Sequence record: NZ_CP040186.1
Strand: one strand, 5' to 3'
From: a plasmid
Length of the DNA stretch: 64,000 nt
How positions within the stretch are numbered: position 1 is the stretch's first letter; the number at the start of each line of letters is the position of its first letter. A program made the translations under genes and the position numbers. The notes under the pieces were generated by a model. That model was not told the origin of the DNA. It saw nothing but the letters and a program-made list of their open reading frames with translations, and did not search any database. This document shows, piece after piece, positions 1 to 64,000 of the stretch.

Positions 1-561
1 CTTGAAACCGAAGAAGTCTATGACGTTCTGAAAATGCAGGCACTGGCCTCCGAACTGTCGGACCATGCCTGCAGAGAGCGAATTATCGCACTGCGGATCG
101 GGGGTAACGACCTGATGAACGTGGTCTCTCTGCGACGGCCACGGGATCTGACTCTTTATGACACGCCAATGGGCTATGTCATTAAAATGCTTGTCTCGGT
201 ATTTGCCCCCCGTGATTTTGCGCTGACGGCTCCCGTATGCGAGCACATTGATGACCACGGGATTATGGCGCGTGAACTGGCGATGGATATCGCACACGGG
301 CTGGTGGGGAAAACGGCAATTCACCCGGATCAGATCAGTGTGATTGAGGGAGCGCTGAAGGTATCTCCTGGCGAACATTCTGACGCATTGAGAATTCTGA
401 ACTCCACACAGGCGGTCTTTAAATCTCAGGGAGCGATGTGCGAACCGGCGACACACCGGCGGTGGGCTCATGGGATCCTGGCCCGGGGTCAGGTATACGG
501 ACTGACGACAGGACAGAACACGGACGGGATGAGGTTAATCCCGTTCTCTCAGCAGCAATAA
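1..561 (+). CDS. HpcH/HpaI aldolase / citrate-lyase beta (CitE)-like protein, 5' end outside window
   Basis: Frame is open from nt 1 with no stop before listed ORF 34..561. GKTAIHPDQI matches the CitE/HpcH G-K-x-x-I-H-P-x-Q active-site motif. This family recurs in ter (tellurite resistance) accessory clusters. Confidence 0.55.
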   Translation, partial: LETEEVYDVLKMQALASELSDHACRERIIALRIGGNDLMNVVSLRRPRDLTLYDTPMGYVIKMLVSVFAPRDFALTAPVCEHIDDHGIMARELAMDIAHGLVGKTAIHPDQISVIEGALKVSPGEHSDALRILNSTQAVFKSQGAMCEPATHRRWAHGILARGQVYGLTTGQNTDGMRLIPFSQQQ

Positions 562-570
562 GGGAAGAAC

Positions 571-1794
571 ATGGGATTTAGATTCAGGAAGTCGATAAAC
601 ATCATTCCCGGCGTCAGGATAAATCTGAGCAATGGAGCCCCCAGCCTGAGTGTTGGACCCCAGGGGGCGTCACTGTCTTTTGGTAAGCGCGGGACATATG
701 CCAATCTGGGGCTGCCGGGCACCGGACTGAGTTATCGTACCCGAATTGACCGGACAGTACGGGAGCGTCAGAACAGCAGAACCCAGTCTAATCCGGGACT
801 GAGGGAAGCGCTGGAGCCGGAAGTGGAAAGGCTGATGACCGCAATAACGGCTATTACCAATATTCATGAGCTTTCCCCTTCACCCGTTGACGGTAACACC
901 TGGGCATCGCTTGAATCACATTATCTTCAGCTCCACCAGAGGACGTTCGATCGGCCCGCGCCCGTTCGTCCTTCCAAACCTGAATACAGCCCTCTCCCAT
1001 CCGCACCAGATGAACGTTACGGTCGAGGTTTTCTGGGGGGATGGTTCGAAACCGATGCGGCTCGCACTGAACGACAGAATGAGAACCAGCGACAGTGGCA
1101 ACTGGAAGTGGCGGACGTTGAGCGCGAAAACACACGGCTTAAACAACGGTATGAGAAACAACGTATAGCCTGGGCTGAGCAGTATGCAAACTGGCAGTTT
1201 GAAGCTCAGGAACATGAAAAAAACTCTGCTCTTACTGTTAGCGTTGCACGCGAGCAGTTCCGTTCGGATGCCCGTTTCTTTGAAGACTGCCTGGCAGAGG
1301 TGCTCTCACAAACGGAATGGCCGCGAGAAACGCTTGTGACGTTTGAAGTCAGGCCTGACGAGTCAATGGTCTGGCTTGATATTGATTTACCTGAGATTGA
1401 GGATATGCCTGATAAGGTATATTCCGTCAATGCAAGGGGAACGGATATCACTGAAAAAACGATGACACAGAAAGCAGTCCGGGAGAGTTATGCAAGACAC
1501 GTCCACGGTTGCCTGATGCGATTAGCGGCTATCGTATTTCAGACGCTTCCGTTTGAAACCGTCGTGCTTTCCGGCTTTACTCAGCGGATCAGCAAACAAA
1601 CGGGTTACCTTGAGGATGAGTACATTCTTTCCTGCCGTATAGACCGCCAAAATATGGAAAAAATTAACTACACGAACCTTGAAGACGTGGACCCGATAGC
1701 AGTACTGAGTGTTCAGACGCTTGTCCGGAAAATGAGCGCCACTTTCCTGTTTCAGGCCATCGATCCTTTTACGATAAATGCAGGCACCAGCTGA
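571..1794 (+). CDS. DUF4236-domain protein (N-terminal MGFRFRKSINIIPGVRINLS... signature), C-terminal coiled-coil region
   Basis: N-terminus matches the conserved DUF4236 start (MGFRFRKS-I-PG-R-NLS...G-S-S-G..G). Long ORF with RBS-like GGGAAG upstream. Function unknown. Confidence 0.5.
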   Translation: MGFRFRKSINIIPGVRINLSNGAPSLSVGPQGASLSFGKRGTYANLGLPGTGLSYRTRIDRTVRERQNSRTQSNPGLREALEPEVERLMTAITAITNIHELSPSPVDGNTWASLESHYLQLHQRTFDRPAPVRPSKPEYSPLPSAPDERYGRGFLGGWFETDAARTERQNENQRQWQLEVADVERENTRLKQRYEKQRIAWAEQYANWQFEAQEHEKNSALTVSVAREQFRSDARFFEDCLAEVLSQTEWPRETLVTFEVRPDESMVWLDIDLPEIEDMPDKVYSVNARGTDITEKTMTQKAVRESYARHVHGCLMRLAAIVFQTLPFETVVLSGFTQRISKQTGYLEDEYILSCRIDRQNMEKINYTNLEDVDPIAVLSVQTLVRKMSATFLFQAIDPFTINAGTS

Positions 1795-1796
1795 CT

Positions 1797-2270
1797 ATGC
1801 AACTAAATACCCGACAGGAACGAATTTATACTCTGGCAAACTTACTGGGTACGGGAAAGCCTGTTTCTGCGGTAAAAATCATCAGCATTCTTGACTGTTC
1901 GGAACCTACCCTCAGTCGCGCCCTGAAGGAGATTCGGGAGTCCTATGCGGCGGAAATCAAATACAGTAAAGCCAGCCATTCCTATCAGTTAATTTGTCCC
2001 GGCCAGCTCGATAAAAAAACATTGCGACGGATGAATGAAGCACTCACTCAAAATGCAGAACTGAAAGCGCAGGATATTTCGACAAAGGTGGTACTGGATA
2101 AAGATCTGAAGACGACCGTTTCTTTATCCATTCGACGCCGGGTACTCCGAAAAATTGACAAACTGGCGGAACTTACCGGCACGTCCCGAAGTGAGGCGGT
2201 AGAGACCCTCGCTGAAATGAAGGTCGAGGACTTTATTAAGGCAGTTCAGTTGAAAAATAAACCAGAATAA
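1797..2270 (+). CDS. HTH/RHH transcriptional regulator, TerW-like (ter cluster regulator)
   Basis: 157 aa. N-terminal HTH-like segment and C-terminal RHH/CopG-like segment (TVSLSIRRRVLRKIDKLAELTGTSRSEAVETLA). Starts 3 nt after the upstream stop, so likely co-transcribed. Size and position match TerW of ter clusters, but the call is by context. Confidence 0.4.
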   Translation: MQLNTRQERIYTLANLLGTGKPVSAVKIISILDCSEPTLSRALKEIRESYAAEIKYSKASHSYQLICPGQLDKKTLRRMNEALTQNAELKAQDISTKVVLDKDLKTTVSLSIRRRVLRKIDKLAELTGTSRSEAVETLAEMKVEDFIKAVQLKNKPE

Positions 2271-2590
2271 AAACATTCCCGGCAGAAAATCAATCTGGGG
2301 CTACCTGGAGAATGGGCCCCCTATATCAGAACTGGTTTAATCGACCTCCCTGGGATCACAGTCAGAAATTCTTTGCGTCTTCTTTACATCGCAGTGCAGC
2401 GTAAGCTCGACTTATTTACCGATCGAGGGGGGCTGAACAGACCCAACGTTATCTTCATCAAATCATATCATTTGGACGTTAACTATCAGATTTAGGGCTG
2501 GTATTCGTGATATACAAAAGCCTATAGTCAGAGAAAAAGCGGCCAGATGTGCCACTGTTCCCCCATTATTTACCGCAAGGAACATTGTTA

Positions 2591-3229
2591 ATGAGAAGAC
2601 TCCCCGTTTACCTGTTACTTGATACATCAGGTTCAATGCATGGTGAACCCATTGAGGCTGTTAAAAATGGCGTTCAGACACTGCTAACCACGTTAAAGCA
2701 GGACCCCTATGCTTTAGAAACGGCGTTTGTGTCGGTTATTACTTTCAATTCCTCAGCACACCAGGCCGTTCCTCTGACGGATCTGCTTAGTTTCAACCTG
2801 CCCTCTTTGACCGCGAGCGGAACCACAGCGCTGGGCGAAGCCTTATCTCTGATTGCGAATCGTATTGACTCAGAAGTCATGAAAACAACAGCAGATACAA
2901 AAGGTGACTGGCGACCGTTGGTGTTCCTGATGACTGATGGCGCTCCGACAGACGACTGGCGAAAAGGCCTTAACGATTTTAAAGCAGCAAGGAAAGGCAT
3001 CGTGGTAGCCTGCGCGGCGGGCCATGACGCGGACACGGGTGTGCTGAAAGAGATTACAGAAATCGTCCTTCAACTGGATACTGCTGACAGCTCTTCTATC
3101 AAAGCGTTCTTCAAATGGGTATCGGCGAGTGTTTCTGTAGGAAGTCAGAAAGTTGACGCGGGTAAGAAAGAGGTTATCGGTCTTGATGATTTACCTCCAC
3201 CACCGCCAGAAGTGAACGTGGTTTTATAA
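2591..3229 (+). CDS. terY: TerY, von Willebrand factor A (vWA) domain protein, paralog 1
   Basis: Likely ATG at 2591 (MRRLPVYLLLDTSGSM). DTSGSM is a MIDAS D-x-S-x-S motif. C-terminal PPPPPE tail is shared with the next two paralogs. Confidence 0.75.
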   Translation: MRRLPVYLLLDTSGSMHGEPIEAVKNGVQTLLTTLKQDPYALETAFVSVITFNSSAHQAVPLTDLLSFNLPSLTASGTTALGEALSLIANRIDSEVMKTTADTKGDWRPLVFLMTDGAPTDDWRKGLNDFKAARKGIVVACAAGHDADTGVLKEITEIVLQLDTADSSSIKAFFKWVSASVSVGSQKVDAGKKEVIGLDDLPPPPPEVNVVL

Positions 3230-3253
3230 GATACTAATTTTAGGGGAGAGCCC

Positions 3254-3895
3254 ATGACAGTCAGCTTACGAAAAGGGCAAGGCGTTAGCCTGCGTAAAAA
3301 TGAGTTTGATCTTTCTTCGGTCACTATCGGTCTTGGCTGGGATATTAATGAAGAAAAAAAAGGTCTTCTCGGCGGGCTTTTCGGCAAAAAAGAGGAAGAG
3401 TATGACCTTGATGTCATCGCCTTCCTTTGCAACAACGAGGGAAAGGTTACTGATCTCGGAAATGTTGAAAACGGTAAACCCACGCTGGTTAATGGCGATA
3501 TTGTCTTCTTTAACAGTCTTCGCCATAAATCTGGGCAAATCTGGTTGACCGGCGATAACCGGACAGGGGCCGGAGACGGAGACGATGAGCAAATAATTGC
3601 AAAACTAAATAGCCTCGACCCGAAGTATGAAAAAATTGTATTCATTGTTCAAATCTACAACGGCGAAAAATTACAGCAGCACTTCGGTAAAGTACAGAAT
3701 GCATTTATCCGGGCGGTGGATGGAAGAAATGTCGAAATGGCCCGGTTCGACCTTTCAGGAGGCGCATCCTTTACCGGTCAGCGATCGATGGTCTTTGCAG
3801 AACTCGTTCGGGAACCAACCGGCTGGAAACTGAATGCGATCGGTGAGCCGTCAACCTCAGATTCCTTCGTCAGCCATCTGAGGAATTTTATCTAA
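3254..3895 (+). CDS. terX: TerX, TerD-family (TerD domain) stress protein
   Basis: TerD-domain hallmarks: GLGWD, the calcium-binding motif GDNRTGAGDGDDE, 213 aa. SD-like GGGGAGAG upstream. Confidence 0.75.
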   Translation: MTVSLRKGQGVSLRKNEFDLSSVTIGLGWDINEEKKGLLGGLFGKKEEEYDLDVIAFLCNNEGKVTDLGNVENGKPTLVNGDIVFFNSLRHKSGQIWLTGDNRTGAGDGDDEQIIAKLNSLDPKYEKIVFIVQIYNGEKLQQHFGKVQNAFIRAVDGRNVEMARFDLSGGASFTGQRSMVFAELVREPTGWKLNAIGEPSTSDSFVSHLRNFI

Positions 3896-4534
3896 ATGCG
3901 CAGACTACCTGTTTATCTGCTCATCGACACTTCGGGTTCGATGCGTGGCGAATCAATACATTCAGTGAATGTCGGTGTTCAGGCGATGCTGAGTGCCCTG
4001 CGACAGGACCCCTATGCCCTGGAAAGTGTCCATATCTCTATCATCACCTTTGATAATGAAGCACGGGAATATGTCCCTCTGACGGCACTGGCTGATTTTC
4101 AGTTTGTGGATATTCAGGTGCCCAGTGCGGGTGGGACATTTACGGGAGCTGCACTGGAGTGCCTGATGAGTTGTGTGGACCGGGACATTCACCGGTCCGA
4201 TGGTGAGCAAAAAGGTGACTGGCGACCGCTGGTCTTCCTGATGACCGATGGTACGCCTTCTGATGCATGGGCTTATGGTGAAGCCGTTAAAGAGGTTCAT
4301 CACCGTTCATTTGGTTCCATCATCGCCTGTGCTGTTGGTCCTAAAGCTGGGCATGAGCATCTTAAGCAACTGACTGACAAAGTTGTGGCACTGGAGACAC
4401 TGGATTCGACAGCCTTTTCAGGCTTTTTCAAATGGGTCAGCGCAAGTGTGGCATCAGGAAGTTCGAGTGCGGGGGTCAATACCTCCTCAGACACGCTTCC
4501 CCCTCCTCCACCTGAAATACAGCTGGTCCTTTAA
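3896..4534 (+). CDS. terY: TerY vWA-domain protein, paralog 2
   Basis: MRRLPVYLLIDTSGSM MIDAS motif. Start overlaps the terX stop (TAAATG). Paralogous to 2591..3229. Confidence 0.75.
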   Translation: MRRLPVYLLIDTSGSMRGESIHSVNVGVQAMLSALRQDPYALESVHISIITFDNEAREYVPLTALADFQFVDIQVPSAGGTFTGAALECLMSCVDRDIHRSDGEQKGDWRPLVFLMTDGTPSDAWAYGEAVKEVHHRSFGSIIACAVGPKAGHEHLKQLTDKVVALETLDSTAFSGFFKWVSASVASGSSSAGVNTSSDTLPPPPPEIQLVL

Positions 4535-4628
4535 GTCCTTACCGGTATGGCAGGAGGACAACCTTGCCATACATCCTTTCAGTCCATCTAAGAAGTGGAC
4601 GTAATTTATGGCGTGATGGGAGTTTCTT

Positions 4629-5669
4629 ATGAGACGGCTTCCCGTATTCTTTGTTCTGGACTGTTCAGAGTCCATGATTGGTGAAAATCTGAAAAGGATG
4701 AATGATGGCTTACAGATGATCGTTAACGATCTGCGTAAGGACCCCCATGCACTCGAAATGGCCTGGATTTCGGTTATTGCATTTGCTGGTGTCGCCAGAA
4801 CTATTGTTCCTCTCCATGATATTGTGTCTTTTTATCCCCCTCGCCTTCCTGTTGGAGGAGGAACAAGCCTTGGGGCTGCGTTACGGGAACTTACGATACA
4901 AATAGATTCTCAGGTGCGTAAAACCAACCTTGAAGAAAAAGGGGACTGGAAACCTGTGGTTTACCTGCTCACCGATGGACGTCCTACCGATGATATTTCG
5001 GGTGAAGTAAAACGCTGGAATGATTATTACGCGAAAAAAGTGAACCTGATCGCGGTAGGTATGGGGAATTCGGTAGACCTTGGTGTGCTTCGCCAACTGA
5101 CTGAAAACGTTTTACTGTTTACGGAAAGCCAGGACGGAGATTTCACGCGTTTCATACAGTGGATCACTGCTTCCGTCACGGCCCACAGCAGAAGCGTAGG
5201 AGAAGATACTCAACCGCCACTGAAACAGACCGACTATATCGTCAAACTCGCCAAAGATGAAATCACCAGAGCTTACGATGGTAACTGCGTGGTTCTGACC
5301 GGACGTTGCAGCAAAACACGTCGACCCTATCTTATGAAGTATGAACGGCCACCGGCTAAGGTATCAGGGCTTGCCTTTGACCTAAACCTGAACACCTTCA
5401 ATATTACAGGCTGCTATCCGATCGATGAAGACTACTTCTCATGGTCGGATATGGCCGCATCTGGCGTTCAGGTTAATACCAGTGAACTCCATGGCGTTCC
5501 TGGATGCCCGCATTGTGGAAACAGTAGCGCTTTCGCGATGTGCAGCTGTGGGAAGCTTCTTTGTATCGATGGTCCGGATGATGTTATCCGCCCATGGTGC
5601 GAGAAAGGACAGTCCTTTCAGGACGACGGTGGTCATTCCGATTTCAACGTTAGCAGAGGACGCGGCTGA
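4629..5669 (+). CDS. TerY-like vWA-domain protein with C-terminal zinc ribbon, paralog 3 (TerY-P triad component)
   Basis: MRRLPVFFVLDCSESM MIDAS motif. C-terminal CPHCGN...CSCGKLLC...CEKG cysteine cluster reads as a zinc ribbon. Stop overlaps the start of the next gene (TGATG). Confidence 0.7.
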   Translation: MRRLPVFFVLDCSESMIGENLKRMNDGLQMIVNDLRKDPHALEMAWISVIAFAGVARTIVPLHDIVSFYPPRLPVGGGTSLGAALRELTIQIDSQVRKTNLEEKGDWKPVVYLLTDGRPTDDISGEVKRWNDYYAKKVNLIAVGMGNSVDLGVLRQLTENVLLFTESQDGDFTRFIQWITASVTAHSRSVGEDTQPPLKQTDYIVKLAKDEITRAYDGNCVVLTGRCSKTRRPYLMKYERPPAKVSGLAFDLNLNTFNITGCYPIDEDYFSWSDMAASGVQVNTSELHGVPGCPHCGNSSAFAMCSCGKLLCIDGPDDVIRPWCEKGQSFQDDGGHSDFNVSRGRG

Positions 5670-7435
5670 TGAGCGAATTGAGTACGCTGGAGCATAAAAT
5701 TGTCTCTCTTATTCTGGAAGAGTCAGCGGGAAAATCAGAACCTGAGGTCGCACTACAACTAAGCAACGACCCGGCCATTTGCAAGCTTATAAATGATTTA
5801 AGAGGCTGTGTGATAAACTTGGGGACCGGGGTAGCGTTATCTGACTCCAATGCTCATAAAGAGGTTGACGCCGCATACGTCAGCGAGCAGGTAAGCAGCT
5901 TAGTTCCATTCAGTGATGAACAATCCCCATCTCCCCTTCAGAACGATGTAAACCAAGACCACGAACATGATGCACAAATGGATGTTGTACAAATCAACCC
6001 AGAACCATCCAGGCATGAGATGAATGAACCTCCCGGACATGAGAATGCTGACACGACTAATCAGCAATCTTCAGTGCAGGCAGAATCAGCGATTGCTGAA
6101 GCACAACCGGCTTTGTCAACTGCATCAGAAGCAGAGATGTCGGGCATTACAGATAGTGACGATACATCGGAAACAGCTGAATCTCACAGTCAGTCTGAGG
6201 CGATCTTACTCAGACCAGGGGAAATACCCCACAAAAAGACTGAGGAGCGTTCTCCTGCCATCCAGAAAGCACCTGACGTGTCCATTATTCTTGCAAATGC
6301 CAGGGTCGGTGAATCTTTTGATGCACTGGTAGATATCATTACTGACAGTGGCGTTACGGCAGAAGTGACCGATATTCACTTTCCCCAGGATATCGGTCTG
6401 CTCTTTTGTAAAAACGAGAAGCGCCTAAAAGGAACACCAGCATTCAGCGGAAACTTTGATATGACAGTTAAATGGTCATGTCCCTCATATCCGGATAATG
6501 AAAAAAAGTTACTTTTTGTTGTCAATCCCGACCCAAAAAGCCTCTGGAAAGTGATTGATCCCCCTACCGACACTCCTTTTTTCAAAAAGAGTATCGATCA
6601 TCGGAATATCACCTCTCCAACTGTAAATATCGTTGCTGCAAGTCGACGTGGACGTTCCCATGAACATGCAGGTACCTTCCGCGACGATGATTTTTATATC
6701 AATGTCAGTGATGAATCCGGATGGAACGTGTTGCTGGTGGCAGACGGAGCAGGTAGTGCCCGATTTTCTCGTGAAGGCTCACGCATTGTGGCTGACACCG
6801 TTGGTAATTACCTTTTCAGCCAACTAAAAGCAGAAAAGGGTCATGAAATCAAAGACAGAGTGCTGCGCTGGAACAGCGAAGATCAGCGGGCTGTATGGGA
6901 TTTCATGAATCACCATTTCAGGCAAGCTGCGTTACTGGCTGTGCATAACATCAGCAGTGCAGCAATCATGGCCCAGGACAAAGTAAAGTCATTCTCAACA
7001 ACTTTGCTGGCGACCGTCACTTTTCGTGAGGGCTCTGAACTGTTTGCTGCGTCCTTCTGGCTTGGCGATGGCGCTATTGCTGCATATGGACCGGTCGGAA
7101 AGGTCAGGGTCCTGGGAGCCCCCGATAGTGGAGAATATGCCGGACAGACACGATTCCTTGACGCTGAGGCCGTCAGTGACACTGGATTCAGTAAACGCAT
7201 CAGTATAGGTAAGTGGAATGATGTCTCTCACCTTGTTCTGATGACTGATGGTGTATCCGACCCGTGGTTTGAGACAGACAACGGACTACAGAATCCGACG
7301 AAATGGGACACGTTAATGACAGAGCTGAATCCCCTTCTCTCTGTTCCTGATCTGGCCTCATCGCAGCTGGTGGAGTGGTTAAACTTTTTCTCCCCGGGTA
7401 ATCATGATGATCGGACAATCGTTGTTCTCTGGTGA
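5669..7435 (+). CDS. PP2C-family Ser/Thr protein phosphatase (TerY-P triad phosphatase) with acidic low-complexity N-terminal linker
   Basis: PP2C motifs VLLVADGAGSARF and LVLMTDGVSD. Residues 90-230 are acidic and S/T/E/D-rich low complexity. Translationally coupled to the upstream vWA gene. Confidence 0.7.
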   Translation: MSELSTLEHKIVSLILEESAGKSEPEVALQLSNDPAICKLINDLRGCVINLGTGVALSDSNAHKEVDAAYVSEQVSSLVPFSDEQSPSPLQNDVNQDHEHDAQMDVVQINPEPSRHEMNEPPGHENADTTNQQSSVQAESAIAEAQPALSTASEAEMSGITDSDDTSETAESHSQSEAILLRPGEIPHKKTEERSPAIQKAPDVSIILANARVGESFDALVDIITDSGVTAEVTDIHFPQDIGLLFCKNEKRLKGTPAFSGNFDMTVKWSCPSYPDNEKKLLFVVNPDPKSLWKVIDPPTDTPFFKKSIDHRNITSPTVNIVAASRRGRSHEHAGTFRDDDFYINVSDESGWNVLLVADGAGSARFSREGSRIVADTVGNYLFSQLKAEKGHEIKDRVLRWNSEDQRAVWDFMNHHFRQAALLAVHNISSAAIMAQDKVKSFSTTLLATVTFREGSELFAASFWLGDGAIAAYGPVGKVRVLGAPDSGEYAGQTRFLDAEAVSDTGFSKRISIGKWNDVSHLVLMTDGVSDPWFETDNGLQNPTKWDTLMTELNPLLSVPDLASSQLVEWLNFFSPGNHDDRTIVVLW

Positions 7436-7462
7436 GCTTAATGGGACCACAGGTGGGTATTC

Positions 7463-8962
7463 ATGGCAAATATTGTTACATGTAAAACTAAGGATGGAAA
7501 AACCATTCAGTATGTCGATGAAGTCATCGGCTCAGGCTCAATGAAGGATGTATATTTTTCTCCAGATAAATCGTACGTTGTGGCCTTCTATCATAAGCCT
7601 CAGAACGATCAGGCCCGCGAACGTATTAATATGATAACGGGCAGATACCGGCAAAATATTTTCGAACAATCAGGAGGAGATTACTGGAAAGGTCTTTTTT
7701 GCTGGCCTACAGATGTTGTCGAGCACGGCGACAAGGTGGGGATTGTGGTGCCCTCCTATCAGCAGCACTTTTTTTTCCGGTATGGCTCCAAAAATAACGA
7801 TTTTCTCGGGATCAAAGGACGGGAAAAAGAAGGAAAATGGTTCGCCAGCGCCAACAATCAGAATAAGTTCCTCGATCCTCGTGAACGGGGCAATACTCTC
7901 AACTACCTCAAAGTTTGCTTACTGTTAACCCGGGCAGTCAGACGGATGCATGCTGCAGGACTGTGCCACAGTGACCTGAGCTATAAGAATGTCCTGATAG
8001 ACCCTGAACTGGGCCATGCGTGCATCATCGATGTTGACGGGTTGGTTGTACCTGGCAAATACCCCCCTGACGTGGTTGGCACACCAGATTTTATTGCCCC
8101 GGAAGTGGTGACAACAAGCCATCTGCCAAAAGATGACGCTAAGCGTGTACTGCCAAGCATAGCCACCGACCGGCATGCGCTTTCAGTACTGATTTATATG
8201 TATCTGCTTTTTCGTCATCCCTTACGGGGTGGAAAGATCCACGACATGGACGATGAGGTGCGGGATGAATCCCTTGCTATGGGGGAAAAGGCTCTGTTCA
8301 TCGAACATCCGACAGACCACAGCAACGGGGTTAAACTCAGCCAGGTCTCCTCATTTTCTCTTCCCTGGGCCGATCCTCAGAAAATCCCTTACACCGTCCT
8401 GGGACCTTATTTAACACCGCTATTCGACCGGGCATTTATTGACGGGCTGCATGATCCGTCAAAACGGCCGACAGCGGATGAATGGGAAACGGCCCTGGTA
8501 AAAACGGTCGATTTAGTTCAGCCTTGCCAGAATGATGCCTGTGAGCAGAAGTGGTACGTTTTTTCCGGCAAAACGAAACCGGCGTGTCCTTACTGTGGAA
8601 CGCCATACAAAGGTAAGCTTCCGATCCTGAATCTGTATTCATCCAGAAAAGCAGGGTCTTTCAGGCCTGATGACCACCGGCTAATGGTCTGGAGCGGGCA
8701 GTCTGTATATGCCTGGCATGTTAACCGGCTGGTTGCACCCAATGAAAGAACAACAGCTGACCAGAAAAAACGAGTGGGGTATTTCGTTTTCCATAATGAC
8801 CAGTGGTGGCTTGTAAACGAGGGAATACATGGGTTGATGTCTCTACCCGACCGCAGAGTGATAGCCATTGGTGATAAGCTCCGTCTGGATGACAACGCTC
8901 AGTTTATTCTTTCTGCTGAGGAAGGCGGGCGATTGGTGGTGGTTCAGCTTTTGGATAATTAG
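7463..8962 (+). CDS. Hanks-type Ser/Thr protein kinase with C-terminal zinc ribbon (TerY-P triad kinase)
   Basis: Catalytic loop HSDLSYKNVLID (HRD-like). DVDG in place of DFG. GTPDFIAPEV (APE motif). CQNDACEQ...CPYCG zinc ribbon. Confidence 0.7.
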   Translation: MANIVTCKTKDGKTIQYVDEVIGSGSMKDVYFSPDKSYVVAFYHKPQNDQARERINMITGRYRQNIFEQSGGDYWKGLFCWPTDVVEHGDKVGIVVPSYQQHFFFRYGSKNNDFLGIKGREKEGKWFASANNQNKFLDPRERGNTLNYLKVCLLLTRAVRRMHAAGLCHSDLSYKNVLIDPELGHACIIDVDGLVVPGKYPPDVVGTPDFIAPEVVTTSHLPKDDAKRVLPSIATDRHALSVLIYMYLLFRHPLRGGKIHDMDDEVRDESLAMGEKALFIEHPTDHSNGVKLSQVSSFSLPWADPQKIPYTVLGPYLTPLFDRAFIDGLHDPSKRPTADEWETALVKTVDLVQPCQNDACEQKWYVFSGKTKPACPYCGTPYKGKLPILNLYSSRKAGSFRPDDHRLMVWSGQSVYAWHVNRLVAPNERTTADQKKRVGYFVFHNDQWWLVNEGIHGLMSLPDRRVIAIGDKLRLDDNAQFILSAEEGGRLVVVQLLDN

Positions 8963-9011
8963 ATACGGTTTCTCTGTTTAATCCTGACCATTGATATCAT
9001 AACGTCAATAT

Positions 9012-9036
9012 GAGCCCACCTTTAGGTGGGCCATAA
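9012..9036 (+). terminator. possible stem-loop terminator after kinase gene (GAGCCCACCT-TT-AGGTGGGCC)
   Basis: Perfect 9-bp inverted repeat just after the kinase stop. No clear T-tract, so weak. Confidence 0.25.
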
Positions 9037-9130
9037 ATATCGCAGCCGAAACGGAATAATTGCGGCTATAAGGTTTTACTTCAGTGACGAATAAACCTGA
9101 TGACTCATTCTAAAATGTAAAGAGCATATT

Positions 9131-11335
9131 GTGACTTTAGAACTTAAACACCCTCGTGAGATCTATCAGATTATCTCTGAAGAGCTGGACAAAATCATAC
9201 ATTCATTACAGAGCCAAAGCGGTGATAAATATTTCGATGACACCCAGGCCGACGCGCTCAAACAATTAGATCTACATCAGGCAGAGTTACGTGCTCAGCT
9301 AGTCCGGTTGGAAAAGAATGCCGAGTGGAATACGTTTACTGTCGCTTTTTACGGGGAAACCGGGGCAGGGAAATCCAGCATCATTGAAACGCTGCGTATT
9401 CTGCTTCGCGAGCCCGGAAAACTGAATGATCAACTTAATTTCCGAGCATTTCAGGAAAAGTACAGTTTAAGCGAGAGTAGTTTTCAGAAACTTGCACAAG
9501 ATACGGAACAAGCAGAGAAGAAACTTACCGGGATCATTAAGCAAATCGCAGGCGTTAGACAGGTTTTTGATCAACAGCATCTGGCCGACCTGAAGCATAT
9601 TGAGTCTCTGCAAAGTCAGGTCAATGAACATAAACGTACGGCTTCGCTGTGGCAGAAGCTACTCTTCTGGTTTCGAAAGTTGCCACAGGAAATCGAACTC
9701 GACACGGTCAGACAACATTTGCAGGATACCGTTGCCTCACATGAATGCGCTATCCGCAAGTTACTCAACGTTCAGGAGGAGGCTCGGCAGAAAAAAAATG
9801 AGTTAATTCAGAAGAATCTGGAGTCTAAAAGCCACCTGCCGGAATTGGGTGCAATGGCCGACGGTGCCATCATCGGTGATGGTAGCTCTGACTTCACTCG
9901 ACAAACTCAGCGTTATAACGTGGAGCTTGATGGTTATAAGTTCGCTTTGCTGGACGTCCCCGGTATTGAAGGTAAAGAAGGGTTAGTGCTTAAAGAGATC
10001 GAAGATGCAGTTCAAACGGCTCATGCGGTGTTCTATGTCACCAACCAGCCTGCTCCGCCGCAAACAGGTGATGATCAACGTCAGGGCACACTGGAAAAGA
10101 TCAAAACACATCTCAAAGATCAAACCGAAGTGTGGACGATTTTCAACAAGAAAATTATCAATCCGATGGCAATCATGAAACAGCCACTGATTAAAGATGA
10201 TGAAGAAAATAGCCTAGCTGAGCTCGATAAAAGAATGCATGAAAAGTTAGGTACAAACTATCGTTGCGTGTTTCCCCTCAGCGTTCTGCCAGCTTTTTTA
10301 GCCTCTACGGATCATTTTGCTCCCGATTCACAAAATGCTAAACGACGCAAAAAATTTCTTGATAGCTTTAATGCCGATGAACTTTTGGAAATATCTCACA
10401 TGCGGTCCTTTATCCGGATGCTCAGTGAAAAGTTACTGGGTAACAGTGCCGACCGAATTAAAGCCGCTAACTTCAGCCAGGCCAAAGGCAGGGTTGATGA
10501 AAGCAATGCCAAAGTACGGCATATTCACGAGATCTTCTCTACTGTGGCCGAACAACTGGAACTGGACAGTGACAATTCCTGCAAACAGCTGCGTCAAAGT
10601 TTCAGTTTGTTCCGGCACCGGCTGGAAGCCCTCAGTGCCAAATTGGTTGATGAACTGGTCATCTCCGTACGCGCTTCTGTCTACTCACTAATTAATCAAG
10701 ATATCAGCAGCGATGAATTCAAAAGTAACCTGAGAAGTTGCATTACACAGCAGCAGGATGCATTCAGCGAAAAGTTAAGAAAAGGCATTCAGGAGGACGT
10801 AGAAATATTCCAGCAAGATTCCAAAAATATACTCACACGGTTTGAACAATACAGTCAGGAATTGTTCAACACCTATGGCAAGCTCGGTGCTACAAAGTTC
10901 AATTTAGACTTTGATATCAATATCAAAATGGATAACGGTGTTAATGGATGGGGGCTGCTGGCTGGGCTGGCGGGGATTGCGCTTGCTCCTTTCACCGCAG
11001 GAGCAAGCCTCTGGGTGGTCGGGGCGGCTGTACTGACATCTCTGATTTCCGTCGGCAAGGCCCTAGTTGGATTTTTTAGTACTTCATACAAACAATCCCA
11101 ACAACGTAAAGCCACAAATGAAAATCTGGTGGTGATACGCTCACAAATACAGACAGCCATTGATTCTGCTCTGAAGGACATCACGCCGCAAATGCAGAAA
11201 ACAATTGAACAGATTGAACAGGCTCTAAAATCCCCGGGCGAGCAGGTCGCGGCTAAAGCCTGGCTCCTTAAAAGCGCTACCCAAAAACTTGACCTTCTTT
11301 CACGCCAGATCAGTAATGCAGGTAACTTGCCATGA
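9131..11335 (+). CDS. bacterial dynamin-like / LeoA-like large GTPase 1 with C-terminal hydrophobic membrane hairpin
   Basis: P-loop FYGETGAGKSS (G1), DVPG (G3), long coiled-coil stalk. Residues about 600-650 are hydrophobic (GWGLLAGLAGIALAPFTAGASLWVVGAAVLTSLI). GTG start with weak SD. Stop overlaps the next start (ATGA). Confidence 0.65.
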   Translation: MTLELKHPREIYQIISEELDKIIHSLQSQSGDKYFDDTQADALKQLDLHQAELRAQLVRLEKNAEWNTFTVAFYGETGAGKSSIIETLRILLREPGKLNDQLNFRAFQEKYSLSESSFQKLAQDTEQAEKKLTGIIKQIAGVRQVFDQQHLADLKHIESLQSQVNEHKRTASLWQKLLFWFRKLPQEIELDTVRQHLQDTVASHECAIRKLLNVQEEARQKKNELIQKNLESKSHLPELGAMADGAIIGDGSSDFTRQTQRYNVELDGYKFALLDVPGIEGKEGLVLKEIEDAVQTAHAVFYVTNQPAPPQTGDDQRQGTLEKIKTHLKDQTEVWTIFNKKIINPMAIMKQPLIKDDEENSLAELDKRMHEKLGTNYRCVFPLSVLPAFLASTDHFAPDSQNAKRRKKFLDSFNADELLEISHMRSFIRMLSEKLLGNSADRIKAANFSQAKGRVDESNAKVRHIHEIFSTVAEQLELDSDNSCKQLRQSFSLFRHRLEALSAKLVDELVISVRASVYSLINQDISSDEFKSNLRSCITQQQDAFSEKLRKGIQEDVEIFQQDSKNILTRFEQYSQELFNTYGKLGATKFNLDFDINIKMDNGVNGWGLLAGLAGIALAPFTAGASLWVVGAAVLTSLISVGKALVGFFSTSYKQSQQRKATNENLVVIRSQIQTAIDSALKDITPQMQKTIEQIEQALKSPGEQVAAKAWLLKSATQKLDLLSRQISNAGNLP

Positions 11336-13026
11336 ACGAAACAATCAACGCATTTAATGCCCAACAAACTCATGCTTTGGAACTTCTGCAAAAGCTTGAA
11401 GCCTTCCTACAGCAAGGGGCTCTGGCGGGAGTTCCCATCGATCCAGTGCTCAGCGGGAAAATACACAATGCAATCGCCAGTTTAGCTGATGAAAAACTTA
11501 AGGTAGCACTCATCGGCGGTTTTTCAGAAGGTAAAACCTCAATCGCTGCGGCCTGGATGGAGGAGCTCGATAAGTCGAGCATGAAGATCAGCCACCAGGA
11601 ATCATCCAATGAAGTGAAGGTGTACGACGTTGGTCAGGATTTCGTCCTGATCGACACTCCGGGGCTTTTCGGTTTCAAAGAACAGGTAAACGACGATAAC
11701 CATTCCATAGAAAAGTACAAAGACATCACAAAAAAGTACGTTAGTGAAGCCCATCTGGTGCTTTACGTAATGAACCCGACCAACCCGATCAAGGAAAGTC
11801 ACGAGGAAGACCTGACATGGCTTTTCCGCACACTCGATTTATTGCCACGCAGCATATTCGTGCTCAGCCGTTTTGACGAAGTGGCCGATGTCGAGGATGA
11901 AGATGATTATGCGCACAACCTGAATATCAAACGAACAAATGTGGCGAAGCGCCTCGGCGAAATGATCAGCCTGACCGCGCAGGAACAGGAAAACTTGTCT
12001 ATTGTTGCGGTAGCAGCTAACCCCTTTGATCTGGGGACTGAGCACTGGCTGGCGAATGGCGAGCAGTTTAAAGCGTTATCCCACATCACCAGCCTGCAAG
12101 CCGCAACTACTGATAAGATACAACACAGTGGTGGCAGCAAGGCTCTGGCTAATGACATGCGCAGCAGTGTTATCCGCGATATTTTGCACAACCAGTTGCC
12201 CGTCGCGATTGATAACGACGAAAAAATATCTCATGAAGTCCGCAAGCTCGACAGCCTGTATAGTCGTATGAAAACGGAGCTGGCACAGGCAGATCGGGAA
12301 ATCGAAAACACCGTGATTAATCTGCGAGAATTTGTCATCCGCTACTTCGCCGATCTAATCGTGCAAGCCCAGGGATGCAGCATGGAAACCTTCAGCGAGT
12401 TCTTTGAACGTGAAGTGGGCGATGAAGGTATCATCGTCAGCATGCGACTGGAAAACGAATTCAGCCGACAGATTCAGCCTATCGAACTCAACATGGAGAA
12501 AATGCAACTGAGTTTTGATATTGAAATTAATCAGTTCAATACCACCATCAAAGCGCTTGGCAAACAAGGTATCAATCATGTCCTTAAGGGGGATCTGATC
12601 AACAACAAGACCGTGCTTGGCGCCCGCGATGGTATCGTCGGCATGGGTAAGTTGTTCGGTAAAGATTTCAGCAGTGTATTAAAATTCAAACCCTGGGGAG
12701 CGACCAAACTGGCGAAAGGGGCCAATGGTGCGTTGATCGCAGTCGGTATAGCGTTGGAGGTGTGGGACAGTTACCAGCAATATCAGCGAGAACAAGCATT
12801 CCAGAAAGCCATCGCAGGTATGATTGAGAACTTTGAACAGCATCGTAAGAATCTGAAAATACTGATTGAAAAAACTCAGTTCAAGGAGCAGTTCTTTGGC
12901 GATTTGAAAAGTAATGCCAGAGAACTTGAAGCCAGTCTGAATGCGAGCAGGGAGAGTCAGCAACGGTTCCAGGCATGGCGTGCAATGGCAGAAACTATCG
13001 AAGGTGAATTCAGGAAGCTGGACTAA
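11332..13026 (+). CDS. bacterial dynamin-like GTPase 2 (partner of 9131..11335)
   Basis: G1 GGFSEGKTS, G3 DTPGLFG, helical C-terminal half. ATGA overlap with the upstream gene indicates translational coupling. Confidence 0.65.
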   Translation: MNETINAFNAQQTHALELLQKLEAFLQQGALAGVPIDPVLSGKIHNAIASLADEKLKVALIGGFSEGKTSIAAAWMEELDKSSMKISHQESSNEVKVYDVGQDFVLIDTPGLFGFKEQVNDDNHSIEKYKDITKKYVSEAHLVLYVMNPTNPIKESHEEDLTWLFRTLDLLPRSIFVLSRFDEVADVEDEDDYAHNLNIKRTNVAKRLGEMISLTAQEQENLSIVAVAANPFDLGTEHWLANGEQFKALSHITSLQAATTDKIQHSGGSKALANDMRSSVIRDILHNQLPVAIDNDEKISHEVRKLDSLYSRMKTELAQADREIENTVINLREFVIRYFADLIVQAQGCSMETFSEFFEREVGDEGIIVSMRLENEFSRQIQPIELNMEKMQLSFDIEINQFNTTIKALGKQGINHVLKGDLINNKTVLGARDGIVGMGKLFGKDFSSVLKFKPWGATKLAKGANGALIAVGIALEVWDSYQQYQREQAFQKAIAGMIENFEQHRKNLKILIEKTQFKEQFFGDLKSNARELEASLNASRESQQRFQAWRAMAETIEGEFRKLD

Positions 13027-13119
13027 ATAGCATTTTCTCTTGAACCGCCCCGGTAATCCTGGAGACTAAACTCTTTGAGAGAGGTAAACAGGATGGCTAA
13101 AAATACACGTTTTCCTCGA

Positions 13120-13290
13120 TATATGGCAGCAGACCGTCAGCATGGTTCTGGAATGCGAGGACGGGTATGACTCACAATGGGCAGCCCTGAGCTCCATCGC
13201 TCCGAAAATCGACTGCACGCCGGAGACCCTTCGTATCTGGTTGCTTCTGTATGAACGTGATGCTGGTGGTGGTGATGGTGGACTCTCCAC
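13120..13290 (+). mobile_element. remnant of an IS3-family orfA (....WLLLYERDAGGGDGGLSTI)
   Basis: Translation resembles the C-terminal part of IS3-family OrfA proteins (ERD-GGGDGGL). No intact ORF or ends. Confidence 0.3.
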
Positions 13291-13811
13291 TATTTAGGCG
13301 ACAAATACACTGGCCTGTTTGTAATCCGAGCGTCCTGTTTCTTCTTTCATGGGATAGGTTGTGACGCTGAATACCAGACAGGTCAGTTTTTACATGGTTC
13401 AACGTAATAAAGGTCTTAGACCCTGTACACGATTCTGTGTAAATGCCTTTTCTCAGTAGTGACCGTCCAGGCGATCCCCGTAGCTGGCACCGACGACCTT
13501 CGCCATGGTGGTCTGCAAATTCTCAATAAGTCTACTGTAGCCAAATCGCAGGCGGTTCAAGGAACAGCCCTTAGACAACAGACATTATAGAATTCTGTTG
13601 AGTTTTTTATTACTTCTACCTAAATAAATTTGCATATTACCGAACCTAGCCAGGCTATGGTTGACCTATTCCCAGTTGCTTGACACAGGCCGTTGTTAGC
13701 AAGATTCATGATGATTCAACTACGGACTTCTGCTCTTCGCTCATACCTGGCATCCGAGATATTTTCAGGTTTCGAAATACTCGAATTCAAGGCAACAAGT
13801 AAAAATGGCCG

Positions 13812-14882
13812 CTATCTCTCATGGCACAGTTCAAATTCGTTCAACTGCTCTAACGCTTTCGCCACACTCTGGAACATCAGATGTTTTTCCTCATGCTTCT
13901 GTGACAGCCGAGAAACGACGGTAAACACACTTCCGCTGCTCTCAGGCCAGCAGTCGTCATGAAGTGCTGGTATCAACATCTTTCTTGCTTGATGTTGCAA
14001 TGCAGGAGTCGTCAGACTACAGATGTACGTTCGTACTTCAAACTGTCTTCCAGGTGTTTTGTCTAGAAAAAGTACCACATCAGATTTACTCACCCAGTGC
14101 GACAACCCGAAGCGCAGTGCCGGGTAACCTTCCCAATGATTAAGTGCCGTTGTGACCTCATAACCACGTTCAGAAAAGTGCTCTGTCAGAAACCGTAGGC
14201 CTTCCTCCTGAAGTGATTTCACCACAGCATTTTTCAGTAACACCGCTTCCTGAATATTACGCAAATTTTCGAGAACGAAGATTTCTGTCTCTGCTGCAAT
14301 CGTATTTTTACCCATCAGTGTCTCCAGATGTAGAATGAATTCGCGCAGCAAAACCTGCCATTTATTGAGCGGGGAAGAAATGCATGCCATGCCGAGCCTG
14401 GGCGACAGAACAGAAATAAACATACTGTAGCTTATTCCTGTCCAACCGGCAGGAGCCAGTCCTTCCGGCGACAGAACCACTAGGAACGGTGTCTTATCTG
14501 GATGTTTTTGCTCCAGATACCCACTGTAATCATTGAAAGGATTGTTCAGCTGGTGCCAGATTTTATTCTCCAATACCATGGCCCATTCTTTCGACTCAAG
14601 TAGCAAATCGATTCGAGTTCCTTTCTGGGTCATAACCTCACGGGCTGGTGGAGAGAGAAGTGATGCATCAACATGGGCTGGCAGGCACTCCAGAAGGGCC
14701 CCAAGAACCAGTGTATTCAGTCCATGGGGCGCATCCGGATCAATAAAGAAAGCGAGTAAATCGCTGACAGGGTTTTCATAGTGTCCACGGGCACCAACCG
14801 AAAATATATTGGTCTCACTTTTTTCAGCAACAGGCAGTGACTTGAGGCGAGTCAGTAATTCTTCCAGAGCAGGCAGGTCCAT
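13812..14882 (-). CDS. PD-(D/E)xK nuclease superfamily protein (stand-alone)
   Basis: Probable start MDLPALEELL. Catalytic-core-like segment RIDLLLESKEWAMVLENKIW (D...E-x-K). About 355 aa. Flanked by IS remnants on both sides. Confidence 0.5.
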   Translation of the reverse strand: MDLPALEELLTRLKSLPVAEKSETNIFSVGARGHYENPVSDLLAFFIDPDAPHGLNTLVLGALLECLPAHVDASLLSPPAREVMTQKGTRIDLLLESKEWAMVLENKIWHQLNNPFNDYSGYLEQKHPDKTPFLVVLSPEGLAPAGWTGISYSMFISVLSPRLGMACISSPLNKWQVLLREFILHLETLMGKNTIAAETEIFVLENLRNIQEAVLLKNAVVKSLQEEGLRFLTEHFSERGYEVTTALNHWEGYPALRFGLSHWVSKSDVVLFLDKTPGRQFEVRTYICSLTTPALQHQARKMLIPALHDDCWPESSGSVFTVVSRLSQKHEEKHLMFQSVAKALEQLNEFELCHER

Positions 14883-15209
14883 CGGTTTCTCCGCAGCGGC
14901 TTTCCCTGGACAGAAACATACCAACAAAAAGAGCCTTGGCATAGGGGGGCCTGTCTGCCCGCTGGCATTGGGTGCACGATAATTGCGGTGGATTTCAAAG
15001 TTAACAGTCCGCTTCGTGCTGTGAGTTCAACCGATGGACGCAACACACTTATTGAACCGTTCTGCGGGTGATTCATAGTCTAGCGTTTTTCTCGGCCTTT
15101 CGTTGAGCTGTCTGGCAACACTGTTAAGTCTTTGCTGGCTGTGAACCGATAAGTCAGTTCCTTTTGGAAAATATTGTCTGAGCAATCTGTTTGAATCGCC
15201 ACAGATAGT

Positions 15210-15974
15210 CTAGACACTTCTGATAATATTGATTTTCATATTCCGTCGGTGGCATCTGATTACTCGAACCATGCCGACGCTTACTGTTATAAAACATTCG
15301 ATGTAATCAAAAATATCGCTGCGGGCTTCTTCCCGCGTCCCGTAGATCTTTTTCTTTATCCGTTCACGCTTCAGGAGCTGGAAAAAACTTTCTGCAACTG
15401 CGTTATCGTGACTGTTACCGCGGCGGCTCATGCTGCCCTCCAGTCCGTGTGATTTCAGGAACGATTGCCACTCATGGCTTGTGTACTGACTACCTTGATC
15501 AGAATGAACCTGCACCTGTTTTTGGGGATTACGTCGCCACACGGCCATCAGAAGCGCATTCAGGACAATATCTTTTGTCATCCGGGGTTGCATTGACCAG
15601 CCGATAACTTTGCGTGAGAACAGGTCAACAACTACGGCCAGATACAGCTAGCCTTCGTGGGTTCGGATGTAAGTTATGTCCGTTACCCAACGTTCATCCG
15701 GTGCTTCCGGGTTGAACTGCCGCTGGAGTTTGTTGGGTGTCACGATACTGGCTTCACCTATACGCGCTCGTGGGCTTCGATACCCGACCTGAGCCTTTAT
15801 CCCGGCACGCTTCATCAGCCGCCAGACCCGGTTAATCCCGCATTGTTGCCCGCTATCTCGCAGGTCGAGATGGATCTTGCGATAGCCATAAACACAACCG
15901 GACTCCAGCCAGAACTGTTTGATTTGTCCTGTCTGTAGATTCAATTGGTCAACGCAACAGTCATGTGAAAACAT
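15210..15974 (-). pseudogene. IS3-family transposase orfB, frameshifted (two ORF fragments)
   Basis: Fragments 15648..15974 and 15210..15593 together match the intact orfB at 61061..61873 (DDE region HSDQGSQYTS...) but are out of frame with each other. Confidence 0.6.
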
Positions 15975-17155
15975 GTAATTGCGGAGGATTGTTGGATGAG
16001 ACGGACATTTACAGCAAAAGAAAAAGCATTTGTTTTTGAACTATGGAAGAACGGAACAGGCTTCAGTGAGATAGCTAATATCCTGGGTTCGAAACCAGGA
16101 ACCATCTTCACTATGTTAAGAGACACTGGCGGCATAAAACCCACTGAACGCAGGCGGGCTGTAGCTCACCTGACCTTGTCTGAACGCGAGGAAATACGTG
16201 CTGGTCTGTCAGCCCAAATGAGCATTCGTGCGATCGCTACTGCGCTGAATTGTAGCCCTTCGACGATTTCACGGGAAGTTCAGCGTAATCGTGGCAGGCG
16301 GCTATTACAAAGCCGTTGATGCTAATAACTGGGCCAACAGGATGGCCAGAAGACCAAAACCGTGCTTACTGGATCAGAATATGCCGTTGCGGGAGCTTGT
16401 TCTGGAAAAGCTGGAGATGAAGTGGTCTCCAGAGCAAATATCAGGGTGGTTAAGGCGAACGAAGCCGCGTCAAAAAACTCTGCGAATATCACCTGAGACG
16501 ATTTATAAGACGCTGTACTTTCGTAGTCGTGAAGCGCTACACCACCTGAATGTACAGCATCTGCGCCGTTCGCATAGCCTCCGGCATGGCAGACGCCATA
16601 CTCGCAAAGGTGAAAGAGGCACGATTAACATTGTGAACGGAACGCCAATCCACGAACATTCCCGGCATATCTATAACAGGCGCTCTCTTGGTCACTGGGA
16701 TGGCGATTTAGTATCGGGTACAAAAAACTCTCATATAGCCACACTTGTAGACCGAAAATCACGTTATACGATCATCCTGAGACTTAATGGCAAAGATGCC
16801 ACCTCGGTGAATCAGGCTCTTACAGATAAATTCTTGAGCTTGCCGCCTGAACTCCGGCAATCACTGACATGGGACAGAGGAATGGAGTTGGCCAGGCATC
16901 TGGAATTTACTGGCAGCACAGGGGTTAAAGTTTACTTCTGCGATCCTCAGAGTCCCTGGCAGCGGGGAACAAACGAAAACACTAATGGGCTAATCCGACA
17001 GTACTTTCCCAAAAAGACATGCCTTGCCCAATATACTCAACATGAGCTGGATCAGGTTGCAGCTCAGCTAAACAACAGACCGAGAAAGACACTGAAGTTC
17101 AAAACACCGAAAGAGATAATCGAAAGGGTTGTTGCGTTGACAGATTGAATCTACA
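15934..17155 (+). mobile_element. IS30
   Basis: Terminal IR TGTAGATTCAATTGGTCAACGCAACAG at 15934 and its inverse ending at 17155. Length about 1222 bp. Encoded protein is near-identical to IS30 transposase. Confidence 0.85.
15996..17148 (+). pseudogene. IS30 transposase, split by a 1-nt insertion frameshift near 16300
   Basis: ORFs 15996..16319 and 16291..17148 together equal the 383-aa IS30 transposase. The sequence cgg-c-tattac carries an extra base relative to the expected ...GRRYYKAVD. May be a sequencing error. Confidence 0.7.
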
Positions 17156-17926
17156 GCGGCTTTTTTTAATATGTCCCGTTCGTCAGTAACCCGCTTCAGC
17201 TCCTTCTGGAGTCGGCGGCTCTCAGCCTGAGCATCTGACTGTTCTTTGTTGGTGGAAGAGTCCGGTCCGTACCTCTTTATTCAGGCGTAAAGACTGTCAG
17301 TAGTGATATCGAGACGTGTTGCGACGCTGGAAACAGAATGGCCTCGCTCAACAACCTGCTTTACCTATTCAATTTTAAACTCTTCGGGATAACGTTTACC
17401 GCTCATGGGCACCTCTCTTTTAATTAATCTTAAATGACTCCGAGGTGTCTGTTAAACCTGTGGCGATTCACACTACAAAATATTCGACGTTCACAATACA
17501 GATTTTATTTTCCCTGCACTCAATCACCGGTCAATTTTCCCGAATTGACCGGGAATGGTTATTCATATCGCCTTACCAGGTGATGATATTTTCATGTATG
17601 GCATATAGTTATGTCCGTTTAGAGTTTTGAGTTTAGACGGTTGATGCAGCACACTAGGTAAATCGTCCTGTAGGCGGCTACAACTGAACTGACCCCATAG
17701 CCCAGCTGTTTTATGGTCGAATACCTCGGCACACTGATGATCACTGAGGCTTTATTATTGTATATTTACTGGCATTCAACAGCATGAATGAATACGTGGA
17801 TTATCTCCTTGATGTCTTGGAAAATATCCGCATCCGCTCGTGATTCATTAGGAATGTACAGGTTGGGATTTTCAAACGTATCTGCCTGGTAAACGCCTCT
17901 TTTTTCTGATGAATAAATTTATATAG

Positions 17927-18139
17927 CTAAGTATATGTCCAGCCCAGTGCTCCGATAATAATTGCAAGGATGATTAAAGTAATTGCAGTTTTACGCATTA
18001 GCACGCCATAAAATGCCAGAGACATTCCGATACACAGAATTATCAACACTGGCCACATACTGAGTACAAGGTATAGATAACTTTCTACATCGTTACTAGT
18101 AGTCACACTCACATCAATATTCCTCATCTGGAATTCCAT
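17927..18139 (-). CDS. small hydrophobic (two-TM) protein, unknown
   Basis: About 65-70 aa, strongly hydrophobic, in an AT-rich stretch. No recognisable family. Confidence 0.25.
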   Translation of the reverse strand: MEFQMRNIDVSVTTSNDVESYLYLVLSMWPVLIILCIGMSLAFYGVLMRKTAITLIILAIIIGALGWTYT

Positions 18140-19199
18140 AAGTTAAATATCTCACCTCATAATATCATGCAACACCCTTGCTCTAATATTTATTGGTGAT
18201 AAAACAGCTTCAACTTGAATTAATTGCTTCTTACCATTGCGTTCAGGATAGTAAGTCGCTTGCTCAAAGTGGCAACGAGAGCTACTTTCCTGAGGTTGCC
18301 AGCTACAACCAAAGGCTAGCGCTAGATAATGAACCTGGTTCCGTTTTCAGGTTTCTGCAAGCTCGCCGCGAAACACGATAATGTTTTTGCGCAGGGTGTT
18401 ATCACAAGAGCAAAACGATACTGCTAATCACCTGACACATTTCTGAATGTTGACGCATGCAGGTATCTGTATAGTTTACCCCGGATTTCTAAAAAAAACT
18501 GCAAGCTCAGATGTATTTATACCGCAAAGTGGCATGTAGGCGCCAGCTAGAATTAAATCAGGTTATGGCGGTAAGGGGCGCCGAAGCCCGGCGTAGCCGG
18601 CTACAGTTTGATAGGTTCTGCCAATCCCCATCCCCGCCCTGATAAGCCATACCCACCGATAACGCTTCAGGAGCTGCTGTACGCGGTCGGAGTGGTCACG
18701 ACAAGGCGTTAGCCGCAGTCGTGGCGTATCTCCGCGTTAGCGGGCCGTAGGGCCGCTTACGAGCGTGTACCCCGGACCTCACCGCAGCACTACCCACAGC
18801 GATGACCAACCTGTAGTTACAACACCCATCATTAAAAGCGATGGTGTTCCCCGGCCTTCGGCCGGGGGCGGCGGCGCTTTTCAGTGGTGGGATGAGTTAT
18901 GTAGTTACCGCTGTGCACGGAACTGAATAGTGGTCTGAGAGGGGCTCAGTGTTGCAGGACGGCGCCGGAGGTTTGTTTAAATGGTTAATTGAATGCTGTA
19001 ACTAAAGTGCTTGCTGGTGCTGTGCCCGCCGCTTGCCGGCGGGAGGTACTTCTCGATTCTGAGCGGCGCGGGCGTTTGCGACCGCTGCCAGCGAAGGCCT
19101 CATTGAGACTGTCCACAGGACAGACGGCGAACAGGTTTTCCTTTGAGATGAAAGAGATTCAGATCTTTAAAAGAAGTACAGAGCAGGTATTTAAAGGGA

Positions 19200-19459
19200 A
19201 CCATGCGGTCTGTAATTCTTTCGACGGGCACCCAGGAAACGTGTCGGGTGTAGCCTTGTGAATAGTTCCCTTGCAGTTAAATGTGTATAAGTAAAATCCG
19301 GTCAAAAAACCGGGGCCGGAGACCTGAAATTTCATCCACGAAAAGGAAAAATCAGGAGGTGGCCGTGGTGGCTGTTACAGGAATGGTCAGAAATCAGGCA
19401 ACTGCAGAAGACGGGCGAGCGAAAGTCTCCGGCGTCGGCCGGATAAAAAAGTGGGAGGT
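19200..19459 (-). promoter_or_regulatory. probable IncFII oriR region downstream of repA1
   Basis: Position is by analogy with R1/R100, where ori lies just 3' of repA. AT-rich tract and a DnaA-box-like TCATCCACG near 19334. No ORF support. Confidence 0.3.
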
Positions 19460-20332
19460 TTATATGGGCTCGGGGTACGGCGCCAGGCGGGTATAGTTAT
19501 TGCCCCGGGATATCAGCATTCGTTCCGTCACACGTCGCTCCACCTCACGCTTCAGCGCGTCATGATCGCCTCTGAAGCGGCCGGTGGCATATTCACGGGT
19601 CAGCTGCTGACGAACGCGCGTCTCTATATCCTTACGCTGGCGTGAAGCATCCCGGCGAGCTGTCGCTCGCTTCTGGCCATGTGATTTACGCTCAGCCTGG
19701 TAGCTACGAAAACGCTCGCGTACAAAACGCCAGGATTTAGCGATCAGCTCGTCCATTTCCAGTTGTGGCAGGCTCTGCTTTTTACGCTGTTTGTTTTCCC
19801 ACTCCACACGGCTACGACGCGCGGCCACGACAGCGACATCTGACACATCCAGAGCCTGAAAAAGAGCCGGCGTGAACGTCATGTCGGTCGGGATGTTACA
19901 GCCAATCTGCGGGTCATATTCCGTGGTGTAGGTGATCAGGCCCAACTCGGACATAAAGCGCAGCGCACGGGTCGCCCGCGAGATAGAGAGATTGCCACTT
20001 GCGGATTCCGTGGCCAGCCCGCACTCGATGGCCATATTGGTAATCGAGCGCTGCACGCGATTGGCCAGCGGATCATAATGGAAGCACATTGCCTGCAGGA
20101 GCGCGTCAATTGCACGTCGACGCAGTATAGGAGGCATGCGGCGGCGCTTACCCAGTGAGCGGGCAAAAGCAACATGGATTGAAAAATCAAAGGTAGCGGT
20201 GAAGCCTTCGGCTTTGGCCATCAGCTTACGACAGAACGGCAGTGTCTTTTTGCCTTCACGCGCCATAAAACGCGGCTCGGCATTTTTAACCTGAACGTAA
20301 TGAAATGAGTTTTCTGAATTCTGGTCAGCCAC
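19460..20332 (-). CDS. repA: IncFII-type replication initiator RepA1
   Basis: 290 aa, closely similar to R100/R1 RepA1 (…YRQVKNPNP.. / [13 protein letters not shown].. / [16 protein letters not shown]...). GTG start overlaps the tap stop, the classic coupling. Confidence 0.85.
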
Positions 20333-20403
20333 CGCTTCCTGCGCTTATGTTGCACGGAAGGAGTGAGCACAGAAGGTCTTGAACTTTTCTGAGCATGAAT
20401 CTA
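20326..20403 (-). CDS. tap: tap (repA leader peptide, RepA6)
   Basis: Reverse-strand translation [23 protein letters not shown] ends where the repA1 GTG begins, like R100 tap ([25 protein letters not shown]). Confidence 0.6.
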
Positions 20404-20404
20404 T

Positions 20405-20500
20405 ACTCCCTGCATAGAGCAACAGCTTCTATGCAGTTTTGAAAGGCCCCGTTAATCTTTTCGCTCCGCCAAGAATGAAGAAGATTATCGGGGTTTTTGC
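20405..20500 (+). ncRNA. copA: probable CopA/inc antisense RNA region of the IncFII replicon
   Basis: Placed by position between copB and tap, antisense to the repA leader. The stem-loop is not explicitly mapped and the coordinates are approximate. Confidence 0.3.
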
Positions 20501-20611
20501 TTTTCTGGTTCCAGGTAAATTCCCCATCCGAACCAGTTCCCTGCCACCTTGCGGCGTGGCCAGCCAGAAATCTCTAAACGATCAGTAATCTAGCACTCAA
20601 AGCCGGATGGA

Positions 20612-20881
20612 TCAAGAATGTGACGTCGTTACATCAATTCCAAGCTTCGCGGACTCCATTTCAATAAGCCTTTCAATCATTTCTGCCTGAGTAATTCCTT
20701 CACTCTCACACATGATTTGAAGCTGATTTTTAAGTGAATCGCGCACAAACACCCTCACCTCTTTGTGCGTCGTTTTTTTACGCGCAACAGCCTTCTGCTG
20801 CCGTTCTGCAGCAGAAAGTGGTTTCCCTTTTCTGTAGGGGCGTTTAGATGAGGAAGTAACTGCGTTTATGGCCTGTGACAT
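20612..20881 (-). CDS. copB: RepA2 / CopB transcriptional repressor of repA
   Basis: MSQAINAVTSS...RKGKPLSAAERQQKAVARKKTTHKEVRVFV resembles R100/R1 CopB (MSQTENAVTSS...). Sits immediately upstream of the repA control region. Confidence 0.65.
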   Translation of the reverse strand: MSQAINAVTSSSKRPYRKGKPLSAAERQQKAVARKKTTHKEVRVFVRDSLKNQLQIMCESEGITQAEMIERLIEMESAKLGIDVTTSHS

Positions 20882-21021
20882 CTCTGCCTCCTCAAGCATT
20901 TAACTAAATACCTGAACAAAGATACTACAGCTGGCCTGATGCGGCGAGTGGCTATGTTATTTTTTGTTATATAACCTAATCTCCGTTGGCGCGAAGTTCA
21001 GGTTAAAAAACGTAACGATTT

Positions 21022-21588
21022 TCAGTACGTACTCTGCCAGTCCGTTCCCTGTGCCCAGCGGGATGCCCAGTGGTTCAGGTAACTGTGGGCGACAACCGGG
21101 TCATCCCACACGACCAGCACATTCTCTGAATTCGAACGGTCCGCAGCCCGACTGAAATTGAAAGAGCCGACCTCGGTATTGCGTTTGTCTGCGACGATCA
21201 CTTTGTCATGAAGGATCGTATATACGTCGACGGTGCGGACAGGGATACCCGCGCTGACCAGCACGTTCATGGCGGCCACACTGGCTTTCCCGGTATTCGC
21301 CTTCTGGTCCAGTACTACCCTGATATCCACTCCACGCCGTTTTGCCGCAATAAGCGAGCGAGTCACCTCCGGCGACGTGAAGGAGTATCCCATCAGGCGG
21401 ATTTCCTGCTGCGCTGAATCGATGGTCTTCAGGACCAGCTGCAGGGCCGTTCCTTCCGGGGAAAAGCCGGTCTCGATGGACGCGGCGTTGACTGCCGGCA
21501 CTGGCGTGTAAAGCGCCAGACTGAGCAGTCCGGGCAACCACCACCGGCTGGCTGGGGTTTGACGGGTCGTTCTTTTTTCTATACTCAT
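21022..21588 (-). CDS. phospholipase D-family endonuclease (Nuc-like), secreted
   Basis: N-terminal signal peptide. HDKVIVAD H-x-K-x4-D PLD motif. 188 aa. Commonly next to IncF rep regions. Confidence 0.7.
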   Translation of the reverse strand: MSIEKRTTRQTPASRWWLPGLLSLALYTPVPAVNAASIETGFSPEGTALQLVLKTIDSAQQEIRLMGYSFTSPEVTRSLIAAKRRGVDIRVVLDQKANTGKASVAAMNVLVSAGIPVRTVDVYTILHDKVIVADKRNTEVGSFNFSRAADRSNSENVLVVWDDPVVAHSYLNHWASRWAQGTDWQSTY

Positions 21589-22096
21589 ACGATTTCACTC
21601 CTGATGACATTCAGTGATGTCGTGTCGGTGCTTCAGAAAATCCCTCACACACCTGACCAGTTTCTCTGAATCCCGCTCCCGCAACAGCGGAATGCCGGCC
21701 TGGCGAAGTACCTCTTCCAGCAGAATATCCCGGCGTACCCGATGTTTTTTCAGGTGCGAGGCATCATCCAGTTCGACAGCGGCCACAATGGCAAAGGTCG
21801 TGATAGGGGTCAGCTTGGATATCGAAAATTATTGTACTATAAGGACTTCCCCGGCATGTCAAAGCCGGTATTTATGGTTTCTGTCTGCTCTTCAGTAAAA
21901 ATAAAGGGGAGAGACTGCGGTACTATAAACGGCCATGATGAATCGTCATCGATTCGGGCCCTGATGAAAGACGCGCGTGAGGTTCTAGTTCGTTAAGCGG
22001 ATACGTATATCCTGTACAATAGCCAGATAGGCCTCACGGGGTCTAACCCTTTATCATCAACGAATTGCAGGTCAGATGGTTATACAGCTTCGAGCT

Positions 22097-22987
22097 TTAG
22101 TTGACTGAGTACAGCCGGAAATCATCACCGTAATGTAGTGATGCCCAACACAGCCGCGCATTTTTGGCGGCGATGGCCACAACAGCCCGCCAGTACCCTC
22201 TGCGCTCAACCAACATACAAACCCAACGGCTGAATGAGTCAGTCCTTTTCCCGGCGCCAATAAGCACTGAACGAGCCCCCTGAACCAGAAGCGTTCGCAG
22301 ATACGAATCACCGGCTTTTGTGATCCTGCCGAGTTTCGACTTTCCCCCGCTGCTGTATTGTGATGGCGTCAGCCCCAGCCAGGCTGCCAGTTGACGTCCA
22401 TTTTTAAAATCATGTGCATTACCGATACTGGCGACCAGTGCACAGGCCGTTGTGGGACCAACGCCCTTTAGCTCCATCAGCCGCTGACTGCGATGATCTG
22501 TTTTGGCTATGTGGGACAAAATTCGGTCATATTCAGTGATGTTAGCTTCAATGCGATCAACGTGTTCCATCAAATCATCAACACATTGCTGAACCTGAAG
22601 CGGTAAAGAGCTCTTCTGCACAGAAACCATGTGGCGCAGGGCATCAGCACTTTGTGGCGCGATGACACCGAATTCAGATATCAATCCTCGCAGACGATTA
22701 TACGTTGCTGTTTTCTCTTCGATAAAACCCTGACGGGTACGATGTAAACACTGCATGGCCTGCTGGCTTTCGTCTTTCACTGGTACGAACCGCATATGCG
22801 GACGACGAACAGCTTCACAGATAGCCTGAGCATCAGCTGCATCATTTTTTCCTGATTTTCCGGCCATACGATAAGGCGATACAAACTTAGCAGCCATCAG
22901 ACGTGGCTCATGACCATACTGCCGAAACAATCTTGCCCAGTAGTGAGCCCCGGAGCATGCTTCCATCCCGATAACACAGGGAGGCAA
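22097..22987 (-). mobile_element. IS110-family (IS1111 subgroup) transposase gene, 5'-truncated
   Basis: Strong similarity to the IS4321-type transposase from the E motif onward (IGMEACSG..KNDAADAQAICEA..). The first 40 or so codons are missing. Abuts the IS21-family element. Confidence 0.6.
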
Positions 22988-23134
22988 ACTTGCAATTAAC
23001 TCAGGAAGTGCAGCACGCGATACTTTAGGCTTAACCAGAACTATGAGACGACAATAACTCAGTCCGCCTGGTGCTGATTATTCTGGCCGGTTTTGTAATC
23101 TGAATGTCATGTACATGCTCCAACAGGAAATGGC

Positions 23135-24634
23135 GTGACGCTCAATACTTCTCAGGTCAGTTACTACATGACTCAACGTAAAAAAGGGGCAACCCAGCAT
23201 ATCTCGGCCATGAAGGCCGGTATCTCTGTCCGATCTGGTCGCCGGATCGAGAAAGATCAGTGGTCGAAAGCCGGTGAACGCCACTGGCGAACGCGTAAAG
23301 ATCCACTTGAAGCTGTGTGGGACAGCGAGCTTGTCCCTTTACTGAAAGAAAGGCCTGCTCTGATGCCAACCACGTTGCTGGAAATGCTACAGGATAAATA
23401 TCCTGGTCAGTACCCCAACAACCTCCGCAGGACAATGCAGCGGCGGGTCCGTGAATGGAAGTTGCAATATGGTGCGGAGCAGGAGGTCATGTTCCGCCAG
23501 CGGCATCAACCCGGGTTGCGTGGTCTGTCTGACTTTACTGAGCTGAAAGGCGTAGTTGTCACCATCGCCGGTAAGTTGTTGGCGCATAAGCTGTATCACT
23601 TCCGCCTTGAGTGGAGCCACTGGAGCTGGATGCGGGTTGTGCTGGGTGGGGAGAGCTTCTCTGCCCTGGCTGAAGGGTTGCAGGAGGCGCTCGGTCAGTT
23701 AGGCGGCGTGCCGTCAGAGCACAAAACTGACAGCCTGCGGGCCGCGTGGAAACACCGGGGTGAAGACGGTCAACGGGAACTGACAGAGCGTTATGCCGAG
23801 CTCTGCCGGCACTACGGTATGCAGGGCGTGCACAATAATGCCGGACGGGGCCATGAAAACAGTTCGGTGGAGAGCGCTCACGGGCATCTGAAACGGCGGA
23901 TCCGCCGTGCGCTGATACTACGCGGTAGCAACGACTTCAGTACGCTTGAAGAATACCGTGCCTTCATCACTCAGCAGGTCATGCGGCATAACCGCAATAA
24001 TCAGGATCTGGTTAAAGAAGAGCAGCCTCATCTGAAGCCGCTGCCGCTTCGTCGCAGCGCCGACTATGACGAACTGACGGTGAGGGTCAGTAGCAGCAGT
24101 ACCATCAACGTCAGGCACGTCATCTACAGCGTCCCTTCCCGGCTGGTTGGCCAGCTTCTGCGGGTCCGGTTATGGGATGACCGTCTGAGTTGTTACGTTG
24201 GCAGTAACGAAGTCATGAACTGTCCCCGGGTCAGACCCGAAAAAGGCAAGACGCGGGCACGGCGAATCGACTTCCGGCATGTGATCGACAGCCTGGCAAA
24301 AAAGCCCGGGGCGTTCTGCCATGCGACACTGAGAAACGACATCCTGCCGGATGATGAATGGCGAAAACTATGGCGCCGTCTGTGCAACCACCTGGAGCCC
24401 GAAATGGCTGGCAGACTGATGGTACACGCACTGAAACTGGCTGCGGGGTATGACGATATCTCGGTCGTGGCACGCGGGATGGAGCAGATGCTGAATACCC
24501 CAGGCGAACTGGATCTGAACCGGTTGATGCGGTTCCTGGGAATAAAGGAAAAAGAGCTACCGCCCGTCAGTGTCGTTCAGCATAACCTGAGCAGTTATGA
24601 GCAGTTGCTGCGTGGAAAAGGAGGTCTGCAGTGA
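23135..24634 (+). CDS. istA: IS21-family transposase IstA
   Basis: N-terminal HTH plus DDE catalytic core, typical IstA length. Confidence 0.7.
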   Translation: MTLNTSQVSYYMTQRKKGATQHISAMKAGISVRSGRRIEKDQWSKAGERHWRTRKDPLEAVWDSELVPLLKERPALMPTTLLEMLQDKYPGQYPNNLRRTMQRRVREWKLQYGAEQEVMFRQRHQPGLRGLSDFTELKGVVVTIAGKLLAHKLYHFRLEWSHWSWMRVVLGGESFSALAEGLQEALGQLGGVPSEHKTDSLRAAWKHRGEDGQRELTERYAELCRHYGMQGVHNNAGRGHENSSVESAHGHLKRRIRRALILRGSNDFSTLEEYRAFITQQVMRHNRNNQDLVKEEQPHLKPLPLRRSADYDELTVRVSSSSTINVRHVIYSVPSRLVGQLLRVRLWDDRLSCYVGSNEVMNCPRVRPEKGKTRARRIDFRHVIDSLAKKPGAFCHATLRNDILPDDEWRKLWRRLCNHLEPEMAGRLMVHALKLAAGYDDISVVARGMEQMLNTPGELDLNRLMRFLGIKEKELPPVSVVQHNLSSYEQLLRGKGGLQ

Positions 24635-25386
24635 GCAATATCCATCACCTGGAACGCAGCCTGCGAAAACTGCGCCTGACACGCGTTGGCGCGGAATGGC
24701 ATGCGCTGGAAAAACGTGCGCTGGCAGAGGGGTGGACCCCGTCACGCTATCTGCTGACGCTGTGTAATGAAGAACTGCTGTGGCGTGAAAGCGAAAAGCT
24801 GCGCCGCTATAAAAAGGAAGCCCGGTTGCCGGTCGCGAAAACCCTGGGTGAATATGACTTCGCCCAGGTGCCGGAGCTGAATGCAGCTCAGTTCCGGCAG
24901 CTCTGCGAAACGACAGACTGGGTTGATGCAGGTGAAAACGTCCTGCTGTTCGGCGCCAGCGGGCTGGGGAAAAGCCATCTGGCGGCAGCGATCGTGGATG
25001 GCGTTGTAGGTCAGGGCTACCGGGCCCGGTTCTACAGCGCGGGAGAGCTGTTGCAGGAACTGCGTAAAGCCAGAGCTCAGCTGAAACTGAATGAGCTGTT
25101 ACTGAAACTGGATCGCTATCGGGTGATAGTGGTGGATGACCTCGGTTATGTCAAACGCGACAACGCGGAAACCGGTGTGCTGTTCGAGTTAATCGCTCAT
25201 CGCTATGAACGAGGGAGTCTGGTGATCACCAGTAACCATCCGTTCAGCACATGGGGCAGCATCTTCGTGGATGAGACGATGGCAGTAGCGGCGGCCGACA
25301 GGCTGATCCACCACGGATATATGTTCGAACTGAAGGGAGAAAGCTACAGGAAAAAGACGGCAAAGGCAGTAACCAGCGCGACTTAA
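24631..25386 (+). CDS. istB: IS21-family ATP-binding helper IstB
   Basis: Walker A LLFGASGLGKSHLA and Walker B VIVVDDLGY. Confidence 0.7.
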   Translation: MSNIHHLERSLRKLRLTRVGAEWHALEKRALAEGWTPSRYLLTLCNEELLWRESEKLRRYKKEARLPVAKTLGEYDFAQVPELNAAQFRQLCETTDWVDAGENVLLFGASGLGKSHLAAAIVDGVVGQGYRARFYSAGELLQELRKARAQLKLNELLLKLDRYRVIVVDDLGYVKRDNAETGVLFELIAHRYERGSLVITSNHPFSTWGSIFVDETMAVAAADRLIHHGYMFELKGESYRKKTAKAVTSAT

Positions 25387-25434
25387 CGTCGCACTAAAGG
25401 ATGCGGCCAGAATAGTTGGCGCCAGTCGGCAAAA

Positions 25435-26070
25435 CTAGTTGACGTCTAATACCAGGGATTTCAGCGCAATACGGTAAGCATCCTGGACATTACGATAGGC
25501 GGTAACGTCGGGCCTCCACGAAGCCAGGGTACGGATCAACTGCATCCTCGTGAGGTGACGTATCTGGTCACGTAGCTCATCCGGGGCAGAAACGATATTC
25601 ATCTGGATCATTTGGAGTGCAATACGTCGCGCAGCAACAGCCGTTTTGCGGCAGACTTTCAGGACACGCAACGCTTCAATCATTCCGCTACGAGTTTTTG
25701 GTGTGACGGTTCGTATGCGTGAAAAAGCTGCGTGAGCAGCACATTCTGCATCAATGGTATCGCTTTTACCTCGCTTACGGCGTTCCATTTTATCTGGTGC
25801 TGTGACCTCCAGAACTTCCACTCCGGTACTCTGGAGATAACGCAATAAACCTGCACCGTAGGAACCTGTGCATTCAATTCCGATGCGCTTAACAGTTCCG
25901 AAAGATGCCATCCAGACCAGCATCTGACGGTATCCCTGACGTGTTGTCGCGAAAAACTCACTACCCAAGACCCGATTATTTTGATCAACCACAGCAGCAA
26001 CATGTAAATCTTTATGCGTATCAACGCCACCAACGACAGGTGATAAATGAACTAGTTTTGCCTTTGCCAT
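25435..26070 (-). mobile_element. IS110-family (IS110/IS116/IS902 group) transposase N-terminal fragment
   Basis: DEDD N-terminal domain motifs VGGVDTHKD, IGIECTGSYG, KSDTIDAECAA. 211 aa, then cut off next to the IS21 end. Confidence 0.55.
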
Positions 26071-26351
26071 GGGTTATTCCTGTACCTGCAATTATTCGTC
26101 ATTTCCCCCTGACGATAACCCGGACAGGACAGTAAAGAGACAAGCCGTCAGGCCCTTCTTGAGTCACGCGTATCGGTGAGGAGAAGCCTCGCATGGAGTA
26201 CTTCCTGATAACCGACGGGTCCAGGGAAAGACATATTACTGGTCGTTCAGAGTGTGAGTCAGGAAACCGGGAAGCCTTCACTGCATCAGTGATCCACCGG
26301 TCAGGCAAAACAGCAAGCATGATGATGAAAACTGACGCTGATATTCTTACT

Positions 26352-27265
26352 ATCCGAATGAACCAGCACCTGATTTTCGGGATTACGCCGCCATACAGCC
26401 ATCAGCAGTGCGTTCAGGACAATGTCCTTTGTCATCCGGGATTGCATGGACCAGCCGATAATTTTGCGTGAGAACAGATCAACAACAACGGCAAGATACA
26501 GCCAGCCTTCGTGGGTCCTGATGTAGGTTATGTCCGTTACCCAACGCTCATCAGGAGCATCCGGATTGAACTGTCGCTGGAGCCTGTTGGGTGACACGAT
26601 ACTGGCCTCGCCTTTACGTGCCCGCGGGCTTCGGTATCCGACCTGAGCCTTTATTCCGACACGTTTCATCAGTCTCCAGACTCTGTTTACTCCGCACTGT
26701 TGCCCGCTGTCACGCAGATCCAGATGGATTTTGCGATAACCATAGACGCATCCCGATTCCAGCCAGAACTGTTTAATCTGTCCTGTCAGTCTCAGGTCTG
26801 CCTGATGGCGTTGTGAATGCGGCTGCTGAAGCCAGGCGTAAAAACCACTGGGATGAACATCCAGCACCCGACAGAGCAGGCGAACAGGCCAGCAACAGGA
26901 GTTGTCACGGATAAAGGCGTACCTCAGTCGGACAGCTTTGCGAAGTACGCCGCGGCTTTTTTTAATATGTCCCGTTCGTCGGTAACCCGTTTCAGCTCTT
27001 TCTGGAGACGGCGGATCTCGGCCTGAGCATCTGACTGTTCTTTATTAGTGGAAGAATCCGGACCGTACTTCTTTATCCAGGCATAAAGGCTGTGGGTGGT
27101 GATATCGAGACGTGTTGCAACGCTGGCAACAGAATAACCGCGATCAACAACCTGTTTGACTGCTTCAGTTTTAAACTCTTCGGGATAACGCTTACCGCTC
27201 ATGGGCACCTCTCTTTAAGCCATCTTAAATGACTCTGAGGTGTCTGTTAAACCCGTGGCGATTCA
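26352..27265 (-). mobile_element. IS3-family element, truncated copy 2 (same element as 61044..62271)
   Basis: Intact orfA at 26924..27208 and right end CCCGTGGCGATTCA at 27252..27265. orfB (26301..26867) loses homology at about 26352 and runs into unrelated sequence. Confidence 0.6.
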
Positions 27266-27944
27266 ATTCTTGATGCAGTTGCCATCTACTATTTCAAACT
27301 GAATGCCCCTGTCACCATCGTAGTGACTACGTTTCTGGTATTATTCGGTTTATCGTTTGCATACGTAGATACCACAAAGCGATCAGAACGGCACTTTGCC
27401 GAGCGGCGTAAAGCACAGGCGCAGGGCGCGACATTTTCGATGATGTGGGATGCCCTTGATTCGGATGCTAAACAGCTTTTTTACCAAAAAATTGATGTGG
27501 AAAGTGCATCCAGCGAGTTTAAGTCCAGATACCAGCAATTGCAGAACGAAATCAGTTACTGGGACAAGGAGATAGAGCGTCTACGTTAATCAGATTAACA
27601 GTGACTGGGTGGGCCGCAAGGCACTACCCCCATTTTTTCCTTAATGTCGATAATGTCACACTCCATGCAGAGCAGAAAAAATCCCGTCTAATAATTCAAC
27701 GGCTCGTTTATCAACTCTTTGCCAAGGACTCCGAGTCGCTACATTACGTCCGAGAAATAAAGCTCTTGGTCATTAACGCATGTGCAGGCATAAACTCTGG
27801 GTTATATCGACTGGCGGAGTTGCTCGCCAATGGTTGCAGTCAGGAATTAGCAATGACTGCTTGTGGCACACAGCGGAGAAGCAAATGAGATGGTTGTCCG
27901 CAGACTCCTGGAGTCGATTAAAAAATCAGAATACAGAAAACCAT

Positions 27945-28427
27945 TCAGACTTTTATCGGGAATAACAATGTCAGCGTGTTGACTATGGAAGGCTCAAAGC
28001 CAAAACGGGTGTAAAAACATTTAACTTCTTCATTCAGCGCATGCACGGCCAGTGCTCTCACCCCGACCTGAAAGGCAATGTTTTGCGTACGGTATATAGC
28101 ATCCTTAAGAAGTGCGGCACCAAGCCCATTCCCGGACCAGGCCTGGTCGATGGCAAGCCGTCCCAGGACAATGACCGGAATGACTTCAGGCGCGTTGCGT
28201 CTATAGGCCCCAGGCACTGTGTTACGGTGGACGCTACCCGAAGATAAACAATAATAACCGATGACCCGGTTCGAGTTTTCTGCGCAGACGACATAGACAC
28301 GGGAAATGCCGGTACTGTGGTTTCTGAGAGCCTTCTTCTTTAACCACTCATTAAGGGCAGGCTCCTGGCAGCAGAACTCAGCGATGTTATGTTCAGCCGT
28401 CAGGGATTCAGGCGCTCTCATTCCCAT
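27945..28427 (-). CDS. GNAT-family acetyltransferase toxin (TacT/AtaT/KacT-like)
   Basis: GNAT fold motifs (VLGRLAID..GLGAALL). 160 aa. Overlaps the upstream DUF1778 antitoxin gene by 10 nt. Confidence 0.65.
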   Translation of the reverse strand: MGMRAPESLTAEHNIAEFCCQEPALNEWLKKKALRNHSTGISRVYVVCAENSNRVIGYYCLSSGSVHRNTVPGAYRRNAPEVIPVIVLGRLAIDQAWSGNGLGAALLKDAIYRTQNIAFQVGVRALAVHALNEEVKCFYTRFGFEPSIVNTLTLLFPIKV

Positions 28428-28696
28428 GGTGATTTGCGGTTCATCAGGTTATCGATTCTCGCCTGGCGCTCCGGCGTTATTGGGGCGTCAAGCTCTTCAA
28501 TAAACGCCTCAAACTGATTGTCATTGAGGAGGAACAGTCGTTGATCAAGTAGAATGTCCTGTGCTTCCCTGCAGGCAACCTCAAGCATAAAATCAGTCCG
28601 TGATTTTGAGACCAGGCTTGCGGCCATGTCGATCAGGTCACGCTGTGATGTTTTGGCCCGGATATTGATCGGAGCTTCACGAACGTCTGGTTTCAT
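28418..28696 (-). CDS. DUF1778 (RHH) antitoxin, TacA/KacA-like
   Basis: 92 aa, paired with the GNAT toxin. A C-terminal helix that would neutralise the toxin is typical of DUF1778. Confidence 0.6.
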   Translation of the reverse strand: MKPDVREAPINIRAKTSQRDLIDMAASLVSKSRTDFMLEVACREAQDILLDQRLFLLNDNQFEAFIEELDAPITPERQARIDNLMNRKSPWE

Positions 28697-29110
28697 AGAT
28701 ACCTCATGTTTAGCAGATTTATATACGATTATAGCCTTTGTATATAGAAACGCTATACAAATCTGTCATGCTTTCGTCGGTTAGAAACACAAGCCGCGTT
28801 GTATCATCATGCATCATTCAGGACTGATAAAGTTATATCCAACTGATAATGTCATCGAGCTGCTGGTTGTCAGTTGGCCGCAGTTTTAAAAACAGCTGCA
28901 GCGACGTAGTCCTGCATTTTCTCGGTTGAAGAGCCGACACCATCAACTGATCCCATTCCCTGCCTGCCATAATCTGTCAGCACTCTTCTGCCGCTGCCGG
29001 TAAAAACTGCTTTGCTTCGATACTCATAAACTTTCTCCATGATTCAGTCACACGTCAGGCCCATATGTAAAGTGGGGTCAGACGCTTGAGAACAAGCCGG
29101 TTATTCGCAT

Positions 29111-29479
29111 TCAGAGAGAGGGGATCTCTGAGTATTTATCCATAGTTCGTTTTTTATCGATACGTATCTGTCGCCACGCCTGAAAGTCCGGGCGTGTTTC
29201 CGCCATCCTGACGACTTCAACAGAGAAAACCTTATATTTGCCCTGCTGCAGGGGTACGCCAAGCCAGCGGCGTATGGCGGCATCTGTCCACAAACGGGAG
29301 TTATTAAGTCTGTAGACGGTGATCCATTTTTCTGACCATGCATCAAATTTCTGGCATCGCAGCTGATACCGTCGCTCTTCTTCCCGTCTTTTCCAGTCGC
29401 TGTCTACAGCAAACTTTCGGTGACCAACAAAAATCCCCTGGACTTTGCCCATGCCCGCTATCCACTGGAATGTCGTCAT
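29111..29479 (-). CDS. hypothetical protein
   Basis: 122-aa ORF, no recognisable family. Confidence 0.25.
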   Translation of the reverse strand: MTTFQWIAGMGKVQGIFVGHRKFAVDSDWKRREEERRYQLRCQKFDAWSEKWITVYRLNNSRLWTDAAIRRWLGVPLQQGKYKVFSVEVVRMAETRPDFQAWRQIRIDKKRTMDKYSEIPSL

Positions 29480-29699
29480 TTCCCACGGTATCAGGGGTCC
29501 GCTTGGAAAACGGAATCTATGGTCACTCCCGTTTTTGCAACACCGATTTTGACGACAAGTTGGCTTGCTTGAATCTATCCGGCGTCTGAATGGGATTTTA
29601 TTCCCGCGCCTTGATGAGTTCCGCGCCTGATGAACCTCCAGAAAATATACGGCTTCAATGAGCCTTTCCGTTTTACAGGTTCCTCAACAGGCCGGTGGG

Positions 29700-31040
29700 C
29701 CGTTAGTATCATCAATATCAGTATTCGCAAAACCAGATCAGTAATTCTTTAAACCGGTGTATTTCTGCCGTTATGCTACATAAGTTTGCTGTCGTGCCGT
29801 TAGGGCCCAGGCTATTCTGGCCAGCTTGTTTGCCAGAGCACAAGTGACGACAAAGTTGCTTTTCCGGCACAGTAAATCCCTGACCCAATCGGCCAATTTG
29901 CCAGACTGGTGTTCCAGTTTTTGTATGAATACCCTGGCACATTGAACCAACAAAGTTCGGATCTTTTTATTACCTCGCTTACTAATTCCCAGCAATGTCG
30001 TCCTACCTCCCGTGCTGTACTGCCGAGGTACAAGCCCTGTTGCCGCCGCAAAGTCACGGCTGCTGGCGTACTGCTTCCCCGTCGCCAATCTCAGTTGAAA
30101 TAGTACTCGCTGTCAGTGTTCCGACGCAGGGAATGCTCAGCAAGCGCTGTCCAACCTCATCTTCGTCCAACTTTCGTTTCAACTGGGATTCCAAATCTTT
30201 AATCTGCTCAACAAGATAGTGATAATGCTGTTGTAATTTCAGCAATAACTGGCTGAGGTAAAGAGGCAAACTATTATCCTCAAGAATGGTACTCAGTCGG
30301 CTAATAACGGCAGCTCCTCGGGGAACGCTAATGCCAAATTCCAGCAGAAAAGCATGCATTTGATTGGTTGTTTTTACCTTATCCTGAACCAGGGATTCAC
30401 GGACACGATGCAGAGCCCGCATTGCCTGCTGAGATTCCGTTCTGGGCTGCACAAAACGCATAGACGGACGCGATGCAGCTTCACAAATAGCTTCGGCGTC
30501 GACAAAGTCGTTTTTATTGCTTTTAACGAACGGGCGGACAAATTGTGGTGATATCAGCTTTGGGGAATGCCCCAACTCTTCCAACTTGCGTGCCATAAAG
30601 TGAGAACCGCCACAGGCTTCCATTGCGATGGTTGTAGCGGGGCATGTCGCCAAAAATTCGATCAACTTTGGCCGGGTAAATTTTTTACGGTAAACAGCCT
30701 TCCCGCGACGATCCTGGCAATGAATATGGAAAGAGTTTTTACCCAGATCGATACCAATGAGCGCAATGTTTTCCATGATAGTTCTCCGAATGAAAGCCTG
30801 TCCTCAGCATAGTACCGGGAAGGAGGGAGTGACCATCTCATTAAAAATCCCACGCTAAGGTGATTTATTGTTCATTGTATGGTGCTGCCTTACTTATCAG
30901 TACCCTATCGTTAAACTTTTTCTTTTCACAACAAAGATGAAATTTTGCCCGTATTGCCCCGACTCTGTTGTTCCTGTTATCTACCAATGAAGAATTAACA
31001 CTAAACGAATTCGATATAACATATATGTTTTTGACTTCCT
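29700..31040 (-). mobile_element. IS4321/IS5075-like (IS110 family, IS1111 subgroup) element; ends approximate
   Basis: The transposase (30054..30776 plus 29771..30088, split by a frameshift near 30070) is near-identical to IS4321/IS5075 transposase (MENIALIGIDLGKNSFHIHCQDRRGKAVYRKKF...). These elements characteristically target Tn21-family terminal IRs. Confidence 0.6.
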
Positions 31041-31083
31041 GGTTTAGAAGCGCGACACTATTCATTCAACGCAGGAGGTCACG

Positions 31084-31437
31084 ATGTCATCAATTTCACC
31101 CCTACAACTCTTTAAAAGCCTGTCCGATGAAACCCGTCTGGGTATCGTCCTTCTCCTCAAAGAGATGGGTGAACTATGCGTATGCGATCTCTGCACGGCG
31201 CTGGAACAGTCGCAGCCTAAGATCTCCCGTCATCTGGCGATGCTACGTGAAAGCGGATTGTTGCTGGATCGCAAGAATGGGAAATGGGTTCACTACCGCT
31301 TATCTCCGCATATTCCTTCATGGGCTGCTCAGGTTATTGAGCAGGCCTGGTTAAGCCAACAGGACGACGTACAGGCTATCGCCCATAAGCTGGCATCAGC
31401 TAACTGCTCTGGTAGCGGCAAGGCTGTCTGCATCTAA
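31084..31437 (+). CDS. arsR: ArsR arsenic-responsive repressor
   Basis: ELCVCDLC metal-binding motif and HTH. 117 aa. First gene of the ars operon. Confidence 0.85.
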   Translation: MSSISPLQLFKSLSDETRLGIVLLLKEMGELCVCDLCTALEQSQPKISRHLAMLRESGLLLDRKNGKWVHYRLSPHIPSWAAQVIEQAWLSQQDDVQAIAHKLASANCSGSGKAVCI

Positions 31438-31475
31438 AAAATTTGCCTGAACATATATGATTTTTCAAATGTGAG

Positions 31476-31847
31476 GTGTTCATGATGAAAACGTTAACGG
31501 TGTTTGACCCGGCTATGTGTTGCAGTACCGGCGTCTGCGGTACAGATATTGATCAGGTTCTGGTTGATTTTTCTGCGGATGTACAGTGGCTAAAACAGCG
31601 TGAAATTCAGGTTGATCGTTATAACCTGGCACAGCAACCCATGAGCTTTGTACAGAACGAAAAAGCCAAAGCATTCCTTGAGGCATCCGGGGCTGAAGGG
31701 CTTCCATTGTTGTTGCTGGATGGAGAAATGGTGATGGCGGGGCGTTATCCGAAACGCTCAGAGCTGGCCCGCTGGTTCGGAATACCGCTGGAGAAAGTAG
31801 GATTAGCATCTAAAAGCTGCTGCGGTGGTAATACTTCTTGTTGCTGA
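31476..31847 (+). CDS. arsD: ArsD arsenic metallochaperone
   Basis: MKTLTVFDPAMCCSTGVCG N-terminal cysteine motif. Confidence 0.85.
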   Translation: MFMMKTLTVFDPAMCCSTGVCGTDIDQVLVDFSADVQWLKQREIQVDRYNLAQQPMSFVQNEKAKAFLEASGAEGLPLLLLDGEMVMAGRYPKRSELARWFGIPLEKVGLASKSCCGGNTSCC

Positions 31848-31863
31848 AATGTCAGGAGGACAT

Positions 31864-33615
31864 ATGAAATTTTTACAGAATATCCCACCTTACCTGTTTT
31901 TTACCGGTAAAGGGGGCGTCGGTAAAACCTCTATTTCCTGTGCCACCGCTATCAGCCTGGCGGAACAAGGCAAGCGGGTTTTGCTTGTCAGCACCGATCC
32001 GGCTTCAAACGTAGGCCAGGTGTTCAGCCAGACTATTGGCAATACCATTCTGCCGGTGGCCTCTGTACCGGGTCTTTCAGCGCTGGAAATTGATCCTCAG
32101 GCCGCCGCCCAGGAATATCGGGCCAGAATCGTTGATCCTATCAAAGGCATTCTGCCGGATGATGTCGTTAACAGTATTAACGAACAGCTCTCTGGTGCAT
32201 GTACCACCGAAATTGCAGCTTTTGATGAATTTACCGGTCTGTTGACTGACGCATCATTATTGACCCGCTTTGACCATATTATCTTTGATACCGCGCCAAC
32301 CGGTCACACTATTCGTCTTCTCCAGTTGCCCGGTGCGTGGAGTAGCTTCATTGAGAGCAATCCTGATGGTGCTTCCTGTCTTGGCCCGATGGCAGGGCTG
32401 GAGAAACAGCGTGAGCAGTATTCACACGCCGTCCAGGCATTGTCTGATCCGGATCGTACGAGGCTGGTTTTAGTGGCTCGACTGCAAAAATCAACGCTTC
32501 AGGAAGTCGCCCGTACTCATGATGAGCTTGCGGCGATAGGTCTCAAAAATCAGTATCTGGTCATCAACGGCGTGTTACCTGAGACAGAAGCAGTCAACGA
32601 TACCCTGGCGGCTGCAATATGGGGCCGGGAGCAGGAGGCGCTGGCAAGTCTTCCCGCTGGTCTGGACGCTCTCCCTACTGACACATTATTCCTTCAACCA
32701 GTGAATATGGTCGGTGTGTCTGCTTTAAGGGGACTTCTCACCTCCCAACCTGAGACGGCTTCATTTGCTGAAGTGTCCGCCCTGCAAAAACCAGCGATAT
32801 CGTCGTTGTCTGCTCTGGTTGATGAGATTGCCCTTAATGAACACGGCCTGATTATGCTGATGGGTAAAGGTGGCGTGGGTAAAACAACCATGGCTGCGGC
32901 CATTGCAGTCAGACTGGCCGAAATGGGATTTGATGTGCATCTCACGACGTCAGATCCTGCTGCACACCTGAGCACAACCCTCAATGGAAGCCTCAATAAC
33001 CTGCAGGTCAGCAGAATCGACCCTCATGATGAAACAGAACGTTATCGCCAGCATGTCCTTGAAACGAAAGGACGTGACCTGGATGAAGCGGGGAAACATC
33101 TGCTGGAAGAGGATTTACGCTCTCCGTGTACCGAAGAGATTGCTGTGTTCCAGGCCTTCTCACGGGTGATCCGTGAAGCGGGTAAACGGTTTGTCGTCAT
33201 GGATACGGCACCGACAGGACATACATTGTTGCTGCTTGATGCTACCGGGGCATACCACCGGGAGATAGCAAAGAAAATGGGAGATAAAGGCCATTTCTCT
33301 ACGCCAATGATGCAGCTTCAGGATCCGGAAAGAACAAAAGTATTACTGGTCACTCTGCCGGAAACGACCCCCGTTCTTGAGGCTGCAAATTTACAAGCCG
33401 ATCTTGAACGTGCCGGGATTCATCCATGGGGCTGGATTATCAATAACAGTCTTTCCATCGCTGAAACCCGTTCACCGCTGCTTCGTCAGCGCGCGCAGCA
33501 GGAACTGCCTCAAATCGAGGCTGTAAAGAACCAGCATGCTACCCGTGTTGCACTGGTTCCTGTTCTTGCGGCAGAGCCAACCGGTATAGACAAACTCAAA
33601 CAGCTCGCAGGTTAA
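31864..33615 (+). CDS. arsA: ArsA arsenite-transporting ATPase
   Basis: ATG at 31864 ([23 protein letters not shown]). Duplicated Walker A (GKGGVGKTS and GKGGVGKTT). The listed ORF start at 31825 is an upstream alternative start. Confidence 0.85.
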
Positions 33616-33661
33616 TTTTTACTATATACAGGGCAGTCATGCTGCCCTGTCAGGAGGTTTT

Positions 33662-34951
33662 ATGTTACTGGCAGGAGCAATTTTCATCCTGACCATCGTG
33701 TTGGTTATCTGGCAGCCGAAGGGGTTAGGGATTGGCTGGAGCGCCATATTTGGCGCAATACTGGCACTCATATCTGGGGTAGTACACATTACCGACATTC
33801 TGGTGGTATGGAATATCGTCTGGAACGCCACAGCAACCTTTATTGCCGTGATTATCATCAGTTTGCTGCTGGATGAGTCTGGCTTTTTTGAATGGGCAGC
33901 ATTGCATGTTTCCCGCTGGGGAAATGGCCGGGGTCGCCTGCTGTTTACTTATATCGTTCTGCTCGGTGCTGCGGTAGCAGCGCTATTTGCCAATGATGGT
34001 GCAGCTCTCATCCTGACGCCGATCGTGATTGCCATGTTGCTGGCTCTGGGATTCAGTAAAAGCACCACGCTGGCATTTGTAATGGCTGCAGGGTTTATTG
34101 CCGATACCGCCAGCCTGCCGCTGATTGTGTCGAACCTGGTCAATATTGTTTCTGCTGACTTCTTCCATCTGGGCTTCACGGAATATGCTTCCGTGATGGT
34201 GCCTGTGGATATTGCCGCCATTATTGCCACGCTGGTGATGCTGCATCTGTTTTTCCGCAAAGATATCCCCCCGACCTATGATCTGAACCGACTGAAAGAA
34301 CCTGCTCTTGCTATCAAAGATCCGGCGACGTTCAGAACGGGCTGGATTGTATTAATCCTTCTGCTGGCAGGTTTTTTTGTGCTTGAGCCGCTGGGTATTC
34401 CTGTCAGCGCTATTGCAGCTGTGGGTGCTGCTATCCTCTTTGTCGTGGCTAAAAGAGGTCATGCCATTAACACCGGTAAAGTCCTGCGTGGTGCACCGTG
34501 GCAGATTGTGATTTTCTCACTGGGAATGTATCTGGTTGTGTATGGGTTGCGTAATGCCGGGCTGACAGAATACCTCTCTGACGTGTTGAATTTACTTGCA
34601 GACAAAGGGCTTTTGGCGGCCACATTTGGCACGGGATTCCTGACAGCATTCCTGTCATCCATCATGAACAACATGCCTACTGTATTGATTGGCGCATTGT
34701 CGATCGATGGCAGCACCGCATCGGGTGTCATCAAAGAAGCAATGATTTATGCCAATGTCATCGGTTGCGATCTGGGACCTAAAATTACGCCTATTGGTAG
34801 CCTGGCAACGCTACTCTGGCTGCATGTACTTTCACAGAAGAAGATGACAATCACCTGGGGATACTATTTTCGCACCGGGATTATCATGACTCTGCCTGTG
34901 CTGTTTGTAACGCTGGCCGCGCTGGCGCTACGTCTCTCTTTCACTTTGTAA
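33662..34951 (+). CDS. arsB: ArsB arsenite efflux permease
   Basis: 429-aa polytopic membrane protein, ArsB-like throughout. Confidence 0.85.
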
Positions 34952-34963
34952 TGAGATACTGAT

Positions 34964-35389
34964 ATGAGCAACATTACCATTTATCACAACCCAGCCTGCG
35001 GCACCTCTCGCAACACGCTTGAGATGATCCGTAACAGCGGTACAGAGCCGACCGTTATTCATTATCTTGAGACACCACCATCACGCGATGAACTGGTTAA
35101 ACTTATTGCGGATATGGGGATCACAGTACGAGCGCTGCTGCGTAAGAATGTCGAGCCTTTTGAAGCATTAGGGCTGGCGGAAGACCGCTTTACTGACGAG
35201 CAGTTAATCGACTTTATGTTACAGCATCCTATTCTGATTAACCGCCCGATTGTGGTGACGCCACTGGGGACCCGGCTGTGTCGTCCTTCAGAAGTGGTGC
35301 TGGATATTCTTCCGGATGCACAAAAACACGCGTTCACCAAAGAAGATGGTGAAAAAGTCGTTGATGATGCAGGTAAACGACTGAAATGA
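34964..35389 (+). CDS. arsC: ArsC arsenate reductase (glutaredoxin-coupled type)
   Basis: MSNITIYHNPACGTSRN N-terminal catalytic Cys motif. 141 aa. Confidence 0.85.
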   Translation: MSNITIYHNPACGTSRNTLEMIRNSGTEPTVIHYLETPPSRDELVKLIADMGITVRALLRKNVEPFEALGLAEDRFTDEQLIDFMLQHPILINRPIVVTPLGTRLCRPSEVVLDILPDAQKHAFTKEDGEKVVDDAGKRLK

Positions 35390-35468
35390 ATCCTAAGGGG
35401 CATTTGCCCCTTTATATTTTACTTTGCCAGCCACCCTTGATGATGCTTTCCATAGCGACATTATTCTG

Positions 35469-36236
35469 GGTAATGCTGCCAACTTACTGATTTAGTGTAT
35501 GATGGTGATTTTAAGGTGCTTGCGTGGCTTCCATTTCCATCAGATGTCCTTCCTGCTCCGCTACTGAAGGCGTGGTGCGTAACGGCAAAAGCACTGCCGG
35601 ACATCAGCGCTATCTCTGCTCTCATTGCCGTAAAACATGGCAACTACAGTTCACTTACACCGCCTCTCAGCCCGGTACGCACCAGAAAATCATTGATATG
35701 GCCATGAATGGCGTCGGATGTCGCGCCAGTGCACGCATTATGGGCGTTGGCCTCAACACGGTTTTACGTCACTTAAAAAACTCAGGCCGCAGTCGGTAAC
35801 CTCGCGCATACAACCGGGCAGTGATGTGATTGTCTGCGCTGAAATGGACGAACAGTGGGGCTACGTCGGTGCTAAATCACGTCAGCGCTGGCTGTTTTAC
35901 GCGTATGACAGGATACGGAGGACGGTTGTGGCGCACGTCTTCGGTGAACGCACTCTGGCCACACTGGAGCGTCTTCTGAGCCTGCTGTCGGCCTTTGAGG
36001 TCGTGGTATGGATGACGGATGGCTGGCCGCTGTATGAATCCCGCCTGAAGGGAAAGCTGCACGTTATCAGCAAGCGTTACACTCAGCGCATTGAGCGACA
36101 TAACCTGAATCTGAGACAACATCTGGCAAGGCTGGGACGGAAGTCACTGTCGTTCTCAAAATCGGTGGAGCTGCATGACAAGGTCATAGGGCATTATCTG
36201 AACATAAAACACTATCAGTAAGTTGGAGTCATTACC
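35469..36236 (+). mobile_element. IS1 (IS1-like variant), 768 bp
   Basis: IRL GGTAATGCTGCCAACTTACTGAT at 35469 and IRR ...AGTTGGAGTCATTACC ending at 36236. insA 35524..35799 and insB 35718..36221. Confidence 0.9.
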
Positions 36237-36888
36237 GAAAACCGCGCCTTATATCCCCGCCCTGAAGGTCGGGGTTTTACGGCGCACTGGATAACAGGGG
36301 CCTCCTTGCCGTCCCCCAAAAACAAACGGTATGTTTATGCGCTGTGATGATTCCCCCAGATTCTTTTCATGGTCCAGTGGTGTCTACAAAGTCAATTAAT
36401 ACGATAACGTGACGGACTTTCAATATGTTACCCACACGGTTATCCCCCGTTACTGTGGATAATCAATATATTGTGTCTCTGGCAGTTGCTTTTCCTACCA
36501 TATGTTGTCCCTCCCCGTTCTATTTTGTGATCGGACAGTGTGAAAAACGACATCACAGTGGAGACGCTGCTGACGGGATGATGTTCATCCAGGGTCGTAA
36601 GATCGGCCGGTACTGGTTACCCGCCGGACGAAGGGCCGGCCAACGCGCAGCGTCGGTAGCTGGCTTTAAAAATGCCGGCGGAAATTTAAAGATTAAGCTG
36701 CATACTCTGCGAAATTTTGCAAATTTCACTCAACATGCTTCGTTCAGATCCCAATAGAGCTTTCACCATCGCCTGTAATAGCCGCCCTGCTGCGTGATTA
36801 CTCCGCTCATCGGGTTGCTGGCGACAAGCCAATACCTGTTCGTGACAGGCATTGATTGAACCGTTATCCCTAACTAATAATGTGCCGA

Positions 36889-37177
36889 CGATGCAGGTGG
36901 GACCGTGGTCCCAGGGAGATAACCTGACCGGCGATGCAGGTGGGACCGTGGTCCCAGGCAGATAAGCTGACAGATGACGCAGGTGGGACCGTGGTCCCAG
37001 GCAGATAAGCTGACTGACGACGCAGGTGGGACCATGGTCCCAGGCAGATAAGCTGACAGATGACGCAGGTGGGACCGTGGTCCCAGGGAGATAACCTGAC
37101 CGGCGATACAGGTGGGACCGTGGTCCCAGGCAGATAAGCTGACCGACGATGCAGGTGGGACCGTGGTCCCAGAGAGA
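36889..37177. repeat. sopC: sopC centromere: 7 tandem 43-bp repeats each carrying TGGGACC-N-GGTCCCA
   Basis: Motif gcaggtgggaccgtggtccca recurs at about 36892, 36935, 36979, 37022, 37065, 37109 and 37152. This is the SopB-binding inverted repeat of F sopC, which has 12 copies. Confidence 0.85.
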
Positions 37178-37260
37178 ATATTCAGGCCAGTTATGTTTTC
37201 TGGCCTGTGAGAAAGGAAATGAAGTAAAGGGAGATCACCGTAGACTAATGCGTGTCCGCA

Positions 37261-38232
37261 TCAGACTCCTGGTTTCTCAAGCTCCTTAAGAATGGCTTCT
37301 ATTTTCTCTATACACTCCGCAGGAATGCGGGACTTATCCAGGTTAAGCACCATTTTATCGCCCTTATACAATGCTGTTGCCCCTGGAGCAAACTGATGAC
37401 GTGAGCTCAGATTAACTCTTGAGGCGGGAGATTGTTTCAGTACGGATGTTAAAAGACTAATGACCTCTTCAGCTTCAAAGATTAGTCCCGCTTTCTTCTG
37501 ATCGTGGAGAGTCTCAGCCTGCTGCTTCAGTAATTCTTCTTTATCTGCAAAAGCCTTCTGAAGGGCTTCACCTGACCGGGCAGACAGTTCTCCAGGATGT
37601 GCAAACAGGGCAACAACGGATTTAGGCAGTTTGGCCGTATTAATACAGCGGGTAATGATCTTACGTGAAATGTTTTCCGCATCGGCAAGCGCAGAAATAT
37701 TTCCTGCAAACTCATTCTGCAGCCGGCTTGTATAACGCAGGCCACGTTCATAAGCACTCGTCGGCCGATAATCGTTACCCAGTCGGGACAATGCAGCCAT
37801 CTGCTCATCGTCCAGTTCACCAACCAGAACGCGATAATCACTTTCCGTCAGGATTGCGGCTTTACGGCGACGGCTGCCGTCTGCAATTTCTATGACATCA
37901 GAAACCCGGCGGCCGAAAGCTGGAGTCTGCTGACCGGTCAGTAAAAATGAAGGAATGAGATCATCCAGAGCATCTTCGGTAAGTAGTTCCTGATCGCGCT
38001 CATTGCCTGACCATACGCGTGAAGCGCTCTCAACAGAGTCTCCCCGGAGCACCTCAAGGGTAAATTTTACTTCCCGTCCACTTACCGGAAGAGAGATTGC
38101 ATTACCGCGGGCCATAGCACCCACGCGCGCAATTAATGAATCCACCATCGGCGCGGCCGGCGCCGGTGATGAAGTATCTTCAGTCGATTGAGTATGTGTG
38201 GTATGTCTTGGAATGACAGGAGCACGCTTCAT
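37261..38232 (-). CDS. sopB: SopB (ParB-family centromere-binding protein)
   Basis: 323 aa, near-identical to F SopB ([10 protein letters not shown]...[17 protein letters not shown]). Confidence 0.9.
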
Positions 38233-39407
38233 TATCTAATCTCCCAGCGTGGTTTAATCAGACGATCAAAAATCTCATTGCAAACAGGCTCCCAGATAGA
38301 GAGGGCATTACGCCAGGCACCGGTTGAAGAACGTTGATCAATAGCCTGTTCAAAAACGGTTCTCATACGGATCTGACCTTTGCCGACTTCATCCGTTTCG
38401 CGCACAACATTTTTAAGGACCATGCTTCCCCAGGCATCCCGAATTTGTTCTTCCATCCACGGGGACTGCGAGCCATTATTATTACTGTATTTGGTAAGCA
38501 GAATACGGACATCTGGCTCGAAGCCTTTAAGATCCACGTTCTTAAGCAGGTCACGAAGCATATCGAAAAACTGCAGTGCGGAGGTGTAGTCGAACAGCTC
38601 TGCCGGAGTAGGGACAATCAGAACATCAGCAGCGCATACAACATTTATCGTACCGATACCAAGGTTGGGTGCGCTGTCGATAACTATCACGTCATAATCA
38701 TGAGCGACAGTTTCAATGGCCAGACGGAGCATCAGGTGCGGGTCAGCAGGTAATTTGCCTTCGTCAAATTTCCCCATCAGCTCGGTTTCAATGCGGTGCA
38801 GTGCCAGACAGGACGGGATGATATCAAGGCCAGGCCAGCAGGTGGGCTTTATAGCGTAGCTGGCGTCATCCTTTTCCCCAAGATAAAAGGGCAGGAGAGT
38901 GTCCTCAGCATGAATATGAAGATCGGGCACCCATCCGTGATACATAGAAGCAGTTCCCTGTGGGTCATTGCCTTCAACAAGCAGAACACGGAGTCCTTTC
39001 AGAGCAAGATCCTGAGCCAGGTGAACGGATACTGAGGTTTTGTAAACACCACCTTTGTGAGCTGCAACGCCAATCACCGGCGGAAACGCATCTTCAGCAC
39101 GGCGCAGTCGTGTACCAAATACATCCCGCATGTGATTGATTTGTTCGATGGTATAACCAACGCGTTGCTCAACTCTCCCACGGGTTTCCATATCAGGGTG
39201 CGGCAGCCGGCCAGCTTTCTCGGCATCCCTGATAGCCTGAGATGACACGCCAACTAAATCTGCCGCTTCACCAATCCTCCAGCGCCGGGTTATTTTCCGG
39301 GCTTCCGGACTGTCATCATTAAACTGTGCAATGGCGATTGCTTTCGTCATTTCATGACCAGCACTTATGCACTGGTTGAGTGTATCCATGAGTCCCATAC
39401 TGAACAT
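38232..39407 (-). CDS. sopA: SopA (ParA-family partition ATPase)
   Basis: Near-identical to F SopA (…[42 protein letters not shown]…, deviant Walker A KGGVYKTS). Exact start codon is uncertain. Confidence 0.9.
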
Positions 39408-39689
39408 CCTTTAATCATCACTTTGCATTATTTTATTAAATCTTGGAATTCATTGCAAAGCAACAATAAAATCGCAAAGTACACGAAAAAGTGCAAAGTG
39501 AACCACATTGGGTAATGAAAGAACGCAGGGGATTACAAAAGAGTACATACCGCAGTCAATATTAATCACTGCCGCTCGCCGCAGTAAGCGATCTCACACA
39601 GTGAGAAAGCGGCGAGGAAGCGGAAAATCACAGAATTCACAGATTGCACGTACGTCGGGTTGCTAAAGATGGCTCGGGATCAGCCAGTA

Positions 39690-40130
39690 ATAATGAAATT
39701 GACTGCGGTATGTAATATATTGACTATGGTATGATGCTTACCGCATCTGTGTCGAGGAAGAGGAAAGACGACTCAGCATACCGCAGTCAATGTTTCATTG
39801 TTGTACCTGTAGATCTCAATCTTCCAGAGCGTATTCAGGAAAATAAGGCCAGGGTTCTGGATATCTGGTGTGGCGCTTCCGGGCTTGTATCTGGGTTATT
39901 CATGGTCTCGATCCAATAATTGATCCCAAGGAGATCATAATGAGATCCAAAAGAGATCCCCGGATCGCTCCAGCATGCGCTGTAACTGGCTTTAACGTCT
40001 GTCTGGATCGACTGTGGAATGTAAAATGTTGACTGTTATATGCATAATCTAATACTGTGATATGCAACGGTATTTACTGAGGTATGTATATCCGTTGACT
40101 GCGATACGTATTACTACATCCTTTTGTGGA
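39690..40130. repeat. RepFIB upstream iterons (TTGACTG-N-ATATG-like repeats)
   Basis: Repeated units: attgactgcggtatgta, attgactatggtatgat, cgcagtcaatg, gttgactgttatatgcat and cgttgactgcgatacgtat. Confidence 0.6.
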
Positions 40131-40136
40131 TAACCG

Positions 40137-41159
40137 TTGAGGATCAAGATGACGAGCGAAAATAACAGCTTACTTCTGAACCTTCAGGAGGTTGATAAGA
40201 CAACCGGTGAAGTTGTTAAGCTGGATGTCAACAGCACCAGTACCGTGCAGCCAGTAGCGCTCATGAGACTCGGTCTCTTCGTCCCAACTCTGAAATCAAC
40301 AGGGAAGAGCAAGGCGAACCGGAAAAACGTTACAGACGCGACTGAGGAGCTTGTACAGCTGTCCATTGCCAAAAGCGAAGGATACACTGACGTTAAGATC
40401 ACCGGTTCGCGTCTTGATATGGACACGGATTTTAAAGTCTGGCTGGGGATAATTCGCTCCATGTCGGAGTATGGGGTAAAAAGTGACACCCTGGAACTGT
40501 CGTTCGTCGAATTCGTTAAGATGTGCGGATTTGACTCCCGTCGTTCAAACAAAAAAATGCGCGATCGCATCAGTAATTCCCTGTTTAAACTCGCCTCGGT
40601 TACGCTGAAGTTCCAGAGCGAGACCAAAGGATGGACCACCCATCTGGTGCAGTCAGCCTATTATGATATCAACGAGGATATCGTTGAGATCAAGGCTGAA
40701 CCTAAGCTGTTTGAGCTTTACCACATGGACAGAAGGGTACTGCTGCGGCTGAAAGCCATTGACGCCCTGCAGCGCAAGGAATCAGCCCAGGCGCTTTATA
40801 CCTACATCGAAAGTCTTCCCCAGAATCCTGCACCTATTTCCATGAAACGGATGCGTGACCGGCTGAATCTCACCTCAAATGTCTATACGCAGAACCACAC
40901 GGTGCGTAAGGCGATGGAGCAGCTGCGGGATATTGGTTATCTGGATTACACTGAGTTTAAACGTGGCCGAGCCACCTATTTCAGCGTGCATTATCGCAAC
41001 CCCAAACTCATCAGTGGTCCTGTGAAGGTTCCGCGCAAAGAGGAAGAAGAGAAGGCGCCAGAGCAAAATTATGACGAAGTCATTAAGGCGCTGAAGGCTG
41101 CTGGCATCGATCCCCTTAAACTGGCCGAAGCTCTCTCAGCGATGAAGCCAGAAAATTGA
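40137..41159 (+). CDS. repA: RepFIB replication initiator (RepA of IncFIB, P307-like)
   Basis: [36 protein letters not shown]... matches P307 RepFIB RepA (MDKSSGELVTL…[19 protein letters not shown]). True start may be an internal GTG/ATG at 40149 or 40189. Confidence 0.8.
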
Positions 41160-41400
41160 CTGCGATATGCATAACATGACTGCCGGATGCCGCTAAGGAC
41201 ATTCCATTGACTGTGATATGCATCACGCATACCGCAGTCAATATGTGTTCTCCATCATGTCTGCCATGATCGAACAATATTGACTGTCATATGTGATTTC
41301 AGGCCGTGATACGCAGATATTGACTACGGTATGCGGGTTTAACGGCGATATTCCCAGGTCTGTGCACTGCTCCACACGTGTTAACATGCCACAGTCAATT
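41160..41400. repeat. RepFIB downstream iterons
   Basis: ttgactgcgatatgcata, ttgactgtgatatgcatc, cgcagtcaatatg, ttgactgtcatatgtgat, ttgactacggtatgcggg, ccacagtcaatt. Confidence 0.6.
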
Positions 41401-41856
41401 TTTCAGTAAAGCTCTATACCCCTTACGAAAATCTCAATCGGATGCTGAGACGGTCATGTTACCTGACGGTATCCGTTCCCCTGTGTATTGCAGGTTTAGC
41501 CCGGCAGGATGAGACTGCAGCTGTCTGTATAACCCGGCGCCAGCTTCACACTGCTAAATGCGAACAGGAGACCGATGGCAGAAGGGAGTGAGCCACAGGG
41601 GTGAATGACTTTCGCAATTAACGGGATGATTCACTGAGCTTTCAGGAAACAATACACTGTGGGATGTACGGCCTGTGTCCTGTCTTGTCTGCGGTATGTC
41701 GATGCCTGCAGGCTTGCAGGTCACCGTGCAAGACCACGGCTGTTCAGTCATCCGAATGATGTCCTGGTGTGCTGGAGCAGGGAGGGGCACTGAATGCGCT
41801 CTGCTCCTGTATTTCGTATTAGCGGAATACAGGACGTCATGCCAGGGCCGTCAATC

Positions 41857-42597
41857 TCAGCCGGCCGGGGGCAGGGAGCGAAGGATCTCCGCGGCATCTC
41901 GCCCATCACCGGTAAAGGGAACGGCCAGGGTGGCAGCCATGTCCAGCGCAAATACCCGGGTATAGACTTCCATCGAGCGCGGATCCTTATGCCCGGCCAG
42001 TGCCTGGATGACCTTCCTGGGCTGCCGGTGATAAAGCATGTGCATAATATAGCTGTGACGGAAAGTATGCGGCGTCACGGGGATCGAAAAATGCACGCCG
42101 TCAGCTTCAGCCCGCTTCACCGCCTGTTTCAGCCAGTTGCGCATTGTCTCATCCGTGACCGGCCATAACGGCTCACGCCGGCGGGGGCGGGTGGTGACCA
42201 TCCAGCTTTCCATCTGACGCACAAAACTGGCATCCGTCAGCGGTACCAGACGCACTTCATCTTTTGGCGGCCGGCCACGACGTGCCCGCACTTTTTCCGA
42301 CAGCACCCGAACAAAAGGGCGCAGACCATCCAGGTCGAACGATTCCGGGGTGAGCGTCCGGGCTTCACCGATACGGATCCCGGTATTCCACATGGTGGCG
42401 AACAACATGTGGTGACGCTGGTCAGGCATATACCAGAGGAGGGCGCTCACTTCCGGCGCCAGGAGGTAAGCCGGCGTGGCACCTGTTGAGGTGGCCATCC
42501 GCCGGAGTGCCACCGCGGTCGCAAAATCAACGCCCGGGGCGATCGGCAGCAGGGAGACGCGTTCTGGTGAATTCTGCAAGGGAATGATGCTGTTCAT
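41857..42597 (-). CDS. tyrosine site-specific recombinase (phage-integrase family), plasmid multimer resolution type
   Basis: C-terminal catalytic R...HxxR...Y arrangement ([18 protein letters not shown]). 246 aa. Sits next to the RepFIB replicon as in P307-type plasmids. Confidence 0.65.
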
Positions 42598-42984
42598 GAG
42601 TTATTTTTCACGTAGCGCACGCACTGTTTATGGATACAGGTATTTTGCACCTGACGGGCCGATCCTGCCATGACAATAAATCGCAGCGCGCGGATCCTTT
42701 TGTTGTCTTATCCCGCATTATTGCGGGTAAAACCAAATACGTAAAGGATCCTTTTTCTGCTCAGATCCTCCATGAAGCCAGTAATGACGCGGGTTGATGG
42801 CTGTTTTACGGTTTTTGGGAGAATTGGGGTAATGCCAGGACAAACAGGATCGAACAAAAAAAGGAAGGGAGCAGGGAAGGGGAGGATGCGCTACGTGAAT
42901 TCTGACCTGGTACACCCCTGTAACCCTGTCAGTTTTCACGCAGCGCAATGTGGTTGCCGACTACTGCCCAGTTGAGATGACGGC

Positions 42985-43258
42985 CGGCATCCTGATGCTG
43001 ACTTAATATACGGATAATAATAATTTCAGTATCAGTCTGCAGAAAATAAAGCATATGTCATTCAACGGGTAGTGCCAATATGTATTCCCCCAGTTCAGGA
43101 CGGGGAGTACCGATATTATGAGCACTCCAAAACAAAAAAAAAGCGGAGAGCTGATTAATATATCTGTCGGCCCTCTCCTCACCGAAAATGGTGGTAGCCG
43201 TAATACCAGATATCCTCAAGATCCTGACTGGCTTTAGGTGTGAGTTTAACGTTTTTCA
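42985..43258 (-). pseudogene. parE: parE (ParE/RelE-family toxin) remnant with frameshifts
   Basis: Reverse translation from GTG at 43258 gives VKNVKLTPKASQDLEDIWYYGYHHF.., ParE-like. The frame breaks within about 25 codons. An A9 tract (43134..43142) and a second shift lie further on. No intact ORF is listed. Confidence 0.4.
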
Positions 43259-43518
43259 CCGGCAGGCTTTGTGCCTGCTTTAACTTTTTTCAGGAACGTG
43301 TCCTTTTCCCACACCACAGGCTCGCCGCTGCTCAGGCCTTCTGCCAGTAAATTCCGCAGGGTCTGGAGACGTGATTCTGCCTGTTTCTCGCGAAGGAGAC
43401 GAAGTGACTCGCGGATCACCTCACTCTGCGTACGATAATCACCTGATTCAATGAGATATTCTATGAAGTCACGGAGTTCGTGTCCGAGATCCACTGTTAT
43501 TGTTCTGGCGATATACAA
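43246..43518 (-). CDS. parD: ParD-family (COG3609, RHH) antitoxin
   Basis: 90 aa. ESGDYRTQSEVIRESLRLLREKQ is ParD-like. Overlaps the parE remnant start. Confidence 0.55.
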   Translation of the reverse strand: MYIARTITVDLGHELRDFIEYLIESGDYRTQSEVIRESLRLLREKQAESRLQTLRNLLAEGLSSGEPVVWEKDTFLKKVKAGTKPAGEKR

Positions 43519-43742
43519 GCCTCACGATTGTAAGTTTAAATCTTACAATCAGTTTGAATGATACTCAAAGGTGCGTCCAGTACTGAATATTTGGGATAAA
43601 TGGAGGAATGTCAGGATGTAAGTAACAGAAAAGAGGACGGCTCCTGCTGTCATCCGTCCATCTTCAAAGTAAAGTTTCTTAGTGTGTGTGGGAATAATCC
43701 TTGTTTCTGGCAAAAAATGTTATAAACCAAAAGATAATATAA

Positions 43743-45415
43743 TTAAGAACACTCAATATCTTCCTCATCATCGCGTTCATAGCGATTTCCAGTAATTATT
43801 CTTATATCTAGAGCTGAATGGAGCATCTTATGAATTTTCATCAGACTGGCACGTTTGATTTCATTTTTTGTTGTTGGTGTACTGTCTCTGAATGCCCATT
43901 TGTAAGGTGTCAGGCTACTAATCTTGAAACCTACAATTCCAACTGTATAAAGACAAAGCATTATTTCATTAATGACATCCTGTTCTCTTGATTCTCCTTC
44001 TAAAAATTTGTTTGCTGTAATAGCACATGGATCAGTAGTATTTTGAATGGATAATTCACTTAATACCGCGTCTATAGTGTTTTTTGACATAGATGTTCTA
44101 CTAAATTTATCAGGAAGATTTCTCAGTATTTCAATTGTTTCCTCAAAGGAAGGGTATATATCCCCCCATTCTTCTTTTAGAGATCTCAGGCGCTTTAAGG
44201 AATAGACTGCCTCCGCTTTATGAATTGAATCCCATGATATTCTTTCTCTGTTAAGTGCCACATTAAAACACTCATTCACGTATTGTAAAACGTCTCTTGG
44301 TCGAAATAATGTTCTTTCAATTATATATTCAATAGGGGTGATGCCTAAATGCCCCCCCTTTGCTTTTGGAAATATATCTTTAATAGTAACATCTTCTCGA
44401 GTATATTGTCTTTTGTATACCTCTCGCACTCGTTTTTGGACTAATTCGGTTAGTTGTTGAGAGGTCCATTTTATATCAAGTATATATGACTCATATTTTT
44501 CCTCCTGAAAACCAGAGCCTCTTGTAATATTAAATACTGATCGTAAAAGGTCCAGGCGTAAAGCAGCTATTATTTTGATATTTTTAATTTTACGAAACAC
44601 CTTAATCTCTTCAATTAGCGCTCTTATAAATTTATATCTTGTATCATTTTCCGCCCAGTTATCATCCAGTTGATCAATAATGATGTAATAGTTTTTTTGT
44701 GGGTCATCAAAAGAATATTCAGCAAGCAATGAAAGTATTTCATTAAGTTTTTGAATCTGTAACCTACTGACAACCTCATTTGCTCGTTTCTTAACATCAT
44801 GTATTTGTTCTTCGGTTAGTTTTTTTGCATATTCAGCACTAAGATTTACAGCACTGTATTCTGTGCCAATCGAAGCCTTAGTATCACGTTCCAGTTTGTA
44901 TGTTATTTCCCTAAGATGGGTGTCAGTATCTATCCAAAATTTATCTCCCCACTCCCTAAAATACTCAAGGGCTTTTCGTTTTATCTCATCTTTTTTAGCC
45001 TGCTAAGCAAGTTTGAGAAAAAGCTATTCGTATCAGATTCACTCTTAATGTCATGGCGTATTTTTAATAATTCCATAATTAAAATATGTCGCCATAATAC
45101 TTTATAAAACATATCAAGATTAACATTTAACTCTTCAAAAAATGAAATTATATCTGAATGCTCTAGAAAACCTATTGAAATATCATTAGGGTCAAGTTTT
45201 TTATATTTATGTGCTTTGTTTGCCACCATGTGCAACAAAGCACTTTTTCCTGCGCCTGTTCTTCCTATAACTATAGATGATGTATCAGATGGGTTTAATA
45301 GTTTAGAAAGATAACCACTATCAATAAAACAGTTTTCCAAGAGAAGTGTGTCTGATTCAGCGTCCAATTCGCCGATTTTAAAATTTTGCCTTATTATTAT
45401 AGGGTTTATGCTCAT
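43743..45415 (-). pseudogene. AT-rich P-loop NTPase (NACHT/STAND-like Walker A/B spacing), split into two ORFs by a frameshift/stop near 44730-44980
   Basis: ORF 44981..45415 carries Walker A GRTGAGKSALL. ORF 43743..44729 carries Walker B-like YYIIIDQLDDNW plus a long helical C-terminal region. The two are adjacent, same strand, different frames. Confidence 0.5.
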
Positions 45416-45639
45416 AATTTCCTCAACGCTATTAATTGGTTTTATTATTACATTATAATTGATTTTTGATAATTGTATTTAAATTGATAGAAATTGCGAT
45501 GGAGATCATAGAATAAAAGTATTGAGTGTTTCAATTTTTATTAATAGTTGCAACTATTAGGATAACTGCTTCTCGCTTGTTCTTTGTCGTCAATATTTTC
45601 AGCTCAATATCATCTCGAACGTTCATGCTTCAGTATGGC

Positions 45640-45780
45640 TTCTGCTATTCGTATTCAGAAACGTGCGTCTCTTCTTCAAGCGGCTCAAACCATTTTTCTT
45701 TAGCGACTTCATTGAACTTCTTACAAATGGTGTAAAGAGTTACGTTAGAAAGAGCATAGTTACGGGAAAACTGACGGGCA
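45640..45780 (-). mobile_element. short remnant of a recombinase/transposase HTH segment
   Basis: Reverse translation ...ARQFSRNYALSNVTLYTICKKFNE.. resembles a resolvase/transposase C-terminal HTH. No intact gene. Confidence 0.2.
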
Positions 45781-45979
45781 AAATTGGCACTCTTGGCCTA
45801 TCGCTCAGCGCCTGGTTAATGCGCGCACCAGTGTTCCAGAGCTTCGACAGCAGCATTTTGTGCTAAAGATCCGGGCCGTAGTAAGCTCACTTCCACCGCC
45901 AGCACGGCAGGGTAATCGATGACCACCGGCTACTGAGCAACCGAGACTGTCTGCAGTACGAGTATAATGATTCCAGTTA

Positions 45980-46789
45980 TCAGGATACATCTCTGTCTGT
46001 TGATATGTTCAGCGCTGAAGCAATGATTTCCCGGTTTTCCTCACTACGCCAGTTTCCGAAATAGTCCACCTCCTGGCACAGGGAACGGTGTGCTGCCTCT
46101 ATAAGGTCAGACACTCTCTGAAGAGCATTCTGTAGCTGCTGCGCTGATATACCTCTTGGCACATCATGCTCATCCACCCCGTTACGGTGCACAAGGTCGT
46201 TTCGCCAGTCTGCAATAATGTCCAGCGGCTTAACCGGCCAGACGGGCGGAGTATGCAGCACGGCGCTGAAATAGCGCTCAATGGTTTTAACGTTATGAAA
46301 CGTCATTCGGGAAACATAATTGCGTGCGGCGGGCCTGAACATATCAAGTTCCATCTCACGCAAAGACTGCTTTTTGTTTTTTTTGACGCGTTCTGAATTC
46401 AGGTAATATTCATCCCTGAAGCGTTTAAGAGGCCAGTCATGTTCCAGCAGAGCCCTGGCGCAGTACATCAGGTATGCTTCCATGACAGTCACTGCATGGA
46501 CGAAAGACATCCTGTACACCAGTTCTGGCTGCTCTCTGTCGAGCAGGGCATGTAGCTTCTGCAGCTCCTGTCTTGCGTGCCGGTGACGCTGATGAACATC
46601 GTTCAGGGAAACCACGAACAGTCCATGTTCATGATCCCACTGAGCCTGATCAGCAAGCGCCTCCTGCTCCCAGTAATACAGGTTCGCGGCCTCCTCCCAT
46701 GCTTCAGACTCAGGGACAATATCCGGGTAATTTTCCTCAAGCCATTCATTAAATCGTTCCGCTTCAATATCAATCATCATGTCTTTCAT
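45980..46789 (-). CDS. HEPN-motif protein (R-x4-H: RNDLVHRNG), Abi-like candidate effector
   Basis: 269 aa. Single Rx4HxxG motif near the C-terminal third, as in Abi/HEPN RNases. ATG lies 17 nt downstream of the partner gene's stop, with an AAGG RBS. Confidence 0.45.
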   Translation of the reverse strand: MKDMMIDIEAERFNEWLEENYPDIVPESEAWEEAANLYYWEQEALADQAQWDHEHGLFVVSLNDVHQRHRHARQELQKLHALLDREQPELVYRMSFVHAVTVMEAYLMYCARALLEHDWPLKRFRDEYYLNSERVKKNKKQSLREMELDMFRPAARNYVSRMTFHNVKTIERYFSAVLHTPPVWPVKPLDIIADWRNDLVHRNGVDEHDVPRGISAQQLQNALQRVSDLIEAAHRSLCQEVDYFGNWRSEENREIIASALNISTDRDVS

Positions 46790-46806
46790 ATGAGAAATCC
46801 CGCCTT

Positions 46807-47169
46807 CTATTTCTGTTGATCAGCTGCAGCTGCTTTTACGATGGCGTCTATTGCCTTTTCAACCGAAAACGGTCTCAGCTCACCGTTGCTCAGCTGGACC
46901 TTATAGCAGGGATGTGACACCCAGCGGCCATTCGTAAAACGAGGTTCATTCTGAACCGTAAAATGTTTAATCAGACGACCGTTCAGTTCCCAGCCCGGAC
47001 AACTGTCACAATAGAGGGTGAACAGTTCCTTCAGCTCTTCAAAATAGTCACCTTCTGAAATGATCCCGACAGCTTTCACGTCAGGTCGTTGATCCATGTA
47101 ATAGCCGCGGGCTTTCTGTTTTGATGCAAATTCCTTCTGACCAATCTTCACCGGTATTGAACGTCCCAT
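46807..47169 (-). CDS. small protein (120 aa) encoded upstream of the HEPN-motif gene; unknown family
   Basis: ATG at 47169 preceded by a perfect AAGGAG SD. No family recognised. Adjacent, same strand and tightly spaced with 45980..46789. Confidence 0.45.
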   Translation of the reverse strand: MGRSIPVKIGQKEFASKQKARGYYMDQRPDVKAVGIISEGDYFEELKELFTLYCDSCPGWELNGRLIKHFTVQNEPRFTNGRWVSHPCYKVQLSNGELRPFSVEKAIDAIVKAAAADQQK

Positions 47170-47593
47170 TCTGAACTCCTTTGTGTTTAGCTGACAAATA
47201 GTCACTCGCCACAACCAGTTTCACGACATTAACTCTTCTCATCATCATGAAGGATTATTTTCCAAGCCGTGATTATTTCTCACCTGATAACAAGCAGCCA
47301 TATAACCACGTAGTTAAATTACCGGGTCCCCGTTTTCACCTGATCCGACTTTCTATAATTTAACGGATTTCCGGAAGTGTACCACGCACACGAAATAACC
47401 ATATCGCCCTTTTATGGTGGTGAGCGGCCGGTCACGGGGCAGGGGAAGGACACAACATATAGCGTCACAGCCAGCTGAGAACACCGCTACATCTTGTGTT
47501 GCCGGGCCGCAGCGCGCCGGAGGCCGGAAAGCAGATCCGGGACTACCGCTAAACCGCAACGGCGAAAAAATGTGGTCCCGTGCGCAAAAGTGC

Positions 47594-47636
47594 GGTACAA
47601 ATGGCTGTACATTATGTAAAGCCAGATGACTGTACA
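47594..47636. promoter_or_regulatory. three TGTACA palindromic hexamers immediately upstream of the DinJ-like fusion gene (candidate operator)
   Basis: ggTACAaatggcTGTACAttatgtaaagccagatgacTGTACAaaaagg ends 15 nt before the start codon. RHH/DinJ-like proteins bind such repeats. Confidence 0.25.
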
Positions 47637-47649
47637 AAAAGGAAGGAGC

Positions 47650-48924
47650 ATGACCGGTTTTTTTGAACGTAAAAAGCGGGCCAAAAACGCCCAGCTGACC
47701 GTGCGTCTCGATGAGCAGCTGAAGAAACGCGCCGAACTGCGTCTGGAGGCAATGGGGATGACCGCCACGGAAGCGGTGGAGCAGCTTTACCGCTTCATCG
47801 CCGATCACGGCCGGATGCCCGTCACGGAGCGTATCGTCACATTTGACATCCAGTCACAGCGCGGCCGCGCCATCGCCCTCAATCCCGCCGACGCTGTGAC
47901 CGAAAACACCCGGCGGTTTCTGCAGTCGCTGGGAGCTGTGGAAGTGGTCTGCTGCGATCCCGCTGCATTTGAACAGGCGGTACTGGAGTACTTCAGCCTG
48001 TATGTGGCCGACCAGGCTGCCTGTTTACTGGCCGGTGTACTGAACGTCACGTTCATGGTTAATGCCGCCAGTCGCGTGAAAGATGACTGGCATGACAGGC
48101 TGCTGTCCCTGTTACAGCGCGACTTTGATTTCAGCGAAGAACAGTCAGTGACGTTCATTAACAGCATCGTGGACAGCGAACATGTCGAACCTGCCATCGT
48201 CAGTCGAAATAATACGGCCTGGCGGAGCGGAAAAAGCACCGGGTCCGGCGCCGGCGCTGAACAGGCCTTACTGGATAACACCAACGTCAGGGTCTTCTAT
48301 CCCTCCGGGGAAGCGCCCGTCTCCGGCAAGATCGGTGCCGCCGTCCTGCAGCGTTTCCTGACGTTCCTGGCGGAGCGGGGCGTCAGCTGCAGCGATCCGC
48401 AGAGACTGACCGAAAGCGCCGGCCGTGCATGGGGCGTGCGTGAAAATATGATCGGGAATATGCCCCCGGACATGCAGCAGGCCATAAACGATGGTGTCAT
48501 TTTTGAGGCCAGCGCTGACACGCCGGACTTTTCCCCTGAGCTGGCGGCGGCGTTTGGCTTCACACAGGTCCAGGCAGAAGCGGTGCTGAAACCCGCCCTG
48601 ACCGCCAGGGATCTCCCCGGTTTCCTGCAGCGCTTTCTGGCGTTCCTGGCCGACCGGGGTATCAGCTGCAGCAATCCCCGGCGGTTTACTGAAAAGGTCA
48701 CGGAATACGCCAGCCATGAGGGACCGCACCGGCTTATTGCAATGTTGATGTCGCGCATCAGGGATGAGGGGGTCAGTTTTGTCTTTCACAATGAATCCCC
48801 GGACGAACTGCCGCGCCTGGCCGCGTCACTGCCCGGCGAACTGGCCGATACCTTCGGGTTTACGGGATGGCAGGCAACAACAATACTGCGTCAAATCCAG
48901 CCGGCACGGCCGGGGCAGGATTAG
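47650..48924 (+). CDS. DinJ/RelB-like N-terminal domain fused to a long C-terminal region with two about 90-aa internal repeats
   Basis: MTGFFERKKRAKNAQLTVRLDEQLKKRAELRLEAMGMTATEAVEQLYRFIADHGRMPV aligns with DinJ (…ARIDEDLKNQAADVLAGMGLTISDLVRITL…). Repeats begin LQRFLTFLAERGVSCSDPQRLTE and LQRFLAFLADRGISCSNPRRFTE. No RelE/YafQ partner adjacent. Confidence 0.5.
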   Translation: MTGFFERKKRAKNAQLTVRLDEQLKKRAELRLEAMGMTATEAVEQLYRFIADHGRMPVTERIVTFDIQSQRGRAIALNPADAVTENTRRFLQSLGAVEVVCCDPAAFEQAVLEYFSLYVADQAACLLAGVLNVTFMVNAASRVKDDWHDRLLSLLQRDFDFSEEQSVTFINSIVDSEHVEPAIVSRNNTAWRSGKSTGSGAGAEQALLDNTNVRVFYPSGEAPVSGKIGAAVLQRFLTFLAERGVSCSDPQRLTESAGRAWGVRENMIGNMPPDMQQAINDGVIFEASADTPDFSPELAAAFGFTQVQAEAVLKPALTARDLPGFLQRFLAFLADRGISCSNPRRFTEKVTEYASHEGPHRLIAMLMSRIRDEGVSFVFHNESPDELPRLAASLPGELADTFGFTGWQATTILRQIQPARPGQD

Positions 48925-48941
48925 GGCCGGGAGCATACGCG

Positions 48942-49214
48942 ATGAAAACGACCTGTCATGCGGCCGGCATCACGGCGGCGCCGCTTTCCCCGCAGGAGTG
49001 GCGAGCGCTGCTCAGGGCGAAAGGCTGGAAGCAGAAGGAGCTGGCCCGCCGCTGGAATGTGTCAGAAACCTGGATCAGTAAGCTGGCCAATAACCCCGAT
49101 CGGGGCACGCACTGGAACGATGCCTGCCGGGGTCTGCCCGATATTCGTGCCCGGCGGCCCGGCGAACCGCGCGCGGCAGGCACAGACGCACCAGAGCCGG
49201 GAGGCCCTGAATGA
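48942..49214 (+). CDS. small HTH-like protein
   Basis: SPQEWRALLRAKGWKQKELARRWNVSETWISKLANN looks like an XRE-type HTH. Stop overlaps the next ATG (TGAATGA context). Confidence 0.4.
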   Translation: MKTTCHAAGITAAPLSPQEWRALLRAKGWKQKELARRWNVSETWISKLANNPDRGTHWNDACRGLPDIRARRPGEPRAAGTDAPEPGGPE

Positions 49215-49894
49215 ACAGACGTCTTCACCTCATCACCACCTGTACCCGGCGCAAGGCGGGCAGCGTGGAGGATACCGTTTTTCCGGGCGACACTTCCCTT
49301 GATGACGCCTTTGACGGCTGGTACAGGCTGATCGCCCAGGCTGCCCGCCGTCCTGGCAGGGTGCTGGAAACGGGAGAGCTTTACCGGGGCGCACACTGGC
49401 GGCGTGCCCGCGGTATCGCGGCGCGGTGGCCGGGCATCGAGCTGTGGGCCATGTCGGCCGGTCTGGGGCTGCGCCACCATACCGATCCGGCGGTCGCGTA
49501 TGAGGCAACGTTTCACGCCATGCCCTTCGCGCCGGCGACCGTCTGGGGCTCACTGACGGCACGGCCCCCGCTGGCGGGCCGCTGCGCCTCCCTGGCTGAG
49601 CTGATGCAACGCTGCCCGGACGAGCGCTTTGTGATCGCCGGTTCACCCGTGTATATCAGCGCGGCTGAGCAGGATATTCTGGCCGGCGTGCCGGCACTGC
49701 ATGATGCGGCCACTCAGCTGATTATCGTGACCTCACAGGGCTATCGTGGTCCGCTGCAGCCGTTTCTGAAAAGAAGCCGCGCGGACATGATGGCGCCCCT
49801 GAAATCGAACATGACGTGCCTGAATATTGCCTGCGCCGGCGCCCTGATTGACGCCATGATGCAGGCAGACGCCCGGCAGGCGGCGACCATTTAA
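49211..49894 (+). CDS. hypothetical protein (227 aa), translationally coupled to upstream HTH gene
   Basis: Long GC-rich ORF with consistent codon bias. No family recognised. Confidence 0.4.
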   Translation: MNRRLHLITTCTRRKAGSVEDTVFPGDTSLDDAFDGWYRLIAQAARRPGRVLETGELYRGAHWRRARGIAARWPGIELWAMSAGLGLRHHTDPAVAYEATFHAMPFAPATVWGSLTARPPLAGRCASLAELMQRCPDERFVIAGSPVYISAAEQDILAGVPALHDAATQLIIVTSQGYRGPLQPFLKRSRADMMAPLKSNMTCLNIACAGALIDAMMQADARQAATI

Positions 49895-49938
49895 TACAGA
49901 CAGAGACTGGCGCTACCGTCGCCAGAAGGGGGTTTTAC

Positions 49939-50157
49939 ATGTTCAGCATCATTTATCACGCCGGCGCAGCCGTCCTTTTCCTGGTCATGAGCCTGGCGGC
50001 CGGCGCCGGCCTCCTGCTTCATGGCCATGAATATACGACAGGTCATTTCTGGAACATGACGGGGCTGTGCATTGTGTCAACTCTCGTCTGGATCTGGGCT
50101 GTAGCTCAGGCAAAAGAAGCCTGGTACATTTCACGAAACATCAAAAAAGGACTCTGA
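49939..50157 (+). CDS. small membrane protein (2 TM)
   Basis: 72 aa with two hydrophobic helices. Confidence 0.3.
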   Translation: MFSIIYHAGAAVLFLVMSLAAGAGLLLHGHEYTTGHFWNMTGLCIVSTLVWIWAVAQAKEAWYISRNIKKGL

Positions 50158-50159
50158 CC

Positions 50160-50369
50160 ATGAAAGATGAAATTCGCCACGAAAAACCCGTTGAAGTGAA
50201 TATACAGCTGACACACAGAGAAGCGCAGGCTCTGGCGCAACTGGTTAAGCGTCTGGGATTCAGTGACTGCCGCGGCCTGGCGACGTCAGATATTGAGGCA
50301 TATCTGATGATGGATGGAATCAACCAGATCATGAAAGCACTGGCTGAAGAGGGCTATGCACCACGATAA
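50160..50369 (+). CDS. small hypothetical protein (about 70 aa)
   Basis: MKDEIRHEKPVEV... starts right after the previous stop. The listed ORF 50067..50369 probably over-extends upstream. Confidence 0.3.
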   Translation: MKDEIRHEKPVEVNIQLTHREAQALAQLVKRLGFSDCRGLATSDIEAYLMMDGINQIMKALAEEGYAPR

Positions 50370-50436
50370 GGGCCGGGACTATCTGGAATTAGCCGGAAAT
50401 ACGACCCTAGCACGCGGGCAGTAAGGAGTGGTTTTA

Positions 50437-50670
50437 ATGTTATACATGGCTTTATGCAGTTTTATGATGATCCTGGCGCTAAGTGAGATGTTCCGCACGA
50501 TGACGGCGATCGGCAATGGCAGTTTCGCCGGCAACCGCTTCATACCGCTCGCCTTAGTTCTGTTAACGCTGGCGCTGGCATCACCTTTCTTTGCCACATT
50601 TTATACGATGAGCCGTTCTGATTTCATGGCGACGACGGCCTGCTACATGGCTGCGTGTGGCAGGTCTTAA
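50437..50670 (+). CDS. small membrane protein (2 TM)
   Basis: Hydrophobic 78 aa. Last gene of the GC-rich island. Confidence 0.3.
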   Translation: MLYMALCSFMMILALSEMFRTMTAIGNGSFAGNRFIPLALVLLTLALASPFFATFYTMSRSDFMATTACYMAACGRS

Positions 50671-50799
50671 ACAACTGAACTGGGCTAGCGAAGGAGTGGG
50701 GGCAACAGCAGCTGCGCTGGTAGACTTATCCACAGTTGCTGGTAACAAAATCAGCAATCCGCCCTGGGTCAAATTTCAATCGGCAGGGTGGGTCAATTT

Positions 50800-51193
50800 T
50801 CCATCAGCGCCAACAAATGGTGGTTTCGTCGGGGATGCGCTCCAGGTTCAGCCCGGCAAACTGGCGCAGGATCGTGGTTTCGTACAGCGCTTCCTCCATC
50901 GCTGGATCGCTGTAGCCGAACCAGTTCTGCAGCAGATGCACACGCAGCATCGCCATCAACGGGTAGGCCGGACGGCCACCTTCACCCTTCGGATAATGTG
51001 GCTCGATCAAAGCAATCAAGCCCTTCCACGGCACCACCCGATCCATCTCGATCAGGAACAACTCCTTGCGGGTTTGCTTGCGCTTGCCAGCGTACTCGGC
51101 GTCGGCGAAGGTCATCTGCTTCATCGGGAAACTCGGTGGGTGGGGTCGCGGTATTTTGCCAAATCAGAAAGTCTTTTTCAGAGTTTCCCTAGG
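50800..51193 (-). mobile_element. IS5-family (Pseudomonas-type) element remnant, left copy, truncated
   Basis: Transposase N-terminus MKQMTFADAEYAGKRKQTRKELFLIEMDRVVPWKGLIALIEPHYPKGEGGRP... (50804..51124). Terminal sequence CTAGGGAAACTCTGAA at about 51180-51193. Same element, inverted, at 55912. Confidence 0.6.
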
Positions 51194-51231
51194 CTGACAA
51201 GCCAAGCGCTGGATCGCAACCATCCATCACC

Positions 51232-55637
<4,406 letters not shown>

Positions 55638-55911
55638 TTGATCACCTTTCGCAATATTGCTGGCCGCACAATTGCGGTTCGCGATGCAAAGGATAGAAAT
55701 TCCTTGTTACCGCACTGCTTCTAAAGGATGACATTTCGATGAATACTTCGAATCTGCCGTAGCGGGGCGGCAAGCGAAGCCGTGGAAGAACGGGCGCAAC
55801 GTAGCGTCTTTCTTCACGCGGGATACAGGAGGCTTTGATTGATACTGCTGCGGATTCGCTACAGTAACGTTGGGCCAGAACGTAATGCCATCCAAGCAAG
55901 AGAGCGCACAC

Positions 55912-56510
55912 TAGGGAAACTCTGAAGAAGACTTCCAGATTTTGGCAAAATACCCGGATTCCACCCACCGAGTTTCCCGATGAAGCAGATGACCTTCGCC
56001 GACGCCGAGTACGCTGGCAAGCGCAAGCAAACCCGCAAGGAGTTGTTCCTGATCGAGATGGATCGGGTGGTGCCGTGGAAGGGCTTGATTGCTTTGATCG
56101 AGCCACATTATCCGAAGGGTGAAGGTGGCCGTCCGGCCTACCCGTTGATGGCGATGCTGCGTGTGCATCTGCTGCAGAACTGGTTCGGCTACAGCGATCC
56201 AGCGATGGAGGAAGCGCTGTACGAAACCACGATCCTGCGCCAGTTTGCCGGGCTGAACCTGGAGCGCATCCCCGACGAAACCACCATTCTCAACTTCCGC
56301 CGCTTGCTGGAGAAACACGAGCTGGCGGCCGGCATCCTCGCTGTCATCAATGGCTCTGGGCGACCGCGGCCTGTCGCTGCGCCAGGGCACCATCGTCGAT
56401 GCAACGCTGATCAATGCGCCCAGTTCGACCAAGAACAAGGACGGCAAGCGCGACCCGGAAATGCACCAGACCAAGAAGGGAAACCAGTATTATTTCGGCA
56501 GTGCGACCTG
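55912..56510 (+). mobile_element. IS5-family element remnant, right copy (inverted relative to 50800..51193), truncated with internal frame changes
   Basis: Starts CTAGGGAAACTCTGAAGAAG. Transposase 55980.. has the same N-terminus as the left copy. Reading continues to ...[15 protein letters not shown] and then homology ends. Confidence 0.6.
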
Positions 56511-56577
56511 AAAGTCGCATGGGTTTCTGTTCCGCAGGTTAACGCCCGACGGAACCGACTGTTCCACCACTCGTTCC

Positions 56578-56976
56578 CTACCCAGACAGGCGTGGCCGGT
56601 AACAGCCGGGTCTGAAGCTCTGGGGACAATGTAACCGCCGATATTTCGGTAGGTCGAACCGCGAGGCCAGACTGAATCTGCCAGCATCAAGGCGGAGAGG
56701 CGCTAGGGATGAACAGGTACCCGCCAACTGCACGGGGGTGATGGTGCTCGCTTGGCGACTGGCTTCTTGCTGGAGGTTAGAGATTGCTTCGGCAATTGCC
56801 TTGGTCTGAGCCACATAGCTGCCGGATAGGTTGGCAATCACAATGCAGCAACGCGGTAACTCCAGAGCGGCGCTCATCAGGCAGCTGAGTGTGTAGGTGC
56901 TCACGGTAGCCAGCGTACCGCCGCCGATGACAGTAGTGCTCGCGTTTTCAAGGTAGGGCGGCAACTCATCGAGCAT
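56578..56976 (-). pseudogene. gene fragment of unknown origin (…IMLDELPPYLENASTTVIGGGTLATVSTYTLSC…)
   Basis: Open frame continues upstream to about 57090 without a start. Loosely reminiscent of the DUF499/BrxC-like ATP-binding region, but I cannot confirm this. Confidence 0.2.
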
Positions 56977-57288
56977 GATCAGGGTCGGTTTGTCCCCGAT
57001 AATTTTCTTCCAGCCAGCCTGATCGACCGCGCGAGGGCCATTGACCCAGTAGGGGGAACCGCAGAATTCGGAAAAAATCGTACGCTAAGCTAACGGTGTT
57101 CTCGTGACAGCTCTTTGACTAGGCTTTCTAAGGCCATTCTGATAGCCCTGACTTCCTGAAAAGCCATGGCTAAAATTTGTGCGGCTAAAAGGGATACCGA
57201 TGGTAAAGTAAGTTATCCCTGTCGAGATACTGAAAAGCGTTATCCTCGTTTTTCCCAAAACTGTTTTGCCAGTTCGCTCAGAGCGCTA

Positions 57289-58484
<1,196 letters not shown>

Positions 58485-59585
58485 CCCAGCCCGCTGCAAA
58501 TTCAGACGGTGTCTGATAATTCAGCGTGGAGTGCGGGCGGCATTCGTTATAATCCTGCCGCCAGTCATTAATAATTTTCCTGGCATGAACGATATCGCTG
58601 AACCAGTGCTCATTCAAACATTCATCGCGAAATCGTCCGTTAAAGCTCTCAATAAATCCGTTCTGCGTTGGCTTGCCCGGCTGGATTAAGCGCAACTCAA
58701 CACCATGCTCAAAGGCCCATTGATCCAGTGCACGGCAAGTGAACTCCGGCCCCTGGTCAGTTCTTATCGTCGCCGGATAGCCTCGAAACAGTGCAATGCT
58801 GTCCAGAATACGCGTGACCTGAACGCCTGAAATCCCAAAGGCAACAGTGACCGTCAGGCATTCCTTTGTGAAATCATCGACGCAGGTAAGACACTTGATC
58901 CTGCGACCGGTGGAAAGTGCGTCCATGACGAAATCCATCGACCAGGTCAGATTGGGCGCCGCCGGACGGAGCAGCGGCAGACGTTCTGTTGCCAGCCCTT
59001 TACGACGTCTTCTGCGTTTTACGCCCAGGCCACTGAGGTGATAAAGCCGGTACACGCGCTTATGATTAACATGAAGCCCTTCACGGCGCAGCAACTGCCA
59101 AATACGACGGTAGCCAAAACGCCTGCGCTCCAGTGCCAGCTCAGTGATGCGCCCTGATAAATGCGCATCAGCAGCCGGACGGTGAGCCTCATAGCGGCAG
59201 GTCGACAGGGATAAACCTGTAAGCCTGCAGGCACGACGTTGCGACAGACCGGTCGCATCACACATCAACATCACGGCTTCCCGCTTCTGGTCTGTCGTCA
59301 GTACTTTCGCCCAAGAGCCACCTGAAGCGCCTCTTTATCCAGCATGGCTTCGGCAAGCAGCTTCTTGAGTCTGGTGTTCTCTTCCTCAAGCGACTTCAGG
59401 CGCTTAACTTCAGGCACCTCCATACCGCCATACTTCTTACGCCAGGTGTAAAACGTGGCATCGGAAATGGCATGCTTGCGGCAGAGTTCACGGGCGGGTA
59501 CCCCAGCTTCGGCTTCGCGGAGAATACTGATGATCTGTTCGTCGGAAAAACGCTTCTTCATGGGGATGTCCTCATGTGGCTTATG
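58485..59585 (-). mobile_element. IS3-family (IS407-like) element, truncated at both ends by IS5 and by the adjacent IS3-family copy
   Basis: orfB 58414..59274 runs into the IS5 IR, so its C-terminus is replaced. orfA is probably 59298..59561 (MKKRFSDEQIISILREAEAG...). Confidence 0.5.
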
Positions 59586-60822
59586 TGACCCTGACCCAAA
59601 ATCCTGTTCCATTCAGAAACAGAATTCCGGCATGATAAACACTCCCCTGAACGGAGGTGGTGCCGATGAAAAAGTCACGATTCACCGAAGAGCAGATTGT
59701 TTTTGCCCTGAAGCAGGCTGAACTGGGTACGTCAGTGCCGGACGTCTGTCGCAAGCTGGGCATTTCGGATGCCACTTTCTATACGTGGCGTAAAAAATAC
59801 GGTGGTATTTCTCCTTCGGAGCTGAAGCATATGCGGCAACTGGAAGAGGAAAATCTGCGGCTGAAGAGGCTGGTTGCCGATCTGAGCCTCGACAAGGCGA
59901 TGCTGCAGGACGTGCTGGCAAAAAAGAGCTGACGCTGGCACGCCTGCGCGAATGGGTCAGGGATTTGCAAGCCCGCTACGGGGCCAGTGAGAGACAGGTC
60001 TGTTTTGCGCTGCGGGTCAGCCGCAGCTCGTTTCGATATCGTTCTGTGGCCGCCGACGACAGCGCACTGCGGCTACGCATCCGTGAGATAACCGAAACCC
60101 GGGTTCATTACGGGTACCGCCGGGTACACGTGATGCTCAGGCGGGAAGGCTGGCGCGATAATCACAAACGGATCTACCGGCTTTACAGCGAACAGGGGCT
60201 GTCACTGCGTCTCAAACGGCCACGCCGCAATAAATCGGCCCAGCGCCGACAACCGCAGCCTCAGGGTCTGTATCCGAATCACGTCTGGGGCATGGATTTT
60301 GTCTCTGATGCGTTGTTTGACGGGCGACGACTGCGCCTGCTGACGGTTATCGACCTGTACACCCGCGAATGCCTGGGGATCTGCGTGGGGCAGAATTTGC
60401 GTTCAACAGAAGTGGCAGAAATGCTGAACAGCATAGCGCTCAGACGTCCTTTACCTCAGTTGCTGAAAACCGATAATGGTTCTGAATTTGCAGGTAAAAT
60501 GCTGGACAGATGGGTGTACGAAAGAGGCATCAGAATCGACTTCTCACGCCCGGGAACACCGACGGACAATGCGACGGTGGAGTCCTTCAACGGCAGGTTA
60601 CGGCAGGAATGCCTGAACGAAAACTGGTTCATGTCCCTGGAGGATGCACGGTGCAAAATCGAGGCCTGGCGCATACACTATAACCAGAGACGTCCCCATT
60701 CTGCGCTGGGCTGGATGACGCCATCTGAATTTGCTGAAAAGTCTGCCGGTTGCCTGAATATGCAGCCAACATGAAGCCGGTTATTCCTGATTATGACTGG
60801 AGCATATTCGGGGTCAGGGTCA
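59586..60822 (+). mobile_element. IS3-family (IS407 group-like) element, apparently complete, 1237 bp
   Basis: Terminal IRs TGACCCTGACCC at 59586 and GGGGTCAGGGTCA ending at 60822. orfA 59657..59932 and orfB 59965..60774 (DDE: DNGSEF...) in the usual -1 frameshift arrangement. Confidence 0.7.
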
Positions 60823-61043
60823 TATGAAGACATTACTAACATCGGGGTGTACTAATCAACGGGGAGCAGGTCATATACCTGGAAGACTCAAGGTAAATGG
60901 TGGAAAAGCCCTGATGCTTTTGTTAAGAGGCGTCTTTATCTCAATCTGCTTAAATCACCGCAACTTGAAGACGATACTCACTATGAGTTCGATTTTCTGA
61001 GTGAAGAAGAGTCTAAGTATTCCGATGAATACCATCAATGGTT

Positions 61044-62271
61044 GAATCGCCACGGATAATCTAGACACTTCCGAGCCGTTGATAATACTGGTTTTCATAT
61101 TCTGTCGGTGACATCTGATCGCTAGAACCATGCCGACGCTTACTGTTATAAAACATTTCGATGTAATCAAAAATATCACTGCGGGCTTCTTCCCGCGTTC
61201 CGTAGATCTTTTTCTTTATCCGTTCACGTTTCAACAACTGGAAAAAACTTTCTGCAACCGCATTATCATGGCAGTTACCGCGACGGCTCATGCTACCCTC
61301 CAGGCCGTGTGATTTCAGGAACGACTGCCACTCATGGCTTGTGTACTGACTGCCCTGATCCGAATGAACCAGCACCTGTTTTTCGGGATTACGCCGCCAT
61401 ACAGCCATCAGCAGTGCGTTCAGGATAATGTCCTTTGTCATCCGGGATTGCATGGACCAGCCGATAATTTTGCGTGAGAACAGATCAACAACAACGGCAA
61501 GATACAGCCAGCCTTCGTGGGTCCTGATGTAGGTTATGTCCGTTACCCAACGCTCATCAGGAGCATCCGGATTGAACTGTCGCTGGAGCCTGTTGGGTGA
61601 CACGATACTGGCCTCGCCTTTACGTGCCCGCGGGCTTCGGTATCCGACCTGAGCCTTTATTCCGACACGTTTCATCAGTCTCCAGACTCTGTTTACTCCG
61701 CACTGTTGCCCGCTGTCACGCAGATCCAGATGGATTTTGCGATAACCATAGACGCATCCCGATTCCAGCCAGAACTGTTTAATCTGTCCTGTCAGTCTCA
61801 GGTCTGCCTGATGGCGTTGTGAATGCGGCTGCTGAAGCCAGGCGTAAAAACCACTGGGATGAACATCCAGCACCCGACAGAGCAGGCGAACAGGCCAGCA
61901 ACAGGAGTTGTCACGGATAAAGGCGTACCTCAGTCGGACAGCTTTGCGAAGTACGCCGCAGCTTTTTTTAATATGTCCCGTTCGTCGGTAACCCGTTTCA
62001 GCTCTTTCTGGAGACGGCGGATCTCGGCCTGAGCATCTGACTGTTCTTTATTAGTGGAAGAATCCGGACCGTACTTCTTTATCCAGGCATAAAGGCTGTG
62101 GGTGGTGATATCGAGACGTGTTGCAACGCTGGCAACAGAATAACCGCGATCAACAACCTGTTTAACTGCTTCAGTTTTAAACTCTTCGGGATAACGCTTA
62201 CCGCTCATGGGCACCTCTCTTTAAGCCATCTTAAATGACTCTGAGGTGTCTGTTAAACCCGTGGCGATTCA
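61044..62271 (-). mobile_element. IS3-family element, complete copy 3 (1228 bp)
   Basis: Ends TGAATCGCCACGG at 61044 and CCGTGGCGATTCA ending at 62271. orfA 61930..62214 (MPMSGKRYPEEFKTEAVKQVV...) and orfB 61061..61873 (270 aa, HSDQGSQYTS DDE region). Confidence 0.8.
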
Positions 62272-62610
62272 GTCAAGCCATTTATTCATCTGCTCAATTT
62301 CACCTTTTTGAGCTTTAATAATGTCCTGTGCGAGTTTTCTCATTTCGGGATCTTTTCCATACTTCAGCTCGGTTTCAGCCATTGCTATTGCCCCTTCATG
62401 GTGTGCAACCATGCCTTTTGCAAAGGCCTTGTCGGGATCTGGCTCATTAACGGCGGCCATCATTTTGTCATGCATATCTTTCATCCCCGCCATGTATTCC
62501 TGTGACGATGCTGATGAGGTCATATCTGACATGTTCATTTCAGAATGTTCAGCAGAAATGGCTGGCAGGGATAACATTAATATTACAAAAAGGGTGTTTT
62601 TGATTTTCAT
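62269..62610 (-). CDS. DUF305-family metal-associated periplasmic protein, C-terminus defined by the IS3 insertion
   Basis: Signal peptide MKIKNTLFVILMLSLPAISA plus histidine-containing DUF305-like HH motifs (MVAHHEGAIAMAE). Its TGA stop (62269..62271) lies inside the IS terminal IR. Confidence 0.5.
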   Translation of the reverse strand: MKIKNTLFVILMLSLPAISAEHSEMNMSDMTSSASSQEYMAGMKDMHDKMMAAVNEPDPDKAFAKGMVAHHEGAIAMAETELKYGKDPEMRKLAQDIIKAQKGEIEQMNKWLD

Positions 62611-62753
62611 ATAATAATTCCTTTCAGACAGGTACCGGTTAAGTGTAGCTGAGTCAGACAAAAAAGCCCCCTGACGGGGGGCAAAAATGTAGCAACGTTG
62701 TTTCAGGAAAATCTATCAGGGAAAAGGTAACAGCACGGATACTACCGTCGCAT

Positions 62754-63185
62754 TCAGCCTGCATTGATCATGCGGCGGTGCGCTTCGGCCATGGCCTGAT
62801 GTGGGCCGGATTGCCCGTTATTCATGAATTCATGGGCAACCGCTGCTCTTTCATGCTCATTCATCGCCGCGTAAGACGTTGACGGGACGGTCGTGGATAC
62901 CGTGTTATTTCCCATCATCTTCTGATGACTTTCCACCATTTTCTGGTGCGCATCCGCCGAGCCGTTCGTCATGGTTTCATGAGCAATAATGGCCTGTTCA
63001 TGCTGGTCCATACCGGTCATACGAGGAGCAGTCCCCTGGATCCCGACAGGAGCCGCAGCAGACTGCATCTGGTGAGCAGGAGCCTGTGCATTGTTGACGC
63101 GATCATGGATATTCACGGTTTCAGTGGCCCAGGCCGATGAAATTAAACCAAAGCCCAGCAAAGATGCTAATACGATATTTTTCAT
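62754..63185 (-). CDS. silE: SilE/PcoE-family periplasmic Met/His-rich metal-binding protein
   Basis: MKNIVLASLLGFGLISSAWATETVNIH.RVNNAQAPAHQMQSAAAPVGIQGTAPRM... matches SilE as I recall it. Repeated M-x-x-H motifs. Could equally be the pcoE paralog. Confidence 0.6.
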   Translation of the reverse strand: MKNIVLASLLGFGLISSAWATETVNIHDRVNNAQAPAHQMQSAAAPVGIQGTAPRMTGMDQHEQAIIAHETMTNGSADAHQKMVESHQKMMGNNTVSTTVPSTSYAAMNEHERAAVAHEFMNNGQSGPHQAMAEAHRRMINAG

Positions 63186-63435
63186 GATAACTCTCCATTT
63201 CTGAATTAGTGATGTCCGGGGAAGTACAACCGGTGTTTTCAGTTCCATAACTGAAACAAGTTCGGCAGCATTTATTTCTCCGGAAGAGGGCTGGATATTC
63301 ATTTCCTGGCGTACTCTGACGCCGGGTATTGATGAAGCAATCCAGCCTTCCTGATAAGTTGCACTAATTATATCGAATGGCTTCTGTTTGCTGCATGACA
63401 GGCTAATGACATCTTTGTCATTTACATCTTTATTT

Positions 63436-64000
63436 TCAGCATTGGGTTTCCGGGATCATTTTCTCCAGTCTGGGCACGGATAAGATAAAACGCGTGGAGC
63501 GTACGTCTGATTCCACCTGCACTCTTCCGTGATGTGCTTCCACGATGGACTTCACAATCGCAAGGCCGATGCCGCTGCCTTCTCCTTTTCGTTGTCTGGA
63601 CGGATCTACCCGATAAAAACGGTCAAACAGCCTTGATAAATGCTCTTCAGGGATTGGTTTCCCCGGATTTTCAATCACAAGGTCAAAAAAGCTCTCCTGC
63701 TCTCTTATTGAGACGGTGATTGCCTGTCCCTCCGGGGTATAACGCAGGGCATTGGATAACAGATTATTGATCGCCCTTCTGAACATTTGTGGATCTCCCT
63801 CAACCAGGCAGGGCATCCCGTTAAATTTGAGCGTGATATTGCGTTCTTCGGCCCAGGCTTCGAAAAACTCGAAGACTTTCATGACTTCCGCTCTGAGGTC
63901 AAACATGACCCTGTCAGGTATCAGCTGATTATTATCTGCCTGTGCCAGGAACAGCATATCGCTGACCATTTTGGTCATCCGGTTATACTCTTCAAGACTG
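63436..64000 (-). CDS. sensor histidine kinase, SilS/PcoS-like; only the 3' (C-terminal HATPase) part is in the window
   Basis: HATPase_c motifs (NLLSNALRYTP, GSGIGLAIVKSIVEAHHGRV). The frame is open to the window edge. Location is upstream of the silE-like gene, same strand. Confidence 0.6.
   Translation of the reverse strand, partial: SLEEYNRMTKMVSDMLFLAQADNNQLIPDRVMFDLRAEVMKVFEFFEAWAEERNITLKFNGMPCLVEGDPQMFRRAINNLLSNALRYTPEGQAITVSIREQESFFDLVIENPGKPIPEEHLSRLFDRFYRVDPSRQRKGEGSGIGLAIVKSIVEAHHGRVQVESDVRSTRFILSVPRLEKMIPETQC

What the first reader, a model, noticed from the sequence alone, without database searches (positions are those of the whole stretch)
9131..13026. Pair of translationally coupled bacterial dynamin-like GTPases directly downstream of the TerY-P kinase
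Two large GTPases (734 and 564 aa) with G1/G3 motifs and long helical stalks share an ATGA stop/start overlap. The first ends in a 45-residue hydrophobic hairpin (GWGLLAGLAGIALAPFTAGASLWVVGAAVLTSLI), typical of the membrane paddle of BDLP/LeoA-type dynamins. Paired dynamin-like genes have been linked to membrane repair and delayed phage lysis. Their placement at the 3' end of a ter/TerY-P locus suggests a membrane-remodelling output arm of this stress/defence island. I have not seen that described for ter clusters.
Basis: partly seen in the sequence, partly recalled or inferred. Interest (0 to 1): 0.7.

Follow-up and report, generated by a model that had tools for sequence, protein, structure and literature searches.

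The report
Mobile dynamin-like gene pair beside ter
The two genes are a real pair of bacterial dynamin-like GTPases, but they belong to the already described LeoBC/LeoA "Dynamins" anti-phage family and form a mobile cassette that landed in a variable spot next to the tellurite-resistance island, not a conserved part of it.

Summary
ORFs 9131-11335 (734 aa) and 11332-13026 (564 aa) overlap by ATGA. Both have P-loop and DxxG motifs and long helical stalks, and the first has a hydrophobic hairpin at the stalk tip. They sit 168 bp downstream of the TerY-P kinase.

ORF2 is a LeoA/HP0731 dynamin-like GTPase (NCBIfam 679 bits; PDB 4AUR 2e-62). ORF1 is a fused LeoC+LeoB protein (PADLOC LeoBC 514 bits; the AlphaFold model best matches IniA, SynDLP, BDLP and LeoA). 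Together they form the known two-gene "Dynamins" defence system (Millman 2022; Michie 2014).

The ter "output arm" idea is not supported:
- None of 68 Leo loci from other species has ter or TerY-P genes within 10 kb.
- None of 80 diverse TerY-P loci has Leo genes.
- Only 4 of 2,238 ter plasmids carry the pair.
- Cassettes 89-96% identical lie in unrelated islands in Kosakonia, Yersinia and a metagenome contig.
- About 30 plasmids with 93-99% identical TerY-P modules carry other cargo after the kinase.
- Homology switches sharply at window 9068-9070.

A second Raoultella plasmid has the cassette after its kinase, with a different junction. The adjacency therefore recurs locally in a variable hotspot. 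Ordinary; low interest.

The parts
9068..9130 (+). 5' flank of the Leo cassette. These are the only 63 bp of upstream DNA shared with the same cassette in other genomes. AAGAG ribosome-binding site at 9120-9124.
   Evidence: blastn against Kosakonia, Yersinia, JGI and R. ornithinolytica loci starts at window 9066-9068. The alignment shows the switch from ter-plasmid homology to Leo-cassette homology at about 9067-9072. The scan found no sigma-70-like promoter here on the + strand.
9131..11335 (+). leoBC-like gene: a fused LeoC+LeoB dynamin-like GTPase, 734 aa. Features: P-loop at residues 75-82 (nt 9353-9376); coiled-coil hairpin inserted in the G domain at residues about 95-245 (nt 9413-9865); G3 DVPG at 275-278 (nt 9953-9964); helical stalk; hydrophobic hairpin at residues about 603-652 (nt 10937-11086); C-terminal GED-like helix at 651-730.
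   Evidence: PADLOC LeoBC 1.7e-154 over the full length, LeoB 2.6e-53, LeoC 2.5e-24, LeoA 3.7e-21. AlphaFold2 pLDDT 80. Foldseek top hits are IniA, SynDLP, BDLP, LeoA, MxB and Cj-DLP. Motifs and hydropathy. Pfam gives only MMR_HSR1; Dynamin_N is below cutoff.
11332..13026 (+). leoA-like gene: a LeoA/HP0731-family dynamin-like GTPase, 564 aa. Features: P-loop at 62-69 (nt 11515-11538); G3 DTPG at 108; G4 SRFD at 179; weakly hydrophobic glycine-rich tip at about 460-478 (nt 12709-12765).
   Evidence: NCBIfam NF041922 679 bits (cutoff 325). Pfam DLP_helical 392 bits and Dynamin_N 29.3 (cutoff 27). PDB 4AUR LeoA 2.1e-62 over residues 5-522. PADLOC LeoA 3.4e-173. ATGA overlap.
13027..13056 (+). 3' edge of the cassette. 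Homology to other contexts ends 2-30 bp after the leoA stop codon.
   Evidence: blastn end points are 13028 (Kosakonia), 13032 (Yersinia), 13041 (L158) and 13056 (L159).
2549..8962 (+). Context, not part of the system: the terY/terX-TerY-P module (VWA, TerD, VWA, TerY_C-VWA, PP2C phosphatase, Ser/Thr kinase).
   Evidence: Pfam. The order is conserved in 62-73 of 80 metagenomic loci and in 2,238 plasmids.
8963..9069 (+). Context: 3' tail of the ter island, with a GC-rich hairpin (9013-9032) that has no U tract. Homology to Leo-less ter plasmids ends at 9069.
   Evidence: Megablast end points at query position 4441/4442, which is window 9069/9070, in about 30 plasmids. blastn, fold, alignment.
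13040..13290 (+). Context: remnant of the left end and the 5' part of orfA of an IS3-family (IS1203-like) element, abutting the cassette.
   Evidence: blastn at about 76% identity to thousands of plasmids, annotated as IS3-like element IS1203 family where annotated. The remnant is absent from the Kosakonia locus, where window 13419-13480 follows directly after leoA.
13812..14942 (-). Context: PD-(D/E)XK nuclease, candidate defence gene PDC-S26.
   Evidence: PADLOC PDC-S26 3e-133. Pfam PDDEXK_4.

Best explanation
Window 9068-13030 is a self-contained 4-kb two-gene cassette of the LeoBC/LeoA ('Dynamins') family of paired bacterial dynamin-like proteins.

Shown:
- ORF1 is a fused LeoC+LeoB dynamin-like GTPase with a hydrophobic hairpin at the stalk tip.
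- ORF2 is a LeoA-type partner without a strong membrane segment.
- The two genes are translationally coupled, and this gene order is conserved across phyla.
- The cassette occurs on its own in unrelated genomic islands.
- Here it was joined by recombination or insertion to the 3' end of a ter island, in a variable region that holds different cargo in sister plasmids.

Inferred from relatives:
- The hairpin anchors LeoBC in the inner membrane.
- LeoA binds it, and hetero-oligomerisation switches on GTP hydrolysis and lipid binding, as in C. jejuni DLP1/DLP2.
- The complex tethers, seals or remodels the cytoplasmic membrane during phage infection. It thereby gives phage defence that depends on both P-loops, as shown for the Bacillus vietnamensis pair.

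Its position next to TerY-P reflects clustering of defence and stress genes in a plasmid hotspot, not a dedicated signalling link.
For: Identity:
- ORF2: NCBIfam LeoA/HP0731 679 bits, DLP_helical 392 bits, 4AUR 2e-62.
- Both ORFs: PADLOC LeoBC 514 bits and LeoA 576 bits, with cross-hits showing the two are paralogues.
- ORF1: the AlphaFold model (pLDDT 80) best matches bacterial DLPs.

Pair conservation: leoA follows leoBC directly in about 64 of 68 loci from Pseudomonas to Helicobacter.

Independence from ter:
- 0 of 68 Leo loci have VWA, TerD, TerY_C, PP2C or kinase genes within 10 kb.
- 0 of 80 TerY-P loci have Leo genes, and 35 of those have at least 4 kb downstream of the kinase.
- 2,238 plasmids carry TerY-P; in tblastn of all 72,556 plasmids a LeoA homologue turned up in only 8, of which 4 are this lineage.
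- Cassettes 89-96% identical in DNA lie in non-ter contexts in Kosakonia, Yersinia, a JGI contig and others.
- Homology breaks precisely at 9068-9070 and 13028-13056.
- Ter modules 93-99% identical carry other genes after the kinase.
- One sister plasmid has an IS3 element inside leoBC.

Function of relatives:
- Millman 2022 preprint: a two-gene Leo-like operon protects against jumbo phages, and P-loop mutants of either gene abolish protection.
- Liu 2018: Cj-DLP1 and Cj-DLP2 are inactive alone; the tetramer activates the GTPase and tethers membranes.
- Michie 2014: describes LeoA plus the split LeoBC.
Against: - No experiment exists for this pair. Anti-phage activity has been shown for only one distant member, and only against two jumbo phages.
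- ETEC LeoABC was linked to vesicle and toxin release, not to defence.
- A second Raoultella plasmid (CP012556.1) also has the cassette downstream of its TerY-P kinase, with a different junction. The two ter-linked cassettes and one non-ter cassette form a well-supported clade. The adjacency is therefore not a single accident, and selection for it cannot be excluded.
- The window keeps only 63 bp of the native upstream DNA, against 356 bp shared by Kosakonia and Yersinia, and no promoter was detected there. Expression may therefore depend on read-through from the TerY-P operon.
- The tblastn screens used this window's proteins at E<=1e-5 and could miss very divergent ter genes.
Confidence: 0.8

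Rival explanations
1. The dynamin pair is a membrane-remodelling output arm of the ter/TerY-P stress-defence island. It would be co-transcribed with TerY-P and regulated by its kinase/phosphatase switch.
For: - Same strand, 168 bp after the kinase, with a hairpin that has no U tract.
- Only 63 bp of native upstream DNA is kept and no promoter was detected.
- A second Raoultella plasmid has the same neighbourhood with another junction.
- Both ter systems and DLPs are membrane-associated and have been linked to phage resistance.
Against: - 0 of 68 and 0 of 80 in the two reciprocal synteny screens.
- Only 4 of 2,238 ter plasmids carry the pair.
- Cassettes 89-96% identical work in non-ter contexts.
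- Ter modules 98.9% and 95.8% identical lack it and carry other cargo at the same site.
- leoBC is disrupted by an IS in one of the four sister plasmids.
- Full-text searches found no paper linking ter loci to dynamin-like proteins.
Confidence: 0.06
2. The pair works like ETEC LeoABC as described originally. It would promote outer-membrane vesicle release or secretion as a virulence or fitness function, not phage defence.
For: ORF2 is homologous to ETEC LeoA. Deleting leoA or leoB reduced vesicle-associated OmpA and Tat-GFP by about 50% (Michie 2014).
Against: - Millman 2022 found the operon next to known defence systems in 60% of cases and showed phage protection.
- Here the neighbours are a PDC-S26 nuclease and the ter island.
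- In other hosts the neighbours are AIPR, SACS/NOV_C, CTD4/MComp1 and integrase islands. These are typical of defence islands, not secretion loci.
- ORF1 lacks the N-terminal anchor described for LeoC.
Confidence: 0.1
3. The pair is a general membrane-repair device, like B. subtilis DynA. It would help the plasmid host survive membrane damage from pore-formers, colicins or tellurite, and would therefore be useful beside ter without any direct coupling.
For: DynA seals membrane damage and delays phage lysis (cited and in Liu 2018). The ter island is historically linked to colicin and phage resistance (Whelan 1997, cited).
Against: No co-occurrence with ter beyond two plasmid lineages. The family is accessory, sporadic and island-borne, not housekeeping.
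Confidence: 0.04

Closest known systems
'Dynamins' anti-phage system (LeoA + LeoBC) of PADLOC/DefenseFinder; tested example from Bacillus vietnamensis (Millman et al. 2022)
   Same: Two adjacent same-strand dynamin-like GTPase genes, with the larger LeoBC-type gene first and the LeoA-type gene second. Full-length matches to both PADLOC models. P-loops intact in both. Island-borne and next to other defence candidates.
   Different: Gammaproteobacterial and plasmid-borne. Anti-phage activity is untested. The tested system acted only against jumbo phages of Bacillus.
ETEC H10407 LeoA/LeoB/LeoC (Michie et al. 2014; PDB 4AUR)
   Same: ORF2 aligns with LeoA over residues 5-522 (2e-62). ORF1 covers LeoC (residues 9-251) plus LeoB (197-727). 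Same gene order.
   Different: - Here LeoC and LeoB are one polypeptide.
- There is no N-terminal membrane anchor.
- G4 of the LeoA-like protein is SRFD, where ETEC LeoA has NKMD.
- The genomic context is different: no tia island.
Campylobacter jejuni DLP1/DLP2 heterotypic pair (Liu, Noel & Low 2018; PDB 5OWV)
   Same: An operon-encoded pair of one BDLP-like protein and one LeoA-like DLP. It is the mechanistic model: each protein is inactive alone, and the tetramer activates the GTPase and tethers membranes. It gave the best TM-score among the structure hits (0.33/0.39).
   Different: No detectable sequence similarity by phmmer. Cj-DLP1 has an N-terminal assembly domain, whereas ORF1 has a coiled-coil hairpin inserted inside the G domain.
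TerY-P triad and its associated modules (Anantharaman, Iyer & Aravind 2012)
   Same: The upstream neighbours are a canonical TerY (VWA/TerY_C), PP2C and kinase triad.
   Different: As I recall that paper, which I could not read here, the modules it links to TerY-P are DNA-processing and type VII-like. The H. pylori paper describes them the same way. Dynamin pairs are not among them, and my screens found no such linkage.

Membership tests
LeoA/HP0731 dynamin-like GTPase family (ORF2) | Full-length match to the curated family model above its cutoff | tested here: met
   NF041922 679 bits against a cutoff of 325, residues 8-543. PF18709 DLP_helical 392 bits.
LeoA/HP0731 dynamin-like GTPase family (ORF2) | Homology to the solved LeoA structure | tested here: met
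   4AUR_A 2.1e-62 over residues 5-522.
LeoA/HP0731 dynamin-like GTPase family (ORF2) | GTPase motifs G1, G3 and G4 | tested here: inconclusive
   G1 GGFSEGKT and G3 DTPG are present. G4 is SRFD, not NKxD. SRFD or SKFD is the form in 58 of 65 homologues, so it is typical of the family but non-canonical.
'Dynamins' defence system (LeoBC + LeoA) | Both component models hit, with the genes adjacent on the same strand | tested here: met
   LeoBC 1.7e-154 and LeoA 3.4e-173. 4-bp overlap.
'Dynamins' defence system (LeoBC + LeoA) | Protection against phage that depends on both P-loops | not testable with these tools
   Known only for the B. vietnamensis pair.
Bacterial dynamin-like protein fold (ORF1) | G domain plus helical neck and trunk, with a membrane-binding element at the trunk tip | tested here: met
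   The AlphaFold2 model has strands and helices of a G domain and long helices at 439-521, 527-586 and 651-730. The low-confidence hydrophobic segment 595-649 lies between them. Foldseek: IniA 8.7e-7, SynDLP, BDLP 9.9e-6, LeoA 1e-5. TM-scores are low (0.2-0.33), as expected for flexible multi-domain proteins.
Bacterial dynamin-like protein fold (ORF1) | Pfam Dynamin_N above the gathering threshold | tested here: not met
   17.8 bits against a cutoff of 27. Only MMR_HSR1 passes. The G domain is interrupted by a coiled-coil insertion of about 150 residues between G1 and G2, which probably explains the weak score.
   0 of 68 Leo loci. 0 of 80 TerY-P loci. 4 of 2,238 TerY-P plasmids. Adjacency was seen only in the window lineage and in CP012556.1.
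   The promoter and terminator scans were uninformative.

The most novel reading that the evidence does not exclude
In this Raoultella/Klebsiella plasmid lineage the Leo cassette has lost its native upstream region; only 63 bp is retained. It may now be expressed by read-through from the TerY-P operon. A dynamin-type membrane effector would then be under the control of the ter stress/defence phosphorylation switch. The same cassette also sits after the kinase of a second, diverged ter plasmid, which could reflect selection for this coupling.
Probability: 0.06. Interest if true: 0.5.

Novelty: new member of a known kind. Interest (0 to 1): 0.15.

Why it matters
It matters little beyond annotation.
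- ORF1, which RefSeq calls 'hypothetical protein', can be named a LeoBC-type dynamin-like GTPase.
- The pair can be called a 'Dynamins' defence cassette.
- The result guards against reading function into adjacency: the region downstream of the ter-island kinase is a variable cargo hotspot on Enterobacteriaceae plasmids.
- If the minority reading were true, with the cassette driven by TerY-P transcription, it would offer a handle on what the TerY-P switch responds to.

Tried and rejected
- Sequence search of ORF1 against PDB chains gave nothing at E<=1. Fold comparison was needed instead.
- Pfam alone would have left ORF1 as a generic MMR_HSR1 GTPase.
- Anantharaman et al. 2012, the key ter paper, could not be read. 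Statements about its content rest on memory and on how other papers cite it.
- Literature searches for dynamin with TerY, TerY-P or tellurite found no paper linking them. One search for the C. jejuni DLP paper returned nothing; the paper was then fetched by DOI.
- Promoter and terminator scans around the kinase-leo junction, and upstream of the Kosakonia cassette, did not exceed shuffled expectation. The fold of the junction is not unusually stable, z = -1.5.
- No match to the cassette was found in 5,426 complete E. coli genomes.
- I considered a discrete transposon-like element and rejected it. The 5' homology end points differ between contexts (63, 78, 112 and 356 bp upstream), and I saw no terminal repeats.
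- I considered a single accidental juxtaposition. This was weakened by the second ter-linked copy with a different junction.
Full report
**1. Observation**

The window has two same-strand ORFs at exactly the stated coordinates: 9131-11335 (GTG start, 734 aa) and 11332-13026 (ATG start, 564 aa). The junction reads ccATGAacg, so the start of ORF2 overlaps the stop of ORF1 by 4 bp.

The GTPase motifs are as follows:
- ORF1: G1 GETGAGKS at 75-82 and G3 DVPG at 275.
- ORF2: G1 GGFSEGKT at 62-69 and G3 DTPG at 108.

It is not at the end of the protein. An 80-residue helix follows it.

Upstream on the same strand lie VWA (2549-3229), TerD (3254-3895), VWA (3896-4534), VWA+TerY_C (4629-5669), PP2C (5669-7435) and a Ser/Thr kinase (7463-8962). 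This is the terY/terX-TerY-P module. The gap from the kinase stop to the GTG of ORF1 is 168 bp.

**2. What the two proteins are**

ORF2 is a clear member of the LeoA/HP0731 dynamin-like GTPase family:
- NCBIfam NF041922: 679 bits against a cutoff of 325.
- Pfam DLP_helical: 392 bits, and Dynamin_N just above its cutoff.
- Crystal structure of ETEC LeoA (4AUR): 2e-62 over residues 5-522.

ORF1 is poorly served by the general libraries. Pfam gives only MMR_HSR1, with Dynamin_N at 17.8 bits against a cutoff of 27, and there is no PDB sequence hit. The PADLOC models are decisive:
- LeoBC matches end to end (1.7e-154).
- LeoC covers residues 9-251.
- LeoB covers residues 197-727.
- LeoA also hits residues 244-717 (3.7e-21), which shows that the two ORFs are paralogues.

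I built an AlphaFold2 model of ORF1 from a 21-sequence alignment (pLDDT 80, pTM 0.60). It shows:
- a G domain;
- a long two-helix coiled-coil hairpin (helices 115-170 and 185-234) inserted between G1 and G2;
- a helical stalk;
- a low-confidence hydrophobic segment at 595-649, at the stalk tip;
- a long C-terminal helix.

The best Foldseek matches in the PDB are bacterial dynamin-like proteins: IniA 8.7e-7, SynDLP, BDLP, and LeoA 1e-5. MxB and the C. jejuni DLP pair follow, and the latter gives the best TM-score. The 'dynamin-like pair' reading is therefore supported.

**3. This kind of pair is already described**

Michie et al. 2014 showed that LeoA is a bacterial dynamin encoded in tandem with a second dynamin. 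In ETEC that second dynamin is split into LeoC and LeoB and carries a predicted membrane domain between the middle domain and the GED.

Millman et al. 2022 found that a two-gene operon homologous to Leo lies next to known defence systems in 60% of cases. The Bacillus vietnamensis pair protects against the jumbo phages AR9 and PBS1, and P-loop mutations in either gene abolish protection. The paper notes that the first gene is sometimes split.

Liu et al. 2018 showed that the C. jejuni DLP1/DLP2 pair is inactive as monomers. A 2:2 tetramer switches on GTP hydrolysis and lipid binding and tethers liposomes. This is the best available mechanistic model.

For the window pair I infer the following:
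- The hairpin anchors LeoBC in the inner membrane.
- LeoA is recruited as the soluble partner.
- Activity requires the hetero-oligomer.
- The output is membrane tethering, sealing or remodelling during infection.

None of these steps was tested here.

**4. Is the pair tied to ter? Screen starting from Leo**

I aligned LeoBC homologues and used the alignment to fetch 68 loci from one-genome-per-species contigs. They include Pseudomonas, Halomonas, Cupriavidus, Vibrio, Campylobacter, Helicobacter and others.

A tblastn with all the ter-side proteins of the window found leoA directly after leoBC in about 64 of 68 loci. It found no VWA, TerD, TerY_C, PP2C or kinase homologue within 10 kb in any locus.

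Closer relatives give the same answer:
- Kosakonia cowanii chromosome (90% protein identity): the pair sits beside SACS/NOV_C, Hypoth_Ymh and CTD4/MComp1/SMC-like genes.
- Yersinia enterocolitica (87%): in an integrase/AlpA/CbtA/RadC island next to ychF-pth.
- A JGI contig (93% protein, 96.4% DNA): beside IS110, DUF4145 and AIPR.
- Other contigs: beside SACS/NOV_C plus an integrase, or a PT-VENN remnant.
- A 58% relative: beside [15 protein letters not shown] genes.

**5. Screen starting from ter**

The TerY-P module of the window matches 2,238 PLSDB plasmids by megablast, 34 of them at 90% identity or more.

The Leo cassette matches only four, all at least 99.6% identical over the TerY-P module. 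A tblastn of LeoA against all 72,556 plasmids finds just eight plasmids, four of which are this lineage.

In about 30 plasmids whose TerY-P module is 93-99% identical, homology stops at window 9069/9070 or at the kinase stop. What follows the kinase differs between plasmids:
- a 'GTPase-associated' protein plus DUF2971 (98.9% identical ter module);
- two hypothetical proteins (95.8%);
- DUF262 plus EcsC (93.1%).

I also fetched 80 diverse metagenomic TerY-P loci with kinase identity of 56-91%. The VWA/TerY_C-PP2C-kinase order is kept in 62-73 of them. None has a LeoBC or LeoA homologue, and 35 have at least 4 kb downstream of the kinase.

**6. Junctions**

DNA homology to the Kosakonia (93.4%), Yersinia (89.5%) and JGI (96.4%) cassettes covers window 9066/9068 to 13028-13056. 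Homology to Leo-less ter plasmids ends at 9069. A five-way alignment shows the switch within about 5 bp.

The window therefore keeps only 63 bp of cassette upstream DNA, whereas Kosakonia and Yersinia share 356 bp. I could not detect a promoter in those 63 bp. The hairpin after the kinase has no U tract. Read-through from the TerY-P operon is possible but unproven.

An IS3-family (IS1203-like) remnant abuts the 3' edge at 13040-13290. In one sister plasmid an IS3 element interrupts leoBC.

**7. A complication**

R. ornithinolytica plasmid CP012556.1 also has a Leo pair after its TerY-P kinase. The details differ from the window:
- The ter module is only 88.5% identical to the window's, while the cassette is 92.4% identical.
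- The gap after the kinase is 500 bp.
- About 100 bp more of the ter tail is kept, followed by what looks like a transposase C-terminal remnant and then 112 bp of cassette upstream DNA.
- Compared with a Leo-less backbone, it is a clean insertion of about 4.3 kb.

In a neighbour-joining tree of cassette DNA, the window groups with the non-ter JGI copy (200 of 200 bootstraps). CP012556.1 is sister to that pair (200 of 200).

Either the cassette was captured once next to ter and later left, or it was captured twice. The window's ter module is much closer to Leo-less plasmids than to CP012556.1, so transfer or repeated capture in a recombination-prone hotspot is the simpler account. Some selection for the neighbourhood cannot be excluded. 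I give the functional-coupling reading about 6%.

**8. Verdict**

The pair is a new, uncharacterised member of a known kind: the LeoBC/LeoA 'Dynamins' defence cassette. The proposed link to ter is not supported by comparative evidence in either direction.

Interest is low.

Noticed in passing
P0029 and P0020 (for example locus L002, upstream of 10001); Pseudoalteromonas plasmid NZ_CP058973: Most Pseudomonas and Stutzerimonas LeoBC homologues are 1000-1081 aa and carry an N-terminal DUF726/DUF900 alpha/beta-hydrolase domain (residues about 20-243), fused to the dynamin-like part. This could be a lipase-type effector. The window protein lacks it. The papers I read do not mention it.
   Followed up: partly
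window 9413-9865 (ORF1 residues about 95-245): A confidently modelled two-helix coiled-coil hairpin of about 150 residues is inserted in the G domain between the P-loop and G2. ETEC splits the protein into LeoC and LeoB at this place. G-alpha proteins, which also appear among the fold hits, carry their helical domain at the same topological position.
   Followed up: partly
window 10145-10162 (ORF1 NKKIIN) and 11866-11877 (ORF2 SRFD); loci L002-L069: G4 motifs are non-canonical and conserved in the family. LeoA-type proteins have S(R/K)FD in 58 of 65 loci, where ETEC LeoA has NKMD. LeoBC-type proteins have NK(K/R/P)(I/V)xN, without the specificity Asp.
   Followed up: partly
window 8963 onward; loci L074, L075, L076, L158: The region just downstream of the TerY-P kinase is a variable cargo hotspot on Enterobacteriaceae ter plasmids. 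In closely related ter islands it holds DUF262+EcsC, DUF2971 plus a 'GTPase-associated' protein, hypothetical proteins, or the Leo cassette.
   Followed up: partly
window 13812-14942 (-): A PD-(D/E)XK nuclease matches the PADLOC candidate defence family PDC-S26 (3e-133). It is the next gene after the Leo pair, on the opposite strand.
   Followed up: no
window 13040-13290: A degraded left end and orfA start of an IS3-family (IS1203-like) element directly abuts the leoA stop. It is absent from the Kosakonia locus.
   Followed up: yes
L077 (NZ_AP025011.1) 7310-12004: In sister plasmid pNUITM-VR1_2 an IS3-family element interrupts leoBC, and the PP2C gene is annotated only as a fragment. Both modules are decaying there.
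   Followed up: partly
L070 9645-10000, L071 9646-10000, L166 297-782: The Kosakonia, Yersinia and Logan copies of the cassette share upstream DNA that includes a CdiA-like pre-toxin (PT-VENN) remnant. This hints that the cassette once sat beside a contact-dependent inhibition locus.
   Followed up: no
L070 14675-22205: Downstream of the Kosakonia Leo pair lie Hypoth_Ymh, a metallo-beta-lactamase-fold protein, and CTD4, MComp1 and SMC-like genes. Upstream is a 1077-aa SACS/NOV_C protein. These look like other conflict-system genes.
   Followed up: no
window 15210-27000: An IS-rich mosaic: IS3 fragments, an IS30-like element, IncFII RepA (19460-20332, -), a PLD-family nuclease (21022-21588, -), IS110 fragments and an IS21-like transposase (23135-25386).
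   Followed up: no
window 44001-46000 and 48001-54000: Sharp composition shifts: GC is 35% at 44-46 kb and 57-63% at 48-54 kb, against about 48% elsewhere. This suggests further foreign insertions.
   Followed up: no
window 7463-8962: Several sources name the TerY-P kinase 'helix-hairpin-helix domain-containing protein'. It has invariant Cys pairs (C355, C360, C375, C378) in its C-terminal half, which suggests a zinc-binding or DNA-binding module after the kinase domain.
   Followed up: no

What the first reader, a model, noticed from the sequence alone, without database searches (positions are those of the whole stretch)
45980..47169. Two-gene operon: a 120-aa protein with strong RBS followed 17 nt later by a 269-aa HEPN-motif protein, a candidate undescribed Abi/TA-like module
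The downstream protein has a single R-x4-H-x-x-G motif (RNDLVHRNG) in its C-terminal third. That is the hallmark of HEPN RNases used by abortive-infection and toxin systems. The upstream small protein has no recognisable family and a perfect AAGGAG Shine-Dalgarno. Tight spacing (stop TAG, 17 nt, ATG) suggests co-expression as neutraliser plus effector. I do not recognise either protein as a member of a named system.
Basis: inference. Interest (0 to 1): 0.7.

Follow-up and report, generated by a model that had tools for sequence, protein, structure and literature searches.

The report
HEPN RNase cassette in plasmid ccd slot
The two genes are real, but they look like two independently shuffled gene cassettes, a genuine HEPN-type RNase and a DUF3223/HamC-like small protein, sitting where the F plasmid keeps its ccdAB addiction genes, rather than a dedicated toxin–neutraliser pair.

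Summary

The large protein is a genuine HEPN protein. It is a divergent member of Pfam PF18735 (RiboL-PSP HEPN). R196, H201, R202 and G204 are the only invariant columns across 60 relatives, and its best fold matches are HEPN domains.

The small protein does belong to a known family. Its model matches one solved structure strongly, the DUF3223 protein 2k0m, the family PADLOC calls HamC.

The pair is not a conserved unit. HEPN is on 1,048 plasmids, the small gene on 178, and the two together on about 63. A 93%-identical HEPN has an unrelated upstream gene, and 86–89%-identical small genes are followed by other genes.

Both genes lie in a variable slot between an rfsF/oriV-1-like element and a ResD resolvase gene. 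F carries ccdAB in that slot. A 14-nt motif marks nearly every gene boundary there. The 17-nt spacer results from a 39-nt deletion of the HEPN leader.

Most likely HEPN is a latent abortive-infection or addiction RNase, and the small protein an independently assorting operon-leading gene. No function was tested. Verdict: new member of a known kind, moderate interest.

The parts
46807..47169 (-). 120-aa DUF3223/HamC-like small protein gene, the first gene of the slot operon
47176..47181 (-). AAGGAG Shine-Dalgarno sequence, 6 nt upstream of the small gene's ATG
   Evidence: Read directly from the sequence.
46791..46804 (-). 14-nt junction motif GGCGGGATTTCTCA between the two genes; it makes up most of the 17-nt spacer
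   Evidence: Exact match in the window. The same motif (<=2 mismatches) lies at nearly every internal gene boundary in related rfsF-slot-resD operons. In relatives it is followed by a leader of about 40 nt with an RBS and an ATGGGAAGC start; 39 nt of that leader are deleted here.
45980..46789 (-). 269-aa HEPN protein gene (RiboL-PSP HEPN family, PF18735): N-terminal helical hairpin (about aa 2-62) plus HEPN core (about aa 65-245)
46178..46204 (-). Codons for R196-N-D-L-V-H201-R-N-G204, the predicted catalytic R-x4-H motif
   Evidence: R196 and H201 are invariant in 23 homologs. R196, H201, R202 and G204 are the only invariant columns in 60 relatives down to about 15% identity.
45803..45979 (-). 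Remnant of an F-type ResD recombinase N-terminus directly after HEPN; the start codon is lost (TGATAA instead of TGATGA)
   Evidence: tblastn of F ResD and L002 ResD matches aa 1-30 and 53-79. Junction sequences compared. In relatives the HEPN stop overlaps the ResD ATG.
47196..47557 (-). Conserved non-coding rfsF/oriV-1-like element upstream of the operon, with an internal 15-nt palindrome at 47450-47499
   Evidence: nhmmer profile hit, E 2.6e-90. The element is present upstream of the first slot gene in nearly all ResD-linked loci. It is homologous to F plasmid nt 45917-46230, just upstream of ccdA, E 2.4e-57. Palindrome. No Rfam match.
41857..42597 (-). Intact ResD-like tyrosine recombinase (47% identical to F ResD). 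It is now separated from HEPN by an inserted block carrying a Sll1717-family ATPase gene (split in this window) and ParD/ParE.
   Evidence: BLASTP against F ResD. NCBIfam Xer-like hits. Annotated context in pECO-6357.

Best explanation
The two genes are separate one-gene cassettes. They sit side by side in the variable slot of an F-type plasmid maintenance operon: rfsF/oriV-1-like element, then the slot, then the resD multimer resolvase. In F itself this slot holds the ccdA-ccdB addiction genes.

Shown:
- The 269-aa gene encodes a HEPN protein of the RiboL-PSP/PF18735 family with an intact, invariant R-x4-H motif.
- The 120-aa gene encodes a divergent DUF3223/HamC-like protein.
- The two families assort independently of each other across plasmids.

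Inferred:
- HEPN is a latent RNase. It is probably a dimer with a composite active site, is co-transcribed with the resolvase, and becomes active on a trigger such as phage infection or plasmid loss. It would then cleave cellular RNA and stop growth, acting either in abortive infection or in post-segregational killing.
- Its restraint is more likely intrinsic (for example its own N-terminal hairpin domain) or supplied by another factor than by the DUF3223-like protein.
- The DUF3223-like protein usually heads such operons whatever gene follows. It is therefore more likely a general operon-leading factor, either a regulator or a nucleic-acid-binding accessory.
- The adjacency and 17-nt spacing in this window came from cassette shuffling followed by a 39-nt deletion of the HEPN leader.
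For: HEPN identity:
- Pfam PF18735 match over almost the full model, found in 37 of 60 distant relatives.

DUF3223 identity:
- PADLOC HamC2 E 5e-5.

Independence of the two genes:
- HEPN is on 1,048 plasmids, the small gene on 178 and the pair on about 63.
- The arrangement of family-b small gene + HEPN + resD is on 471 plasmids, including pLVPK and pK2044.
- None of 10 species-level HEPN loci carries the small gene.
- The HEPN identity matrix shows that partner type is scattered across the HEPN tree.
- After the DUF3223-like gene come at least 12 different gene families, or ResD directly.
- HEPN keeps its catalytic motif where the upstream gene is absent (L004) or interrupted (L005).

Slot identity:
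- The upstream element is homologous to the F region before ccdA.
- The downstream integrase in relatives is 88% identical to F ResD, and a ResD remnant follows HEPN in the window.
- The published F layout is rfsF, oriV-1, ccdAB, resD (PMC4398462).

Cassette structure:
- A junction motif lies at nearly all internal gene boundaries.
- The HEPN leader is deleted in the window.

Defence-type cargo and precedent:
- The membrane-protein cassette matches PADLOC PDC-S67.
- PF18735 domains are listed in the validated systems PD-T4-2, PD-T4-5 and PD-T7-3 and in ApeA (PMC10952713).
- PD-T4-5 is a plasmid-borne Abi gene distantly related to AbiF/D (PMC9519451).
- DARNA (PD-T7-3) is a trigger-activated HEPN tRNase (bioRxiv 10.64898/2026.02.22.705581).
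Against: - In every locus where the rfsF-like element is intact, HEPN has some small gene directly upstream, and cassette boundaries are precise. HEPN might therefore need a partner in that position.
- The DUF3223-like + HEPN + ResD arrangement recurs in a second lineage (Yersinia, 17 contigs, HEPN only 75% identical).
- In Pectobacterium, a HEPN only 37% identical to this one lies two genes downstream of a DUF3223-like gene.
- Outside this slot, DUF3223-like genes neighbour two other HEPN families: a PD-T4-5-like Abi_2 protein in Vibrio and a TPR-HEPN_LA2681 protein in Shewanella. That hints at a real DUF3223-HEPN affinity.
- The ccdAB positional analogy itself fits an antitoxin-toxin order.
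- No RNase activity, toxicity, trigger or expression has been tested. L004 lacks the promoter-bearing element, so HEPN there may simply be silent.
Confidence: 0.55

Rival explanations
1. The pair is a dedicated two-gene toxin-antitoxin or abortive-infection module in which the DUF3223-like protein binds and neutralises the HEPN RNase.
For: - Gene order and size fit: a small gene upstream, the effector downstream, on the same strand.
- The locus occupies the ccdA-ccdB position of F.
- The pair recurs in the Yersinia lineage with a normal 48-nt spacer.
Against: - The pair is found on only about 6% of HEPN-bearing plasmids.
- A 93%-identical HEPN has an unrelated upstream gene.
- Small genes 86-89% identical to this one precede other genes.
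- The commonest E. coli context has the small gene followed directly by ResD, with no effector.
- The small gene also stands alone beside Rep genes.
- The 17-nt coupling is a deletion artefact.
- The DUF3223 fold has no precedent as an antitoxin in the literature I searched.
Confidence: 0.15
2. The DUF3223-like protein is a promiscuous accessory, a sensor or regulator. It works with whichever effector cassette follows it (HEPN RNase, PDC-S67 membrane protein and others), much as HamC accompanies Hachiman. In this window it would modulate HEPN without being specific to it.
For: - The small gene is followed within 4-66 nt by effector-like genes in most loci.
- Two of those effector families are defence-linked: PDC-S67 and HEPN.
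- Outside the slot it neighbours a PD-T4-5-like HEPN and a TPR-HEPN_LA2681 protein.
- PADLOC reports DUF3223 (HamC) next to 3.8% of Hachiman systems (PMC8565338).
- In Tetrahymena Mlp1 the DUF3223 region promotes correct folding of pre-tRNA in a suppression assay (bioRxiv 10.1101/2022.06.07.494954). That fits an RNA-related role.
Against: - The following genes also include predicted lipoproteins and secreted proteins, and small genes of unknown function.
- The small gene occurs with ResD alone, or entirely alone.
- PD-T4-5 and PDC-S67 are single-gene entries in PADLOC, and most HEPN copies lack a DUF3223-like partner.
- No function has been shown for HamC (PMC8565338).
Confidence: 0.2
3. HEPN's real cognate partner is the fast-evolving small-protein family usually found upstream of it (families a-e and k, which share a GH-x-x-h-W-L pattern). 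The window lineage has lost that partner together with the HEPN leader, RBS and native start codon. Here HEPN would be attenuated or decaying, and the DUF3223-like gene would be a bystander.
For: - A small gene of these families abuts HEPN in L002, L003, L006-L012, L046 and L047, which include the 471-plasmid Klebsiella lineage.
- These families align collinearly with each other over 50-75 columns at marginal E-values, and none aligns with DUF3223.
- The 39-nt leader deletion removes the ancestral RBS and start codon.
Against: - Homology among families a-e and k is unproven: hhalign probabilities are below 10%.
- Family b also occurs without HEPN, upstream of other genes.
- The Yersinia lineage has DUF3223-like + HEPN with an intact leader and no such partner.
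- The window's HEPN allele is intact and near-identical on 60-80 plasmids.
Confidence: 0.15
4. HEPN is restrained by an RNA antitoxin encoded upstream, as reported for AbiF-type HEPN proteins, and not by any protein.
For: - RiboL-PSP HEPNs are described as distantly related to AbiF/AbiD (PMC3710099).
- AbiF in C. difficile is neutralised by a non-coding RNA carrying abiF motifs (PMC12373285).
- A conserved leader precedes every HEPN gene.
Against: - No Rfam family matches 45500-48200 on either strand at E <= 1.
- The leader shows no conserved stable structure: alifold -1.1 kcal/mol, and z-scores near or above 0 for eight of nine leaders.
- The conserved part of the leader is the junction motif that unrelated cassettes share.
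- Most of the leader is deleted in this window.
- There is no Abi_2 Pfam match.
Confidence: 0.04

Closest known systems
RiboL-PSP HEPN family (Pfam PF18735; 'Ribo L-PSP-HEPN' of Anantharaman et al. 2013, PMC3710099)
   Same: The match covers almost the whole Pfam model (5-190 of 191). The R-x4-H motif is invariant and the fold is HEPN. 37 of 60 distant relatives score on PF18735.
   Different: This sequence scores 24.6 bits, below the 28.4-bit gathering cut-off. It has no endoRNase L-PSP fusion and is not in a ParB operon, the two contexts that gave the family its name. It carries its own N-terminal helical hairpin domain and sits in an rfsF-resD plasmid operon.
PD-T4-5, PD-T7-3 (DARNA), PD-T4-2 and ApeA: HEPN-containing anti-phage systems
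   Same: PMC10952713 lists all four as carrying the PF18735 HEPN domain. PD-T4-5 is plasmid-borne, related to AbiF/D and acts by abortive infection (PMC9519451). DARNA is a latent HEPN tRNase activated during infection (bioRxiv 10.64898/2026.02.22.705581). These systems are the model for how this protein may work.
   Different: No PADLOC model for any of these systems matches this protein, even at E <= 1. The domain architectures differ; DARNA, for example, has an N-terminal HEPN domain and a large C-terminal domain. No phage-defence phenotype is known for this family.
DUF3223 / HamC, the accessory gene of type II Hachiman (PADLOC)
   Different: Pfam's DUF3223 model does not match any of 14 family members. 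No hamA or hamB lies nearby. This subfamily lives mainly at the head of rfsF-resD plasmid operons.
F plasmid rfsF/oriV-1 - ccdA - ccdB - resD module
   Same: The upstream non-coding element is homologous (E 2.4e-57). The downstream resolvase in relatives is 88% identical to F ResD. The layout is the same: a two-gene insert between the element and resD, with the last insert gene translationally coupled to resD (PMC4398462).
   Different: The cargo is unrelated to CcdA or CcdB. The slot contents are combinatorial and are bounded by a 14-nt junction motif that the F ccd region lacks. In this window resD survives only as a remnant, and a paralogous recombinase lies 3.4 kb further on.
HEPN-MNT (HepT/MntA) type II/VII toxin-antitoxin systems
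   Different: The upstream protein is not a nucleotidyltransferase. The HEPN protein is twice the size of HepT and belongs to a different HEPN family. The partner gene is not conserved.

Membership tests
HEPN superfamily | Conserved R-x4-6-H catalytic motif | tested here: met
   R196 and H201 are invariant in 23 homologs and in 60 relatives down to about 15% identity, where R196, H201, R202 and G204 are the only invariant columns.
HEPN superfamily | All-alpha HEPN helical-bundle fold | tested here: met
HEPN superfamily | Metal-independent endoribonuclease activity | not testable with these tools
   Needs a biochemical assay. Activity is inferred only from the intact motif.
Pfam PF18735 HEPN_RiboL-PSP | Score at or above Pfam's gathering cut-off | tested here: inconclusive
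   The window protein scores 24.6 bits against a cut-off of 28.4 (E 2.8e-5) over 5-190 of 191 model positions. 12 of 23 close relatives and 37 of 60 distant relatives (best E 9.5e-12) match. Several homologs carry a precomputed PF18735 assignment.
Pfam PF18735 HEPN_RiboL-PSP | Contexts that named the family: fusion to endoRNase L-PSP, or an operon with ParB (PMC3710099) | tested here: not met
   No L-PSP domain. The nearest ParB-type gene, sopB, lies about 8 kb away in a separate operon.
DUF3223 / HamC | DUF3223 fold | tested here: met
DUF3223 / HamC | Match to the family's sequence models | tested here: inconclusive
   PADLOC HamC2 E 5.1e-5. Pfam DUF3223 is not matched by any of 14 members. 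A profile search of PDB sequences puts 2k0m on top, but at E 0.95.
Hachiman type II | hamA (DUF1837) and hamB (helicase) adjacent to hamC | tested here: not met
   Neither gene appears among the window's neighbours or in the annotated copy pECO-6357. Among about 25 other non-redundant contexts of the small gene, no adjacent gene carried a DUF1837 or helicase assignment, or a matching product name, where Pfam assignments or record annotations were available. The metagenomic loci were not scanned for these domains.
Type II toxin-antitoxin pair | The two genes co-occur as a conserved unit | tested here: not met
   The pair is on about 63 of 1,048 HEPN plasmids and in none of 10 species-level HEPN loci. 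Partner type is scattered over the HEPN tree. The small gene has at least 12 alternative downstream genes. Exception: a second lineage carries the pair.
Type II toxin-antitoxin pair | Toxicity of the effector alone and neutralisation by its partner | not testable with these tools
   Needs expression experiments. No multimer structure prediction was available.
HEPN-MNT (HepT/MntA) | Partner is a minimal nucleotidyltransferase | tested here: not met
   The upstream protein has a DUF3223 fold and gives no nucleotidyltransferase match.
AbiF/AbiD (Abi_2) with RNA antitoxin | Abi_2 domain plus an upstream abiF-motif RNA | tested here: not met
   No PF07751 match. No Rfam match on either strand of 45500-48200 at E <= 1. 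The leader lacks conserved structure.
F-type rfsF/oriV-1 - slot - resD maintenance module | Homologous upstream element and a ResD recombinase downstream | tested here: met
   Element: E 2.4e-57 to F nt 45917-46230. ResD in relatives is 88% identical to F ResD. A ResD remnant follows HEPN in the window, and a 47%-identical paralog lies at 41857-42597.
F-type rfsF/oriV-1 - slot - resD maintenance module | ResD-dependent recombination at the element | not testable with these tools
   The rfsF core sequence was not given in the papers I could read. Testing this needs a recombination assay.

The most novel reading that the evidence does not exclude
The rfsF/oriV-1 to resD operon of F-like enterobacterial plasmids may be a cassette platform resembling an integron. 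In this reading, promoterless one-gene cassettes each begin with the 14-nt motif GGCGGGATTTCTCA and a short RBS leader, and are exchanged at that motif, possibly by the adjacent ResD recombinase. The cassettes would shuffle defence or addiction effectors (RiboL-PSP HEPN RNase, PDC-S67 membrane protein) together with small partner proteins, including a promiscuous DUF3223/HamC-like protein. The window's gene pair would be one output of that shuffling.
Probability: 0.15. Interest if true: 0.75.

Novelty: new member of a known kind. Interest (0 to 1): 0.4.

Why it matters
- This HEPN family is unstudied, yet it sits on more than a thousand sequenced enterobacterial plasmids. These include the Klebsiella hypervirulence plasmids pLVPK and pK2044. 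It lies in the position where F keeps its addiction module and is translationally coupled to the multimer resolvase gene. If it is an active RNase, it is a widespread and unrecognised plasmid-stability or phage-defence determinant on clinically important plasmids.
- The analysis gives the DUF3223/HamC-like fold a second recurrent genomic home, at the head of resolvase operons. That narrows the hypotheses about what HamC does.
- The junction motif suggests a simple, testable mechanism for how plasmids swap small defence and maintenance genes.
- For the scan itself, this case shows that adjacency plus a catalytic motif is not enough to call a two-gene system.

Tried and rejected
- **NCBIfam:** no match for either protein.
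- **PADLOC:** no model matched HEPN, including the PD-T4-2, PD-T4-5, PD-T7-3 and ApeA models.
- **PHROGs:** only a weak hit to a family of unknown function for HEPN, and nothing for the small protein.
- **PDB by sequence:** nothing significant for either profile.
- **Viral relatives of the small protein:** no BFVD structure at E <= 1e-3 and no locus in viral contigs.
- **AFDB structure library:** not available on the machine.
- **Rfam over the locus:** no match.
- **RNA structure in the HEPN leader:** none conserved.
- **Promoter and terminator scans:** only weak consensus matches, not informative.
- **Homology among the alternative small upstream proteins:** profile comparisons gave collinear alignments at low probability, so this stays unresolved.
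- **rfsF core sequence:** not given in the papers I could read, so I could not compare the junction motif with it.
- **Hachiman type II membership:** considered and rejected, because no hamAB is present.
- **HEPN-MNT membership:** considered and rejected, because the partner is not a nucleotidyltransferase.
- **Weak Imm51 similarity in the HEPN N-terminal domain:** best E 3e-4 in 4 of 23 members. I noted it but did not rely on it.
Full report
**1. The observation.**
Both ORFs are on the minus strand.
- The small gene runs from the ATG at 47169 to the TAG at 46809-46807 and encodes 120 aa. A perfect AAGGAG lies at 47181-47176, 6 nt before the start.
- Exactly 17 nt follow the stop (AAGGCGGGATTTCTCAT).
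- The large gene then runs from the ATG at 46789 to the stop at 45980 and encodes 269 aa. RNDLVHRNG is residues 196-204.
- A bare R-x4-H is not informative. The protein has three of them, and 69% of shuffled versions have at least one. The extended R-x4-H-x-x-G occurs in 1.6% of shuffles.

**2. The large protein is a genuine HEPN protein.**
- Pfam gives HEPN_RiboL-PSP (PF18735) over 5-190 of 191 model positions. The score is E 2.8e-5 and 24.6 bits, just under the 28.4-bit cut-off.
- Among 23 full-length homologs down to 38% identity, R196 and H201 are invariant.
- An exhaustive profile search finds 1,041 cluster representatives at E <= 1e-3.
- In an alignment of 60 of these, down to about 15% identity, R196, H201, R202 and G204 are the only invariant columns. 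Of those 60, 37 match PF18735, with a best E of 9.5e-12.
- The AlphaFold2 model (pLDDT 85.8) is all-helical: an N-terminal hairpin followed by the core.
- Anantharaman et al. describe this family as distantly related to AbiD/AbiF (PMC3710099).
- A 2023 review lists PF18735 in the validated defence systems PD-T4-2, PD-T4-5 and PD-T7-3 and in ApeA (PMC10952713). None of PADLOC's models for those systems matches this protein.

**3. The small protein has a known fold.**
- It has no Pfam or NCBIfam match.
- PADLOC's HamC2 model ('DUF3223 domain') matches at E 5e-5.
- DUF3223 is the HamC accessory found next to 3.8% of Hachiman systems, and its function there is unknown (PMC8565338).
- In a Tetrahymena La protein, the DUF3223 region is needed for tRNA-mediated suppression and is proposed to act as an RNA chaperone (bioRxiv 10.1101/2022.06.07.494954).

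**4. The pair is not a conserved unit.**
- The locus is plasmid-borne. It matches 882 enterobacterial plasmids and, in complete E. coli genomes, plasmids only.
- By tblastn, HEPN is on 1,048 plasmids and the small protein on 178. The whole 1.7-kb arrangement is on 63.
- In ten species-level genomic loci that encode HEPN, none has the small gene.
- Instead, other small ORFs precede HEPN. The commonest, an 'MCxxC' family (family b), forms an arrangement with HEPN and resD on 471 plasmids, including pLVPK and pK2044.
- HEPN proteins 93% and 85% identical to this one have unrelated upstream genes.
- HEPN keeps its motif where the upstream gene is missing (L004) or interrupted (L005). L004 also lacks the upstream promoter-bearing element.
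- Conversely, small genes 86-89% identical to this one are followed by other genes.
- Across about 25 non-redundant contexts, the next gene after the DUF3223-like gene varies widely:

| Gene following the DUF3223-like gene | Loci |
|---|---|
| HEPN of this family (two lineages) | 15 |
| Membrane protein matching PADLOC PDC-S67 (E 2e-27) | 10 |
| 202-aa family | 7 |
| MCxxC small-protein family (b) | 5 |
| A 132-164-aa family (f) | 3 |
| Secreted-protein family | 3 |
| ResD directly | 3 |
| Other, single occurrences | several |

- The second HEPN lineage (Yersinia and relatives, 17 contigs) has DUF3223-like, HEPN and ResD with a normal 48-nt spacer.
- Outside this operon type, the small gene neighbours a PD-T4-5-like Abi_2 HEPN protein in Vibrio and a TPR-HEPN_LA2681 protein in Shewanella.
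- It also stands alone beside Rep genes and in an inovirus-like region.

**5. What the locus is.**
- In relatives, the HEPN stop overlaps the start of a tyrosine recombinase gene (TGATG). That recombinase is 88% identical to F-plasmid ResD.
- A conserved non-coding element of about 360 nt (window 47196-47557) lies upstream of the first slot gene in nearly all such loci.
- The element is homologous, at E 2.4e-57, to F nt 45917-46230, directly upstream of ccdA.
- Published annotation describes this part of F as rfsF sites, oriV-1, ccdAB and resD (PMC4398462).
- Other papers describe rfsF as a module-switching point next to toxin-antitoxin and phage-exclusion genes (PMC9412624, PMC8004404).
- The two genes therefore occupy the ccdAB slot.
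- In this window, only a remnant of the F-type ResD follows HEPN (45803-45979).
- A block with a Sll1717-family ATPase gene (split here, intact in pECO-6357) and ParD/ParE separates HEPN from a paralogous ResD-like gene at 41857-42597.

**6. Cassette structure.**
- The 14-nt sequence GGCGGGATTTCTCA, allowing up to 2 mismatches, lies at nearly every internal gene boundary in these operons.
- It follows the DUF3223-like stop codon in 11 non-redundant sampled loci, counting the window and its near-identical copy L001 as one. It also precedes HEPN, family-b genes, the membrane-protein genes and, in two loci, the DUF3223-like gene itself.
- Every match in the fetched loci was at such a boundary.
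- In relatives, the motif before HEPN is followed by a leader of about 40 nt with an RBS and an ATGGGAAGC start codon.
- The window lacks 39 nt of that leader, so translation must start at the fourth ancestral codon. This deletion produced the 17-nt spacer.

**7. Mechanism.**
- Shown: the identities of both proteins, their independent assortment, and the identity of the slot.
- Inferred: HEPN is a latent RNase that is co-transcribed with the resolvase and activated by a trigger. It would act in abortive infection or post-segregational killing.
- Precedents are PD-T4-5, a plasmid-borne Abi gene related to AbiF/D (PMC9519451), and DARNA, a HEPN tRNase activated during infection (bioRxiv 10.64898/2026.02.22.705581).
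- The DUF3223-like protein is more likely a general operon-leading factor than HEPN's neutraliser.
- Three rivals remain open: a dedicated toxin-antitoxin pair, a promiscuous DUF3223 accessory, and a different cognate partner that this lineage has lost.
- An RNA antitoxin of the AbiF type (PMC12373285) is not supported.

**8. Verdict.**
- HEPN is a new, uncharacterised member of a known family, found in a known type of plasmid module.
- The two-gene system as proposed is not supported.
- The junction motif and the combinatorial slot are the most interesting by-products of this analysis, and they remain unexplained.

Noticed in passing
window 46791-46804 (-); also L002 5947, L012 4964, L023 5363, L036 3956, L042 3863, L044 3869 and others: The 14-nt motif GGCGGGATTTCTCA (<=2 mismatches) marks nearly every internal gene boundary in rfsF-slot-resD operons, whichever genes flank it. 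Its function is unknown: it could be a recombination site, a shared leader or a translational control element.
   Followed up: partly
window 47196-47557 (-): Conserved non-coding element homologous to the F-plasmid rfsF/oriV-1 region upstream of ccdA (E 2.4e-57). It has a 15-nt palindrome at 47450-47499 and no Rfam match.
   Followed up: yes
window 45803-45979 (-): Remnant of an F-type ResD recombinase N-terminus directly after HEPN, with the start codon lost. This shows that the HEPN-resD junction was broken when the downstream block arrived.
   Followed up: yes
window 43743-44729 and 44981-45415 (-): A Sll1717-family P-loop ATPase gene is split into two ORFs here but is an intact 557-aa gene in pECO-6357 (L001). 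It has weak similarity to the NCBIfam 'DS41_1 anti-phage protein' model.
   Followed up: partly
window 43003-43518 (-): A ParD antitoxin gene (43246-43518) lies next to a degraded ParE toxin gene, which is annotated as a frameshifted pseudogene in the near-identical E. coli plasmid.
   Followed up: no
window 47626-48924 (+): A 432-aa ORF has only an N-terminal RelB/DinJ-like antitoxin domain (aa 22-72) and a long unassigned remainder containing an internal repeat-like duplication. It lies in a stretch crowded with overlapping ORFs on both strands.
   Followed up: no
L012 4622-4951; L002 5654-5944; L007 5585-5911; L011 3630-3968; L009 5547-5975; L046 3125-3439: Several small-protein families of about 95-145 aa lie directly upstream of HEPN in other lineages. 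They share a loose 'GH-x-x-h-W-L ... G-x-h-h-A ... W' pattern and may be one fast-evolving family. Profile comparisons were inconclusive.
   Followed up: partly
L068 3860-4600; L031 4393-5067; L039 3894-4571: The single-pass membrane protein family that most often follows the DUF3223-like gene matches PADLOC's phage-defence candidate PDC-S67 (E 2e-27).
   Followed up: partly
window 46553-46768 (-), HEPN residues 8-79: The N-terminal helical hairpin of HEPN gives weak matches to Pfam Imm51, an immunity-protein family, in 4 of 23 family members (best E 3e-4). This might hint at a built-in regulatory domain.
   Followed up: no
NC_005249.1 181169-182382; NC_006625.1 110841-112054: The Klebsiella hypervirulence plasmids pLVPK and pK2044 carry a HEPN 85% identical to this one, with the family-b small gene upstream and resD downstream. 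All three genes are annotated only as hypothetical proteins or integrase.
   Followed up: partly
L001 14750-17319 (pECO-6357): In the near-identical E. coli plasmid, the region upstream of the element carries VapBC and then an 'ATP-dependent nuclease' + 'helicase UvrD' pair that resembles Gabija. In this window a different segment takes their place.
   Followed up: no
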